A stretch of 56,815 nucleotides of DNA from a virus. Its lineage: Duplodnaviria > Caudoviricetes. How positions within the stretch are numbered: the stretch's first letter is position 1; each line of letters starts with the position of its first letter. The stretch spans positions 1 to 56,815 of the IMG/VR virus record IMGVR_UViG_3300031952_000019; one strand, 5' to 3'. Shown one piece after another: positions 1 through 56,815 of the stretch. The notes below the pieces were generated by a model. That model was given only the letters and a program-made list of their open reading frames with translations, was not told where the DNA came from and made no database searches. The position numbers and the translations under genes were made by a program.

Positions 1-1
1 A

Positions 2-274
2 TTTTATTTGATCTCCCCTTAACGTTATTCCTTTTAACTTTGGTTCAGGGGAAATTGTGTTATGTGGAACTTGCAAGCTAAAATGCTTTCTCAATCGGTT
101 AGAAAAACCAGTCAAAAATATTCCTTTTTTGTTGATCAGATATTTTGTATATTCTGTTCTTATTTTTTTATAACCGGATTTTTTCCAAAACTCTTTTTGG
201 AACCCAAGCAATGGCTTTAGTAATTTCGGTTCATCGCAACGACTCCAAACAGGATCAATTTCTTTTATTTCCAT
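2..274 (-). CDS. SF2 (UvsW/DEAD-like) helicase, N-terminal part, runs off the window start
   Basis: Not in the ORF track. ATG at 274 follows AGGAGTGA; the frame is open to the window edge: MEIKEIDPVW...IFLTGFSNRL...PKLKGITLRGDQIK. LRxDQ resembles a helicase Q-motif; the ATPase motifs lie outside the window. Confidence 0.55.
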   Translation of the reverse strand, partial: MEIKEIDPVWSRCDEPKLLKPLLGFQKEFWKKSGYKKIRTEYTKYLINKKGIFLTGFSNRLRKHFSLQVPHNTISPEPKLKGITLRGDQIK

Positions 275-651
275 TTTATGTCACTCCTATCACTCCTTGG
301 CAAATGCAACCCTAACATTTCGGCACAAAGCACACAAGTAGTTCTATATTTCATAAAAATACTAACCTCATTTTTTAAAAGTATATGCCCACACATATAA
401 CATTTGCGGCGTTTTCGCCTAACAAGTCGCTTAAGAACCGCCCCGGCGGCTCTTTCCTTTGCTTCAGGTTGGTTGCTTTCTACTACTTTGTTTATAGTTG
501 TAATTGCTTTTTTTCCAGCTTTAAGTCTTTTGAACAACTCATTGGTTGCTTTGATATAAGCGGACTGACTTTCTTTTGTATTGCTAAGGAAGTCTCGGCA
601 ATCGTCTCTGTAAGACACAAGTTCATCGTCCGGTATGTATTTTAATAACAT
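265..651 (-). CDS. hypothetical protein with C-terminal CxxC...CxxC zinc ribbon
   Basis: GGAGG RBS; CYMC and CVLC motifs. Confidence 0.7.
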   Translation of the reverse strand: MLLKYIPDDELVSYRDDCRDFLSNTKESQSAYIKATNELFKRLKAGKKAITTINKVVESNQPEAKERAAGAVLKRLVRRKRRKCYMCGHILLKNEVSIFMKYRTTCVLCAEMLGLHLPRSDRSDIKWK

Positions 652-676
652 TTTACGTCCTCCAACAGGATGATAG

Positions 677-826
677 TTAAAATGGTCTTGAGATAAAAAG
701 CAACACTATTGCCACCAAAATAATTAAAGCCGCCTTGACAGCCATTCTGTGATGTTTTACAATACGTTTACGAGCAAGATAATACTGCGCAATGTCATTT
801 CTTAATTTTAGATCATTTGTATTCAT
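677..826 (-). CDS. small membrane protein (49 aa)
   Basis: Read manually: MNTNDLKLRN...AALIILVAIVLLFISRPF; ATGA overlap with the upstream gene. Confidence 0.6.
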   Translation of the reverse strand: MNTNDLKLRNDIAQYYLARKRIVKHHRMAVKAALIILVAIVLLFISRPF

Positions 827-1059
827 TTTGTTTCTTCTTTAAGTTTTTTTAATGCTTCTGCGGAACATTTATTACAATAACCGTGACTCCAACCATATTG
901 TTCTTCTCCATCTTTGATATTATAACATTCCTGACACATCAAACACACACTAACAATTATACTTAATCCGGTCTTGTCATTCATGTACCGGAGCATGGTG
1001 TCAATTAGTTTTTCATTTTTATATGTTACCTTCATAGCAGCTTTCCTCCTTTTTGTCAA
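823..1059 (-). CDS. small Cys/His zinc-binding hypothetical protein
   Basis: CLMC...SHGYCNKC motif, common in small phage proteins. Confidence 0.65.
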   Translation of the reverse strand: MTKRRKAAMKVTYKNEKLIDTMLRYMNDKTGLSIIVSVCLMCQECYNIKDGEEQYGWSHGYCNKCSAEALKKLKEETK

Positions 1060-1195
1060 TTTTATTAATTAGTGCTCTCATCCGGTGTAGGTAATGACAA
1101 TTGCCAGTTTGTTTATATCCTTCTACCAATTCCAACCACAAAACTTGTCTCTTTAACGTTAAGTGACCCTTACTGTCAAAAGTATTTTGTTCCAT
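1019..1195 (-). CDS. hypothetical protein
   Basis: Start moved to ATG 1195 behind GAGGT RBS; ELVEGYKQTGNCHYL motif. Confidence 0.6.
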   Translation of the reverse strand: MEQNTFDSKGHLTLKRQVLWLELVEGYKQTGNCHYLHRMRALINKIDKKEESCYEGNI

Positions 1196-1209
1196 GGTGT
1201 TACCTCTTT

Positions 1210-1530
1210 TTATTCCTCTTTTATTAGGCATATAGAAAGTGTGTATCTTTGAATATTAGAACACCATACATCCCATCCAGCATATTGTGGAAATTCAATC
1301 CAAGTATCTCCTGTTTTTTTCTTATGTAGATGCAAAGATTGCCCAGTAGTAGAAATTACTATACCGGGAAATATCCCTGATGATGTCGCAGATACATCAC
1401 AATATTTGCTTTTGAGATCAATGCACAAAGCAACTATATATTCACCGTCTATTCTTATCCAACCATTATTAACAATTGGTGCTCCTTGTTTGGTTTTTTT
1501 AATTTTTAGCATTTTATTTCTCCTTTTCAA
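1210..1530 (-). CDS. hypothetical protein
   Basis: ORF within the tightly packed leftward block; AGGAG RBS precedes the internal Met (MLKIKK). Confidence 0.6.
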   Translation of the reverse strand: MKRRNKMLKIKKTKQGAPIVNNGWIRIDGEYIVALCIDLKSKYCDVSATSSGIFPGIVISTTGQSLHLHKKKTGDTWIEFPQYAGWDVWCSNIQRYTLSICLIKEE

Positions 1531-1732
1531 TCTTGAATTTATTCAAGATTGATAATGCTAATCCATGGAATTGTTTTCCTTTTCTAAAGTAAAAAAAGAA
1601 TCTTCTTGCCGCATATTCAGAACTTAAATTGTAAACATACTTTTTAAAATTATCATATTCATTGACAATACAAACAGATATCTCAATCACCCCATTGTAA
1701 TCTTTAATGGTGCTCTTATGTATTAAATACAT
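1514..1732 (-). CDS. hypothetical protein
   Basis: AAGGAG RBS, overlaps neighbours. Confidence 0.6.
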   Translation of the reverse strand: MYLIHKSTIKDYNGVIEISVCIVNEYDNFKKYVYNLSSEYAARRFFFYFRKGKQFHGLALSILNKFKIEKEK

Positions 1733-2102
1733 TGGTTTCTCCTTCCGAAAGGTTAAACCCTAATTCTTTTATAAGATTGATAAGGTCTCCAAAGTAATAC
1801 TGGATGTTGTAGTATCCTTCTCCATGACCTTTTTCATACGCTTTGACATATAGGATTTCTGCTTTCTTATTTCTACTTACTCCATATTCCTTAAAAAGAT
1901 CTTCCTTGAATAATTTTTCCAAACGATAATTTTCGTCTCGATATGCGGTGGCATGTTTTTGATATTCTTCAAATTCTGTATTGTATTTTTTTAACTCGTT
2001 TAAATATGCGCGAGCTTCTTTAGACGTGCAATTTAATTTTAATCCCGGTCGTTGTGGTTTTTTAGGGTATTTCATCTTGTTTTCATAGTCTTTGTAATTC
2101 AT
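1716..2102 (-). CDS. phage hypothetical protein
   Basis: AAGGAG RBS; AYEKGHGEGY motif. Confidence 0.7.
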   Translation of the reverse strand: MNYKDYENKMKYPKKPQRPGLKLNCTSKEARAYLNELKKYNTEFEEYQKHATAYRDENYRLEKLFKEDLFKEYGVSRNKKAEILYVKAYEKGHGEGYYNIQYYFGDLINLIKELGFNLSEGETNVFNT

Positions 2103-2113
2103 TTTATTTCTCC

Positions 2114-2494
2114 TTATATTTCACATTCCGTTATAAACGTTTTTAGTTCATTGAAAATCTTTTCAATAATGTTGTTTTTATAACCCATTTTCTTGTAATA
2201 TTGTTTGATTAAGCTTTTGCTAATGCAATTGTATTTTTTTGTTGTTAACTCTTGGAGAGTTGTTTCGTCGCCATTTAAAATCAAGTCAACCATCTTTTTT
2301 GCTTCAATTGACAACATTTCGGACAATTGCTTGACGAGTAAAACATCTTCGGCATTTTTTCTTTTTGATGGCAAAATAAAAGCATTTACTTCTTTGTCAG
2401 ATTCAATTGTGTTATATTCTATGCAATCATAATGAAACATGTTGGCCGCGATCAACCAATCGTACTCAACTATACCTTTACCATGTCCGCTCAT
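2114..2494 (-). CDS. hypothetical protein, possibly a sigma-factor-like C-terminal helical domain
   Basis: AAGGAG RBS; LSIEAKKMVDLIL...IEKIFNELK pattern is only suggestive. Confidence 0.5.
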   Translation of the reverse strand: MSGHGKGIVEYDWLIAANMFHYDCIEYNTIESDKEVNAFILPSKRKNAEDVLLVKQLSEMLSIEAKKMVDLILNGDETTLQELTTKKYNCISKSLIKQYYKKMGYKNNIIEKIFNELKTFITECEI

Positions 2495-2534
2495 ATGCTT
2501 TCTCCTTTTATTTCAATTGTATTTTCTCTAATAA

Positions 2535-2804
2535 TTATGAATGTTTTACATGAAATTTCTTTTCCCATTTAGAACTTCCCGGGCAGCATTCTGTGTGCCG
2601 AAAAAGATTTCCCCCATCTATTTTATGCTTTCCAATGTAGATATAATCCAGGTATCTCCCACACTCTATTTTTTTTAGTTTCTTTTTAGACTTTATCTTT
2701 TTTAAAGTCTTGTCCAATGGCTTGTCGCAGACAAAACAATTTTCGTCCGAAGAAACTATATGCAGCCATTTATCCGGTTTACTTTTCCTTTTCAATAGTG
2801 TCAT
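2535..2804 (-). CDS. hypothetical zinc-binding protein
   Basis: CFVC...RHTECCPGS. Confidence 0.6.
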   Translation of the reverse strand: MTLLKRKSKPDKWLHIVSSDENCFVCDKPLDKTLKKIKSKKKLKKIECGRYLDYIYIGKHKIDGGNLFRHTECCPGSSKWEKKFHVKHS

Positions 2805-2946
2805 TATTTTTCTCCCTAAAAAAGTTGTTAATGATTAACGTCAACATGTTTGAGACTGTTCTTTGTTCTTCCTTCGCCATTACTTCCACTTCTTCAACAA
2901 CACTTTTTTTGAGATAAACTCCCTTTACCAATTTTTTTTCTTTCAT
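2779..2946 (-). CDS. ribbon-helix-helix (Arc/CopG-like) DNA-binding protein, 55 aa
   Basis: Not in the ORF track. GGAGG RBS and ATGA overlap; KGVYLKKSVVEEVEVMAKEEQRTVSNMLTLIINNFF fits the RHH strand-helix-helix pattern. Confidence 0.7.
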   Translation of the reverse strand: MKEKKLVKGVYLKKSVVEEVEVMAKEEQRTVSNMLTLIINNFFREKNNDTIEKEK

Positions 2947-3431
2947 TTTATTTCCTCCAATTTATTGCTAATATAAATACACAAAGAGTAATCAGGGTAA
3001 TTGAGGCAGCCAGGACAGTGAGAACAATCGGGGGTAAATTCGTCGATTGGTGGTGACATTAAGTGTGTTTTTACTTCCTCTGCATTCATTGGTAATGTTC
3101 TTTCCATCATTTTATCCTCCTTTATTTTATAGAATTCAAAGATATATGCATCCGTTTCCATTATGGGAAAATAAGGATTATTTTCCTGCGAACCATCATG
3201 CCATAAATATATTGGTTGATCGGCGTGGTCATAAAACCATTTTTTTGCCACTTCAAAATCTTCAAAGTCAGATACTTTTTTTTCTGAAATCAAATTTTCT
3301 GATTGTACATATTCGGCTCTTGTTATGTGCCAATGTTTTGTTTTAAATAGTTGTTTAAGTTTTTCTAAAAATATAGGATTGTATGTTTCTTGGTAAGCTT
3401 CACAATACATTGCAAATAAGTTTGTATTCAT
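2943..3431 (-). CDS. hypothetical protein
   Basis: ATGA overlaps on both sides; C-terminal CxxCxxC. Confidence 0.65.
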   Translation of the reverse strand: MNTNLFAMYCEAYQETYNPIFLEKLKQLFKTKHWHITRAEYVQSENLISEKKVSDFEDFEVAKKWFYDHADQPIYLWHDGSQENNPYFPIMETDAYIFEFYKIKEDKMMERTLPMNAEEVKTHLMSPPIDEFTPDCSHCPGCLNYPDYSLCIYISNKLEEIK

Positions 3432-3676
3432 TTTATTTCCCCCTTTACTTTAAATTGTAAGCGTTTTTTCATTAAGCGTTTCTGAAAAAGTTTTTCTTTA
3501 GAACGACAGAAAAGTGGTTCTTGCTTCTCAAACTGAATACGTTTTCTCTTCAAGGCTTCAAACAAAGTTTCTCCTTCGCAAATTAGAAAAGTGGTTCCAG
3601 TAAATTTATCGGTGTACATTGGGAGGGGGGTTTTTTCTTTCCTTTCTTGCCAACCGTTAAAAATCAAGTTTTTCAT
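3428..3676 (-). CDS. hypothetical protein
   Basis: AAGGA RBS; YTDKFTGTTFL motif. Confidence 0.6.
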   Translation of the reverse strand: MKNLIFNGWQERKEKTPLPMYTDKFTGTTFLICEGETLFEALKRKRIQFEKQEPLFCRSKEKLFQKRLMKKRLQFKVKGEIK

Positions 3677-3692
3677 AAATTTAATCCTTTCA

Positions 3693-4127
3693 TTAAATGT
3701 TTAACTCTTTTATTTTTTTATCATATTCTTCCTTTGTCATTTTTACGTTGCAAATTTCATATTGTCCATTTTTGACCCCTGAGCAGAAAGAGCATTTGAA
3801 GCAACCAAAACAAAAAGAACATTCGGAACAGGAAGAACATTCAGAGCAATGAGAGCAATTAGAACAATTAGAGCAATGAGAGCAATTAGAACAATGAGAA
3901 CAATCAGAGCAATGAGAACAATTGATACAATTGGCACTCCAAGAACACCAAGAACAACCAGAACAACCAGAACAATCCGAGCAATTGGAACAATTAAAGC
4001 AATCGGCACAAATAACACAACCAGAACAATTGGAGCAATTAGAACCATAGGACTTTTGGTCCAATGATAATGTATAATTTTGTATTTCTTTTAAATTCAT
4101 TGACAATATCTCTTTTTTTGTTTTCAT
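3693..4127 (-). CDS. cysteine-rich (Cxx)n repeat protein, predicted beta-solenoid
   Basis: About 30 Cxx triplets (CSNCSGC...) followed by EICNVKMTKEEY; GGAGG RBS. Confidence 0.8.
   Translation of the reverse strand: MKTKKEILSMNLKEIQNYTLSLDQKSYGSNCSNCSGCVICADCFNCSNCSDCSGCSGCSWCSWSANCINCSHCSDCSHCSNCSHCSNCSNCSHCSECSSCSECSFCFGCFKCSFCSGVKNGQYEICNVKMTKEEYDKKIKELNI
3775..4045. repeat. degenerate 9-bp tandem repeat encoding the Cxx array
   Basis: Units such as AGAGCAATG, AGAGCAATT, AGAACAATT, AGAACAACC. Confidence 0.85.
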
Positions 4128-4417
4128 TTTTGTTGCCTCCTGTTTGATAGATTATTGATATTATCAACGATAATTTGTAGTTTCTGGCACTCCACATTAT
4201 AAGCAGCAAAATCTTTGTGGCTTAACCCGCTCTTATAGTGTGATGCATATGTACTCGTCGATGCAATCCGGTAGGGCGTATGTCCGCGGTATACTTTTTT
4301 CTCGTCGTGCACAATGGCAATGGAAGCAACTATGCGATGCATATAGCCACTACCGATATTTCTGCCTCTCCGATGTACAAGCACACTCTTTTCTCCATCT
4401 TTTAATATGTAGTTCAT
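4124..4417 (-). CDS. hypothetical protein
   Basis: Start moved to ATG 4417 behind GGAGGT; the longer track ORF runs into the non-coding repeat. Confidence 0.6.
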   Translation of the reverse strand: MNYILKDGEKSVLVHRRGRNIGSGYMHRIVASIAIVHDEKKVYRGHTPYRIASTSTYASHYKSGLSHKDFAAYNVECQKLQIIVDNINNLSNRRQQK

Positions 4418-4452
4418 TTTTGTTACCTCCATTAAGTTTATTTGTTTTAATT

Positions 4453-4552
4453 CTTTGAAAAGCTTGCTTGGTTTAAACTCTCTTGCTCCTGCTTTCTTCA
4501 AGACCTATTCAATTTTAAAAGAACATTATTCTCTTTTCTTGATTATATTATA
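4453..4552 (-). repeat. direct repeat copy 1: TATAAT + boxA-like motif + stem-loop
   Basis: Near-identical to 5841-5938; differences concentrated in the hairpin loop. Confidence 0.9.
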
Positions 4553-4576
4553 ATCTAGTATCCCCTTTCTGTTGCA

Positions 4577-4738
4577 TTATTTTGTTGAACAATTTTTGTA
4601 TATGGGAAGTCTTCTGAATAATTCGTTACAAGCTTCGACAAACGCATTGCAGTTTTTATGATCATTATAAGTATCTATGACGCATTTGTTGTAATACAAT
4701 ATAAATTCCATATTATTCATTTCTTCAAGTTTATTCAT
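4577..4738 (-). CDS. small hypothetical protein (53 aa)
   Basis: Not in the ORF track. AAGGAG RBS; MNKLEEMNNMEF...EACNELFRRLPIY. Confidence 0.65.
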   Translation of the reverse strand: MNKLEEMNNMEFILYYNKCVIDTYNDHKNCNAFVEACNELFRRLPIYKNCSTK

Positions 4739-4839
4739 TTTATTTCTCCTTTTTCTGGTTTAATGCCTGATTACAGGCAGGCGGCTCTTAAATCTTTTTA
4801 ACATACCGTTTTAATTTTGTTTTGCTTATATAGTTCTTT

Positions 4840-4920
4840 TTATATTGTTTCGTATACTGTATTAAAATTTGATTTCAATAGTAAATTGGCATTTTTAAAA
4901 TCTGTGTATTGCAATATCAT
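4840..4920 (-). CDS. 26-aa peptide
   Basis: Strong AAGGAGG RBS before ATG 4920 (MILQYTDFKNANLLLKSNFNTVYETI). Confidence 0.35.
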   Translation of the reverse strand: MILQYTDFKNANLLLKSNFNTVYETI

Positions 4921-4933
4921 GTCTTTTCCCTCC

Positions 4934-5647
4934 TTAATCATTAATTCCGTAATTCGCCTCACACTGCACCTCTTTGAGGTCGCGGCGGAATTTAACCATC
5001 GGATCACTGCTGTAATGGCCACAATCACCGTGGCACCAAGTTTCGCAATAAAAACAATAACCGGATTTTATTTTACTCTGGATATCCACTTTTTCTTCCA
5101 CTTCTCTCGCTGCTTTATGGGCAGGTGCGGTTTCCCACTTTCCACGCGCCTCGTTGATTTTGATCATAATCTCATCATCGCTCTGGGTAGGCTGATCAAC
5201 ATCGTACTCCGAGGTCAAGCAGTTGCGGCATTCCGCAAGTATCTCGGCATCAGGGCGGGTAATATCACCAACCCACTCACAAAGGGAGTAATCGCCCCAT
5301 CCGCGAGAAGACAAATAAATCCTAACTTGCTTAGCGGCTTCAACAGCCTTTTCTTTGGCAATCCGATCTTGCTCCGCCTTTGCCGGATGTTTTGTCCAAT
5401 CCTCATCATTGCCAGCCCACAGGCCATTTGGATTATCTCCCAACCGGGTAAAATATTCGTGGGGAATTTGATCATATTTACCGGCTTTAACGAGAGATAC
5501 GATGCGCGTCTTTTCCGCCGGATCGGTAATACCCAAAATAGGGTTTCCGCTCATCCACAGCGTACCATCTTTTTTTATAATTACACTGGGGCCGGGAAGC
5601 GTAAATTTAATTTCATTACCTCTTACTACTCTCAAGCATCCCTTCAT
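4934..5647 (-). CDS. hypothetical protein, first gene of the early operon, C-terminal CxxCxxxCxxxC motif
   Basis: AAGGAGG RBS; visibly richer in GC than its flanks. Confidence 0.75.
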   Translation of the reverse strand: MKGCLRVVRGNEIKFTLPGPSVIIKKDGTLWMSGNPILGITDPAEKTRIVSLVKAGKYDQIPHEYFTRLGDNPNGLWAGNDEDWTKHPAKAEQDRIAKEKAVEAAKQVRIYLSSRGWGDYSLCEWVGDITRPDAEILAECRNCLTSEYDVDQPTQSDDEIMIKINEARGKWETAPAHKAAREVEEKVDIQSKIKSGYCFYCETWCHGDCGHYSSDPMVKFRRDLKEVQCEANYGIND

Positions 5648-5840
5648 GGTTTTGTCCTCCTTTTTTGTTTAATTGTTATTTTTTGATTGATATTTAACCT
5701 TTAGCAACAGCTGAAGTTAATTCAACTGTTGATGAAAATTAAATCCTTGTTTACCATCCGCCCTATCAATCCCTCGCCAGTTCTGGACTTGGTTGCCTTT
5801 TGATAAGTGGTTTATGATTAATCAGCTTAACCTTTGCTGT

Positions 5841-5938
5841 CTTTGAAAAGCTTGCCTGGTGTGAACATTTGCTCCTGCTTCCTTCAAGACTTATTCAATT
5901 TTAAAAGAACACTATTCTCTTTTCTTGATTATATTATA
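5841..5938 (-). repeat. direct repeat copy 2: TATAAT + boxA-like motif + stem-loop
   Basis: See 4453-4552. Confidence 0.9.
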
Positions 5939-5961
5939 GCATATTTTTTTAAAAAAGTAAA
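5933..5961 (-). promoter_or_regulatory. sigma70-type early promoter (leftward)
   Basis: Minus strand reads TTTACT - 17 bp - TATAAT, with an extended -10 (TGcTATAAT) and an A/T tract upstream resembling an UP element. Confidence 0.75.
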
Positions 5962-5998
5962 GCTTTTTTTTAATATTTTAAAAAATAAATAGTAATGA

Positions 5999-6011
5999 TA
6001 TCAATAACTTA
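5999..6011 (+). promoter_or_regulatory. candidate IHF site
   Basis: TATCAATAACTTA matches WATCAANNNNTTR, with an A/T tract on its 5' side, in the divergent intergenic region. Confidence 0.4.
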
Positions 6012-6109
6012 GTTTTTTTGATAAAAATAAATGACAAAAATAGCAAAAATATAGCTCAAAATAAATTTATGAACGTTAAAAAAGGCTTTATATATATGAG
6101 GAGGTAAAT

Positions 6110-6565
6110 ATGACTGGTTTTTTTCTTGGAATTAAGAACATTTTTACGTGGTTCAAAATCATTTGGAATGACCGACAATGGGATAGTTATTTTTTGCTTG
6201 TGTTGATGCAGTATAAGCTAACTTTGATGCAAAAATATTTTGAGACAAACGCTCATCATCTTGAAGCAGACAAAAACATAATAGACATTAAAATTTGCAA
6301 GAATCTTTTGAAGCGATTGGCAGAGGACGATTATTATAAAAATGTGTTTTTATTCCACGATGAAAAGTGGGGAAAACTCAACATCACTTTTGAAGACGAC
6401 AACAGAATTTCCATCACTAGGAAGAATTGTGTAACGGAGCAAGAAAAGAAAGAAGAAAAGAAAGAAGCGATTAATTTGCGCGACAAAGAAGCATTGCTAA
6501 TTGACCAGGACTTGAATTTATTGTTCAAGATCATGAGAAAACAAATTAAACATTGGTGGGATTAG
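6110..6565 (+). CDS. conserved phage hypothetical protein
   Basis: GAGGAGGT RBS; WFKIIWNDRQWD...WWD pattern. Confidence 0.75.
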   Translation: MTGFFLGIKNIFTWFKIIWNDRQWDSYFLLVLMQYKLTLMQKYFETNAHHLEADKNIIDIKICKNLLKRLAEDDYYKNVFLFHDEKWGKLNITFEDDNRISITRKNCVTEQEKKEEKKEAINLRDKEALLIDQDLNLLFKIMRKQIKHWWD

Positions 6566-6576
6566 AAGGAGAAATT

Positions 6577-6984
6577 ATGAATGGAGAAAGAGTCACGATT
6601 ACGTATTTGATGTTGATGATCAGTTGGCCAATTTTAAACAGGCTGCTTGCCGAGCCGCTGTTGCCAAAAGGGGCTTATGCCTTGGGAAGAAATGTGAACG
6701 CCTTGTTTCCATTTTTCAAAGAAATGTATGATAAGCAGCAAGAATTGGTTAAAAAACATGGAACTTTTGCTGCAGAAAAACAACAATGGATTGTTGACAA
6801 GGACACACCAGAGCTGGTTTCCGAATATAATCTTTTTAAAGCACAAACATTTGAAACAACATTAATGAAAATTGAACTCAAAAATCTCATCGCTCCAATC
6901 ACAGCGCAAGAGATGGATGCAATTTCATTTTTGATTTGTGAGGACAAAATTCTATTAGAGATGGGTTCCACTCTTCTTCAATAA
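6577..6984 (+). CDS. hypothetical protein
   Basis: AAGGAG RBS before ATG 6577. Confidence 0.65.
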   Translation: MNGERVTITYLMLMISWPILNRLLAEPLLPKGAYALGRNVNALFPFFKEMYDKQQELVKKHGTFAAEKQQWIVDKDTPELVSEYNLFKAQTFETTLMKIELKNLIAPITAQEMDAISFLICEDKILLEMGSTLLQ

Positions 6985-7003
6985 CAATAAAAAGGATTTT
7001 TAT

Positions 7004-7312
7004 ATGAAAGCAACAATTTATAAAGGAAAATTAAGGATTGATCCACAAACGATACAAGAGAGTGACTCTTTGATGCGATGGTATGGAAAGGAAAAAACCT
7101 ATCCAATGATCCTTAACTTTACCAAAAAGAATCATCCAAATACAAAGCTTACCGATTCATTGTTGAGAAAGGTTTTTTCCATTTTAAATGGAATTGACAA
7201 GTGTGAGTTGTCTCACGTGGCAGGTTGGTGGGAAACTAGTGAAGGGGCAACATTCGGCAGGAATAAAATCAAACTTATCAAAGCAGCTTTCAGCGAATTC
7301 GAAGGTGAATAA
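7004..7312 (+). CDS. hypothetical protein
   Basis: AAGGA RBS; GWWETSEGATFG motif. Confidence 0.65.
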   Translation: MKATIYKGKLRIDPQTIQESDSLMRWYGKEKTYPMILNFTKKNHPNTKLTDSLLRKVFSILNGIDKCELSHVAGWWETSEGATFGRNKIKLIKAAFSEFEGE

Positions 7313-7313
7313 A

Positions 7314-7673
7314 ATGAAATGCAAATTGACTAACTGTAAGGATAAGGACAATTGCGCGATAAAGGATGACCCATGGGGAGGCGTCATTTGCGACCCTTAT
7401 AAAAAATACATTGATCAAGATCATGTGCAATGGAAGGGAAGAGAAATACCATTTTCATACTTAGGAGTAAATATGGAAGAAATTCTTTTTGAAAAAGAAC
7501 TTTACAAGGATTCCATTGAAGATAGAAATTCTTTAATCTTTCAATTATATTTTTTGGACAGGAAGAAAGTAAAGGATATTTCTATTCATGTTGGGATGAG
7601 TGAAATTACAGTTTACAAATTTATTCAAAAAGTAAAAAACCAATTTAAAAGAAAGCAGAGGGAAATGAAATGA
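7314..7673 (+). CDS. sigma70 region-4-like HTH protein, possible late transcription regulator
   Basis: IFQLYFLDRKKVKDISIHVGMSEITVYKFI HTH; Cys-rich N-terminus; upstream of terminase. Confidence 0.6.
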   Translation: MKCKLTNCKDKDNCAIKDDPWGGVICDPYKKYIDQDHVQWKGREIPFSYLGVNMEEILFEKELYKDSIEDRNSLIFQLYFLDRKKVKDISIHVGMSEITVYKFIQKVKNQFKRKQREMK

Positions 7674-7921
7674 AATATATTAGCAATTTCCACAACAGAG
7701 AAGAAAGATACCTTCGCAAAGGAGACTGGCACAAACATTTTGCATGGCTTCCTGTTAATGTTGGGTTAACAGATGAACAAAAGCATATAAAGATTTGGCT
7801 GGAGTTTGTGGAAAGAAGATCAATATCATCTATGGTTGATTTTCACAATCGCAAACTTGATTACGAATACAGAGAGATCATATGGTGTTGGAAAGATAAA
7901 TCATTATCAAACAAATTATAA
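7670..7921 (+). CDS. hypothetical protein
   Basis: WHKHFAWLPV...IWLEFVERR, a common small phage protein pattern. Confidence 0.7.
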   Translation: MKYISNFHNREERYLRKGDWHKHFAWLPVNVGLTDEQKHIKIWLEFVERRSISSMVDFHNRKLDYEYREIIWCWKDKSLSNKL

Positions 7922-7937
7922 ATTATAGGAGAACAAA

Positions 7938-8090
7938 ATGAACTATTTATTTTTATCAGAATCCATTAAAGGATTTGTCATTCCTAAGAAATACTCTTTT
8001 GCCCCATTGGATTTGTTCCTGTATGTACTGGCGATATTCTTATTGGGGGTACTTGTAGGTGAAGTAGGCATAGCATTAATAGCTTTTTAA
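7938..8090 (+). CDS. small membrane protein (50 aa)
   Basis: Not in the ORF track. AGGAG RBS; hydrophobic C-terminal half. Confidence 0.55.
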   Translation: MNYLFLSESIKGFVIPKKYSFAPLDLFLYVLAIFLLGVLVGEVGIALIAF

Positions 8091-8127
8091 TACATTTTAT
8101 AAACCATAAAAATTAGAAGCTGTTTAA

Positions 8128-8140
8128 TATCAAATAGTTA
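8128..8140 (+). promoter_or_regulatory. candidate IHF site upstream of terS
   Basis: TATCAAATAGTTA matches WATCAANNNNTTR. Confidence 0.35.
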
Positions 8141-8196
8141 AAAACAAAACTGAATATAATCATATAAATATGTAGGAAAGAATAAAAATAATTATT

Positions 8197-8898
8197 ATGA
8201 TTACAAGAAGAAAGAAATTTGAGACAAAGGAAGAGTTAAAGATAAGACGAATGGGCAACATAAAAAATGTTGTTAAGAAAAATATAAAAGATATGACTGA
8301 AATGACAAATGCTGGAGTTAATCCATCCGATAGGGCAAACTTAACACCACATGAGCTGAAATTTGTTTTAGAGTACATGAAAGATTATGTGGCGGCTTAC
8401 GCGGCAGAGCGAAGTGGTTATAGTGCACAAATGGGATATCTTCTTTTAAAGAAGCCAAAAGTGTTGGCGGCGATTGACAGTTACGAAAAGAACTTAGCTA
8501 CAAGATTTATTTTCTCCAAGAACAAAGTGTTGAAGGAATTATCGTTAATATCAAATTCTGACATAAGTGACTATGTGGAAATAATAGATGGGAAAACTTA
8601 TTTGAAGGACACAAAGGATTTACTACCTCAAATAAGTAGAGCAATTAAAAAAGTGAGGGGAACAAGAAAAGTAACAGCCATTAAAGACAGCAAGGGAAAT
8701 TACACCGGAGAAGATATATTAGACGACAAAATAGAAATTGAGCTTTATGATAAAATACAAGCTCTCCAGTTGATGGGGAAAGAGTTAAACATGTTTAAGG
8801 ATAAAACAGAAATTACAGGAGCAAACGGAAGTCCATTACTTCCTGTAAAATTGGTGCTAGATTTCGGTGCTGAAACGGCGATAGCAAGTGGAGAATGA
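8197..8898 (+). CDS. terS: terminase small subunit
   Basis: LTPHELKFVLEY...AAERSGYS...LLKKPKV and LYDKIQALQLMGKELNMFKD...EITGANG motifs; directly before terL. Confidence 0.92.
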   Translation: MITRRKKFETKEELKIRRMGNIKNVVKKNIKDMTEMTNAGVNPSDRANLTPHELKFVLEYMKDYVAAYAAERSGYSAQMGYLLLKKPKVLAAIDSYEKNLATRFIFSKNKVLKELSLISNSDISDYVEIIDGKTYLKDTKDLLPQISRAIKKVRGTRKVTAIKDSKGNYTGEDILDDKIEIELYDKIQALQLMGKELNMFKDKTEITGANGSPLLPVKLVLDFGAETAIASGE

Positions 8899-10093
8899 AA
8901 TAAGGATAAAATGTCCTCCGATATTTTCCCCCTTGTCAGAGGCGCACAGATACAAAAGCTTTTATGGTGGAAGAGGTGGAGCCAAAAGTTGGGCATTTGC
9001 AAGGACATTATTAGCAATAGCAGCAACAAGAAAAGTAAGAGTGTTATGTACAAGAGAGTTTCAATCATCAATAGCGGAGTCGGTGCATAAATTGTTGAGT
9101 ACGCAAATTGAAAGATTACAATTGAATCCTTATTATACGATACAGAAGAATTCAATTGTGAGCACGATGGGTAGCGAGTTTTTATTTAAGGGTTTACGAT
9201 TTAATGTGCAGGAAATAAAATCCTTGGAAGATATTGACATTGCATGGGTCGAAGAAGCGCAGAGCACTTCTGAAGAGAGTTGGAAGGTATTAATCCCAAC
9301 AATAAGGAAAAAGGACAGTGAGATATGGTTGAGTTGGAATACAGGGGAAGTGAAAGATCCAACTTACCAGAGATTTGTTGTGAAACCACCTCCGGATTGC
9401 GTGAGTGTGAAAGTGGGTTGGCAAGACAATCCCTATTTCCCAGAAGTGTTGATGAAGGAAAAAGATTATTTGAAGAGAGTGGATCCAGATGCTTATGACA
9501 ACATATGGGAAGGGAATCCATTATCAATATCCAATTCATGTATTTTTAAAGGTAAATATGTTGAAGCAGAGTTTGAAGCTCCTGAAGGTACGAGATTTTT
9601 TTATGGGGCAGACTGGGGATTCAGCAACGATCCGACGGTTTTGCTTCGCTCTTACATAGAAGATAAGAAATTATTTGTTGATCACTGTGCATATGGAGTT
9701 GGTGTTGAGCTAGATGAGTTGCCAAAGTTGTTTGAGGCAGTTCCTGAGAGCAAAGAATGGACAATAAAAGCAGATAACAGTCGGCCAGAAACGATCAGTT
9801 ATGTAAGGAAGAAACATGGATACAAGATTGAACCGGCAAAGAAGTGGAGCGGCAGCGTGGAAGATGGAGTCTCCTATCTCAAGAAATTTGAGGAAATTGT
9901 GGTTCACGCACGTTGCAAGCACGTATTGGAAGAGTTTAAGCTTTATTCTTACAAACAAGATACGAAAACTGGTGAGACACTTCCAATTATTTTAGACAAG
10001 CACAATCACTGTATGGATGCCTTGCGTTATTCTCTTGATGGATATATTACTGGTGGGAAAACAAACTGGAGTGCATTTTTAGGAGAACAATGA
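8888..10093 (+). CDS. terL: terminase large subunit (PBSX-like)
   Basis: Walker A YGGRGGAKS, Walker B AWVEEA, nuclease motifs GADWG and NHCMDALRY. Confidence 0.97.
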   Translation: MENEIRIKCPPIFSPLSEAHRYKSFYGGRGGAKSWAFARTLLAIAATRKVRVLCTREFQSSIAESVHKLLSTQIERLQLNPYYTIQKNSIVSTMGSEFLFKGLRFNVQEIKSLEDIDIAWVEEAQSTSEESWKVLIPTIRKKDSEIWLSWNTGEVKDPTYQRFVVKPPPDCVSVKVGWQDNPYFPEVLMKEKDYLKRVDPDAYDNIWEGNPLSISNSCIFKGKYVEAEFEAPEGTRFFYGADWGFSNDPTVLLRSYIEDKKLFVDHCAYGVGVELDELPKLFEAVPESKEWTIKADNSRPETISYVRKKHGYKIEPAKKWSGSVEDGVSYLKKFEEIVVHARCKHVLEEFKLYSYKQDTKTGETLPIILDKHNHCMDALRYSLDGYITGGKTNWSAFLGEQ

Positions 10094-10146
10094 TCATGAG
10101 CGAACAATATAATATAATATTATATTAATGGAGAGAAATAAATAAT

Positions 10147-10578
10147 TTGTTACTACAAGATTTAGAAATAAAGAATGGCAGAGTAATTACCAAGGATCAG
10201 AAAAGAGAAATTAACTTTCAAGGGTTGCTGATTGTGATTGAAAACGAAAAGGGATCCATCAGACAGTGGGAGCATGACGGAGAAAAAGGAGAGACAAAGA
10301 TGATCTATCCTTATGGCTTTATAAAAGGTTCTTTAGGCAAAGATGGTGAAGGTGTTGATTGTTTTGTTGGGGACGACAAATATGTTCCCAATACTTATAT
10401 GATTTACTCGACTCATACCAAAGGATTTGATACAAAAGAAGAAAAAGTGATGCTAGGGTTTGATTCAAAGGAATCAGCGAGTGAAGCTTATTTGCTTCAT
10501 TACAATGATCAAAAGTTTTTAGGTGAAGTTGTAGAATTGCCAATGTATTTATTTAAGGAAACATTAGAGTATAAATAA
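10147..10578 (+). CDS. inorganic-pyrophosphatase-like domain protein (InPase type of phage polyvalent proteins)
   Basis: IENEKGSIR...YGFIKGSLGKDGEGVDCFVG...EEKVMLGFDS...AYLLHY. Confidence 0.75.
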   Translation: MLLQDLEIKNGRVITKDQKREINFQGLLIVIENEKGSIRQWEHDGEKGETKMIYPYGFIKGSLGKDGEGVDCFVGDDKYVPNTYMIYSTHTKGFDTKEEKVMLGFDSKESASEAYLLHYNDQKFLGEVVELPMYLFKETLEYK

Positions 10579-12314
10579 TGACACTGAAACGAAGGCAAAG
10601 ATTGACTACAGATAAGAATTTTGTGATGGACAAGAAGGTAAAAGATTCCTTTACCAATTTCAATTCTAAACTGGGATTGGGCACCGACAACCAATTATCT
10701 GGAAGTTATTATTCATTGAACAACATGATCAGCCGCAACCACGTGGAGTTGGAAGCCTGTTACCGTTCGTCATGGCTGGTTGGGGCTACTGTGGATTATA
10801 TAGCAGAAGATATGACTAAGTGCGGAGTCACTTTCCAAACAGAAATGGAACCGGATGATGTACAGAAGATGCAGGTAAGCATTAGCCAGCATGCAATATG
10901 GGAATGTTTTTGTGACACAATCAAATGGGCAAGGCTTTATGGTGGCGCAATAGCTGTTATCCTCATAGATGGCGCAAAATATGACACCCCGCTAGAAATA
11001 GAAAAAGTTGGTGAAGATAAATTTCAAGGTCTTTTAGTTTTGGACAGATGGATGATTCAACCTTCTTTTGATCTTTTGATTAAAGAGATGGGAAAAGATT
11101 TGGGCATGCCAGAATTTTATCAAGTCATTCCGGCAGCAACAGGAATCCCTTTATTGAAGGTTCATCATTCAAGAGTATTGCGATTTGATGGAATTAAGCT
11201 CCCCTATTACCAGAAGGTGGCAGAGAATTTGTGGGGGTTGTCTGTTGTAGAAAGAATGCTGGATAGATTGATGGCATATGATTCAGCCTCATTAGGAGCC
11301 GCTCAGTTAATTTATAAAGCATATCTAAGAGTAATACAGGTAGAAGGATTCAGAGACGCTTTATCCACTGGTGGTAAGGAGGAGCAAGCTGTTATTAAAC
11401 AGTTTCAATACATGCGACAGATGCAATCAATAGAAGGAATAACTTTATTAGATGCTAAGGATACATTTGCTACACATGTTTATAATTTTAGTGGAGTATC
11501 TGATTTATTAATGCAATTCGGTCAGCAAATAAGTGGTGCAACGGAAATTCCATTGGTGAGGTTATTTGGTCAGAGTCCTGCTGGGTTGAGCAGTACTGGA
11601 GAAGCTGATCTAAGAAATTATTATGATGCAATAAATAAGAAGCAAGAAAATCAATTGCGACCTAAACTTGATAAATTGTTCAAAATTATTTCCATGTCGA
11701 CACTAGGAAAATCATTGCCTGAAGATTTCGAGTTCACATTTAATCCTTTATGGCAGATGAATGATTCTGAAAAATCAAATATTACAACTACTGATGCTGC
11801 TTCCATAGGGAATGTATTTGGTGCTGGCTTAATCAGTAAAGAAGTCGCGCTGAAAGAGTTGTTGCAACAAAGCAGATTAACTGGAAGGTTTACCAACATT
11901 ACTGAAAAAGACATCACCAAAGCTAAGGAAGAGGACGAGAACAAGGTTCCTTTAAGTATGTCTGAAGAAAAACCATTGGAAGAGAAAGCCCCTGAATTGC
12001 AGGAAGAGCAACAAGAGCCAGAAGAAATACCTAAAGAAGAATCATTATCTGAAGAAATGAAGACTCCAGAGATGGAGAAGAACAATACTAAAGATAGAAT
12101 TTCTTTTAGGGATATTAAAGACAAATGGTTGGCGGCAAAGAAAATTGTCAGGAATAATTTGTTTAAAGATGCTGAAGGGAAATCGAATACAGAAATGAAA
12201 CGTTTGTTATTGATAACAAATAAAGAACGTGGTGTAAAAGAAGGCGAAAGCGATTACGAATTTCATAAAGAAATATTGCTATCTTCATTGCCGAATAAAA
12301 CTGATGACAAATAA
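10578..12314 (+). CDS. portal protein (DUF1073 family)
   Basis: YRSSWL...AEDMT, WARLYGGA, IPLVRLFGQSPAGL, NYYD, FNPLWQ; acidic C-terminal extension. Confidence 0.92.
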   Translation: MTLKRRQRLTTDKNFVMDKKVKDSFTNFNSKLGLGTDNQLSGSYYSLNNMISRNHVELEACYRSSWLVGATVDYIAEDMTKCGVTFQTEMEPDDVQKMQVSISQHAIWECFCDTIKWARLYGGAIAVILIDGAKYDTPLEIEKVGEDKFQGLLVLDRWMIQPSFDLLIKEMGKDLGMPEFYQVIPAATGIPLLKVHHSRVLRFDGIKLPYYQKVAENLWGLSVVERMLDRLMAYDSASLGAAQLIYKAYLRVIQVEGFRDALSTGGKEEQAVIKQFQYMRQMQSIEGITLLDAKDTFATHVYNFSGVSDLLMQFGQQISGATEIPLVRLFGQSPAGLSSTGEADLRNYYDAINKKQENQLRPKLDKLFKIISMSTLGKSLPEDFEFTFNPLWQMNDSEKSNITTTDAASIGNVFGAGLISKEVALKELLQQSRLTGRFTNITEKDITKAKEEDENKVPLSMSEEKPLEEKAPELQEEQQEPEEIPKEESLSEEMKTPEMEKNNTKDRISFRDIKDKWLAAKKIVRNNLFKDAEGKSNTEMKRLLLITNKERGVKEGESDYEFHKEILLSSLPNKTDDK

Positions 12315-12331
12315 ATATGGCGTAACAATTA

Positions 12332-13213
12332 ATGAAGGTGGGGCATTCAGAGAATAAAATGAAAAAAGATAACATACTTACATTTGATAAATTAACTTCT
12401 GTGGAACAGAGATATGAAACTGATTTATATCAAGTGTCCACTGAAGTGAATAAGCTTATTAATGCTTACGATCCTAATGAGCTTGATCAAATGGAAGAGT
12501 TAATAGATAAGCTCTTTGATTATTCAGAAAAGATAACAGATTGGGCAACTAACACAGCTAATAAGATTGTTGATCAATTGGACAAGAACAGTAAGCAGGA
12601 ATGGGAAAAGCACAGTAAGAGAATGTCGTTTGCAATGAAACAGGAATTAACGAAAGCAGATACTGGAATTGCTTTAAAGAAGTTCATGGATGATAATGTT
12701 TATTTGATTAAATCACTTCCAAGTGAAGCTGCAAAGAGGATTCATCAAATCATTTACAAGAACCTTTACACTGGTGAATTGAGAGCGGCTGGATTGACAA
12801 AAGAGATAATGAAGACAAAGGATATTACAAAGAATAGAGCAGCCACTATTGCTAGAACTGAAATTAGTAGAGCAGCAACAGGATTAACAAAAGCAAGAAG
12901 CGAAGCTATAAATATTTATTGGTTCATCTGGCGCAGCACGAAGGACATTAGGACAAGAAAGGCACATAAATTATTGAACGGAGTACTCGTCAACTATAGC
13001 GATCCTCCTTCTCCCGAAAGTTTGATTGGAGAAAAGTCTTACGGATATTATCTGCCGGGAGCAATCTTCAATTGCCGTTGTTACGCGGCACCTTTGATCA
13101 GGATCGACGATATTTCGTGGCCTGCTAAAGTGTATCGCAACGACAAAATAGAACGAATGGCCAGAAACAAGTTTGTTGAATTAACCGAAGGCCAATATAG
13201 ATTGGCTGCATAA
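12332..13213 (+). CDS. MuF / SPP1 gp7-like minor head protein
   Basis: RAATIARTE, WRSTKDIRTRKAH, PGAIFNCRC. Confidence 0.92.
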   Translation: MKVGHSENKMKKDNILTFDKLTSVEQRYETDLYQVSTEVNKLINAYDPNELDQMEELIDKLFDYSEKITDWATNTANKIVDQLDKNSKQEWEKHSKRMSFAMKQELTKADTGIALKKFMDDNVYLIKSLPSEAAKRIHQIIYKNLYTGELRAAGLTKEIMKTKDITKNRAATIARTEISRAATGLTKARSEAINIYWFIWRSTKDIRTRKAHKLLNGVLVNYSDPPSPESLIGEKSYGYYLPGAIFNCRCYAAPLIRIDDISWPAKVYRNDKIERMARNKFVELTEGQYRLAA

Positions 13214-13259
13214 ATAGGGTCAGAAAAAACTTTGCATAAGTTTAGTGGAGGAAATAAAA

Positions 13260-14153
13260 ATGTTATTGAGCGAAAAATATGAAGTACGGAATGGAAGAAT
13301 AGTCGTCAAGGATTTTAAAACAAGATATATAGGTTATGCTACCGATGGCTACGATGCAGAGATAAAAAAGATGCTAATGGGCGACGAAGAGAACATATCT
13401 TACGAAGAGTTGATGAAGGCTTACCGAGAAACTGGTAATGAGCATTTTCTGGAACGAGCAAAGAAGTTGAAGGCTGAAGGGAAAGATTCTAAAGATGAAG
13501 AAGATTTTTACACCAAAGACCCATTGAAAGAAGGATCAAGCAAAGAAATCATTGTTGAAAACATCGCCGAGATGGTCAAGTCCGGCCATCCACAAGAGCA
13601 AGCGGTTGCTGCTGCTTATATTAAAGCTGGGAAGAGTAAAGACTCAAAGACAAGGGATGCCGAATTTTATTACAGAAAATATATAATTAATACAGGCAAA
13701 GATAAAAACGGCTGGTATGCAGAAGCAACAAATGGAGAAAGGACTATCAGCGACAGAGGCGAGATAGAGCCAGAAGTGATTGATAGGATTAAAAAGAGAA
13801 TTGATTCTTCTACCAAAGACTCCAAGACCAAAGATCAAATCAAGCTTTATAAAGATAGAGCAGCAAAAGCAAGATCAATGGGTTATGATGCAGAACCTTA
13901 CTTAAGAGCAGCAAGAAAACTGGAAAAGGACACTGACATTATAATTAATGTGAATGCCGAAGGAGAGAAAGCAGCAGTTTCTCAAATTGAAGAGAATGTA
14001 ATTTATTCTAATAACATTGAGTATAAAGGTTACACGATGAAGCAAGTGGTGGAGACTGGAGAGATTGATATCTTTTCTCCTGGTGGTGTTAAGATAAAGC
14101 ACGCAGGAAGTTATGAATTAGGAAAAACTTTTATTGATAACTTAGGACAGTAG
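13260..14153 (+). CDS. multi-module head-associated protein (putative internal polyprotein)
   Basis: GGAGG RBS before ATG 13260; PLKEGSS...[21 protein letters not shown] module; KD-rich linkers. Confidence 0.6.
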
Positions 14154-14154
14154 A

Positions 14155-14517
14155 ATGGCTATTGAAGTCACAACAGTATTGCCGGCCAATGAAGCAAGGG
14201 CGACTATTTATCGGGGAAAGAACTTTACCGAAGTAAAGTTTCTGAGGCCAGACGGGTCTGTCATTTCTGGAATGCCAGTAGTTGTAACTGGTATGATTCC
14301 AATGCCTACTTTCGTTAAATATTCTCTTAGATCGGATAGCACATCTCAAGATGGGTATATTTACATTGGAGAGGCTTCGATAGGGGAATCAGAAACTGCG
14401 GCTGTTTGGAGAATACAAAGAGTGGTACTTTTGCCAATACTTACTGTAACATGGGCATTGGGAAATTCTGATTTTTCCAATAAGTGGAGTGATAGATTGA
14501 TTTTAAGTTATTTGTAG
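14155..14517 (+). CDS. virion structural protein, putative
   Basis: YIGEA...AAVWRIQRV...WALG...F..KWSDR...Y motif; located in the head block. Confidence 0.6.
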   Translation: MAIEVTTVLPANEARATIYRGKNFTEVKFLRPDGSVISGMPVVVTGMIPMPTFVKYSLRSDSTSQDGYIYIGEASIGESETAAVWRIQRVVLLPILTVTWALGNSDFSNKWSDRLILSYL

Positions 14518-14532
14518 TAATGGAGTAAGGCA

Positions 14533-16515
14533 ATGCCAGTAAGACAAGCTGTATGGACATCTGAAATGCAGTTTAAATATGGAACCACCAATTTTGACAA
14601 TACTGAAGTTATTGGTGGTAACGATGCTGCATACTTGGCATTGATTAGGAAAAGTAATATTGCTGACAATGTACCATTTGACATTGAAACTGATTATTCA
14701 TACGATCCTACTAAGATTGAAGTTGCAGATGGTTCTGCTAGATTGTTTAGGTCGGTAGCAGAACAAGTTTCTTTTCTTTTTAATACACCATCAGACTATA
14801 CTTATGATGCCGCAAAGATAGAAGTTGCTGGAGGAATGGCTCAATTAAAAAATCCTTCAATATTGCTTCAGCCATATGCATGGTGGCATTTGAATGAAAC
14901 TTCGGGAACTTCAGCTGAAGATTCTTCTGGTTATGGAAGAACAGGATCGTTGATTAACACTCCTTTGTGGGTAGCCGCGAAAATAAATAATGGGTTGTTG
15001 CTTAATGGAACTACTCAATATGTAGATTGTGGAAGTATTTTTAGCAAAGAAAGGTCAGAACCTTTTAGCATTGAAGCGTGGATGAACACAACTAATTTAA
15101 CAGGGATAAAACATGTTGTATCTAAGTATGCTACCAATAAAGGTTTTGGGATGTTTTTTGATGCTGGTAGATATTTCTTTTACATTGCTTCCGATGGAAC
15201 TTACAGAGCAGGAAGAAGAACCAATACCACTTATGGTGATGGTTTATGGCACCACTGTATAATGACATATGATGGAAGTTCCACAGTAGCAGGAATGAAA
15301 ATTTATGTTGATGGGGCAATTCCAGCAACAACGATAACCCAAGATACACTTACTTCGGGAACAATAGTAAATGCATCTACTTTAAAGATGGCTCTCGGTG
15401 CAGGAGCTTATTTGGCGTGTACTTTGGATGAAGTAGTAATTTATGAAAAAGAATTGACGGCTGCCGAGGTGGCATATAGATATAATGTGGGGGCAGGAAT
15501 TGAAACAATGCCCGGAACGTATCCGATAGATAATCCTGCAATTTATAATAACACGGGGTATGTGGCTTCATTACCGATGACAGTTTTTACTGAAACAGCT
15601 ACAAAGCCTGCGGGAACTGAAATAAAATATCATGTATCTTCTAACAATGGAGAAGAATGGAAGTATTGGACAGGCACAGTATGGGATGATTCCGATGGGA
15701 CATATACCCAAGCCAATTCAGCAAGCGTTATAAGTACTAATATTGGAACTATTGCTAGTTCAGGAACATTTAAGTTTAAAGCTTTACTTCATTCCGATAC
15801 TGGGCTTGCTCGACCATTATTAGATACAATTTATATGTCTTCTGGGTTAACATATCCAGTAGGTTCATTTGAAATTGCTATGGTTTATGATATAATCCCC
15901 ACGCAAGTATTTCAATGGCTAACTTTTGTTGAGACAGCTACAAAACCTGTAAATACAACTTTATATTACAAGCATAGTGAGGATTCTGGAAGTACATGGA
16001 GTGTTAATTGGCAAACTGCTATAAATACCCAAATAGAAATTTTAGAAATAACAAGTCCCGAAAAAATAAGGTTTAAAGCCCAATTAACAACAATAGTTAC
16101 AACAGCAACTCCGTTGCTTTCTAATTTGTTAATAACTTGTGAAGCTGGTTATGAAAATAGCGGGTTCTATGAGTCACATCCTTACCAACCTGCTAGTACA
16201 TACTATATGGGAGTGTACTTGTATAAGGTTACTTTTGAATTAGTTTTACCAGTTGGAACAACTGCTGTAGTAGTAATTAGAGGAATTAATCACGAGCTAG
16301 AAGAAAGTTATATAGAGTATGCTAGTGGGGAAAATATAAATTATAGTGGAAATATAATTCAGTGGAGAGTGCTATTTACATCTACTGGGGAAAACACCCC
16401 AAGATTAAATATGTTGGAAATCGATTATGATACGATTGTAGGTATAATGCAATCTGTAAATGTAGCTACAGAAGCTTTGTTAAAAAATCCTTTGTTAACG
16501 TTACAGTTGAATTAG
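14533..16515 (+). CDS. LamG / concanavalin-A-like domain virion protein (head fibre or decoration)
   Basis: AWWHLNE.SGT.AEDSSG, FSIEAWM, DGLWHHCIMTYDG, IYVDG, LDEVVIYEKELTAAEV. Confidence 0.8.
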   Translation: MPVRQAVWTSEMQFKYGTTNFDNTEVIGGNDAAYLALIRKSNIADNVPFDIETDYSYDPTKIEVADGSARLFRSVAEQVSFLFNTPSDYTYDAAKIEVAGGMAQLKNPSILLQPYAWWHLNETSGTSAEDSSGYGRTGSLINTPLWVAAKINNGLLLNGTTQYVDCGSIFSKERSEPFSIEAWMNTTNLTGIKHVVSKYATNKGFGMFFDAGRYFFYIASDGTYRAGRRTNTTYGDGLWHHCIMTYDGSSTVAGMKIYVDGAIPATTITQDTLTSGTIVNASTLKMALGAGAYLACTLDEVVIYEKELTAAEVAYRYNVGAGIETMPGTYPIDNPAIYNNTGYVASLPMTVFTETATKPAGTEIKYHVSSNNGEEWKYWTGTVWDDSDGTYTQANSASVISTNIGTIASSGTFKFKALLHSDTGLARPLLDTIYMSSGLTYPVGSFEIAMVYDIIPTQVFQWLTFVETATKPVNTTLYYKHSEDSGSTWSVNWQTAINTQIEILEITSPEKIRFKAQLTTIVTTATPLLSNLLITCEAGYENSGFYESHPYQPASTYYMGVYLYKVTFELVLPVGTTAVVVIRGINHELEESYIEYASGENINYSGNIIQWRVLFTSTGENTPRLNMLEIDYDTIVGIMQSVNVATEALLKNPLLTLQLN

Positions 16516-16528
16516 AAGGAAATTAAAA

Positions 16529-18019
16529 ATGGTTATTGATAAGAGACAGTTTTACACTATAGAGACGCTAAGTGAGCATATGGCCGAAAGTCCTGAAGGG
16601 TTTTTATATTGCTATGACGTTCCTATTGCTAGAACTGGGGATCAGATTTACAAAGCCGATGAAGTTCCCGTAGAACCTAATAATCAAGGGCTGGTCACGA
16701 TCAAGAGAGATGAAACAGAAGTGTTTAATGAAAACACAATTAAGTCTTTTGAGGGAAAACCAGTAACTATTGACCATCCAGATACAATGGTCACTTCTGA
16801 AAATTGGAAAGATTTGGCTCATGGATTTGTTCAAAATATAAGAAGAGGGATAAGGGAACAAGCCGATTTATTACTTGGCGATATTGTTATTACTACTAAA
16901 CAAGCAATTGAATTAGTAAAGAATGGTTTGAGACAAGTGAGTTGTGGTTATGACGCAGAGTATGAGCAGATTGAGAAAGGTTTAGGAAAACAAGTAGACA
17001 TTATTGGAAATCACATAGCTTTGGTCATGCGGGGAAGAGCAGGTGTGCGGTGTGTAATAGGGGATAAAGAATGTTCTAATTGCGGCAAATGTAAAATAAT
17101 TATACAGGAGGATAAAATGGGAATTAAGAAGAGGTTTAAGGATGCTCTTATGAAAGCTCTCGATGCTATTCCTGACGACGAGACTGATGAAGAGAAAAAG
17201 AAAGTTGCCGAAGCAAAAGATGCCGAAGCTGCAAAAGTGGAGGAATTGAAAGCTCTCGACAAAAAATCAAAAGATCAGGAAGAGGGAATGTCTGAAGAAG
17301 GGAAAGAAAAGGAAAAAGTAAAAGATGAAGAGACTGCAAAGGTAGAAGAGCTCAAAGCCCTAGACAGAAAAGCAAAAGATATTGAAGCTGCCGAAGCTGC
17401 TAAAGCAGTTGATCAGGAAGAAGGCGAAGAGTGTAATTGTATGGAAGAACTCACTTCTAAAATAGCAGCTCTTGAAGCAACTATTGCTACTATGCAGAAA
17501 GCTCTTGAAGCCTTGGTAGCCTCTGATAAAGAAGTTCATTCGAGTCTTGATGAAGAAGGCGCAAGGATTGAAGAAGATCTTAAAAAAGACCTCCAGGCGG
17601 GGGTACAAGATTCTGGAACAAAAGACGCTTGGGAATGCCAAACAGTCGATGAGAAGAAAGCAGCAAAGGATTGCGATTCTGTTTGGGCAGATGTTGCTTA
17701 TAGAGCCGAGTTGCTTTGTCCTGGTATTAAGTTGAGAAAGCCCACGAAGGATCATGTTAAGAGTTTGTCTGCAATTAAAGTGATTGCATTAAAGTCGGCT
17801 TTTACTTCTGACAAGGATATTGAATCTTTTGCTAAAGGAAAAGACATTGATAAGTTTTCGAAAGATGTTTTAGATATGGCCTTTGTTGGTGCTTCTGAAG
17901 TAATAAGAGTAAAGAACAACAAATCCGTAAGGGATTCAATCTTTGTTAAAACAAGCGGTGCGGTGTCTGATGTTCAGGCAATTAATAAAATGAATAAAGA
18001 GCGTTATGGGAAAAAATAA
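16529..18019 (+). CDS. DUF2213 head maturation protease/scaffold
   Basis: PEGFL.C.DVPIARTG, SFEGKPVTIDHP, VSCGYDA, NHIALV..GRAG. Confidence 0.88.
   Translation: MVIDKRQFYTIETLSEHMAESPEGFLYCYDVPIARTGDQIYKADEVPVEPNNQGLVTIKRDETEVFNENTIKSFEGKPVTIDHPDTMVTSENWKDLAHGFVQNIRRGIREQADLLLGDIVITTKQAIELVKNGLRQVSCGYDAEYEQIEKGLGKQVDIIGNHIALVMRGRAGVRCVIGDKECSNCGKCKIIIQEDKMGIKKRFKDALMKALDAIPDDETDEEKKKVAEAKDAEAAKVEELKALDKKSKDQEEGMSEEGKEKEKVKDEETAKVEELKALDRKAKDIEAAEAAKAVDQEEGEECNCMEELTSKIAALEATIATMQKALEALVASDKEVHSSLDEEGARIEEDLKKDLQAGVQDSGTKDAWECQTVDEKKAAKDCDSVWADVAYRAELLCPGIKLRKPTKDHVKSLSAIKVIALKSAFTSDKDIESFAKGKDIDKFSKDVLDMAFVGASEVIRVKNNKSVRDSIFVKTSGAVSDVQAINKMNKERYGKK
17117..18019 (+). CDS. putative nested scaffold protein (internal in-frame start)
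   Basis: AGGAGG-5 nt-ATG at 17117, in frame, immediately after the protease domain. Confidence 0.5.
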   Translation: MGIKKRFKDALMKALDAIPDDETDEEKKKVAEAKDAEAAKVEELKALDKKSKDQEEGMSEEGKEKEKVKDEETAKVEELKALDRKAKDIEAAEAAKAVDQEEGEECNCMEELTSKIAALEATIATMQKALEALVASDKEVHSSLDEEGARIEEDLKKDLQAGVQDSGTKDAWECQTVDEKKAAKDCDSVWADVAYRAELLCPGIKLRKPTKDHVKSLSAIKVIALKSAFTSDKDIESFAKGKDIDKFSKDVLDMAFVGASEVIRVKNNKSVRDSIFVKTSGAVSDVQAINKMNKERYGKK

Positions 18020-18037
18020 CAAATAATAGAGGAGGAT

Positions 18038-18505
18038 ATGATTATGACTAATGCGTATTTATACAGAATGCCTGCTGGAATCGCGGGAGATGTTACTCGG
18101 AAAGAAGTAGCTAAGATAGAAGCCGAAATAATTGATGCAAACACATTAACACCTACTGTATTTGGAATTCCGGTGAAAATGGTTTCTGGTAAAATTGAAC
18201 GTCTTAATGGTGGTGGAGATACTATCTATGGCTTCTTGGTTCGTCCTTACCCAACTTCAGCGGCTACAAGCGAAGCTTTGGCAGTGGGAACGCCGTCTTT
18301 GGTTAATGCAGCTAATATTTTAAGAAGCGGTTATATGACCGTTAAAGTTACTGCTGGGGTAGCGGTGAAGAATGCAAATGTTCTTTTCAATGCTACTACT
18401 GGATTAGTTGAAGCTGGTGCTTCTGGTGGAACTTCAATTTCAAATGCTTTCTTTATGGGAGCTGCGGATGCTGATGGTAATGTAGAAATTGTTTACAATA
18501 TCTAA
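18038..18505 (+). CDS. capsid cement/decoration protein
   Basis: YRMPAGIAGDVTR...GFLVRPYP...GYMTV...DADGNVEI; directly before the capsid gene. Confidence 0.8.
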   Translation: MIMTNAYLYRMPAGIAGDVTRKEVAKIEAEIIDANTLTPTVFGIPVKMVSGKIERLNGGGDTIYGFLVRPYPTSAATSEALAVGTPSLVNAANILRSGYMTVKVTAGVAVKNANVLFNATTGLVEAGASGGTSISNAFFMGAADADGNVEIVYNI

Positions 18506-18535
18506 TGAGATTAAATTTTAATTTAGGAGGAAAAA

Positions 18536-19534
18536 ATGATTACATACGATAAAATGACAATTGATAGCACAGGTGCTTTTCTGATTTCTGAATTGGAAAG
18601 GCTTGATCAGACTCTACATGAGCCTCTTGTATCGGTAACTTGGGGTAGAGATATTGATCTTCGTGAAGACGTGAGCATTGCCGATGAAGCCTCTAGCTTC
18701 ACCAATTCAGCATTTGCGTCTGCTGGTGGATTTACTTCTACCGGTAAAAACTTTATTGGTAAAAATTCTAACTCTATTCCGGGAGTTGGATTGGACATTG
18801 GAAAGACAACCTCTCCCTTGTTTCTCTGGGGTTCTGAAGTTGCTTATACAATCCCAGAACTGATGTCTGCACAGCAGTTGGGTCGTCCGGTTGATACCCA
18901 GAAATATGCAGCAATGCAGATTAAGTATCAGATGGACATTGATGAAATGGTATACATTGGTGATAGCAGTCTTACTCAGTATGGTTTGGTTAATTCAACT
19001 GCCGTAACCACTGGTTTTGTAGCGACAAAGGCCTCTGGATATACTCAGTGGGTTCCGTCTGCATTGAATGCATATACTGCAGCAACTCCTGATGAAATTC
19101 TCAATGATGTTAATTCTCTTATTGAGACTGGTTGGAGCAATGCAGCATTTGTAGTTTGCCCAAGCAAGCTTCTTTTGCCCCCTGCAGAATTTGCCTACAT
19201 TGTCAGTCAGAAAGTTTCTACAGCTGGTAATGTTTCCATCCTTTCTTTCCTTGAAGATAATTGTATTTCTTTGAAAGTAAATGGAAAGAAACTTGATATT
19301 CAGCCTCTGAAGTGGTTGACAGGTCGCGGAGTCGCAGCAGGGTCTCCTTCCGCAGCAACAAACCGTATGGCAGTTTATACCCAGGATAAGAATCGTGTTA
19401 GATACCCATTAGTTCCTTTACAGAGAACCCCCTTGGAGTATCGTAGTATTTATCATATCACAACTTATTTTGGTCGTTTAGGTTGTACGGAAGTAGTCTA
19501 TCCCGAAACAATTCTTTATCGGGATGGGATTTAG
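18536..19534 (+). CDS. major capsid protein (DUF2184 family)
   Basis: GAFLISELERLD..L.EPL...TWGRDI.LR; ends YPETILYRDGI. Confidence 0.92.
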   Translation: MITYDKMTIDSTGAFLISELERLDQTLHEPLVSVTWGRDIDLREDVSIADEASSFTNSAFASAGGFTSTGKNFIGKNSNSIPGVGLDIGKTTSPLFLWGSEVAYTIPELMSAQQLGRPVDTQKYAAMQIKYQMDIDEMVYIGDSSLTQYGLVNSTAVTTGFVATKASGYTQWVPSALNAYTAATPDEILNDVNSLIETGWSNAAFVVCPSKLLLPPAEFAYIVSQKVSTAGNVSILSFLEDNCISLKVNGKKLDIQPLKWLTGRGVAAGSPSAATNRMAVYTQDKNRVRYPLVPLQRTPLEYRSIYHITTYFGRLGCTEVVYPETILYRDGI

Positions 19535-19558
19535 TTTGTAAACAAAAAGGAGAAACTT

Positions 19559-19948
19559 ATGATTAAGATTCAGTTGAAGAGACCTATCGAATTGCCAGTC
19601 GGAGACAGATGTATTTTAAGGCCAGGAATTCATAGTATTCCAGACGACGTCTTTTCTCATTGGTTTATTCAAGGAATGGTCATAGCTGGCGATGTTGTTG
19701 TTCTTGACGTTGCCAGTGTACCACCTCCCTTGATACCAAAGCCAAAGATAGAGGCTAAAGTGAGAGAGTCTGGTAGTTTTGTTAAAGTTGGAGTAGAAAA
19801 GGTTGTCGTAGAAGAAATTAAATCAGCAACTCCAATAGTAGTTCCAACGATATTGGTAGAACCTGCAATTTCTATTAAAGAAAATATAGTGGAAACTAAG
19901 GTTGAAGAAAAATCTAAAACAGTAATAAATAAAAGAAGGAAATTATGA
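19559..19948 (+). CDS. hypothetical virion protein
   Basis: GIH.IPDDVFSHWF motif; directly after the capsid gene. Confidence 0.6.
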   Translation: MIKIQLKRPIELPVGDRCILRPGIHSIPDDVFSHWFIQGMVIAGDVVVLDVASVPPPLIPKPKIEAKVRESGSFVKVGVEKVVVEEIKSATPIVVPTILVEPAISIKENIVETKVEEKSKTVINKRRKL

Positions 19949-20343
19949 GCTTTACTGTTGAACAATTTAGACTAGACTTTTCGGAGTTCTCTGCTATAAA
20001 TCCACAGGTGTATTCTAATGGATTAATTAACTTTTGGGCAGGAATAGGAGATTTAAGACTTAATATAGATAGATGGGGTGATCTTAGAGATCATGGCTTG
20101 GAGTTATTTGTAGCCCATCATATCTCAATTTCTGTAGCAGATAAAAATGTAGCAGCTCTAGGAGGTATTACTGGGCAAGCTTCGAGTCTAAAGAGTAGTA
20201 AGTCAGTTGGAGATGTTAGTGTTAGTTATGATAATAATGCCATGATTGAAACTGATGGGGGAAACTATAATCTGACAACATATGGAAGAGAGTTTTTAAG
20301 GTTAGCAAGAATAGTAGGTATGGGTGGAGCACAGATAATATGA
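19945..20343 (+). CDS. head-tail adaptor (DUF4054-like)
   Basis: FR.DF.EF, LFVAH, SSKSVGDVSVSYD, TTYGREF. Confidence 0.85.
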   Translation: MSFTVEQFRLDFSEFSAINPQVYSNGLINFWAGIGDLRLNIDRWGDLRDHGLELFVAHHISISVADKNVAALGGITGQASSLKSSKSVGDVSVSYDNNAMIETDGGNYNLTTYGREFLRLARIVGMGGAQII

Positions 20344-20996
20344 TTAAGGGCAAAGTCTCTTTAAAAACTAAGGTGAATAATACTCTTGCTTTAATTAAAT
20401 CAATTAAGAGTATTTCAGGTATGGAAGTTCTTGTTGGTATTCCCGAAGATAGTTCTAAAAGAGAAGAAGGAATGGTTACAAATGCTCAACTAATCATGTA
20501 TCACACAAAGGGGGTTCAGTCTAAAAAATCATCTCAAGGGATAGAAGGTAATGAAGATACTAGTACTCAGTATGGAGTTGCCCAATCAGTGTATATTACC
20601 GCAAAAGGATCTCCTTTGTGGAAACTCCCACCGCGACCAATTATTGAACCGGCATTAGAAGCTCAGGGAAATAGAGAGCGGATACAAGAAGATTTAAAAC
20701 TTGCTGCAAAAGAAATGCTTGATGGTAAATCAACTGAGGCCATTAATGCATTACATGTTGCCGGAATTGATGCAGTAAATATGATTAAGGATTGGTTTAT
20801 CGATCCTAGGAATAATTGGCCGCTTGCAACAGATGCAACAGTTCAGGCTAGTATAAATAGGAAGTACAAAAGTAAAAGAAAAAGAGCTGCAAAGATGGAC
20901 GCTTATAAAGCAGGGAAAGAGGGTTCCAAGCAGTTGCTTGTTGACACTGGACAAATGAGAAATGCTATTACTTATATTGTGGATGTAGTTAAATGA
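20340..20996 (+). CDS. neck / tail completion protein
   Basis: VLVGIPE...NAQL, PPRP..EP, L.DTGQMRNAITY. Confidence 0.8.
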   Translation: MIKGKVSLKTKVNNTLALIKSIKSISGMEVLVGIPEDSSKREEGMVTNAQLIMYHTKGVQSKKSSQGIEGNEDTSTQYGVAQSVYITAKGSPLWKLPPRPIIEPALEAQGNRERIQEDLKLAAKEMLDGKSTEAINALHVAGIDAVNMIKDWFIDPRNNWPLATDATVQASINRKYKSKRKRAAKMDAYKAGKEGSKQLLVDTGQMRNAITYIVDVVK

Positions 20997-21355
20997 TTAA
21001 TCTGGCAGATATAGTTAATGATCCGGATTTAGCACAGCAGTTTGTTGTCTACAGATCAACAGGCAGTTTTGTTAAGGGGAGATGGGTAGAGAGTGCATCT
21101 GAACAGATTACTATGTTTGGAGTTATTTCAGTGATGAGTCAAAAGGAATTAAGTTTTATACCAGAGGGGGACAGAGCTTCAGGAGCTATGGTTTTTCATA
21201 CAAACAAAGAATTGTTTGTAACTAGGGCGGGAACAGAGCCTGGAACTTCTGACAAGATATTATGGAGAGGGGAATTTTATAAGTTGTTTAATGTATTCCC
21301 ATATTCAGATTATGGTTACTATAAAGCAGTTGGCGAAAGAATGAAGGGTAATTAA
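20993..21355 (+). CDS. head closure protein
   Basis: EL..IPEGDR, SDKILWRG..Y, YSDYGYY; synteny. Confidence 0.75.
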   Translation: MINLADIVNDPDLAQQFVVYRSTGSFVKGRWVESASEQITMFGVISVMSQKELSFIPEGDRASGAMVFHTNKELFVTRAGTEPGTSDKILWRGEFYKLFNVFPYSDYGYYKAVGERMKGN

Positions 21356-21356
21356 A

Positions 21357-21923
21357 GTGGTAGATATTAATTTGACATTACAAGAATTTGAAAATCTTAT
21401 GCAGGAAATAATTGCAACTATTACGGGATTAGATGCAAATTCCAATGTCAGAGTTTCTTGGCCTTCCGGTGGTGCTCCTGCAATTGGTATTGAAGATAAT
21501 ATTGTTTTTATACAATGTTATGAAGTAGATAGTCCCATAAATAGAGAGAGGGAACAAATTTTTACGGAGGTAATGTCTCCTTCAGAGTTTAACATGGCCA
21601 CAAGTTATACGAGAGTAATGCAAGTAGGTCTTATTTTGTATGGGGACAATTCATTTGAAAATGCTCAGGCAATTAGGGACAATATGTTTTACCCAGAAAT
21701 TAGATTGTTGATGTCAAGGAATAATCTTTATTTGGTGCATGATATACCTGCTCCAAGAAGAGTTCCAGAGTTATTCAATGATCAATGGTGGAAACGAGTT
21801 GATATGACAATTCGTTTTAATGAGTTGGTAGTCCGGAATGTGTCTGTTCCGATAATAGAGAGCATGGAAGTTATTGTTAGAAATTCTGATGGTAACGAAA
21901 TTGCCGACATAAATATTCAATAG
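21357..21923 (+). CDS. tail terminator / neck protein
   Basis: PRRVPELFNDQWWKRVD; directly before the sheath gene. Confidence 0.7.
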   Translation: MVDINLTLQEFENLMQEIIATITGLDANSNVRVSWPSGGAPAIGIEDNIVFIQCYEVDSPINREREQIFTEVMSPSEFNMATSYTRVMQVGLILYGDNSFENAQAIRDNMFYPEIRLLMSRNNLYLVHDIPAPRRVPELFNDQWWKRVDMTIRFNELVVRNVSVPIIESMEVIVRNSDGNEIADINIQ

Positions 21924-21934
21924 CGAGGTGGAAA

Positions 21935-23071
21935 ATGACAACTTTAAATTTAGATTCAATAGTGGATGTGGTAGTGCTAGTTTCTCCTGCATCTGCTCCT
22001 CGAGCTACCTTTAATCAATTATTGATTTTAGGTATTAAGGGGATTTCAATTTCAAATCCGATAACTAGTTCGGAAAGAGTCCGTCAGTATGTACAAGTAT
22101 CAGACATGTTGCTTGATGGATTTGCCACTACGGATGAAGAGTATAAAGCGGCTTCTTTGTATTTTGCCCAAACACCTGCTCCTTCGATTGTTTGGATTGG
22201 GGTACAAGACACAACTATGAGTCCTCCAGAAGATGTATTAACAGCTTTAATGGAATGTAGAGCGATTAATGCCGATTGGTATCAGTGTTATTCAACTGTA
22301 GTTACCACTTCTGAAATTCCTGCCATTGCTCTTTGGACGGAAACAACTCTACCTTCAACAGTGTTCTTGTACAATTCTTCTGATTCTGACATTCTTGTGG
22401 CAGGGGTTATTCCAGATGATGTTGCAACTATCTTAAAGAATTTTAGTTATAAAAAGACAATGGGTCAGTATAGTGTGACTCCTCATATTATTGCAGGAGC
22501 AATTGGAGTTGCAAATGGCTTGACTACAGGCCTCGCAAATAGTGCTTATACTATGTTTGGCAAAAAAATAGTGGGAGTGTCAACAGAGAATTTATCATAC
22601 AATGCAAAACAGATTGTAGAATCTAAAAATTGTAATTTGTATTTATCATATGCAAATTATTATACCATTTTTGAACCAGGCATAATGGCAAACGGATATT
22701 TTTATGATCAAATTCTCAATAGAGATATTCTTGTAAATGATATTCAGTTGTCATGTATGGATTTGTTATTTCAAAATCCTAAGATTCCGCAGACTGAATC
22801 CGGTATGACAATGATTTATAATGCTTTATCCCAGGCTTGTCAATTGGCAGTTATCAGGGGTCATTTAGGGCCGGGAACATACACTGGCATTCCATTTTTG
22901 AATTTAAATACTGGGGATGCAATGCCTCAAGGATATGTTATTCAAAGTTTGCCACTATCACAGCAATCAAATTTAGATAGGGCATTAAGAAAAGCAACTC
23001 CTTTTTATGTTACAATAAAAGAGGCAGGGGCAGTTCATAGTATGACTATAGAAGTAATAGTAAACGTATAA
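21935..23071 (+). CDS. tail sheath protein (DUF3383), short form
   Basis: EYKAASLYFAQTPAP, KIPQTESG, DRALRKA, AGAVH; 378 aa. Confidence 0.9.
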   Translation: MTTLNLDSIVDVVVLVSPASAPRATFNQLLILGIKGISISNPITSSERVRQYVQVSDMLLDGFATTDEEYKAASLYFAQTPAPSIVWIGVQDTTMSPPEDVLTALMECRAINADWYQCYSTVVTTSEIPAIALWTETTLPSTVFLYNSSDSDILVAGVIPDDVATILKNFSYKKTMGQYSVTPHIIAGAIGVANGLTTGLANSAYTMFGKKIVGVSTENLSYNAKQIVESKNCNLYLSYANYYTIFEPGIMANGYFYDQILNRDILVNDIQLSCMDLLFQNPKIPQTESGMTMIYNALSQACQLAVIRGHLGPGTYTGIPFLNLNTGDAMPQGYVIQSLPLSQQSNLDRALRKATPFYVTIKEAGAVHSMTIEVIVNV

Positions 23072-23081
23072 AGGAGGAATT

Positions 23082-23522
23082 ATGTCACAAACAACTTATT
23101 CATTTTTAGATAGTGTGCTTATCTTAGCGCATCCTGCGGAGGCGACTCCATTTGTTTTCGTTGGAGAAGGTACGGGAAGTATTACAGTATCAATGTCGGA
23201 AACACGAACTATACATGATATTGCAGCTGATGGCTCAGTAATGGTAACAAAAGTGGCGGGAAATAACGGGCAAATTAGTATTGATGTTCAACAGACTTCA
23301 AATGCTCATAGATCTATGTTAGCATTTTTTAACAGGCTTATTCAAGCTCCACCTGATCAATGGGCGCAAGCAACTTTAGCAGTTAGAAATATAACGGATC
23401 ACTCAGGACATTTATGTACGGGAATATCTCCTCAGAAAGTTCCTGATAAGGTTTATAAGAAAGAAGGTGGGCATGTTACTTGGGTATTGTTGGCTGCTGA
23501 TATACAGAGTTCAACATTTTAA
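23082..23522 (+). CDS. tail tube protein (DUF3277-like)
   Basis: TYSFLD, AADGSVM, VQQTS; directly after the sheath gene. Confidence 0.85.
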   Translation: MSQTTYSFLDSVLILAHPAEATPFVFVGEGTGSITVSMSETRTIHDIAADGSVMVTKVAGNNGQISIDVQQTSNAHRSMLAFFNRLIQAPPDQWAQATLAVRNITDHSGHLCTGISPQKVPDKVYKKEGGHVTWVLLAADIQSSTF

Positions 23523-23554
23523 TTAATTTGACATAACTAAAAAGGAGAAAAGAA

Positions 23555-23944
23555 ATGTCAGAAAGAACAAAAACAGTTGAACTACAAGGACGACGTTGGC
23601 AATTGGCCAAAATCAATGCCCTTGATGGTTCAGATATAATAAGAAAACTTTTGAGTAGTGGAGAAAAACAACCCCAAGAATGGCTGGCTAAAATGTCGGA
23701 CGATCAATTTAAGAATATCCAAAAAATTCTTTTAGACAACGTATCAGAAATACAAATTATAGGGGAAAAAGAAGTTATGTTACCTATAATTTTGCCAAGT
23801 GGAGTTATGAGTGGAGCAATAGCAGAAGATGCAGGATTGGTTTTCATGTTAACTATTGTAGCCCTCATGTTTAATGTATCTGGTTTTTTCGGCGGGAACG
23901 CATTGAAGGACTTTCAAACAGTGGTAGAGAATTTCAATGTGTAG
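23555..23944 (+). CDS. tail assembly chaperone (gpG-like)
   Basis: Lies between the tube and tape-measure genes; slippery T TTT TTC at 23884-23890. Confidence 0.8.
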   Translation: MSERTKTVELQGRRWQLAKINALDGSDIIRKLLSSGEKQPQEWLAKMSDDQFKNIQKILLDNVSEIQIIGEKEVMLPIILPSGVMSGAIAEDAGLVFMLTIVALMFNVSGFFGGNALKDFQTVVENFNV

Positions 23945-24114
23945 AACCTGCAAATTATGATGCGTTTGCTTATTTTCCAGTTTCAGCCGGGTATTGGAAA
24001 CAGCATGAACTTTGGGATGGTACTTACACAGTAGATGATTTATTGGACATACACGAAATGATAGTAGTAAAAGCAGAAAATGAAAGAAGATATTCCGAGA
24101 TGGGGAATAAGTAA
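23884..24114 (+). CDS. -1 frameshift extension of the tail chaperone (gpGT-like)
   Basis: The -1 frame is open from the heptamer to TAA 24112-24114, which overlaps the tape-measure ATG: ...ELWDGTYTVDDLLDIHEMIVVKAENERR. Confidence 0.8.
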   Translation, partial: FFRRERIEGLSNSGREFQCVEPANYDAFAYFPVSAGYWKQHELWDGTYTVDDLLDIHEMIVVKAENERRYSEMGNK

Positions 24115-25787
24115 TGGGAGCAATTAATACGGACCAGATAAAAAGTTACTTAGTTGGACTTGGTTTTGAAGTTGATGACACAGCTCTTGCGAAGTTTAAT
24201 TCTGCCATTGGGAAAGCTACAGGAACAGTTGAAAAACATACCTCATTGATGTCTAATGCTTGGGTTAAAGCTGGGGGAGCAGTAACCGCCGCGACTCTTT
24301 CTATTATTGGATCAACAGGAATTCTTCTTCAGAGCTTGGCTAAAGCTGACTTGGGGTATGATCTGTATGCCATGAAAATGTTTATGGCAAGAGATGCTGC
24401 AAAGCAATTTAAAATTGTAACTGACGCAATGGGTCACTCTTTAAATGAGATTGCTTGGAACCCCGAGTTGAACAGGCAGTATAGAGACTTGATGGAAACA
24501 GCATCAAGAATTAAAATGCCAGAAGATTATGGCAAGCAGATGCATACTATACGAGAGCTAGGACATGAGTTTACAAGATTTAAAATTGAAGCTTCTTATG
24601 CAGTGGAAATGGTTGGTTATGAAATAGCCAAGGGACTTAATCTTGCTGGGGCTACCAAGAACTTTAAAGAATTTAATGTCATGTTAATGGAGAAGATGCC
24701 TATATGGGCAAAGAAAGTAGCTGACGTAATTGTTCCTATTATAAATGTGGTAAAGAATTTCGGAAAAGCTTTGTGGGAAGTTGGTGGTTATCTAAAAGAT
24801 TTTTGGGATACTTTATCGGATCCTGCAAAGATAGCGGTATTTGGAACAGCCCTTACAACATTGTTTGTTGTAGGTGGTCCTGTTACTAAGGCTATTATTG
24901 GTATTGGCTTGCTTGTTGCTGGAATAGCAAAGATGTATGAATATCTTAACACTCCAGGGGAGTCTTGGCCAGCCTTAGAATCTTTATTAGCTATTATAAA
25001 AACAATAGAGTTGGCGATAAGAACAACCTTTGGATTATTAATGTCGACTTTCATGTTAGCTTCAAGTGGTGGCACTCGTCTTAACGAAGTTATTAAAATG
25101 TGGGAAGAAGAACGAGTTATACAAAAAGAAAAAGTAGGAAGCGTTGGTGGGAATATTAGTAATATTGTAAGTGGGACTAGAGGGAAGAAGGATAAGTTAA
25201 CACCTGAAGAGTTAAAGCAGTCAAATGAAGAAATAAGAAAAGTTTCAAGAGGTAACAAGGACATGGAAGCTTTGATGCTTTCCGTTCGACAAATGGAAGG
25301 GGCTACTCCTCGGTCTAAGGGCGGTTCAGGGGAACTTGGCATTTGGCAGTTTATGAAAAAAACAGGTATTGAGTATGGTTTAGAGTCTGATGAAGACAGA
25401 AAAGACATTCCAAAAAGTACAGAAGCTGCATCAAAATTCTTGGCTAAATTAATGAATAAGCATGGTGGGGATGTTAATAAAGTTTTAAGAGAATATAATG
25501 GTGGAAATATTTATGGAGAAAAATCAGAAAAGAATTTAGCGATTAATACAAATTATGGTGAAAAAGGTACAGAATTATTTAAACAGTATAGAAACGTGCC
25601 TCCCTCAGCTACTGGAGGAACAACCAATAATAAAGCAGAAGTTAATATTAACGTTACGGCAAATACAGAGAAGGAAGGACAGATTGCAGGGAAAGCAGCA
25701 GCTAAGTCCTTCCTTGAAGAGACGGGAAAAAATAAAAGTTCGAATTTCTGGGGAACTGTAGCCACAGCACCGGGAGTAAATTCATGA
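24114..25787 (+). CDS. tape measure protein with C-terminal SLT lytic transglycosylase domain
   Basis: YLVGLGFEVD start; QMEG...GIWQFM..T..EYG...YNGG. Confidence 0.85.
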   Translation: MGAINTDQIKSYLVGLGFEVDDTALAKFNSAIGKATGTVEKHTSLMSNAWVKAGGAVTAATLSIIGSTGILLQSLAKADLGYDLYAMKMFMARDAAKQFKIVTDAMGHSLNEIAWNPELNRQYRDLMETASRIKMPEDYGKQMHTIRELGHEFTRFKIEASYAVEMVGYEIAKGLNLAGATKNFKEFNVMLMEKMPIWAKKVADVIVPIINVVKNFGKALWEVGGYLKDFWDTLSDPAKIAVFGTALTTLFVVGGPVTKAIIGIGLLVAGIAKMYEYLNTPGESWPALESLLAIIKTIELAIRTTFGLLMSTFMLASSGGTRLNEVIKMWEEERVIQKEKVGSVGGNISNIVSGTRGKKDKLTPEELKQSNEEIRKVSRGNKDMEALMLSVRQMEGATPRSKGGSGELGIWQFMKKTGIEYGLESDEDRKDIPKSTEAASKFLAKLMNKHGGDVNKVLREYNGGNIYGEKSEKNLAINTNYGEKGTELFKQYRNVPPSATGGTTNNKAEVNINVTANTEKEGQIAGKAAAKSFLEETGKNKSSNFWGTVATAPGVNS

Positions 25788-26620
25788 ACCCTTTGTTAGA
25801 TTTAACTAATACTCAATATGCAGTTTGGAGAGTTATTGCATTGGGAAATGCAACTAATCCTCAGTTGTTAGAAACAAGTCAGAGTAACACTCAATATAAA
25901 AAGTGGCTCTCTGAAGCAGAGAAAGAAGCCAAGGATAACATGATTCCTCCTAGCACAAAAGCATACAGACCTGTGCAGTGGAGTAATGAAGATGACAAAG
26001 AAATGTTTTATATAACAGATAATCAAGGAATAGATTATTTCTTTGATGCCGTGTTTAAAACTGATATGGTAAAAGATAGGAGAATCACCCAACACCCTGT
26101 ACAGACAGGAGCAAATATATCTGACCACTCTTATCAAGTTCCCACTAAGTTGATGATGGAAATTGGGGTATCAGATATTATGGATAGTTATGCAGACAAT
26201 CAATGGGAGGGTGATAGTAGATCAGTTAGTGCGTATCAGAAATTAGTTGATTTGCAAAAACTAGGACAACCTTTATCTGTATCTACCCGATTGGATGATT
26301 TTGAGAATATGGTAATTGTTAGTATTAGTGTGAAGGAAGATGTAAAGACACGTTATGCGTTAAGAGCAGAGATAACCCTTCAAGAAATTATAACCGCAAC
26401 AGTGGTAAAGAAGAAGATTAGTGTCGCTTCTAAAATAACAGATAAAACAGGAAAAGGGGAGAATCCAACAATAGCAAAAGCCGTGGTACAAGGAACAAAT
26501 GGTGTTAAAGCTCCAGAGGCTGTAAAAGCTATGGCGATTCCTCCAGGAAGTAGCACGTTACAGAATGCAGTAACATCTTTTAAGGAACGGCTTTCTAATA
26601 TTAATCCTTTTGGGTTGTAG
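25784..26620 (+). CDS. Dit-like baseplate / tube initiator protein
   Basis: ITQHPVQTGANISDHSY..P, AYQKLV.LQ, FENMVI. Confidence 0.8.
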   Translation: MNPLLDLTNTQYAVWRVIALGNATNPQLLETSQSNTQYKKWLSEAEKEAKDNMIPPSTKAYRPVQWSNEDDKEMFYITDNQGIDYFFDAVFKTDMVKDRRITQHPVQTGANISDHSYQVPTKLMMEIGVSDIMDSYADNQWEGDSRSVSAYQKLVDLQKLGQPLSVSTRLDDFENMVIVSISVKEDVKTRYALRAEITLQEIITATVVKKKISVASKITDKTGKGENPTIAKAVVQGTNGVKAPEAVKAMAIPPGSSTLQNAVTSFKERLSNINPFGL

Positions 26621-26631
26621 TGAGATAAAAT

Positions 26632-27354
26632 ATGGCAGATAGATATTGGATATGTAAGACTACAGGGAATTGGAGCGATACAGCTAATTGGTCAGATACT
26701 TATGATGGGTCGACCGGAAAGTCTGTTCCTACGATTGGAGACATGGCTTATTTTATTTTACAAGGGCATGATTTAGGTGAGGATTACCCTGTTTGTATTT
26801 TTGATATAGATGCTGCTTGTGATGGTTTGGGAAATGCCTACAGTGAAGGGAGTACACCAATTACAGTTTATTTTAATGGAAGGACAACGAGTTTTGAAAT
26901 TGCCGGAATAGATTTATCTTCAGAAGTTATTCAGTTGTTAGATATATCGGATAGTACAATAATAGTATCTAGCTGGAGATTATCTGATACTATAGATAAA
27001 GTTACAACGGGGTCTACCATTGAGTTAAAAGCTAAAGTAGATTTAATCGAAGCGAAGTACAATGCTTACATGGAAGATCAAGGAGAAGGAAGTATTTATA
27101 ATAATTTGCGGCTTAATTATAATAATATAGATGGGGCGATTATAGCTATTTCACAACGGTATTATGATGTTGCTTTCAACACGATCAGTGTAGTTCCCAA
27201 TAGTGATATTAGTGTATTTTTTTACACAGGAAATTATACTCTTGTTCCAGATTTAATTTTACATTGTGTCAGTTGGGAAGTAACTGGGTCAATAGGAAAT
27301 AATTTTCATATAACGGTTGAATCTATAGATTATTTTAGGGGCGGTGGTACGTAA
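26632..27354 (+). CDS. virion beta-rich protein, N-terminus paralogous to the next gene
   Basis: MADRYW...NWSDTANWS...G.SVP. Confidence 0.65.
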   Translation: MADRYWICKTTGNWSDTANWSDTYDGSTGKSVPTIGDMAYFILQGHDLGEDYPVCIFDIDAACDGLGNAYSEGSTPITVYFNGRTTSFEIAGIDLSSEVIQLLDISDSTIIVSSWRLSDTIDKVTTGSTIELKAKVDLIEAKYNAYMEDQGEGSIYNNLRLNYNNIDGAIIAISQRYYDVAFNTISVVPNSDISVFFYTGNYTLVPDLILHCVSWEVTGSIGNNFHITVESIDYFRGGGT

Positions 27355-29006
27355 TGGCAGATAAATATTGGATTGGCGGAGACGCAGAATATTGGAATAA
27401 CACTGATAATTGGGCTTCTACAAGCGGAGGAGCGGGAGGAGAGTCTGCCCCTATTACCAGTGATGATATAGCTATTTTTGATATAAATTCAGCCCCCTCA
27501 GATTTTATGGTAATTATAGACCTTTTTATTGCATGTCGTATTAGTATTCTTGACGCTCCTTCTCTTACGTTTCAATTGTTAGGTGGTGGAATATTGTCTT
27601 TACAAGAAGACGTGTTAAATTTATCAAGTTTGCTTGTGTCTAGTGACGCAGTTTTAAATACAAATAATTATGATATGACTGTAGAGTATGCTACATTTAG
27701 TGGTGAGGCTGTTTTTAATTTAGGAGAATCTACTCTGGCACTTACCGGAGCAGGGGGAACGGTATTTACAGGAAGCTCTTTAGGGTCTTTAGTAATCTCT
27801 GGAGGAACAATAGATTTAACAGGAAGTGATATTTATGATGTTGTTAATTGTACAATCATTAATAATTCTTTAGTGGGAGTTTCTCCTGATTTACCCGCTC
27901 CCATCAATGAAGGGAATATTGATGGGGGTGGAAATTTCGGTTGGGATTTTTCATCTACAATTGTTCCATTTACTATTAGTCAAACTTCTGGAATTGTTGA
28001 TATAGAAAATGTTGAGCTGCGTGATAGTGTAGCAATAGGTGGAGCAACATTTAATGCCTTTACTTCTAAAGGGAATAGTGATGGTTGGAATAATGTAGGA
28101 TGGATTTTTACTGGAGGAGATCCAATACCTACTTATTCAATATCAGGAAAAGTAAGAGGATCAATTATCCAAGGAGTAACAATTAATTTAACTGGGGATG
28201 TGATTGAATCAACCGTAACAGACATAAATGGAAATTATGGCTTTTTGGGATTAAGCAATGGGGTGTACATTGTTATTCCCTCTTACCATTCTGAAGAGTA
28301 TATTTTTGTACCGACTCACAAAGATATTGTAATAAATAATAGTAGCGCAATAAATGTAGATTTTGCTACCGATGCTATTTTAATTGGGATGGGCATTGCC
28401 GCTTTTAGTTCTCCAATGTTAGTTTATGGCACACAGCAAATTTCAGCAATTGGTCATTATTCAGATGGGTCAGAAAGGGTAGTAACGCAATTAGTTACTT
28501 GGGTATCTTCAGACCCTTTAGTTGCTACAATAGATTCTGGTGGATTGATTTTAGCCTTGAAGTCTGGGATAACTTTTATCACTGCTACTTATGGGGCTTT
28601 GAAAAGTAGAATAATGTTAAAGGTCGAGCAATTATTTTCCAATGTTTTTTCAGAGGGAGCAGCAACACTTCAACAAATTCCAATTAGCCCCGATCCTGAT
28701 CAGACATTTACTTCTACTGTTTTAGTTGGAGGGAAAAACATAAAGATTAAATTCTTTTTGCGGTGGGATGCTCAGGCTGGTTATTGGGTGATGTCTTTAG
28801 CAGATCCAATCACTCAAAAATATTATGTTGATGGAATTCCCCTTATGGTTGGAGTCCCTCCGACATCTAATTTATTGCAGCCTTATGGATATTTAGGAAT
28901 AGGTAGTTGTTATATTTCTAATGTCAGTAATTTACCAAGTGGAATTCCTAATGATACTAATCTAGGAGTAGATTACGTTATATTGTGGGGAGATACTGAA
29001 GTATGA
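27354..29006 (+). CDS. baseplate plug-like protein with large N-terminal adhesin/Ig extension
   Basis: N-terminal NW..T.GG.GG.S.P module, carboxypeptidase-regulatory-like domain (SISGKV...TDINGNY.F), Big_2 Ig domain (VTWVSSDP.VATIDS.G), C-terminal plug-like domain (IPISPDPDQTF...LRW...GYW.M...GIPL..G...LLQPY.YLGIG). Confidence 0.7.
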   Translation: MADKYWIGGDAEYWNNTDNWASTSGGAGGESAPITSDDIAIFDINSAPSDFMVIIDLFIACRISILDAPSLTFQLLGGGILSLQEDVLNLSSLLVSSDAVLNTNNYDMTVEYATFSGEAVFNLGESTLALTGAGGTVFTGSSLGSLVISGGTIDLTGSDIYDVVNCTIINNSLVGVSPDLPAPINEGNIDGGGNFGWDFSSTIVPFTISQTSGIVDIENVELRDSVAIGGATFNAFTSKGNSDGWNNVGWIFTGGDPIPTYSISGKVRGSIIQGVTINLTGDVIESTVTDINGNYGFLGLSNGVYIVIPSYHSEEYIFVPTHKDIVINNSSAINVDFATDAILIGMGIAAFSSPMLVYGTQQISAIGHYSDGSERVVTQLVTWVSSDPLVATIDSGGLILALKSGITFITATYGALKSRIMLKVEQLFSNVFSEGAATLQQIPISPDPDQTFTSTVLVGGKNIKIKFFLRWDAQAGYWVMSLADPITQKYYVDGIPLMVGVPPTSNLLQPYGYLGIGSCYISNVSNLPSGIPNDTNLGVDYVILWGDTEV

Positions 29007-29998
29007 GTGATAGTGTTTATGGGAGAAAACTAAAATTAACTGTCACAACAGCGTCTGCTACAGCAGGAGCTGAAACTATTACTATAGAGCAAGACGGGTT
29101 TACTCCAGAGCCTTTAAGGGTTACGTTTGAAGTTGATTACCCTGGGTGGAATTCAGGAAATGGCTTTTATTATTCTGAAATAGCAATATATAATCTTAAT
29201 ACACCTACTCAAATGCAATTGGTTGATGAGGGGGCTACAGTTGTTTTAGAAGCGGGATATCAAAATGGAGATTTTGGGGAAATTTTCAGTGGAACTATTT
29301 TTCAATCGTTATTTGAAAGGGAAGGTGTTACAGATACAAAATTGACTTTGCGGTGTTTAGATGGAGCAAGATTGTTAACAGATAATTTCTGTTCTGGTGA
29401 AATGGCTGCTCATCTTTCCCAACAGACTCACTTTCAAGTGGCCATGAATGCTGCCCAGCATACTATTGATTATGATCCTAGTGGAATAAATAAGCTGCGA
29501 ACTATGAAATACCCTAGAGCAGGAGTAATTCATGCAACTCCCGGTGAGATTCTAAGAGAAATTATGAAGTATAAAGATACACAATCACAAGAAGGAAACA
29601 ACGTGTTCTTTTTTACTAAAAAAGGAAAAGTGCTTTTCGGAGAACTTACCGCCGATCCAGACCCAAACTTTATTGTTGTTTCCCCCGGATCGGGTGGGTT
29701 GGTTGGCACTCCCGTTCAAACAATGTATGGAGCCAATTTTGTTTGTCTCTTAAACCCAAAGATAGAGTTGGTAATACCTATGAAGATGGTAAGATTGGAT
29801 ATGAGTTTGGTAAAAGAGCAAAAAGCTTCCATAGGAGAGCTCACAGGTATTTTAGATGAGACTCAAGAGTATGCAGTTATGGGAGTAAGGCATGTTGGAG
29901 ATACGAGAGGTGATTCTTGGTATACTTATGTTACAGGGGTAAACAGAGGTGGAGCGATTCCGTTTGGATTAAAAGTTAAACAGATGATAGGAAAATAG
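29003..29998 (+). CDS. baseplate hub protein
   Basis: I.IYNLN, LEAGY, IFSG.I, GLVGTP, LLNP.I, HVGDTRG..WY. Confidence 0.85.
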   Translation: MSDSVYGRKLKLTVTTASATAGAETITIEQDGFTPEPLRVTFEVDYPGWNSGNGFYYSEIAIYNLNTPTQMQLVDEGATVVLEAGYQNGDFGEIFSGTIFQSLFEREGVTDTKLTLRCLDGARLLTDNFCSGEMAAHLSQQTHFQVAMNAAQHTIDYDPSGINKLRTMKYPRAGVIHATPGEILREIMKYKDTQSQEGNNVFFFTKKGKVLFGELTADPDPNFIVVSPGSGGLVGTPVQTMYGANFVCLLNPKIELVIPMKMVRLDMSLVKEQKASIGELTGILDETQEYAVMGVRHVGDTRGDSWYTYVTGVNRGGAIPFGLKVKQMIGK

Positions 29999-29999
29999 T

Positions 30000-30848
30000 A
30001 TGACATTAGGATTGATACAAAGATTGATAGATTCACCTTCAATGCAATCAGAGATGATACATCGTTACTTTGATCAGTATGATTTTAATCTAAGATGTGC
30101 TGCTCCTGGAATTATTAAAAAGTTTGATAAAGATAAGCAAACAGTTTCAGTTCAATTGGTTATAAAAGATATAATTAGTTTAGATACAAAGAACGGAAGA
30201 GAGGTTAAATCGATACAGATTCCTCTTTTAAAAGATGTGCCAATTGTAATTCCTAGGGCAGGTGGATTTTCAATGACTTTGCCAATTCAAGAGGGAGATG
30301 AATGTTTAGTGATGTTTGCAGATTCTCATATTGATGCTTGGTGGCAGAGTGGGGATGTTCAAGAGCCAATGTCGGCAAGAAGGCACGATCTATCTGATGG
30401 CTTTGCGATATTAGGAACATGGAGCCAGCCGAATATAATTGATGAATATAATGTCGATGATTTAGAAATTAGAAATGAAGATGGAAAAACAAAGATTCAG
30501 ATTAAAGATGACACTGTTAAGATTGTTGTTAATGAAGATACTTTTATCACAGTAAAGGATAAAGAAATAATTATTACTAGTAATGCCACAATAGACATTA
30601 AGAGCACAGGTGCAATGAATATTGAGAGCGAATCCACAATAGACATTAAGAGCGCGGGTGCAATGACAGTTAATAGTGAAGGAACTTTAGACATTAAGAG
30701 CACTGGTGATGTGAGTATTGGGGGAACATCCATCACAATTGCCGAGGGATTACTTGGAGTTGCTAGGATTGGGGATGCTGTTGCCGTAAATATTAGCACT
30801 GGAATAGGAACAATAACAACAGGAAGTTCTTTGGTAAAGGCAGGTTAA
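30000..30848 (+). CDS. baseplate central spike (Gp138-like)
   Basis: DVPI..PRAGGF..T.PI.EGDECL..FAD..ID.WWQSG...RRHDLSDG; 16-aa beta repeats; PAAR-like end. Confidence 0.88.
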   Translation: MTLGLIQRLIDSPSMQSEMIHRYFDQYDFNLRCAAPGIIKKFDKDKQTVSVQLVIKDIISLDTKNGREVKSIQIPLLKDVPIVIPRAGGFSMTLPIQEGDECLVMFADSHIDAWWQSGDVQEPMSARRHDLSDGFAILGTWSQPNIIDEYNVDDLEIRNEDGKTKIQIKDDTVKIVVNEDTFITVKDKEIIITSNATIDIKSTGAMNIESESTIDIKSAGAMTVNSEGTLDIKSTGDVSIGGTSITIAEGLLGVARIGDAVAVNISTGIGTITTGSSLVKAG

Positions 30849-30850
30849 AT

Positions 30851-31213
30851 ATGAGATATAGAAGAATCGTAAATGGGGAGCCTTCTTATGGACAAAGTCA
30901 ACAAGATTTTCTTCAAGGAATAGAAGCTGTAGGGCAAGCGATAGCAACTAGACTCAGCTTGTATTCTGGAGAATGGTGGGAGGATATCTATGACGGTCTT
31001 CCTGTCTGGACAAATTTATTGGGTTATGAGGGAGCTAATAAGACAAAAAGTAATGCAATAATAAAAGCTCGAATATTAGGTACAAAATTAGATAATGTGA
31101 GTTTAGTAACTTCAGTGGAGAATATCACAAATACTTATAATAGTGTTACAAGAAAATATACATTTAAAGGTTACGCAAAAAGTGTATATGGATATATTTC
31201 GATTAGTTCTTAA
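30851..31213 (+). CDS. baseplate wedge / sheath initiator (gp25-like)
   Basis: EAVGQAIATRL.L..GEWW.D...GLP. Confidence 0.8.
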   Translation: MRYRRIVNGEPSYGQSQQDFLQGIEAVGQAIATRLSLYSGEWWEDIYDGLPVWTNLLGYEGANKTKSNAIIKARILGTKLDNVSLVTSVENITNTYNSVTRKYTFKGYAKSVYGYISISS

Positions 31214-31228
31214 AAGGAGAAAGTAATT

Positions 31229-32431
31229 ATGGCATATTTTGACCCTTACATAGATTCTACTGGATTCCATTACCCGACGTATTCAGATATTCTAGAATAT
31301 CTGACGATTAATTATAAAAACATTTATGGGCAAGATGTTTATTTGGGAAACGATGCCGCCGATCATCAATGGATATCTATTTTTGCTCTTATGTTTTATA
31401 ACTCAATGGGAACTTTACAATTAGAGTACGCAAATAGAAGCCCACTTACAGCAGTTGGTGTAGCTTTAGACACTCTATTAAAAGATAATGGAATGACTAG
31501 AAAGCCTGCCACGTATTCTACTTGCTTGTTAGTGATTACAGGAAATGCAGGAACAGTCATCACGAATGGATTTGTAACAGATGTTAATGGGAATGTATGG
31601 GCTTTACCTACAATAACTGTAATAGGGGATGAAGGAACTGTTTCAATAAGTGCTACTTGCCAAACAAGCGGAGCGGTGACGGCTCTTCCGGGAACAATTA
31701 CAAGCATAACTACTCCTCAGTATGGTTGGATTTCTGTAAATAATGAGGTTGCGGCTATTGTTGGATTGCCCTATGAAACAGATGCTCAGTTCAGAGCAAG
31801 ACAGTCTCTAAGTACTCGGTTAGCTTCTCATACAATGCTTGCAGGAACATTTGCAGGAATTGCGGCGGTAGAAAATGTTACTAGGTATAATGTTCATGAA
31901 AATAGTACTAGTTATTTTGATGGAAAATCACCTCCTCATTCAATAGCGGCTGTTGTAGAAGGAGGAACTGATTTAGATGTTGCTACAGCCATTTTTGCAA
32001 ATAGGGGGATTGGTTGCGATACTTATGGAGTAGGAGAATACGGAGTAACGGTAACGGTAATAGATCCTGACACTTTAGCATCGATGGATATTAGTTTTTT
32101 CCGTCCTAACTACCTCCCAATTTATGTTGAAATGTATGTAACAAAACTTATTGGGTATACAGATGCTATAACTGGACAGATTAAGCAGGCTTTGGCGGAT
32201 TATCTTAATTCTTTGCAAATAGGTCAGAATTTAACGATATCTGCTTTATATGGAGCAGCTTTGGCAGTTATGCCTAATATACATGAACCTATGTTTTCAA
32301 TAACTTTAGTGGGAGCAGGGACAGACCCAATGGCTTTGTCAGGAAACGACATAATAGTTGATTTTAATGAAGTTACTCAGGGAATATTGGGTGACTCTCC
32401 TGAGCACATTATTTTGGTGGTGACAGTATGA
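31229..32431 (+). CDS. baseplate J / gp47 family protein
   Basis: ETDAQFRARQ, ENST, PHSIAAVVEGG. Confidence 0.9.
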   Translation: MAYFDPYIDSTGFHYPTYSDILEYLTINYKNIYGQDVYLGNDAADHQWISIFALMFYNSMGTLQLEYANRSPLTAVGVALDTLLKDNGMTRKPATYSTCLLVITGNAGTVITNGFVTDVNGNVWALPTITVIGDEGTVSISATCQTSGAVTALPGTITSITTPQYGWISVNNEVAAIVGLPYETDAQFRARQSLSTRLASHTMLAGTFAGIAAVENVTRYNVHENSTSYFDGKSPPHSIAAVVEGGTDLDVATAIFANRGIGCDTYGVGEYGVTVTVIDPDTLASMDISFFRPNYLPIYVEMYVTKLIGYTDAITGQIKQALADYLNSLQIGQNLTISALYGAALAVMPNIHEPMFSITLVGAGTDPMALSGNDIIVDFNEVTQGILGDSPEHIILVVTV

Positions 32432-33021
32432 TAGCAACAGTTGATAAATATTTGCAGTTAATAACTAGTCAGTACCAGAATTCTCCAAAGTTTTTGGCTT
32501 GGTTATCGACTCCATTAGAAATGTGGTATGGAATTCAAATGTTTGTGGAATCTATGTCAAATTCTTTTGATGTAGACACAGCGGTAGGAGCCCAATTAGA
32601 TACAGTAGGAGTTATATTAGGTCAAAACCGAACTCTTCCTTTTCAACCTACTGATGGCTCGTCAGCATATTTGGAGGATGCAACTTATAGGAAAGTTTTA
32701 AAGTTAAAAACAATGACCAATTATTGGGATGGTTCTCTAGCTGGTATTTATGCAGCTTGGAATTCAGTGTTTCCAGATGTAGATTTATTAATCACAGATA
32801 ATAAAGATATGACGGCAAGTGTGACAATAACAGGTTCATTGACACAAATTGTTATTGATATGATTCATCATGACTTAATTATTCCAAGACCTGAAGGTGT
32901 TGAGTATTGGTATGGAGGAACGATTGGAATTATTGCAATCTTTTCTTACGATTCTGATCTTCTTGATCCTGTATATTTCTTGGGTTATGATGAAGGTTAC
33001 TGGGATAGTACGATAAGTTAA
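32428..33021 (+). CDS. baseplate wedge protein (DUF2612)
   Basis: FDVDTAVGAQLD.VG..LG, D.TYR..LK, N.WDG, DN.DM, PRPEGV. Confidence 0.88.
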   Translation: MIATVDKYLQLITSQYQNSPKFLAWLSTPLEMWYGIQMFVESMSNSFDVDTAVGAQLDTVGVILGQNRTLPFQPTDGSSAYLEDATYRKVLKLKTMTNYWDGSLAGIYAAWNSVFPDVDLLITDNKDMTASVTITGSLTQIVIDMIHHDLIIPRPEGVEYWYGGTIGIIAIFSYDSDLLDPVYFLGYDEGYWDSTIS

Positions 33022-33037
33022 AAAGGAGGATTTATAA

Positions 33038-33820
33038 ATGGCTGGATCAAATAATTTTTTACAATTTGATGTTAATAAGAATAATATCCAAAGCATTGCG
33101 GATTATGTTGCAAGTACTTATCGAACAGGTGGAGTAACTTCTGGAGTTGCTCCTTCGAGTATTCACAATAGATTATTCTATCAATTAAGTACAATGGTGG
33201 CAGCTTTAGGAACAGCTCTTGCGAATAAGGGGTATACAGTTAGTGATGATAGCATAGCGAACTTAACAACTTTATTACAGAGCGTGATAGCGGTCAATGC
33301 TGATTGGAACGCAACTTCTGGGGTTGCTCAAATTTTAAATAAACCAACTATAAGTGCAGTTCCTCCGGGATCAATTTTAGTTTGGCCTACACAGATTGTT
33401 CCTTATGGATATTTAGAATGTAATGGAGCGTCAAAATTGATTACTAGTTATATTGATTTGTATAATGTTATTGGTTATCAATATGGGCAATTAGATTCCT
33501 CTCATTTTAATCTTCCTGATTATCGAGGATATTTTCTACGAGGTTGGGATCATGGAGCAAATAAAGATCCGGATAAATTAACTCGCTCAGATAGAGGTGA
33601 CGGAACCAGTGGAGATCATACTGGTACAAAAGAAGCAGATACTTTTAAGAGCCATGTTCATTCTAATAAACTTCAAGACATGTATCATCCATATAGTTTT
33701 GGTGGTGCTATGCCACAAGTAGGGGCAGGGGGAAATAATGGTAATTACAATACAGATGCTACAGGCGGAAATGAAACTAGACCAATAAACATAAATGTTA
33801 TGTATATTATCAAGACATAA
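33038..33820 (+). CDS. short tail fibre with tail-collar domain
   Basis: VPPGSI..W....PYGYLECNG, LPDYRGYFLRGWD, SHVH, ETRPININVMYIIK. Confidence 0.88.
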   Translation: MAGSNNFLQFDVNKNNIQSIADYVASTYRTGGVTSGVAPSSIHNRLFYQLSTMVAALGTALANKGYTVSDDSIANLTTLLQSVIAVNADWNATSGVAQILNKPTISAVPPGSILVWPTQIVPYGYLECNGASKLITSYIDLYNVIGYQYGQLDSSHFNLPDYRGYFLRGWDHGANKDPDKLTRSDRGDGTSGDHTGTKEADTFKSHVHSNKLQDMYHPYSFGGAMPQVGAGGNNGNYNTDATGGNETRPININVMYIIKT

Positions 33821-34034
33821 AAGGGGTAAAGTAGCGATGATATTAATAGTAAAATTGATTAAAATAGGTTATAATAATCATGTAAAAGATTTGTCTGATA
33901 ATTTGCAGGCAATCTTTGTTATATATAGTAACTCTATAATTGATGCCACTAGCAGGAAAAGTTAAGAGTATGAAATTAATCATGAAGATTCAATAGAAAG
34001 GAGTGGCGTCGAAAAAAGTTTGGAGGAAAAACTT

Positions 34035-34436
34035 ATGAAAAAGATTCTGTTGATATTATTTGTAGTTGTTGTCGGTATATTATGTCCACTCGTTTCGTTG
34101 CATAATGGTGGGACAGCAACACTCCCTCCCGGGACATTGACTAGTGTAGACAAAAGTAAAAATTATTTTGATGAATTGAGGCATCAAGTAGGTTTTTGTG
34201 AAAGCGGGAATAAACATGATGGAGTTTGGGGAGACGGTGGATTGGCGTATGGCAAGTATCAATTTCATAAAAGAACTTTTGATTGGATGAAAAAAAAGGC
34301 TAGAAGACCTGAACTGAAAAGAGAGAACTTACAAGATCAAGAATGGTTGTTTGCGTGGGCGCTTAAAAATGGTTATGGCAGTCATTGGACATGTTATACA
34401 AAAATAATGAAGAAGGGAAAAATATGTGGTACTTAA
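34035..34436 (+). CDS. lysozyme-fold endolysin with N-terminal signal/SAR segment
   Basis: Hydrophobic N-terminus; CESG...GDGG.AYGKYQF...TF. Confidence 0.65.
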   Translation: MKKILLILFVVVVGILCPLVSLHNGGTATLPPGTLTSVDKSKNYFDELRHQVGFCESGNKHDGVWGDGGLAYGKYQFHKRTFDWMKKKARRPELKRENLQDQEWLFAWALKNGYGSHWTCYTKIMKKGKICGT

Positions 34437-34924
34437 ATCCTAAGAATTTGGCGTTAATAGCTTTGTTGGTTGTCAGTGTTATGGCAAGTGGGTTATACCT
34501 TTGGCAACGTAACACCGTTATTAAGCAAAAAAGTGAAATTGGTCTTTTGAAAGTATCAAATGAGAGTTTACAAGGGCAGATCGAAGATTATAAAAAGAAT
34601 ATTCTTGCAATGAAGAAGGCACAAAAAGAACAACAGCAGATAGCAAATGATACAGCACAACTTTTATCGGATGTAAATAAAATGGTTGAATCAAAATGTA
34701 TAGGAGGAAAAGATGAAAAGAGTATTAGTGATATTACTTATTACTTTAATTCTAATGGCAAGCTGTCTTCCGGTAGTACAGAAGCCAACGGAAAAGCAGT
34801 GTCCAAAGCCGATCCGTCCCATATTAGTGGATGGACAACAAAACAACTAGTTGAAAATTATTTGGTGATGATTGATTATGTATTGAAATTGGAAAGGAGT
34901 ATTTCTTGTTATGAAAGCAATTAA
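34424..34924 (+). CDS. i-spanin (Rz-like)
   Basis: Single N-terminal TM segment, coiled coil, C-terminal helix with Cys; contains an embedded lipoprotein gene. Confidence 0.75.
   Translation: MWYLNPKNLALIALLVVSVMASGLYLWQRNTVIKQKSEIGLLKVSNESLQGQIEDYKKNILAMKKAQKEQQQIANDTAQLLSDVNKMVESKCIGGKDEKSISDITYYFNSNGKLSSGSTEANGKAVSKADPSHISGWTTKQLVENYLVMIDYVLKLERSISCYESN
34713..34850 (+). CDS. o-spanin (Rz1-like lipoprotein), embedded in the +1 frame
   Basis: Not in the ORF track. AGGAGG RBS; MKRVLVILLITLILMAS-C lipobox followed by Pro-rich LPVVQKPTEKQCPKPIRPILVDGQQNN. Confidence 0.8.
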   Translation: MKRVLVILLITLILMASCLPVVQKPTEKQCPKPIRPILVDGQQNN

Positions 34925-35153
34925 AGATATATTATTATCATTGTTTGGAGTAGGGGGCATCTCAATGATGAGATTTCTTACTTTCTTTGTGATAGTAGAT
35001 ATAATGTTGGTTTGGACAATATCCTGTGTTAAGGCTGGTTTTGTCATACAAGATATTCCAACAGGAGTCGCAGGAATTTTTCTTGCGATAATTGCGGGTA
35101 AATTAGGGCAAAGATTTGCCGAGAATGATGGAGAACAAAAAAAAGAGAAGTAA
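34911..35153 (+). CDS. holin-like membrane protein
   Basis: Two TM segments, charged C-terminus, within the lysis cassette. Confidence 0.6.
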   Translation: MKAIKDILLSLFGVGGISMMRFLTFFVIVDIMLVWTISCVKAGFVIQDIPTGVAGIFLAIIAGKLGQRFAENDGEQKKEK

Positions 35154-35156
35154 ATT

Positions 35157-35285
35157 ATGGAAGCTTTTTTAATTGGTATAGCAGTTGGAGCAATTGCGGC
35201 CAGTGTTGTGTTTTTCTTTATTTGGAAAAATAATAAAGCAAGGGTTAACGATGCATTGGAAATTGCATATACAAAGTTTAAGTAA
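35157..35285 (+). CDS. small single-TM protein (42 aa)
   Basis: Read manually: MEAFLIGIAVGAIAASVVFFFIWKNNK... Confidence 0.55.
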   Translation: MEAFLIGIAVGAIAASVVFFFIWKNNKARVNDALEIAYTKFK

Positions 35286-35296
35286 AAGGTATTTTT

Positions 35297-35815
35297 ATGA
35301 AGTCAATAATTATTATTGGATGTGCTCCCTGTTGGGAAGAAGATTTTGAAAATTTTAAAATTCTTGTTGATGAGTTTGATGTTATGGCGATAGGGGCTGA
35401 TTGTCCTTACGGTGGAGCCATCCAATATTTTGCCACTTACCATTTTGTGGATATCCCTATTTACAAGATGAGAAGAAAGAATGCGAATTGCAATTTAGAT
35501 TTTAAAGTCATTTGCCATAAAAATCAATTGGCGAGTGGAGAGAAGTTAGATGTTGACATAGTTGAGCTTCACAAGACTCCTTCGGGGTCTTCTTCTTTGT
35601 TGGGGGCGGCAGCGGCAATTCATCTTGGTTATAAAAATATAGTATTGTGTGGGTGTCCCATGGAAGGGGACAACAAGAACAAGATTACCCCCTATAATAC
35701 TTTTCAAATAGGGTGGGCAAGCAGACTTTCAGAAATAAAGAATTATGTTCGTTCCATGAGCGGTTATACAAAGGAGATTTTAGGAAGACCCACAAAAGAA
35801 TGGCTTGGTATTTAA
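35297..35815 (+). CDS. Rossmann-like protein resembling Maf/DUF115/sialyltransferase-fold transferases
   Basis: IIIIGCAP...SGSSSLL...AIHLGYKNIVLCGCPM. Confidence 0.5.
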   Translation: MKSIIIIGCAPCWEEDFENFKILVDEFDVMAIGADCPYGGAIQYFATYHFVDIPIYKMRRKNANCNLDFKVICHKNQLASGEKLDVDIVELHKTPSGSSSLLGAAAAIHLGYKNIVLCGCPMEGDNKNKITPYNTFQIGWASRLSEIKNYVRSMSGYTKEILGRPTKEWLGI

Positions 35816-35838
35816 TAATTGGTTAGGAGACGACCATA

Positions 35839-36390
35839 ATGATATTTAAAAGCATAGGAAAAAATGTTAAGATTTTTAATTCTGCAAAAATAATTTGCCC
35901 AGAAAACATAACAATTGGAGATGAAACTTTAATTGCTGATTTTTCATTTCTTTATGCAGTTGGTAAAGGAATAGAAATTGGTAATTTTTGCCATATAACT
36001 GAGCATGGGATAATTCAGGCTGGTGGTTTGGTAAAGATGGGGGACTTTTCTGCAATAGGCCCACGGACAACTATTTTGGCGGCTTCAGATGATTATGAAG
36101 GAAACGGATTTATTGGGTTGGCTGTGTTTGGTGATAAGTATCGGAAGCTATCATTTAAAGACGTCACTATCGGTCGTCATGCCCATATAGGAATGGGTTG
36201 TATTATAATGCCAGGGGTTACAATCGGGGATGGCTGTTCAATTGGTGCAGGAAGTTTAGTAACAAAAGATATGCCTGAATGGACGATTTGTTATGGGCAT
36301 CCTTGTAAACCAATAAAGGCAAAGCCAAGAGAAAAGCAATTACAGATGGAAAAGGAATTTTTAAACGGGTATTATGGGCATGCTTACTAG
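35839..36390 (+). CDS. left-handed beta-helix (hexapeptide repeat) acyltransferase
   Basis: VTIGRHAHIGMGCIIMPGVTIGDGCSIGAGSLVTKD..W....G.P. Confidence 0.9.
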   Translation: MIFKSIGKNVKIFNSAKIICPENITIGDETLIADFSFLYAVGKGIEIGNFCHITEHGIIQAGGLVKMGDFSAIGPRTTILAASDDYEGNGFIGLAVFGDKYRKLSFKDVTIGRHAHIGMGCIIMPGVTIGDGCSIGAGSLVTKDMPEWTICYGHPCKPIKAKPREKQLQMEKEFLNGYYGHAY

Positions 36391-36494
36391 GGTAGTATGA
36401 TGGTTGCAAACAGAGCATACTTTAACAAGTCCAACAATCCTGTGGTTGTTGGGTGGGACACTTGCCGAGCCTCTGCCCATATTTAAGGAATATT

Positions 36495-38066
36495 ATGGAT
36501 AATTTGTACACCCCACAATCGATTCCTAATTTTGATTATACCAAGGATTTAGGTGATCCTGGAAAAGCCCCTTATACTCGTGGGATTTACGCGAACATGT
36601 ACAAAGGAAAAGAATTTACGATGCGCCAATTAACGGGTTTCGGTTTGCCTGAAGATACTAACAAGAGAATGAAGTTCATGCTGGAGAATGGAGCTACCGG
36701 ATTGAGTGTGCTTTTTGATTTCCCAACTATTCAGATGTACGATTCTGATGATAAAGTTTCAGAGGGTCATGTAGGATTTTCTGGAGTATGTGTAGATTCG
36801 ATAGAGGATATGTACGATCTTTTTGAGGGGATCGACATTAAAAAAGTATCCATATCAATTGTAACACACTATCCAACGAACACTGCAATCTTATTTTCGA
36901 TGTTCTTGGCTATGGTAGAAGAGAAAAAGATTTCTTTCAGTGAGTTGAGAGGAAGTGTACAAAATGACGCCACGATGGAAGAGGTAGTAAGATGTGGAGC
37001 AGAATTTATTTCACCTAAGAATTGTTTCCGGATTCAATGCGATAACTTTGAATTCATAATGAAGAACATTCCCAAGTGGAATCCCATAACTTTGAACGGG
37101 TACAATTTAAGAGAGTGTGGGACATCGGCGATAACAGAAATGGCGGTGGCTATATCAAACGGAGTGGCAACGATCAATGAAATAGTCTTGAGAGGGTACA
37201 TGCCAAGTGAAATTGCCAGCAGGATTGCATTCTTTTGGTCTATCGATAGGAACTTCTTTGAAGAAGTTTCAAGGCTCCGTGCAGTGAGAAGAGTTTGGTA
37301 TAAGTTGATGAAATACAAGTTCAACATTACTGAAGGCAAAGGATTGTTGATGAGATGTCATGTTCAGACTTCTGGCATTTCCTTAACGAAACAAGAGCCT
37401 TTAAATAATATTGTTAGATCAGCCTACCAAGCTTTATCCGCTGTGTTTGGCGGTGTACAGTCATTGCACGTAGATTCATACGACGAAGCTTACTCAGTTC
37501 CTACAGAAGAAGCAGCTTTAATTTCCTTGAGAACACAGCAGATTATCCAAGATGAGACTGGTGTAACGGATGTGATTGACCCTCTGGGCGGGTCTTACTT
37601 TATAGAAGCTCTCACGAACAAAATTGAAAAAGAATTGCTTAATGAAATTAATAAAATAGAAAACAATGGAGGGTATATTTATCTGCTTCAATCTGGAAAG
37701 TTGCACAAAGAAGTTTCTGTCTTTGCATATGATCAACAGAAGAAAATGGAAGATGGCTCTATCCCTATTGTTGGAGTAAATAAATATAAGCGGCAAAATG
37801 TAAGTACACCCGTGAGCATGTTCCAATATCCCTTGGGGGTAGAAGAAAAACAAAAAGACAAGTTAATTTTATTGAGAGCCAAGAGAGACAATAAAAAAGT
37901 TAAGAAAACTTTGGCCGATCTTGAAAGAGTTTGTGGAACGAAAGAAAATGTAATTCCATATTGTATTGAGTGCGCCAAGGCAAGATGTACAGAAGGGGAA
38001 ATGTTTAAGTCGTTTAAGAATGCATTTGGGCTTTGGAAGGAGAAGAACGTATGGGTATGGCAGTAG
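36495..38066 (+). CDS. AdoCbl-dependent acyl-CoA mutase large (substrate-binding) subunit, methylmalonyl-CoA mutase family
   Basis: PYTRG.Y..MY, TMRQLTGFG, GLSVLFD.PT, YDSD, GSVQND, FFEEVSRLRA.R, HVQTSG.SL..QEP.NN..R, QSLH...YDEA...P, DPLGGSYFIEALT; no DxHxxG B12 domain; AAGGA RBS before ATG 36495. Confidence 0.93.
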   Translation: MDNLYTPQSIPNFDYTKDLGDPGKAPYTRGIYANMYKGKEFTMRQLTGFGLPEDTNKRMKFMLENGATGLSVLFDFPTIQMYDSDDKVSEGHVGFSGVCVDSIEDMYDLFEGIDIKKVSISIVTHYPTNTAILFSMFLAMVEEKKISFSELRGSVQNDATMEEVVRCGAEFISPKNCFRIQCDNFEFIMKNIPKWNPITLNGYNLRECGTSAITEMAVAISNGVATINEIVLRGYMPSEIASRIAFFWSIDRNFFEEVSRLRAVRRVWYKLMKYKFNITEGKGLLMRCHVQTSGISLTKQEPLNNIVRSAYQALSAVFGGVQSLHVDSYDEAYSVPTEEAALISLRTQQIIQDETGVTDVIDPLGGSYFIEALTNKIEKELLNEINKIENNGGYIYLLQSGKLHKEVSVFAYDQQKKMEDGSIPIVGVNKYKRQNVSTPVSMFQYPLGVEEKQKDKLILLRAKRDNKKVKKTLADLERVCGTKENVIPYCIECAKARCTEGEMFKSFKNAFGLWKEKNVWVWQ

Positions 38067-38683
38067 GAGTTCATCGTATAACTGAAGATTTTGAAAAGGC
38101 ATTGTGTGACTACACAGGGGCAAAGTATGCCATTGCTGTTGACAATCAGAGTAATGCTTTATTTCTTTCATTATCCTATGAGGGTGTAAATGGAAAAGAA
38201 ATATATATCCCAGCAAGAACATACCCTTCAGTTCCTTGTGAGATCATTCGTGCTGGAGGTAAGGTAAAATTTATCCAATCAAATAGAGAAACATTAAAGG
38301 GAGCTTATCAGTTAATTGGATCGAAAACATGGGATAGTGCATTGCGGTTTACTTTCAATATGTATATACCAGACACCTTTATGTGTATCTCTTTTACAGG
38401 TGCTTATAAGCATTTGAAGCTTTCAAAAGGTGGGGCAATACTTACCGATAATCATGACGCTTATCTTTGGTTTAAGAGGTCAAGATTTTCTGGTAGAAGA
38501 GAGTGTTCTTATTTTGATGATAATTTTGATATGCTAGGGATTAATTGTTATATGATGCCAGAGCTTGCAGCTAGAGGGCTTTTATTAATTCAGCAATTTT
38601 ATGATAGCAATAACAACCCAAAGAGTAATGAGGATATAGAATTGCCATATCCAGATTTAAGTAAATTTGAGGTGTACAAATGA
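38051..38683 (+). CDS. DegT/DnrJ/EryC1/StrS-family PLP aminotransferase, C-terminally shortened (~210 aa)
   Basis: FEKAL..Y.GAKYAIAV, WDSA, CISF...YKHL...KGGAILTD, G.N.YM..LAARG. Confidence 0.8.
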   Translation: MGMAVGVHRITEDFEKALCDYTGAKYAIAVDNQSNALFLSLSYEGVNGKEIYIPARTYPSVPCEIIRAGGKVKFIQSNRETLKGAYQLIGSKTWDSALRFTFNMYIPDTFMCISFTGAYKHLKLSKGGAILTDNHDAYLWFKRSRFSGRRECSYFDDNFDMLGINCYMMPELAARGLLLIQQFYDSNNNPKSNEDIELPYPDLSKFEVYK

Positions 38684-39384
38684 AAATTGAATTGTACACA
38701 TTTACATATAATGATGAAGATTTTCTTCCATTTTTTCTTCAATACTATTCACTTATTGTAGATAGGATGACGTTTATTGATAGTGGATCAACAGATAGAA
38801 CTTTGGAATTAATTAAAGATCATGAAGTGGTTCAGACAGGATTGACATGGTGGGATTGGGATAATTTGCATAGTATCAGGGATAGTATTTGGAGAGACTC
38901 AGAGTTTGATTTGATTTTCTTTCCTGATTTGGATGAGATATTTTATAAAGAGAATTTGAGACAATGGTTGGATGGGCACAGGTCAGCAATATACAAGATG
39001 AAAGGATATCAAATGGTATCAAGGGAGTTCCCTGAATTAGAGACTAATATATTGGATATTAAAAGAGGTTGTCCTTTGCCTCTGCATGATAAGTATACAA
39101 TATTTAACCCTAAAGCAGATTTGAAATTTGTTGACGCCCATAATATAGCAACTACTTCAAGAAACATTAACATGCTTGAAATTAAATTGTTGCATTATAA
39201 ATACCTAGGTGCTGACAATATGGTGAGAAGAGCAAACTTAATAATTGACAGAGTACCAAGGGGAAGTTTCAGTAAGAACATAGATGGGAATATTTTGGTT
39301 AAGTTCCCCGCATTTATAAAAACTAAGAGAGAGTATCAAATAGAAATTGAAGAGATGTTAGAAAAATCTATTGCGGTGATATAG
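38680..39384 (+). CDS. GT-A fold glycosyltransferase (GT2-like)
   Basis: YNDE..LPFFL.YY, IDSGSTD.T, PDLDE, LLHYKY. Confidence 0.85.
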   Translation: MKIELYTFTYNDEDFLPFFLQYYSLIVDRMTFIDSGSTDRTLELIKDHEVVQTGLTWWDWDNLHSIRDSIWRDSEFDLIFFPDLDEIFYKENLRQWLDGHRSAIYKMKGYQMVSREFPELETNILDIKRGCPLPLHDKYTIFNPKADLKFVDAHNIATTSRNINMLEIKLLHYKYLGADNMVRRANLIIDRVPRGSFSKNIDGNILVKFPAFIKTKREYQIEIEEMLEKSIAVI

Positions 39385-39386
39385 AA

Positions 39387-40121
39387 ATGATTACATCAGT
39401 TCCACATAATTACTATAAGAGAGCAGATTCAAAAGCTGATTGTAGTTTTGGGAATGTTCTTTTTACGATAGCTGGGATAATTGGAGTAGCCACAAAGAAT
39501 AGATATTCTTATGGGTTTTACCCTTGGGTGAATCAAGAATATTTTGTTAATAAATTACCGGAAGTAGGTAATGCACATTTTGATAATTTTCAGAACCCAA
39601 TAACATTTCAAGGGTTTGATGTTGGTTTTTGTGGATTTGATATTCCTGATAATGTAAAAATAAATGGTTATTTTGGGAGCGAGAAATATTTTGAACATTG
39701 TAAAAACTTAATAAGGTATTATTTTACAATGAAGGATTTGTGTGGTTGTTACAAAGATTGCATTATCATACATTGTAGAAATTATAACGATGATTGCGCT
39801 GGAATACAACCTTTGCCCAGAAAATATTATTTAGACGCTTTAAAAAAAATGCCAGATAAAAAGGTAATAGTGATAACTGATAATATAGATAAGGCGAAAG
39901 CCACAATAAAGAAGGATTTTATTTATGTGAGCAATACACCGATAATTGATTTTTATTTGCTTACTAAAGCTGAATATTTAATAATGGGTAATAGTACATT
40001 TAGTTGGTGGGGGGCTTGGTTGAGTAATGCAAAAACAGTTGCTCCTGCTAATTGGTATTCGGGAATATTTAAGGATTGTCCAACTAAAGATTTATATTGT
40101 AAAGAATGGGAGGTAATATAA
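39387..40121 (+). CDS. GT11 (alpha-1,2-fucosyltransferase-like) glycosyltransferase
   Basis: FGN.LF, GYF.SEKYF, IHCR, YY..AL, MGNSTFSWWGAWL. Confidence 0.85.
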   Translation: MITSVPHNYYKRADSKADCSFGNVLFTIAGIIGVATKNRYSYGFYPWVNQEYFVNKLPEVGNAHFDNFQNPITFQGFDVGFCGFDIPDNVKINGYFGSEKYFEHCKNLIRYYFTMKDLCGCYKDCIIIHCRNYNDDCAGIQPLPRKYYLDALKKMPDKKVIVITDNIDKAKATIKKDFIYVSNTPIIDFYLLTKAEYLIMGNSTFSWWGAWLSNAKTVAPANWYSGIFKDCPTKDLYCKEWEVI

Positions 40122-40618
40122 TGCCGATAAAAGAAGATTTTCTTAAAAAGTATTTTAACAATGTTTTTGTAGAAACAGGTTCGGGTGATGGGTCGGCAAT
40201 ACAAATAGCGGCTAATGCTGGATTTCGAGAAATTTATTCAATCGAGTTATCACCAGTATGGTACAAACATTGCCAGCAAAAGTTTAAAGTATTTGGTAAT
40301 GTAAAATTGATATTTGGAGATTCAAGGTTTGCTTTGGAACAAGTAATAAATAAAATACATGAGCCAATTACGTTTTGGCTTGACGCCCACTGTTCCGGGG
40401 GGGAAACTGCCGGTGGGGATATCATCCCTATATTTGATGAAATAAAAATAATAAGTAGACATAAGATAAAAACCCATACGATTGCTATTGATGATATGAG
40501 ATGTTGTAATAATCAAGATGAGATGATAAAGGAACTATTATTGATCAACTCCGATTATAAAATTATATATGAGGATAGTAGTCTGTTTAAAAACGATATT
40601 TTAGTAGCAAAGGTATGA
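40121..40618 (+). CDS. class I SAM-dependent methyltransferase-like protein
   Basis: FVETGS..G, YSIEL, GDS, FWLDAH.SG, IDDMR. Confidence 0.75.
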   Translation: MPIKEDFLKKYFNNVFVETGSGDGSAIQIAANAGFREIYSIELSPVWYKHCQQKFKVFGNVKLIFGDSRFALEQVINKIHEPITFWLDAHCSGGETAGGDIIPIFDEIKIISRHKIKTHTIAIDDMRCCNNQDEMIKELLLINSDYKIIYEDSSLFKNDILVAKV

Positions 40619-40619
40619 A

Positions 40620-41327
40620 ATGAAAATAGCTGTCGTAGTCGCCACTTATAAAAGAGCAGATGGTAAAACACCTTTTTATTTGAAGAGAATGTTAAATTCT
40701 GTTTTTTCTCAAAGACATTCTAACTTTGAAATATTTCTAGTTGGTGATTGTTATAGTGATGTAAAAGAATTAAAGGGAATAATTAGTCAGTACCCTTCAA
40801 ATAAACTTCACTGTTTTAATTTAGACAGGGCAGTGGAAAGAGAGAAATATACTGACAAGAATGTTCTGTGGTGCTGCGGTGGAACGGAAGCTGTTAATAT
40901 TGGTATTGACAGAGCTTTTGAAGCTGGGTTTGAATATATTAGCTTTTTAGATCACGACGATTATTGGACACCCTACCATTTGAGTAGTATTAATGAAGTG
41001 GTGAAATATATAGACGCGGATTGGGTATGTACAAAATCTACTTATGGAGATATAAGTATTTTACCCAAGATAGATAGAGAAGATCAATTTATTCCATTTC
41101 TTCCAACTCCCGGTGGAGTAATAAGGTCATCTGTTTGTTATAATGGAGTTTCTATTCCTGTGCGTCCAATTAATACTTTTGAAGCATATGGAGAAGTTAT
41201 TCCTGGAGATGCCGATTTATGGGATAGGATGGGAAAATATATTACTAAAAATAAATTAGTTAGTTACTTAGTAAATAAAGTTACATGTTATCATGAGGAA
41301 GAGGGGTATGCGTTAAATGCGAGTTGA
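40620..41327 (+). CDS. GT2-family glycosyltransferase
   Basis: IAVVVATY.R, SV..Q, FLDHDDYW...HL. Confidence 0.85.
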   Translation: MKIAVVVATYKRADGKTPFYLKRMLNSVFSQRHSNFEIFLVGDCYSDVKELKGIISQYPSNKLHCFNLDRAVEREKYTDKNVLWCCGGTEAVNIGIDRAFEAGFEYISFLDHDDYWTPYHLSSINEVVKYIDADWVCTKSTYGDISILPKIDREDQFIPFLPTPGGVIRSSVCYNGVSIPVRPINTFEAYGEVIPGDADLWDRMGKYITKNKLVSYLVNKVTCYHEEEGYALNAS

Positions 41328-42858
41328 TGAATGTACTACAGGAATTACGGTAACACATAATACGAAAGATTTAATTGAAAGAGCCTATAATTCTATTCGC
41401 AAGTTTCATCCTAATATGAAACTGATTATAGTAGATGGGTCAGATAGAGGGGATACATGTTTTACATATGTATGCGGGTTGGCTAGTGAGAATACAAAAG
41501 TATTTCATGTAGATAAAAATATTGGTCATGGAAGGGGACTTTGTGTTGGGATAGAAAGAGCTGAGACTCCATTTGCACTCATTTTTGATTCAGATATTGA
41601 GATGCTAAAATCTCCTATTCAATCAATGCTAGATATGATGGAAGAAGATACATATGGAGTTGGTTACACGGAGAAGACGGCTTTTGATGGGCATGAGTGG
41701 GGATGTAAGCCATCTCATTTATCTCAAGGCTGGATGAGGTATTTGCATCCTTATTTTTGTTTGTTACAATTAAAAGAGTATAAGAAGTATGCACCCTTTA
41801 TTCATCATGGCGCGCCTGCGGTAAATGCGATGCTCAGTGTCCATAGAAGTGGATTAGCAGACAAAGTGATAAAAGAGTTTCCAGGATTGGGACATTCTTC
41901 AGGGGTAGGTTGGGTTTGGAAAGGAGAGCCTAGAGAGTTTATTCGTCATGATACTTATGGAACAAGAGCAATTAGACGGTCAAAAGGATTGGAGGAAATT
42001 GAAGGTGTATGGGAAAGAGTTGTTGACTCTGGGGGGATAACTTGTATAACTTGTACAGGAGATCGTCATTTGACATTTTCTTTATGTGAAAAGTGGATGA
42101 ACAATCAGACCATAAAGCCTGACCAATGGATTGTAATTGATGATGGAAAAAGGCCAACAAGTCCTATTAAAAATGATTATATAAAATATGTTTATAGAGT
42201 TCCGACAGAAAGTGATCCTCAGTTTACTCTTTTATTAAATGTGAAGGAAGCCTTTAAGCATGTTAATGGTAGTAAAATATTATTTATTGAAGATGATGAA
42301 TATTATGCCCCAAATTACATCGAAAAAATGTTGAAGAGATTAAATGATTATGAATTAGTAGGAATAGGAAAAAGCAAATATTATCACTTACCTACTCGTA
42401 AATGGTACATTCATCCAAATATGGGTCATGCAAGTTTAGCGCAAACTGCCTTTAGGAGAAGTTTTTTAAAAGATGTAGTTCAAATTATTGATGGAGATTC
42501 TTTTTTAGATATAAGGATATGGGGTATAGTAAATGGACATGATGCAGCATTTAAAAATTCTGGGGAAGATACTAGAATTTCAAATGATGGGAGAGGCTTA
42601 GTATTTGAAGACAAAGAAAATTTGTATGTTGGTATGAAAGGGTTGCCGGGAAGAAATGGAATAGGAGCAGGGCATAAAGGAAACAATGATTGGTATCATT
42701 GTGACAAAGATGAGAAAGTTTTAAGGGATTGGATAAAAAAAGAAGAGGATTTAAAAGTTTATACTGGAATTTTACAAAGTGTTATGGGAGTCCAAACATC
42801 TTATTCAAAAGTAAGATGTTTTAATAAAGGGGAGAAGTTATCTGCAATTAGTAGATAA
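41317..42858 (+). CDS. two-domain GT2-like glycosyltransferase
   Basis: Domain 1: IIVDGS, NIGHGRG, IFDSD. Domain 2: ITCTGDR, WIVIDDG, FIEDDEYY. Confidence 0.85.
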   Translation: MRVDECTTGITVTHNTKDLIERAYNSIRKFHPNMKLIIVDGSDRGDTCFTYVCGLASENTKVFHVDKNIGHGRGLCVGIERAETPFALIFDSDIEMLKSPIQSMLDMMEEDTYGVGYTEKTAFDGHEWGCKPSHLSQGWMRYLHPYFCLLQLKEYKKYAPFIHHGAPAVNAMLSVHRSGLADKVIKEFPGLGHSSGVGWVWKGEPREFIRHDTYGTRAIRRSKGLEEIEGVWERVVDSGGITCITCTGDRHLTFSLCEKWMNNQTIKPDQWIVIDDGKRPTSPIKNDYIKYVYRVPTESDPQFTLLLNVKEAFKHVNGSKILFIEDDEYYAPNYIEKMLKRLNDYELVGIGKSKYYHLPTRKWYIHPNMGHASLAQTAFRRSFLKDVVQIIDGDSFLDIRIWGIVNGHDAAFKNSGEDTRISNDGRGLVFEDKENLYVGMKGLPGRNGIGAGHKGNNDWYHCDKDEKVLRDWIKKEEDLKVYTGILQSVMGVQTSYSKVRCFNKGEKLSAISR

Positions 42859-42899
42859 TAATTTTACAATGAACACCAAGTCAAATAGGAGGATGTACA

Positions 42900-43397
42900 A
42901 TGATAAATGAAACAGTAAAGGCAAAAGATCAGATGAGTTTGGGTATTGGCAAAGGACTTCTTGAAGGAATTGATATTAATGCTAACATGAAAGTAGAATT
43001 GTTTGGGCAAGACGGAAGTTTAAAAGAAATAAGGGAAGTACATAATACAGTAACTAATGCAGGAAAATATGGGGTAATTGATCAGATTTTAGGAACACCT
43101 ACGTTAGCAAAAGCTGGTTGGATGGAAGTAGGGGAAGGCACTGGAGGAACGACAAAGTTAAATGATTATGTAGCAGGATCAAGAACTGCCTTGGATTCTA
43201 AAGCAAGACTCAATGCAGTAGTTACAATGATTTGTACGTTTGCCGCTGGAGTAGGGACAGGAGCTTTAACAGAAGCTGGTGTGTTTGATGTAGTTACTGA
43301 AGACACAATTAATATGTGGATGTATGCAGAATTTGCCACAGTAAATAAGCTTATTGGAGATAGCCTTGTAATCACATGGACTTTAACTCAGGGTTAA
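42900..43397 (+). CDS. fibre anchor / collar-fibre-like structural protein
   Basis: N.VTN.G, TF.AG.GTGALTEAGVF, F..VNK..GDSL.ITWT. Confidence 0.65.
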   Translation: MINETVKAKDQMSLGIGKGLLEGIDINANMKVELFGQDGSLKEIREVHNTVTNAGKYGVIDQILGTPTLAKAGWMEVGEGTGGTTKLNDYVAGSRTALDSKARLNAVVTMICTFAAGVGTGALTEAGVFDVVTEDTINMWMYAEFATVNKLIGDSLVITWTLTQG

Positions 43398-43414
43398 TTT
43401 AAAGAGGGGTAATT

Positions 43415-46400
43415 ATGAGTACATCGTATTTTGGATTTATAGCATTAACAGGAGGAGGTGCAGGAGCTCTTGATAAATTGGATGGGGCTATTCTTGTAAA
43501 TGAGGATTATGCAAATGGAGTTGTAGGCGTTTATAATTATGTCTATCAATTAATTGCTGCCTCTGGTGCTACTCCTGATGGTGAAAATGTAATTATCCCT
43601 ATTACAAATCCTGGAACGAAAAGATGGCTTTTAAGAAACAAAAGTTCATCTGTGAATACAGGTGATGCGGCTTCTCTACCAATCGGTGGAGGAACATTAA
43701 CAGGTGACCTGAATGTCGGCACTACTTCAGCCGGGCATAATGTTGCGTTAAGAGCCACTGAAGGTTCGGAAATGTGTCCAGCCTTGGAAGCCGTCAATTG
43801 GACTTGCACAAATGGTTGGAGCGCTGGAAGCGGTAATCTTATTAGAGTAAATAATGCTTCTACGGGAACAGCAACTCCGTCAGGTACATTTGATGTAGTA
43901 GCCGGGAAGACTTATAAAGTAACAATGACTGTTTCTGCGGTTTCAGGGGTTATTACTTATCATATTGGCAGTTCATTAGGAAGGCAATTAACCACTACTA
44001 CTTTTACAGATTATATTAATGCAATTACAACAGGCAAGATGGTTTTTACTGGAATTGCAGGGACAACTTGTACTGTTACAGCACTAAGTATTAAAGAATT
44101 AACCACGGCAACAGGAGATTTACGAGTTTATGGTAGAACAATTGTTGGTAGTGGTGTCTGGTCAGATAATGATTCAAAGGCTATTGATATTCTTCCACAA
44201 GGTGATATTGGAGTTCGTGGAATAAGGTATAATTTAACTCCCAATGATCAAGAGTTTGCCGAAGGGAAAACGTATTGGGACTCTATTTGGAAAACACTGA
44301 ATGTTCAGACAACAACAGATATTACATTACCAGTAGGACAAACAGATTTACGCAGAGTTTATAACAATACAGGTTCGATTTTATACAAAGGGAAAACCGT
44401 ATATTCAAATGGCATTCATGCTGATGGAGATAGTTCTACTGTTACAGTAGTATTAGCAAGAGCAAACTCAGACACTACATCGGATGTGTTAGGGGTAACT
44501 ACACAAGATATCCCGATAGCATCTTATGGGTTTGTTACTGTTCGAGGGAATATAAACAATATTGATACAACAGTGATAACCGCTTCTGCTGGCGATATTC
44601 TTTATTTAAGTGCGGCTACTGCAGGGGAATTAGTAAATACTATTCCTGTAGCTCCAAATCTAGAAGTCAGAATTGGAAGACTCATTATAGATGACGCTAC
44701 TACTGGAAGAATTAATGTTAGAATTTCTCAAGCCTATAAATTGAACGACTTAGTAGATGTTGCCGCTCCCTCTCCATCTGCAGGTCAATTATTAAAGTTT
44801 GATGGAGTGTCATGGGTTGCTTCGGATACTTCGACAGTTGCGGGAGCTGGAACAGTTAATCTCTTTTTAACTGATCAAGATATTCCAATAGAAGGAATGA
44901 CACGAGCGGCTGCTTGTGTGGTTACTTGGACAGCCCACGGTCTTGCAACTGGTGCTTATGTACAAATGATCGAAATCACTCAAGCGGAGTGGACAGCGCT
45001 TAATTGGACATTAGCCACACCTTTATTTCACCAAGTAACGTATCTTAGTGATAATACGTTTTCTATTCCAGTGAATACTTCTGGGTATGCAGCGGATTAT
45101 AATGCAACTGTTGATCCGGGAACTATCTCCTCTGGGAAATTACAAGATACACCAAATGTATCGATTGTGACACAAACTGATTATGCTCAATCAACAGGCA
45201 GTGTAGAAGTTTTGATTGACACTTATACATCATATATTCTAAATAGAACAACTATTGATAGTGGATTATGGGAATTTCATACCTGGTGCTATGCGTCATC
45301 CATAACGAATGTAAATACGATTGTAATAAGAGTTTACAAGAGAAATACTGCAGGAACTGAAACACAATTATTTTCGGTAGAGACTTCAGATTTAGGTACT
45401 GCGAGTATAGAGTCCATAATACCTAGTCCTCAACCAGCGTATACGATTTTAACCACTGATTATCTTGTGATTAAGTATTTTGCCAAGTCAGATCGAGGGG
45501 TGGGGAATTATCGTACACTGTATATAACTCACAATGGCTCAACTGTATATTCTTATATTAGAACTCCCATTACAGTATTGCATGATGAGTTAGCGGGTTT
45601 GAATATTGGCCCTTATTCACATTTATCAGCAATAGAAAAAGCCTCGGCTATTAGAAATGCAACGGCAGCACAAGATGGAAAAATGACGGCTGCATATGCA
45701 ACTAAATTAGATGGTATTGAGAAGGCAAGTGTGGCAGAAGACCTAGCTGGAATAAACGATGCTAAGTTCGTTACTCCATTAGGGCTAGCATCCGGGAATG
45801 GCGCAACGTTACCAGTAACACCATATAAAGGGCAATTGTTTTTACACACACCAACAGGAAGAAACATTTTGTTTCAGTACATTGGAGGTGTATGGTATCC
45901 TCAAGAGTCTTTTGGAGCAATCACTATATATGTCCACTCAACGGGAACAGATGATTTAGAGCACGGGACAGCAACAGGAACCAGCGCATTTAAAACAATA
46001 ACTTACGCTTACTCAATACTCCCTTATCTCACTGGTGATAAAGTAACTATAAACTTGTCAGGTGAGTCTTTCACTGAAAACCTTAGTTTTACCCCACGTG
46101 CTACTAATGTTGAGTTTGTGGGTACAACAAGTGTTGCTTATTCTGGTACAGCAACAGGTGGGGCAAATGGTTCTGGCGCTACTCCAATATCTGTAACGGG
46201 AACCTTTACTGCTAATGTATACAATCATAAGATGATCAAATTCACAAGTGGAGCAAATACTGGGTATATCCGTCCTGTTGGGTTAACTACTACAACAACT
46301 CTTTATGTTGTCGGTGCGGCCTTACCTGCTACACCCGGGAATGGTGATACATACCAGATATTAAGTTTAGATACTACTCTTGTTGGTACGATTAGATGCA

Positions 46401-48487
46401 CACATTATGAAAACCAGTTAGCTAGAGGTTCTAGTGGAATTACTGTTTTTTCAACTATAAATGTAAACAGTGTTGGTGCAGAGAATATGGTTTATGCCAA
46501 TTATTCTTTGATGATGTTAGTTAATTCGGTTTTTACAGATACTAATGCTACTTATGCTATTGCAGCTGATAATAGTAGTTGGATTGCTTTTGCGGCATCG
46601 GTTTATGTTAGTACATCAACCAGTACTGTTGTTGGTTTTGAGGCTGACTGGCTAGGACAGATAGATTTGTATAATAGTATCATAGTTGGAAAAGATGGGA
46701 CTACAGGTATTGGCATAAAAACTACATCCGGCGGAAAAATCTCAATTGAAACTAATGAAATAAAAGGTTGGTTAATAGGAACAAAATCAATATCTGGTGG
46801 TTATGTTAATTCGTTCGATGGTGGGGTAACTTCCTTCTTCCATGGCAACGGAACAGCATTGCAAGTAGATTTAAATGGGGTTATGGACATACTTCCATCT
46901 TCGGCTAGTATTATTTATGGGACAAAATTAGATGGTACGGCTGATGCGAACACCAACAATTATATTAATAATACTATTGCAACAGCCGCAGAAATAACCA
47001 CAGGCACAGCGGCAAAAAACGTTACAGCAGATCAGTTGGCTTTGTCTTCACCAACTTTTTTAGAATTGACTACAAATGCCGCTGAAGTGACAACAACTTT
47101 ATATAATAAGTATATTCCTATTATTTCTGATTCGGCAGGTGTTTTTATTCGTAGAATGACGTATGCTTATACCGGTTCATATGTAGCGTCAGCTGGTGTA
47201 GGCATTGGTAATGGAGCTATACAGTATAATACTGGCTTGTCCCCCTATGTTTTTGGGATAAATTCTGGTCAATATAATATTGGCAACTACTTAACTGCTT
47301 TTGGAAGTTTAGCAGGGCAATGTAATATAGGTAATAACTGCACTGGTATAGGCAATTCTGTTTTAAAAAATAATCAGGGTGTATCTATCTCAACATTAGG
47401 GATGCAGTCTGGACTTTATAATGTTGGGGCGACTTGTAGTGGGTTAGGTGCTTATTCTATATATAGGAATAATTGGGATGATGTTATTGCTATTGGAGAA
47501 CAATCAACATCTAGTGGTTTTATTCAAGACGCAGCTACAGACCAAACTTTTACAGACGCAGAAGTAACGCCGGGGGTAATTACGTTCGCAGGAGCGCATG
47601 GTTTTGGTACTACTGGTAAAATGGTTAATCTATATTTTACAACAACAGCAGGAACACCACCAACTGGATTGGTAACAACATCTAGATATCAATTTTCGAT
47701 AACTTCTTCCACTATAATGACTTATGCAACCGATGCCGCAAAAGCAATTACAGTTGGGATTGGTGGAACTCCGATCACGATAGATACAGCAACAGCGGTC
47801 AGCAATGTTGGTGGAAAATTAACTATCACTTCAGCTACACATGGATTCAGCAATGGTTACAATCTTTATTATCTGAATGGTGGGGGCACATCCATTGGTG
47901 GATTGACAACAGCCACACATTATTTTGTCACCAACCAAAGTGCAAACACTTTTGAACTTGAAGCGACTTACGGTGGCGGCTCAATCAATTATGAATCAGC
48001 AGGTATTGGGGCAGCGCATACATTTACTTTCTGCGGGTCACAAGATTTTGCTGGAAAACTTACAAACTCTGTAAATATTATTGATTCAATTTCCATCGGG
48101 AATAGAGTTAATGCCACTAAAGCACATCAAGTTATCTTGGGTTCTTCGACCATTACAGAAACAGCATTACGAGGACATATCACATTACTTGATACCCCAG
48201 ACATAGTTTCGTCCGCTGGAGCAATTAGTATTCTTACTGCAATCACTCATGTAGTCACTGATGGTGTTGGTACTGTTTTGACTTTAGCAAATGGGGTTGA
48301 GGGACAACAAAAAATTATTGTGTTAAAGACTTTAACGTCAGCCGGGCATTCAGATGTGATAACACCTGCTGGTGGAGGAATGGGATTTACAACTATAACA
48401 ATGGCGGCATTGGGTGCAACTGTAACTCTGCTTTATACTAATAGTAAGTGGGCTACTATCAGTGCGATTAATGTGACAACAGCATAA
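43415..48487 (+). CDS. giant mosaic fibre/adhesin (1690 aa)
   Basis: Thr/Gly/Ala/Ser-rich; L.DL.DV...GQLL.FDG..W fibre repeat, VVT..AHGL.TG modules, beta-helix-like segment, N..IG repeats. Confidence 0.75.
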   Translation: MSTSYFGFIALTGGGAGALDKLDGAILVNEDYANGVVGVYNYVYQLIAASGATPDGENVIIPITNPGTKRWLLRNKSSSVNTGDAASLPIGGGTLTGDLNVGTTSAGHNVALRATEGSEMCPALEAVNWTCTNGWSAGSGNLIRVNNASTGTATPSGTFDVVAGKTYKVTMTVSAVSGVITYHIGSSLGRQLTTTTFTDYINAITTGKMVFTGIAGTTCTVTALSIKELTTATGDLRVYGRTIVGSGVWSDNDSKAIDILPQGDIGVRGIRYNLTPNDQEFAEGKTYWDSIWKTLNVQTTTDITLPVGQTDLRRVYNNTGSILYKGKTVYSNGIHADGDSSTVTVVLARANSDTTSDVLGVTTQDIPIASYGFVTVRGNINNIDTTVITASAGDILYLSAATAGELVNTIPVAPNLEVRIGRLIIDDATTGRINVRISQAYKLNDLVDVAAPSPSAGQLLKFDGVSWVASDTSTVAGAGTVNLFLTDQDIPIEGMTRAAACVVTWTAHGLATGAYVQMIEITQAEWTALNWTLATPLFHQVTYLSDNTFSIPVNTSGYAADYNATVDPGTISSGKLQDTPNVSIVTQTDYAQSTGSVEVLIDTYTSYILNRTTIDSGLWEFHTWCYASSITNVNTIVIRVYKRNTAGTETQLFSVETSDLGTASIESIIPSPQPAYTILTTDYLVIKYFAKSDRGVGNYRTLYITHNGSTVYSYIRTPITVLHDELAGLNIGPYSHLSAIEKASAIRNATAAQDGKMTAAYATKLDGIEKASVAEDLAGINDAKFVTPLGLASGNGATLPVTPYKGQLFLHTPTGRNILFQYIGGVWYPQESFGAITIYVHSTGTDDLEHGTATGTSAFKTITYAYSILPYLTGDKVTINLSGESFTENLSFTPRATNVEFVGTTSVAYSGTATGGANGSGATPISVTGTFTANVYNHKMIKFTSGANTGYIRPVGLTTTTTLYVVGAALPATPGNGDTYQILSLDTTLVGTIRCTHYENQLARGSSGITVFSTINVNSVGAENMVYANYSLMMLVNSVFTDTNATYAIAADNSSWIAFAASVYVSTSTSTVVGFEADWLGQIDLYNSIIVGKDGTTGIGIKTTSGGKISIETNEIKGWLIGTKSISGGYVNSFDGGVTSFFHGNGTALQVDLNGVMDILPSSASIIYGTKLDGTADANTNNYINNTIATAAEITTGTAAKNVTADQLALSSPTFLELTTNAAEVTTTLYNKYIPIISDSAGVFIRRMTYAYTGSYVASAGVGIGNGAIQYNTGLSPYVFGINSGQYNIGNYLTAFGSLAGQCNIGNNCTGIGNSVLKNNQGVSISTLGMQSGLYNVGATCSGLGAYSIYRNNWDDVIAIGEQSTSSGFIQDAATDQTFTDAEVTPGVITFAGAHGFGTTGKMVNLYFTTTAGTPPTGLVTTSRYQFSITSSTIMTYATDAAKAITVGIGGTPITIDTATAVSNVGGKLTITSATHGFSNGYNLYYLNGGGTSIGGLTTATHYFVTNQSANTFELEATYGGGSINYESAGIGAAHTFTFCGSQDFAGKLTNSVNIIDSISIGNRVNATKAHQVILGSSTITETALRGHITLLDTPDIVSSAGAISILTAITHVVTDGVGTVLTLANGVEGQQKIIVLKTLTSAGHSDVITPAGGGMGFTTITMAALGATVTLLYTNSKWATISAINVTTA

Positions 48488-48505
48488 GAATTAAGGAGAA
48501 ATAAA

Positions 48506-48916
48506 ATGGCCAAGTTAACTTATGGAATAGGAATAATAAATAATCAGAATTTTAATAGTGTTGGAAATTTAATTCTAACGCAGGAAATTAAAACTGCTCC
48601 GGAGATAGTAACAGGAGTGTTAACAATTGACTGTTCAGTAGGGAATATGTTTGCCGTTTCTCTCAATGCGGCAATAACATCTTTTACAGTTACTAATATT
48701 CCTACTGCAGGGAATTTTTATGCCTTTGTTTTAGAGCTAACTTGTGATGGCACTCCACGATCAATTACATGGTCGTTTCAAGGTGTAACGGTGTTGTGGC
48801 CAGCAGCAACAGCACCTACATTAACTAGCACGAATGGAAAAAAAGATTCTTTTATATTTTATACTTGGGATGCAGGAACAACTTGGATTGGTACAATTGT
48901 GGGGCAAAACTTCTAA
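48506..48916 (+). CDS. small beta-sandwich fibre-associated protein
   Basis: LTID...GN.F.V.L, ITW, W....APTLT...GK.D.F.F.T.D.GTTW.G. Confidence 0.65.
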   Translation: MAKLTYGIGIINNQNFNSVGNLILTQEIKTAPEIVTGVLTIDCSVGNMFAVSLNAAITSFTVTNIPTAGNFYAFVLELTCDGTPRSITWSFQGVTVLWPAATAPTLTSTNGKKDSFIFYTWDAGTTWIGTIVGQNF

Positions 48917-49653
48917 TGCTAGATATTATATTAAGAACATGCAGCAGGAAAGAGGCTCAAGTCCATGGAGGAGATAGACTTCATTCTAAAGAGGATATTC
49001 TGTTGCGTTGTCTGCGGTCTTTGAAACAATCTATTGAAGTTGAAAAGAAACATCAAATCAAGTTAACAATCATTGACGATCATTCTAGTTTAGAAATTGT
49101 AAAGATATTAAAAGACAATGCTGATGTTTTTATTCCATTAGAATGGACTGGGAATAGTGCAAGTTTGCATTCAGTTTATAATTATGCAAAGAGCAATTGC
49201 CCAAATCTAATTTATTTTGTGGAAGATGACTATTTACACGAACGTTCTGCAATTAACGAGATGTTAGGTTTTTATTATAAGGCACTTTACAACTTAAATA
49301 AAGAAGTAGCTTTATTCCCAATGGATTGTAATGATCGATATAAAGAATCATCTTTGTATCCTTCGTTTATAGTAAATGGAGAAAAGAGATATTGGAGAAC
49401 CATTAAGCATACTACAGGAACCAATTTCATATCGATAAATTTACTCGTTAAGTTTTTCTCAGTTTTTAAAAAGTTTGCAAATTATGATATTGATCCCACT
49501 GTTGATGAAGATAGTACTATTAATAAGATATGGGGAATAGAAGAGGGGGCAATTTGTTTTTCACCAATTCCAACTCTAGCTTACCATTTGCAAGATGAAA
49601 AAAGTTTGCCATTATATTCTGATTATAGAAATCTTTGGGGGAGTTTAGTATGA
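48916..49653 (+). CDS. GT-A fold glycosyltransferase
   Basis: CLRSL, IIDDHSS, YFVEDDYLH, FSPIPTLAYH. Confidence 0.8.
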   Translation: MLDIILRTCSRKEAQVHGGDRLHSKEDILLRCLRSLKQSIEVEKKHQIKLTIIDDHSSLEIVKILKDNADVFIPLEWTGNSASLHSVYNYAKSNCPNLIYFVEDDYLHERSAINEMLGFYYKALYNLNKEVALFPMDCNDRYKESSLYPSFIVNGEKRYWRTIKHTTGTNFISINLLVKFFSVFKKFANYDIDPTVDEDSTINKIWGIEEGAICFSPIPTLAYHLQDEKSLPLYSDYRNLWGSLV

Positions 49654-50831
49654 AGTCGGTTTACAATGACATAGCAAGAGAGTTTTTTATAAAGCGTAAT
49701 TTTCTACGCGCGATAGAATATCAGTCCATTCATTTGACTATGTTTGTTGATGACGCCGAGGGCTGGTTAAATTTAGGGAAAGCTTTAACTTTTACTGAAC
49801 AGTTTGAAGAGGCTGAAAGAGTATTATTAAGAAGTTGTGAGTTAGCTCCAGACAGAGTTAACTATTTATTAGATTTACAAGTTCTCTATACATTAACGAG
49901 TAATGCTGAAAAATATGTCCCAATCGTGGAACGACTAAAGAGAGAAATTCCGAATGAAAAAAGACTAATTTTTAATTGCGCTTGGGACAGAATAAAGGCT
50001 GGAGAAACTTATGAAGGATTTGCTGACTTAGAAGTAGGCCGACAAGAGGGATTCTTTGGCTCTGATTATACAGATTTCAAGGGGGTTCGATTACCTAGTT
50101 TAGAAAAGATTAAAGGAAATAAAATAGCTATAATCGGTGAGGGTGGTTTAGGAGATGAGATAATTGCTTCGCGTTATGCATCTCTGATTAAAAAATATGA
50201 TGGAACCCCAATTCTCTATGTAAGTGAGTCCTTGCATAGCATATTAGGGCATTTAGCCAAATGTAGAAAGGGTGCTGACAGTGTTAATGGTGGCAAGAAT
50301 TTTAGTGATATTAATAATAGTATTGAGTTTGACTATTATATCCCGGGCATGGCTTCTGCTGCATTATTTAAGGAGATACCTAATGAAGTTTATTTATTTG
50401 CAAAACCAGAATATATTGAGAAGCATAAAATAATTTCAGATAAAAAGAAAGTGGGAATCTGTTGGCATGGGAACACCTCTTATGAATGGGAGCAGATAAG
50501 AGGTATTCCTAAAGATTTAATGTTTTCGTTGAAAGATGATAAGATAGAATTATTTAATTTGCAAAAAGGTGAAACAGATTTACAGCTTGATAGCTGGGAT
50601 GATACTTTGGGAATAATTGCTAATCTTGATTGCGTGGTTAGTTCATGTACCTCTATTGTACATGCGGCGGCGGGAATGGGGAAAAGAGTTTATTTACTCA
50701 CACCCCTTGCACCTTATTATGTCTGGACATCTAAAGAGAAATGGTATCAAGATGTAATTATTTTTAACAAAGATCAGTACAATGGTTATGCAAAGCATAT
50801 TGAAACAATACGAGGATTAATATGTCAGTAA
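49650..50831 (+). CDS. TPR + GT-B (GT9-like) glycosyltransferase
   Basis: TPR (WLNLGKAL...EEA); GEGGLGDEI...RY, VGICWHGN, NLQ, DTLGIIANLD.VVSSCTS.VH.A.GMGK. Confidence 0.8.
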   Translation: MKSVYNDIAREFFIKRNFLRAIEYQSIHLTMFVDDAEGWLNLGKALTFTEQFEEAERVLLRSCELAPDRVNYLLDLQVLYTLTSNAEKYVPIVERLKREIPNEKRLIFNCAWDRIKAGETYEGFADLEVGRQEGFFGSDYTDFKGVRLPSLEKIKGNKIAIIGEGGLGDEIIASRYASLIKKYDGTPILYVSESLHSILGHLAKCRKGADSVNGGKNFSDINNSIEFDYYIPGMASAALFKEIPNEVYLFAKPEYIEKHKIISDKKKVGICWHGNTSYEWEQIRGIPKDLMFSLKDDKIELFNLQKGETDLQLDSWDDTLGIIANLDCVVSSCTSIVHAAAGMGKRVYLLTPLAPYYVWTSKEKWYQDVIIFNKDQYNGYAKHIETIRGLICQ

Positions 50832-53023
50832 AATTATTATTAGGAATAAAGAAAGCACCGCCTGATCCTTTAATAGGAAGAACTCTCTGGTCATGGGGAA
50901 GTGGAACAGAAGGAGAATTGGGTGATGGTGCATATACTAAGAAATCTTCGCCAATTCAAGTTGGTACTTTGACAACGTGGGCAAAAATTGTAAGTAGTCT
51001 ATATCACGTTCTTGCAATTAAAACAGATGGAACTCTCTGGTCATGGGGCTATAACCCTTATGGAGAGTTGGGAGATGGTACTATTATTAGTAGGTCTTCT
51101 CCTATTCAAATTGGAGCATTGTCAACTTGGAATATAATTTCTGCGGGAGGAGTAGCTGGCACTGGCGGTAGCAGTGCAGCAATAAAGATAGATGGAACAT
51201 TATGGACATGGGGGTACAATATAAATGGGCAACTTGGAGATGAAACAATCGTTGATAAATCATCTCCTATTCAAATAGGGGCTTTAACAACTTGGGCTAC
51301 TACCGTTACAAATACTGGTGGGAATACTTATGCAATTAAAACAAATGGAACTATTTGGGCATGGGGCAATGGAGCTATAGGAGGAATTGGTGATAGCACA
51401 ATCGTTTCAAAATCTTCCCCAATACAAATAGGGGCTTTAACAACTTGGGATACTTTATCGGTTAGTGCTAATGATGTAGTACATGCTATTCAAAAAGATG
51501 GTACGTTATGGGCATGGGGTAATAACACAAACGGACAACTTGGAGACGGGACAATACTCAAAAGATCCTCTCCTGTAAAAATAGGAGCATTAACAACTTG
51601 GAATCAAATTTCTCAAGGAAGAAGTCATACGGTAGCAACTAAAATAGATGGAACATTATGGACATGGGGTTTAAATACAAACGGGCAGTTGGGAGATGGC
51701 ACCGTAGTTCAGAAATCTTCCCCTGTGCAAATTGGAGCTTTGACTTCGTGGTATAAAGTTATTGCTGGTGATTACCATTCCTTAGGATTACAAACCGATG
51801 GAACCATTTGGTCATGGGGATTGGGAACGAGTGGGCAGCTAGGAGACGGTGCCGTAGTTTCAAAATCTTCCCCAATACAAATAGGGGCTTTAACGACATG
51901 GATAGGAATTGCAGGGGGATATCTTGATCTTTTTGGAATTAGATCAACTCCTTCAGTAGCACCATTAGGGTATAGGCTCTGGTCATGGGGAGAAAATACA
52001 TATGGGCAACTTGGAGATGGGACAATTGTTGATAGACCTGCTCCAGTTCAAGCAGGCAATCTTACAAACTGGAAAAAGATTGGTGTTAGTGAATATAATA
52101 GTGCAGCAATAAAGATAGATGGAACATTATGGACATGGGGAAGAAATTATTATGGAGAATTAGGCGATAGTACTGTAGTTGATAAATCATCCCCTATTCA
52201 AATTGGGGCTTTAACAACTTGGAGTAAAATTACTGTTAGTACTTCTGTTTTAGGAATTAAAACAGACAATACACTCTGGGCATGGGGCTATAACTCTTCT
52301 GGGCAACTTGGAGATGGAACTATTATAGACAAGTCCTCTCCTATTCAAATTGGAGCTTTAACAACTTGGAGTAAAATTACATGTAGTATATCTACAATAG
52401 GAATTAAGACAGACAATACACTCTGGGCATGGGGTAATAACATATTAGGACAACTTGGAGATGGAACTATTATAGACAAGTCCTCTCCTATTCAAATTGG
52501 AGCTTTAACAACTTGGAGTCAAGCAACAAGTAGTTTAGCATCTTTAGCAATTAAAACAGATGGTACGTTATGGGCATGGGGGAGTAATGCAAATGGAGAA
52601 TTAGGAGATGGTACTGTAGTCAACAAATCTTCCCCGATACAAATAGGAGCATTAACAACTTGGAGAAAAGTTTCAGCCGGATATAGTCATACGGTAGCAA
52701 TTAAGACGAACGGTACATTGTGGTCATGGGGTTTAAATACAAATGGAGAATTAGGTAATAGTACTGTAGTTAAGAAGTCATCTCCCATTCAAATTGGAGC
52801 TTTGACAGAATGGAATGATGTTTTTGCTGGAAGATATTCGGTCTTAGCTCTTAAAACAAATGGAACTATTTGGGCATGGGGGCTTAATAACAAGGGACAA
52901 CTTGGAGATGGAACATTGATAAGTAGGTCATCTCCAATACAAATAGGAGCTTTAACATCATGGAATATTATTCCTGATAGTTGTTATAATGCAGCATATA
53001 ATATGGCTATACAATTATTATAG
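50822..53023 (+). CDS. RCC1/BLIP-II repeat protein, 14 repeats (two 7-bladed propellers)
   Basis: 14 x (TLWxWG.N..GQLGDGT...SSPIQIG.LT.W), with a linker after repeat 7. Confidence 0.92.
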   Translation: MSVKLLLGIKKAPPDPLIGRTLWSWGSGTEGELGDGAYTKKSSPIQVGTLTTWAKIVSSLYHVLAIKTDGTLWSWGYNPYGELGDGTIISRSSPIQIGALSTWNIISAGGVAGTGGSSAAIKIDGTLWTWGYNINGQLGDETIVDKSSPIQIGALTTWATTVTNTGGNTYAIKTNGTIWAWGNGAIGGIGDSTIVSKSSPIQIGALTTWDTLSVSANDVVHAIQKDGTLWAWGNNTNGQLGDGTILKRSSPVKIGALTTWNQISQGRSHTVATKIDGTLWTWGLNTNGQLGDGTVVQKSSPVQIGALTSWYKVIAGDYHSLGLQTDGTIWSWGLGTSGQLGDGAVVSKSSPIQIGALTTWIGIAGGYLDLFGIRSTPSVAPLGYRLWSWGENTYGQLGDGTIVDRPAPVQAGNLTNWKKIGVSEYNSAAIKIDGTLWTWGRNYYGELGDSTVVDKSSPIQIGALTTWSKITVSTSVLGIKTDNTLWAWGYNSSGQLGDGTIIDKSSPIQIGALTTWSKITCSISTIGIKTDNTLWAWGNNILGQLGDGTIIDKSSPIQIGALTTWSQATSSLASLAIKTDGTLWAWGSNANGELGDGTVVNKSSPIQIGALTTWRKVSAGYSHTVAIKTNGTLWSWGLNTNGELGNSTVVKKSSPIQIGALTEWNDVFAGRYSVLALKTNGTIWAWGLNNKGQLGDGTLISRSSPIQIGALTSWNIIPDSCYNAAYNMAIQLL

Positions 53024-53032
53024 AGGAGATTT

Positions 53033-53635
53033 ATGAAATTAAATTTAGGGTGTGGTTTTAACAAATTAGAAGGATGGGTGAATGTTGATAGCAATTGTCT
53101 TTGTTTACCAGATATAATTTTAAAATTAGACAAAGATGATTGGCTATGGAAAAGCGATAGTATTGAAGAAGTTCTGCTTGACCATGTTCTTGAACATGTG
53201 GGGGAAACAACAACAGACTTCTTTCACTTTATGAAAGAACTTTATCGAGTATGTAAAAAGGAGGCATTAATTACCATTAAAGTTCCTCATCCAAGGCACG
53301 ACAATTTTATGCATGATTGTACACATGTTAGAACAATTACTCCATTTACATTAGCGATGTTTAATAAGCAAAGAAATTTAAATGATCTAGCTAATAATGG
53401 TAAAGAAAGTAAATTAGGTCTATTATTGGATGTAGATTTTGAAGTAGTTAAGTGGATTTATAACTTAGAATCCAAATGGGAACTTATGTTGAAAAATAAA
53501 TTAATTTCCAGTGAGCAGTTAGAAGATGTTTTAAAAACACAAAATAATGTTTGCTATGAGATATTAATTGACCTAATAGTACGAAAGGATAATAATGAGC
53601 AGCTTTTGGATGGTAAAAAATGGAACTGCCTGTGA
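53033..53635 (+). CDS. SAM-dependent methyltransferase (type 11-like)
   Basis: LNLGCG...EGWVNVD, HVLEH, ELYRV.K, VPH, D.TH. Confidence 0.88.
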   Translation: MKLNLGCGFNKLEGWVNVDSNCLCLPDIILKLDKDDWLWKSDSIEEVLLDHVLEHVGETTTDFFHFMKELYRVCKKEALITIKVPHPRHDNFMHDCTHVRTITPFTLAMFNKQRNLNDLANNGKESKLGLLLDVDFEVVKWIYNLESKWELMLKNKLISSEQLEDVLKTQNNVCYEILIDLIVRKDNNEQLLDGKKWNCL

Positions 53636-53783
53636 AAATATTGGAAAACCTCTGAGTTTTGGGAATATCTTCTTTGCGGTAGGATATTCAGATACAGAGT
53701 ATTTTGCAGCTTATTGTTTAGGAGTAGTTACAACAACTGTTGTAGCAGCATCATCATTGGTTCATATTTTTGCTAAATTGTAA
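53595..53783 (+). CDS. short paralog of the following gene (possibly a remnant)
   Basis: AAGGA RBS; first ~39 aa align with 53814..54287. Confidence 0.5.
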   Translation: MSSFWMVKNGTACENIGKPLSFGNIFFAVGYSDTEYFAAYCLGVVTTTVVAASSLVHIFAKL

Positions 53784-53813
53784 ATGAGAAATACTTAGAG
53801 GGAGGATTAAATT

Positions 53814-54287
53814 ATGAGTAGCTTTTGGGTGGTAAAAAATGGAGTGGCTTGTGAGCATGTAGGAAGACCAAGAAGTTTTGGAAATGTTTCTTTTGCTTAC
53901 GATTGTAACGATTCTGTTTATTTGCAGGCAGGTCTATATCTCGATAAACAATGGGAAGGAACATATGATCCTAGAATACATCATATATCAATTCCTAGCT
54001 TTGTGGTTAATGAGATAAAAAGAGAAGTACAGACCACTTATGTTGTTACCGATAAAACGCAAAGTAAAATTGATACCTATGATGCAGAGCAAGCAGCGGC
54101 ACAAGCAGCGATACTTGCAGAGCAAGAAAGAATTGCTCAAAAAGCAAAGGATATAAGTACTAATTTACCTTCATGGAGTGAAATTAGTACTTCTATCGAT
54201 AACGCAAGTACCATAGTAGCTATGAGAGTAATAGTAAAAAATATGGCAAGGGTTGTGTATTGGTTAGCTAAAGATAAAGCGGAGTAA
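53814..54287 (+). CDS. putative fibre assembly / chaperone-like protein
   Basis: GGAGG RBS; YDP..H motif and helical C-terminus, following fibre genes. Confidence 0.5.
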   Translation: MSSFWVVKNGVACEHVGRPRSFGNVSFAYDCNDSVYLQAGLYLDKQWEGTYDPRIHHISIPSFVVNEIKREVQTTYVVTDKTQSKIDTYDAEQAAAQAAILAEQERIAQKAKDISTNLPSWSEISTSIDNASTIVAMRVIVKNMARVVYWLAKDKAE

Positions 54288-54318
54288 TTAATTACTGATC
54301 AGATTGGAGATAAACATC

Positions 54319-54633
54319 ATGGAAAATTTTGTTGTAGGAAATATACTTTTTAATGGTGTAATGCTTGGTACAATAGCGTATCTAGGCAAGCGGGTAGTTG
54401 ATGGGATAACAGTGGATATAAAATATAATCGAGAAGAGTCTAGACAAGCCTCCAAGGAGATAAAAGAAAGTATTGATAAGTTAGCGGAGCATGTGGCTAT
54501 TACAAATGGTAAAGTAATATCTACCCAACAAAATATTGCTTTAACCCAGAAGGATTTAGAAATACACATTACAAAGTGTGAAGTTAGAAACGAAGATTAC
54601 AATAATCACCATAAAGAAAGGACTGAAACATGA
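54319..54633 (+). CDS. single-TM coiled-coil protein, holin/antiholin-like
   Basis: N-terminal hydrophobic segment, coiled coil, ATGA overlap with the peptidase gene. Confidence 0.5.
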   Translation: MENFVVGNILFNGVMLGTIAYLGKRVVDGITVDIKYNREESRQASKEIKESIDKLAEHVAITNGKVISTQQNIALTQKDLEIHITKCEVRNEDYNNHHKERTET

Positions 54634-55046
54634 AGTGGTTTAAGTTAGAGGAACTTGTTGATCGAAAAACTTTTCAGCAGTTTGGATATACATGCTGGCA
54701 ACGTTTCCCACCTGATTCCTTAACAATGTTGGATAACCTGAGAGAGTTTTTTGGAATGACATTAATTTGCAACAATTGGTTACAAGCAGGGCAATTTTCT
54801 TTTCGCGGTTATCGACCTTATTGGTGTGCTGTTGGGGCAAAAGGAAGTTACCACAGAAAAGGAATGGCATTTGATCTCGATGTTGCTAATCATACAGCAG
54901 AAGAAGCACGGCAACAGATATTGGCTGATCAGGACAATCCTTTATTGAGTTTAATATATAGATTGGAAGGTGGGATTGATTGGCTGCATGTAGATTGTGG
55001 GTCAGTTCCAGAAGGTAAAAAACGAATTTATGTTTTCAAAGCTTAG
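54630..55046 (+). CDS. peptidase M15-family endolysin
   Basis: RGYR, GAKGSYHRKGMAFD, WLHVD (Zn ligands H, D, H). Confidence 0.85.
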   Translation: MKWFKLEELVDRKTFQQFGYTCWQRFPPDSLTMLDNLREFFGMTLICNNWLQAGQFSFRGYRPYWCAVGAKGSYHRKGMAFDLDVANHTAEEARQQILADQDNPLLSLIYRLEGGIDWLHVDCGSVPEGKKRIYVFKA

Positions 55047-55072
55047 AGGTGATTTATGGATGCAATGTTTGA

Positions 55073-55345
55073 ATGGTGGGTGATATGAGGCCCGTAGGCA
55101 AGGTACAGGTTTATGGTCTAACGGCCTCGGCAGTGACGTGGAGATGGACGTTAAAGGAGCAATCGCCATTTGACTGCATCATAAGTCCAGTGGTTTTTGA
55201 AGATGGAGAAACGCGGTATAAATGTTTGACAAGTTTAGGATGGGTATGTATTAACGAGGGCGATTTCATAATTAAGACGATAATTCAAGGAATCGATTTT
55301 TATTTTATTTTTTCAATTGACGACATAAAGAGGGAACTAAAATGA
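55073..55345 (+). CDS. hypothetical protein
   Basis: TSLG...INEGDFIIK motif; start position uncertain. Confidence 0.5.
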   Translation: MVGDMRPVGKVQVYGLTASAVTWRWTLKEQSPFDCIISPVVFEDGETRYKCLTSLGWVCINEGDFIIKTIIQGIDFYFIFSIDDIKRELK

Positions 55346-55503
55346 TAATGAAAATCTTGAAAAAACTTTTAGTAATTGCCATAGGTCTTACTGTATTGCC
55401 AATAGCTTTAATCTTGGGGGTAACTTTAGGAACCATATACTTTTATAAAATTTGGCTTGACGAAGCGTATTTGATATTGACGAAAAAAAAGGGGGTAATG
55501 TGA
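55342..55503 (+). CDS. small membrane protein (53 aa)
   Basis: Read manually; ATGA and GTGA overlaps; long hydrophobic segment. Confidence 0.55.
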   Translation: MIMKILKKLLVIAIGLTVLPIALILGVTLGTIYFYKIWLDEAYLILTKKKGVM

Positions 55504-56087
55504 AACTCTGGGAATATGTTTGGTTTATTAATTTGATAACGTGGTGTAGAAAATGGGGTTGGTTTGACACTTATATTTTTGGTAAGTCAACCAGCATGGA
55601 AGACTTTTGCCGTAACCCTGCAGAGGTATTAAGAGATACTTATTTTCCTTTTATTATAAGGGGTGTTAATGCTTATTCGATTTTTAATTTACGCTGTGGT
55701 TATATCACTTTCAATCGCGTTAGTTCTCCTTTTAATAGTTGGAGTATACCTATGGGCGATCATAAACTTGTTTATGAAAATGGCAAATGGACTTTCTTCG
55801 ATCTACGACTGTTCAACAAATGGTACACGAAGTTTTGCAATAGCATGTTCTTTTTGCAGTTCGCCGTGTCGGTTAAGCACTATATTCCGATTCCGTTCGT
55901 TAGTATTGTCATCAAAATAATTCCATGGTATTTTCAGTTTGATCTGGGTTGGGGTGCAGAAGTTCAGACAGACAAAACATATAATGCAGTATCGTGTCTT
56001 AAGTTTAGATTTGTTAATGAAAAGACTAGCAATGAAGCCATCTTAAACCCAAGTGATGTACTTGGTTACTATGAGGGTACAATATGA
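55500..56087 (+). CDS. aromatic-rich hypothetical protein
   Basis: Long ORF overlapping the upstream stop. Confidence 0.6.
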   Translation: MKLWEYVWFINLITWCRKWGWFDTYIFGKSTSMEDFCRNPAEVLRDTYFPFIIRGVNAYSIFNLRCGYITFNRVSSPFNSWSIPMGDHKLVYENGKWTFFDLRLFNKWYTKFCNSMFFLQFAVSVKHYIPIPFVSIVIKIIPWYFQFDLGWGAEVQTDKTYNAVSCLKFRFVNEKTSNEAILNPSDVLGYYEGTI

Positions 56088-56187
56088 AAGAACTAACAAA
56101 AATATTAGAAGAAATGTAAGGACAAAGTATTTACAGAGTGTATCAGAAGTATGAAATTAATAGAGAGTTTATGTAGGTAAAAATATA

Positions 56188-56325
56188 ATGTTTGCATTAA
56201 ATTTCCTTGTTCTGTTGGTAGTAATACTTGCTGTAATTTATGTTATGCTATATAGCATTATACATTATTTAAGTGCAGAAATTGAAGCTATCTGGAAATG
56301 TATAACTAATGAGAGGAAAGTTTAA
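56188..56325 (+). CDS. small membrane protein (45 aa)
   Basis: Read manually; TAATG overlap with the next gene. Confidence 0.45.
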   Translation: MFALNFLVLLVVILAVIYVMLYSIIHYLSAEIEAIWKCITNERKV

Positions 56326-56815
56326 TGGCCGATGTAAATTTTAAAAACACTGAAGATATTACTTTTGTTAATTCTGATGTTATTTGGTATGGTTTAGCAG
56401 GCACTTTAAGTCTTGATGATACCATATCTCTATCAGATTTAATTACAAAAAATACACATCTTATTAAACAAGATAATATTCTACTAACAGAGGAGTTTAT
56501 TAAATCTATATTACTAAGCAAATCAGACTCTGTAATTCTTTCAGACAACTTTAGCCGGGTAGTTATATTTATTCGATTGGTAGAAGATTCAGGACTATTA
56601 TCTGATAATTTTAGTAAACTAATGACGTTACTAATGACAGTAGAAGATATTGTTACGTTATCTGATGATTTTAATAAAATAACAGAGTTTGTTAAATTAA
56701 TAGAAGATGATATCTCTCTATCTGATGGGTTAGTTAAGAAAGTTGGGAAAGAGTATGATGAGAGTTTAACTCTTTCTGAAGCAATAAAAAAGATTGTGGG
56801 ATTAAATAAATCGGA
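56325..56815 (+). CDS. repeat-built filament/fibre protein, partial (runs off the window end)
   Basis: Not in the ORF track. GAGG RBS; 18-20 aa repeats D.h.LSD.h.K (DDTISLSD, SDSVILSD, EDSGLLSD, EDIVTLSD, EDDISLSD, DESLTLSE). Confidence 0.75.
   Translation, partial: MADVNFKNTEDITFVNSDVIWYGLAGTLSLDDTISLSDLITKNTHLIKQDNILLTEEFIKSILLSKSDSVILSDNFSRVVIFIRLVEDSGLLSDNFSKLMTLLMTVEDIVTLSDDFNKITEFVKLIEDDISLSDGLVKKVGKEYDESLTLSEAIKKIVGLNKS

Follow-up and report, generated by a model that had tools for sequence, protein, structure and literature searches.

The closest described counterpart of the gene set studied here is the antABCD anthrose operon of the Bacillus cereus group, which combines an acyl-CoA-modifying enzyme, a DegT-type enzyme, a left-handed beta-helix (LbH) N-acyltransferase (AntD) and a glycosyltransferase. 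The acyl donor of AntD is presumably 3-hydroxy-3-methylbutyryl-CoA. To our knowledge, acyl-CoA mutases have been found in catabolism, in carbon assimilation and in a few antibiotic pathways, but neither in viruses nor in the synthesis of glycans. Soluble glycosyltransferases together with sugar-tailoring genes inside virion modules occur in the glycosyltransferase clusters of mycobacteriophages. According to a passage in PMC10050317, the product of the anthrose operon decorates the surface fibre BclA. The operons of the acyl-CoA mutases HcmAB and RcmAB are depicted with the layout hcm/rcm-hcl-meaH-GntR in part of PMC7176365. For the actinonin cluster, a section of PMC5719088 describes that only the large mutase subunit ActD is encoded there and that the small-subunit gene lies elsewhere in the genome. 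Our literature search found no paper on a phage acyl-sugar cassette with an acyl-CoA mutase.

The window analyzed here comprises 56,815 nucleotides of an uncultured sediment phage, and the cassette sits inside its myovirus tail module. All window genes of the cassette and its surroundings described below are encoded on the plus strand. The first-pass annotation had reported an intact mutase large subunit between an LbH acyltransferase and a DegT-family gene, overlapping the latter and located upstream of several glycosyltransferases. This arrangement was borne out. The gene for a 523-aa mutase large subunit (36495-38066) lies between the LbH gene (35839..36390) and a DegT-like open reading frame (38033/38051-38683) which overlaps the mutase stop codon, and four glycosyltransferase-like genes follow downstream. 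The continuity of the region was checked in read assemblies. A 57.5-kb Logan contig from run X1, possibly the source sample, covers positions 34800-39600 with 0 differences, and identical short contigs are present in runs from two other studies; the identical short contig X3 record 21 (37994-38178) spans the junction of the mutase and the DegT-like gene. The same gene order was also recovered in independent contigs. Consequently, chimeric assembly of the region is ruled out.

The mutase reading frame extends from 36453 to 38066, with a likely start at the ATG at 36495, which is preceded by AAGGA and yields 523 aa. The deduced protein matches the full-length TIM-barrel domain PF01642 (E 1.4e-162, profile positions 9-512 of 512), i.e., the large, substrate-binding subunit of acyl-CoA mutases, and scores 529.9 bits with TIGR00641, above the cut-off of 303.8. 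It failed the methylmalonyl-CoA mutase equivalog NF006944 with 439.5 bits versus a cut-off of 876. The best PDB match is HcmA (4r3u, E 2e-123). Based on the alignment, the pocket consists of Leu46/Leu73/Arg166/Asn204. Tyr89, Arg207 and His244 of methylmalonyl-CoA mutase (P. shermanii numbering) align to Leu46, Arg166 and Asn204; Tyr89 and His244 are not kept. The chains of 1req and 5req (Tyr89Phe) differ exactly at the Leu46 column. The Ile/Asp/Gln pocket of HcmA is absent as well, with RQI, STDFD and MA-Q in HcmA versus RQL, SVLFD and VVR in the window. We take both sets of residues to be substrate-pocket residues. At the position of Arg166, methylmalonyl-CoA mutase carries Arg207 and HcmA carries Gln, and Arg166 would suit a carboxylated substrate better than 2-hydroxyisobutyryl-CoA. 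In a tree calculated without the characterised RcmA and Desulfococcus enzymes, the mutase fell into a distinct clade with a Leu/Arg/Asn pocket, parted by a long branch from other split mutases. The phage GenBank collection yielded only 2 distant mutase records (34% and 25% identity), and PHROGs contained no family for the mutase. Scanning viral contigs with a single protein as query returned nothing, and an alignment-based scan returned 3 loci.

The LbH acyltransferase upstream of the mutase consists of 183 aa (Hexapep E 9e-16). A PDB search identified the AntD entries 3vbi-3vbp as its nearest solved relatives (E 6e-28, residues 3-176), and residues 3-176 align to 32-201 of 3vbk. The next-best solved family reached an E-value of 7e-13, which places AntD ahead by 15 orders of E-value. 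The assignment of 3vbn to AntD is taken from a passage in PMC6031040. One of the 776 LbH homologues is named dTDP-4-amino-4,6-dideoxy-D-glucose acyltransferase, and all scores obtained with the NCBIfam LbH models were below their cut-offs. By a wide margin the protein is classified as AntD-like, i.e., as a predicted enzyme of the anthrose N-acyltransferase type. The analogy to the anthrose operon drawn at first pass is apt because the upstream partner of the mutase is specifically AntD-like.

The DegT-like gene (38051..38683, PF01041 E 1.7e-15) encodes a reduced DegT/DnrJ/EryC1-like protein of 210 aa (210-216 aa depending on the start), which we will call mini-DegT. It matches the PF01041 profile only at positions 26-99 of 360, lacks about 40% of a normal DegT and falls short of the ~360-400 aa, with large and C-terminal domains, that make up a complete fold-type I enzyme. 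An alignment with the 394-aa DegT of locus L129 showed large internal and C-terminal gaps. The search returned 7513 homologues of ~210 aa, and the best 120 of these 7513 were 72-95% identical; the Atlas clusters of mini-DegT are 95-100% viral. Lys120 and Asp95 are invariant, with Lys120 present in 30/30 family members. The residue aligned to it is the SF..K Lys of solved DegT enzymes (TKNL in 7b0d) and of the L129 DegT (MKN), and Lys120 is the predicted PLP-binding Lys. Of the proposed sugar aminotransferase, the DegT family and the SF..K Lys were retained; the protein is a reduced 210-aa form with a putative activity. A function of mini-DegT as a replacement for a mutase small subunit was considered and dropped, since its 7513 members far outnumber the mutase and locus L174 carries adjacent LbH and mini-DegT genes with no mutase.

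Ahead of the cassette lies orf172 (35297..35815), a member of a phage-only family with no Pfam, PHROG or NCBIfam match. Homologues are found upstream of the LbH gene in L001 and L140, and viral sequences account for 88-100% of its Atlas clusters. Among the named families an MptE-like one comes closest (score 0.89, TM about 0.69), a weak lead according to which orf172 is possibly MptE/Maf-like. Downstream of mini-DegT a GT2-like gene, a GT11-like gene, orf170, a GT2 gene and a double GT2 gene follow. The GT2-like gene (38680..39384) matches phrog_13126 (E 2.8e-09) and, weakly, Glyco_tranf_2_4 (E 1.4e-05; 25.9 bits, under the Pfam cut-off of 27.5), and has homologues at the same position in L001 and L131. 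The GT11-like gene (39387..40121; PF01531 E 1e-11, phrog_2644 E 3.4e-33) has a homologue in L001. No match to Pfam, PHROGs, NCBIfam or the PDB was obtained for orf170 (40106..40618), which is possibly a methyltransferase as judged from a glycine-rich motif alone. At this position the L001 cassette contains an additional gene for a PhaJ-like (R)-specific enoyl-CoA hydratase (E 2e-28). The GT2 glycosyltransferase (40620..41327, PF00535 E 5.9e-10) is followed by the two-domain GT2 glycosyltransferase of 513 aa (41317..42858, PF00535 E 4.2e-21 in two stretches); such double-GT2 proteins are also encoded after the cassette in L002, L003, L175 and L176. Directly downstream of the cassette, and placed after tail-collar and baseplate genes, a 1690-aa fibre-like protein without a PHROG family is encoded (43415..48487). 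It is rich in Thr (14.3%), Gly (11.0%), Ala (9.5%) and Ser (8.2%) and is a candidate glycan acceptor. Scans for promoters (59 sites versus 62.4 expected) and terminators (10 versus 7.4 expected) remained at chance level, and a tRNA scan found none.

The LbH-mutase pair recurs in 10 loci. An LbH gene of the same subfamily is located directly upstream of the mutase gene in 9 loci (the window, L001-L004, L085, L129, L131 and L140) and one gene away in L142; L084 offers no room upstream. The two genes mostly overlap by 8-20 nt. Thus, the proposed co-occurrence holds for LbH and mutase; the mini-DegT family is very common and not mutase-specific. The mutase is an accessory to the LbH module and not its core, because 5 of the 10 viral-collection loci found via LbH are without any mutase. 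In the phage cassettes of L129, L140 and L142 the mutase gene is immediately followed by one for a B12-binding small subunit whose DxHxxG motif is intact. Therefore, the LbH-linked mutase of these relatives is most reasonably a genuine B12 enzyme. Two of these cassettes carry a full-length DegT next (394 and 368 aa), full-length DegT loci being L129 (394 aa) and L142/L173. L140 and the window come from one phage lineage, with syntenic baseplate genes of 50-69% identity.

Searches of the window and of the related genomes G001-G003, which include one with a completeness rating of 100%, revealed no B12-binding domain (PF02310). At full sensitivity, an HMM built for the small subunit of this clade gave nothing better than an E-value of about 1 across the six frames of six orphan loci. 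MeaB is lacking in this phage and was absent from 5 viral records. As judged from these searches, the window mutase represents an orphan short form without a B12-binding partner in cis, and any B12 chemistry would therefore need host parts. The orphans form a deep monophyletic clade in the tree (16 rows, SH-aLRT 96) with members in unrelated phages and one bacterium. They lack the ~65-aa N-terminal extension of the two-subunit forms and carry fixed changes next to pocket residues, namely Ser167Cys and an exchange of Phe208 for Cys, Ala or Ser. Together with the lost extension, these changes could mean that the orphans no longer bind a small subunit. In the L002 orphan the pocket Arg is lost. 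The orphan genes are under purifying selection, with dN/dS values of 0.06-0.14 for the orphan pairs where computable and saturated dS. Among 148 two-subunit relatives 235 columns are conserved to at least 95%, and 182 of these 235 columns persist in 80% or more of 14 orphans, among them those of the barrel-face motifs and of Glu331 in the DEA motif. The only role known to us for such cofactor-side barrel residues is AdoCbl chemistry. The bacterial genome with an orphan (G004) contains no two-subunit member of the clade; its only further mutases are two of other clades.

The cellular members of the clade are two-subunit enzymes, and in most cases the next gene encodes a ligase closely similar to 2-hydroxyisobutyrate-CoA ligase (HCL). 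This ligase occurs after the mutase and small-subunit genes in about 83-85 of the 117 cellular loci with room for it. In the PDB it comes closest to 2-hydroxyisobutyryl-CoA synthetase (E 1.8e-163, versus 5e-70 for phenylacetate-CoA ligase). Genes for MeaB-like proteins (19 loci), GntR regulators (32 loci) and SDR proteins are also found near the cellular mutases. The published hcm/rcm operon layout is thus the one seen in these cellular sister forms; the HCL ligase/MeaH/GntR operon is not present at the phage locus, and RcmA was outside the comparison. An aryl- or alkyl-succinyl-CoA mutase of the IaaGH type, as presented in part of PMC8360864, was considered because of the "PaaK-like" ligase and was set aside, as the ligase is far closer to HCL than to PaaK. 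For the acetone-pathway mutase of Desulfosarcina/Desulfococcus, subunits of 64.7 and 14.5 kDa are given in a passage of PMC7888143. The locus L081 of a Desulfosarcina MAG encodes subunits of 66.3 and 15.4 kDa in a different neighbourhood, and we draw no direct link between the two.

We interpret the cassette as a phage pathway that follows the logic of the anthrose operon and yields an N-acylated amino-sugar glycan, with virion fibres as the probable site of decoration; we assign this reading a probability of about 0.5. What the genes encode, how they are linked, which clade the mutase belongs to and the purifying selection on it are shown by the results above. The chemistry is inferred, as are the partner subunit taken from the host, the acyl residue, the sugar that carries it and its destination on the virion or the cell surface, and it may be pictured as follows. 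Nucleotidyltransferase (PF00483) and 4,6-dehydratase (PF16363) are lacking in this phage and were absent from 5 viral records, and an NDP-4-keto-6-deoxyhexose would therefore have to be provided by the host. It would be aminated by a DegT-type enzyme, here the reduced mini-DegT, the amine would be acylated by the AntD-like LbH enzyme, and the resulting sugar would be attached by the glycosyltransferases. The mutase would supply the acyl donor by converting a common host acyl-CoA into a branched acyl-CoA not normally found in the host. Our best guess is the conversion of (R)-3-hydroxybutyryl-CoA to 2-hydroxyisobutyryl-CoA, for which HcmA as best solved relative, the HCL-like ligase and its gene neighbours in the cellular forms and the PhaJ-like hydratase of L001 provide leads. 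Since the large, catalytic subunit is the only one that the phage encodes, a host-made cobalamin-binding small subunit would be needed. Most likely the mutase works with a borrowed host B12 subunit and feeds the AntD-like enzyme with such a branched acyl-CoA, which may be 2-hydroxyisobutyryl-CoA. A more specific proposal remains tentative and somewhat doubtful, namely that this phage lineage uses cobalamin radical rearrangement purely for a glycan building block, with a host-captured B12 subunit and a 2-hydroxyisobutyryl "nor-anthrose"-type sugar on its tail fibres.

A mutase that converts methylmalonyl-CoA to succinyl-CoA as an ordinary auxiliary gene, and so boosts propionate/TCA flux of the host, would agree with the family name and the kept Arg166, and a section of the preprint 10.1101/2025.11.27.691053 lists methylmalonyl-CoA mutase among provirus auxiliary genes. 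We consider this function very improbable, since Leu and Asn replace Tyr89 and His244, the equivalog model failed, and glycan genes form the context of every orphan locus. The mutase gene is part of a glycan cassette and not of a propionate operon, and its cellular homologues adjoin the HCL-like ligase, not propionate genes; the first-pass view that it is no central-metabolism gene is hence supported. The missing small subunit, the reduced DegT and the five viral LbH loci without a mutase might instead indicate a functionless remnant left after deletion of the small subunit, with the LbH enzyme using a common acyl-CoA. This is improbable because none of the orphan loci seen has a disrupted reading frame, the dN/dS values with saturated dS are strong evidence for selection, and the clade is deep and spread across unrelated phages and a bacterium.

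It is harder to dismiss, though still unlikely, that the orphan dropped B12 chemistry and became a cofactor-free partner of the LbH enzyme which binds or processes acyl-CoA, e.g., by selecting or presenting it. The joint loss of small subunit and N-terminal extension in an old monophyletic clade, the lack of a small subunit in the 100% complete relative, the orphan-specific substitutions flanking Arg166 and Glu207, the lost pocket Arg of L002 and the absence of a cognate clade small subunit from G004 all speak for it. We know of no precedent for a cofactor-free mutase-barrel partner; the cofactor-side barrel residues are invariant across the orphans despite saturated synonymous sites, and the sister cassettes retain a B12 subunit. 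With unchanged chemistry, the glycan might finally be directed to a host envelope polymer for receptor masking or superinfection exclusion instead of to the virion. In the bacterial locus L004 the LbH-mutase pair indeed has MBOAT, Acyl_transf_3 and a SASA-type esterase as neighbours, all of them enzymes involved in the acylation of surface polysaccharides. This target seems rather unlikely for the phages, whose cassettes are found inside virion modules, i.e., between baseplate/collar genes and the 1690-aa Thr-rich fibre gene here and, in L175, immediately behind the gene for a P22-type coat protein. The scanned part of the window reading frames included no flippase, polymerase or lipid-carrier transferase.

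If decoration of virion fibres with the help of the mutase is correct, the enzyme would be the first acyl-CoA mutase from a virus and would be the first to bring B12 dependence to a glycan pathway; it would also be a viral enzyme dependent on a cofactor-binding subunit of the host. Phages of anoxic sediments would diversify their surface sugars via imported radical B12 chemistry, and the cassette would represent a natural source of 2-hydroxyisobutyryl groups and a compact gene set for tertiary hydroxyacyl sugars. The orphan clade offers a natural experiment on a mutase barrel with a foreign small subunit or without one.

The phage cassette resembles antABCD in its four types of enzymes. In contrast to the hydratase of antABCD, its acyl-CoA step is assigned to a B12 mutase subunit, its DegT is the 210-aa reduced form and its setting is a phage tail module. 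Among solved structures the phage mutase is most similar to HcmA of the HcmAB/RcmAB systems, which include HCL ligase and MeaH, and the cellular sister forms match these operons in their order of large subunit, small subunit, HCL-like ligase, MeaB-like protein and GntR. The pocket of the phage clade is Leu/Leu(Ile)/Arg/Asn versus Ile/Asp/Gln/His in HcmA, and unlike HcmAB/RcmAB the phage form lacks a small subunit and stands in a biosynthetic, not a catabolic, context. The lone large subunit of the phage has a precedent because the actinonin cluster encodes only ActD. As with ActD and MatB-MatQ of actinonin and matlystatin biosynthesis, an acyl-CoA mutase of the HCM-like group appears to have been recruited for an unusual acyl unit; these enzymes differ from the phage case in that they belong to actinomycete natural-product clusters and use hexylmalonyl-CoA, with no glycan and no virus involved.

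The window, linear and 56,815 bases long, is an entire IMG/VR virus record (CheckV 69%) with the myovirus genes terminase, portal, protease, major head protein and tail sheath. Positions 27354-33820 hold baseplate, DUF2612 and tail-collar genes. Further 3', all on the plus strand, are located orf172 (35297-35815, no family assigned), a hexapeptide-repeat acyltransferase (LbH, 35839-36390), the acyl-CoA mutase large subunit (ORF 36453-38066) and a reduced DegT-like ORF (mini-DegT, 38033/38051-38683) which overlaps the end of the mutase ORF. The most likely mutase start is the ATG at 36495, which has AAGGA in front and gives a protein of 523 aa. A weak GT2-like gene, a GT11 gene, an unassigned ORF, a GT2 gene, a double GT2 gene and a gene for a small phrog_5417 protein follow in this order on the same strand, up to a 1690-aa Thr/Gly/Ala/Ser-rich fibre-like protein (43415-48487, plus strand; Thr 14.3%) without PHROG family. 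Coordinates and gene calls thus confirm the first-pass annotation, which had placed the mutase between LbH and a DegT-family gene, overlapping the latter, with glycosyltransferases downstream. Read continuity was also checked. A 57.5-kb Logan contig of sequencing run X1, possibly the source sample, spans 34800-39600 with 0 differences, and identical low-depth pieces were found in sediment runs of two further studies; one such piece runs across the mutase/DegT-like junction. Together with the gene order in independent contigs this shows that the region is not an assembly artefact.

Several neighbouring genes were inspected as well. Orf172 is a member of a family restricted to phages, which lies 5' of the cassette in three related phages; the sole lead is that it weakly resembles MptE/DUF115 (Maf-type) domains. 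For orf170 (40106-40618) no match was obtained in Pfam, PHROGs, NCBIfam or PDB. A glycine-rich N-terminal motif, read by eye, suggests a methyltransferase. Its slot is taken by a PhaJ-like hydratase in the viral contig L001. A 733-aa RCC1-repeat protein (50822-53023; phrog_4219, E 9e-85) is encoded further 3' of the fibre-like gene.

The mutase was compared with 163 fetched loci, some of which represent the same contig from two collections; L085, which contains the mutase start only, was left out of the counted rows. The window protein scored above the cut-off of the general large-subunit model and below that of the methylmalonyl-CoA mutase equivalog. Its best solved relative is HcmA (E 2e-123), the large subunit of 2-hydroxyisobutyryl-CoA mutase, ahead of the human and Propionibacterium methylmalonyl-CoA mutases. 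Leu46, Arg166 and Asn204 of the window mutase align with Tyr89, Arg207 and His244 of methylmalonyl-CoA mutase, respectively, and the Leu46/Tyr89 column is exactly where the 5req chain differs from the wild-type 1req chain. HcmA, in contrast, carries Ile, Gln and His at these three positions and Asp at window Leu73. Among representatives at 50% identity the classical Tyr-Ala-Arg-His as well as the Phe-Ala-Gln-His and Ile-Asp-Gln-His signatures were all present. The signature of the window's clade, Leu/Ile - Leu/Ile - Arg - Asn, was observed in 47 of 48 rows, with the phage contig L002 lacking the Arg, and in the tree this clade (49 rows) stood apart from other split mutases with full support.

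Most relatives (140 rows) are of a long form, in which a mutase of ~586 aa is directly followed 3' by a B12-binding small subunit; the 13 rows with neither partner all have at most 465 nt beyond the mutase. The long-form MAGs are labelled Thermodesulfobacteriota, Actinomycetota, Chloroflexota, Bathyarchaeia and others. Of the 117 long-form loci whose downstream sequence reaches 2100 nt or more, 85 contain a 468-aa ligase, in 83 cases directly after the small subunit. The ligase of locus L016 matched 2-hydroxyisobutyryl-CoA synthetase (E 1.8e-163) far better than phenylacetate-CoA ligase (5e-70) in PDB. Recurrent neighbours are a MeaB-like GTPase (19 loci), a GntR regulator (32) and an SDR (20). 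This layout is shared with the published hcmAB/rcmAB-hcl-meaH arrangement with its upstream GntR gene (PMC7176365). The two-subunit clade (L005-L163, e.g. L016:7800-12356) is widespread in anaerobes and usually followed by the 2-hydroxyisobutyrate-CoA ligase homologue; its members may be 2-hydroxyisobutyryl-CoA mutases of a third type, or mutases that act on a related acid.

The window mutase belongs to a short orphan form (512-523 aa) without ~65 N-terminal residues. The orphans form a single clade of 16 rows (SH-aLRT 96), which includes the window, the viral contigs L001-L003, the metagenome contigs L084 and L131 and the bacterial MAG locus L004. No B12-binding domain was found in the window or in the viral genomes G001-G003; the completeness of G003 is rated at 100%. 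A clade-specific small-subunit HMM, run in six frames at full sensitivity, gave nothing better than E ~1 in the orphan loci and E 1e-54 to 1e-60 in L129 and L140. MeaB, NDP-sugar 4,6-dehydratase and nucleotidyltransferase were not found in five viral records. A bacterial genome with an orphan (G004) encodes two further mutases with adjacent small subunits, both outside the window's clade. All orphan reading frames are intact, and dN/dS was 0.06 for window-L001, 0.08 for L002-L003 and 0.135 for L001-L004, at saturated synonymous sites; LbH and mini-DegT gave similar values. Across 148 long forms 235 columns reach a conservation of 95% or more, and 182 of them are retained in 80% or more of 14 orphans. 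Clade-specific substitutions lie beside Arg166 and Glu207 (Ser167Cys; Phe208Cys/Ala/Ser) and further comprise His32Tyr, Gln92His, Pro135Ser and Phe411 to a small residue. Judged from such substitution patterns, the orphan mutase gene is clearly under selection.

Three phage-related loci encode the small subunit, in each case with DxHxxG kept (3/3). The phage contig L129, which carries a phage PDDEXK nuclease, has the order LbH - mutase - B12-binding subunit - second LbH - full-length DegT (394 aa, E 5e-81). In L142/L173 (viral record 24% complete) the order is LbH - TylF-like methyltransferase - mutase - small subunit - full DegT (368 aa), and L140 shows orf172 - LbH - mutase - small subunit before the contig ends. 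Their mutases retain part of the N-terminal extension; L129 and L140 pair in the tree (SH-aLRT 98) and join next to the long forms (84). L129 also encodes a ribonucleotide reductase (1946-4624) that contains a TSCPD domain and weakly matches class II (B12-dependent) at its N-terminus. Together with the two-subunit cassette this suggests a wider reliance on host cobamides.

Co-occurrence with LbH was scored next to these mutases, as the earlier annotation had proposed. In nine loci (window, L001-L004, L085, L129, L131 and L140) the gene immediately 5' of the mutase encodes an LbH from the subfamily of the window enzyme (E 4e-83 to 7e-103 in comparison with the latter), and the two genes usually overlap by 8-20 nt. 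One methyltransferase gene separates the two in L142/L173, and L084 has no sequence room 5' of its mutase. L140 and L001 come from phages related to that of the window; their baseplate genes share 45-69% identity and the same order. L002/L003, L129 and L142 have only cassette genes in common with the window, and L004 only the LbH-mutase pair; therefore the pair moves as a unit between unrelated genomes. When viral contigs were scanned with the LbH alignment, 10 loci were obtained, five in records with a clade mutase (L140, L001, L002, L003, L142) and five in records without one. The latter comprise L171 (5001-6317) and L172 (4866-6320), where LbH is fused to a GT2 domain in one polypeptide and followed by mini-DegT, L174 (LbH - mini-DegT - methyltransferase - GT2), and L175 and L176 (P22-type coat gene - full DegT - LbH - double GT2). 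By this gene content the mutase is an accessory to the LbH module.

When LbH was compared with all PDB sequences, entries 3vbi-3vbp took the first seven places (E 6e-28 to 8e-27, residues 3-176), and the next family, maltose and galactoside O-acetyltransferases, started at E 7e-13. Entry 3vbn is described in PMC6031040 as AntD, the N-acyltransferase of the anthrose pathway. By sequence similarity the window acyltransferase is AntD-like. One of 776 database relatives of its subfamily is labelled dTDP-4-amino-4,6-dideoxy-D-glucose acyltransferase by its source. AntD uses 3-hydroxy-3-methylbutyryl-CoA as donor. Measured against the L129 DegT, the mini-DegT (window 38051-38683; L001:11554-12195; L174:5539-6171) is missing the N-terminus, two stretches inside the protein and most of the C-terminal domain; about 40% of a normal DegT is absent. 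Asp95 and Lys120 are retained, and Lys120 falls on the Lys of the SF..K motif (PLP-type Lys). Its family gave 7513 matches, the best 120 being 72-95% identical and 207-227 aa long, and its ESM Atlas members are nearly all viral. Mini-DegT was found 3' of the mutase in five of six orphan loci with room, the exception being L004. The proposed DegT-family gene is present with its PLP-type Lys, yet it is a reduced form and a general component of phage glycan islands, not a mutase-specific partner.

A core module of DegT-type enzyme, AntD-like acyltransferase and glycosyltransferases would synthesise an N-acyl amino sugar from an NDP-keto-sugar precursor of the host and attach it, and the mutase would supply a non-standard acyl-CoA. 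The links to HcmA and HCL, neighbouring SDR and MeaB genes and, in L001, an (R)-enoyl-CoA hydratase of the PhaJ type (E 2e-28) point to the pair (R)-3-hydroxybutyryl-CoA/2-hydroxyisobutyryl-CoA. The acyl group would then bear a tertiary alcohol, a feature it would share with the side chain of anthrose. In published assays PhaJ and Hcm have been coupled along just this route (PMC11599936). The retained Arg166, however, argues for a carboxylated substrate rather than a hydroxy-C4 compound, and we therefore hold the probability of the hydroxyacyl pair at under one half. The glycan target is inferred to be the virion, since the cassette lies inside the virion modules and directly before the Thr-rich fibre. 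In the bacterial locus L004, however, the pair adjoins polysaccharide O-acylation genes. In this deltaproteobacterial MAG (L004:2927-11521) the pair lies beside MBOAT, Acyl_transf_3, SASA-type esterase and fn3 proteins, and no phage genes were seen within 8 kb.

A full-text literature search found no related paper on a phage acyl-CoA mutase; one preprint (10.1101/2025.11.27.691053) lists methylmalonyl-CoA mutase among archaeal provirus genes. PHROGs has no family for the mutase, and the phage GenBank collection gave only two matches, both distant. The nearest precedent for a large subunit encoded without its small subunit, as in the window, is ActD of the actinonin cluster, for which PMC5719088, in its account of the cluster, places the small-subunit gene elsewhere in the genome. 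Anthrose-type pathways, phage glycan islands and biosynthetic HCM-like mutases are already known kinds, and the window cassette would be a variation on these.
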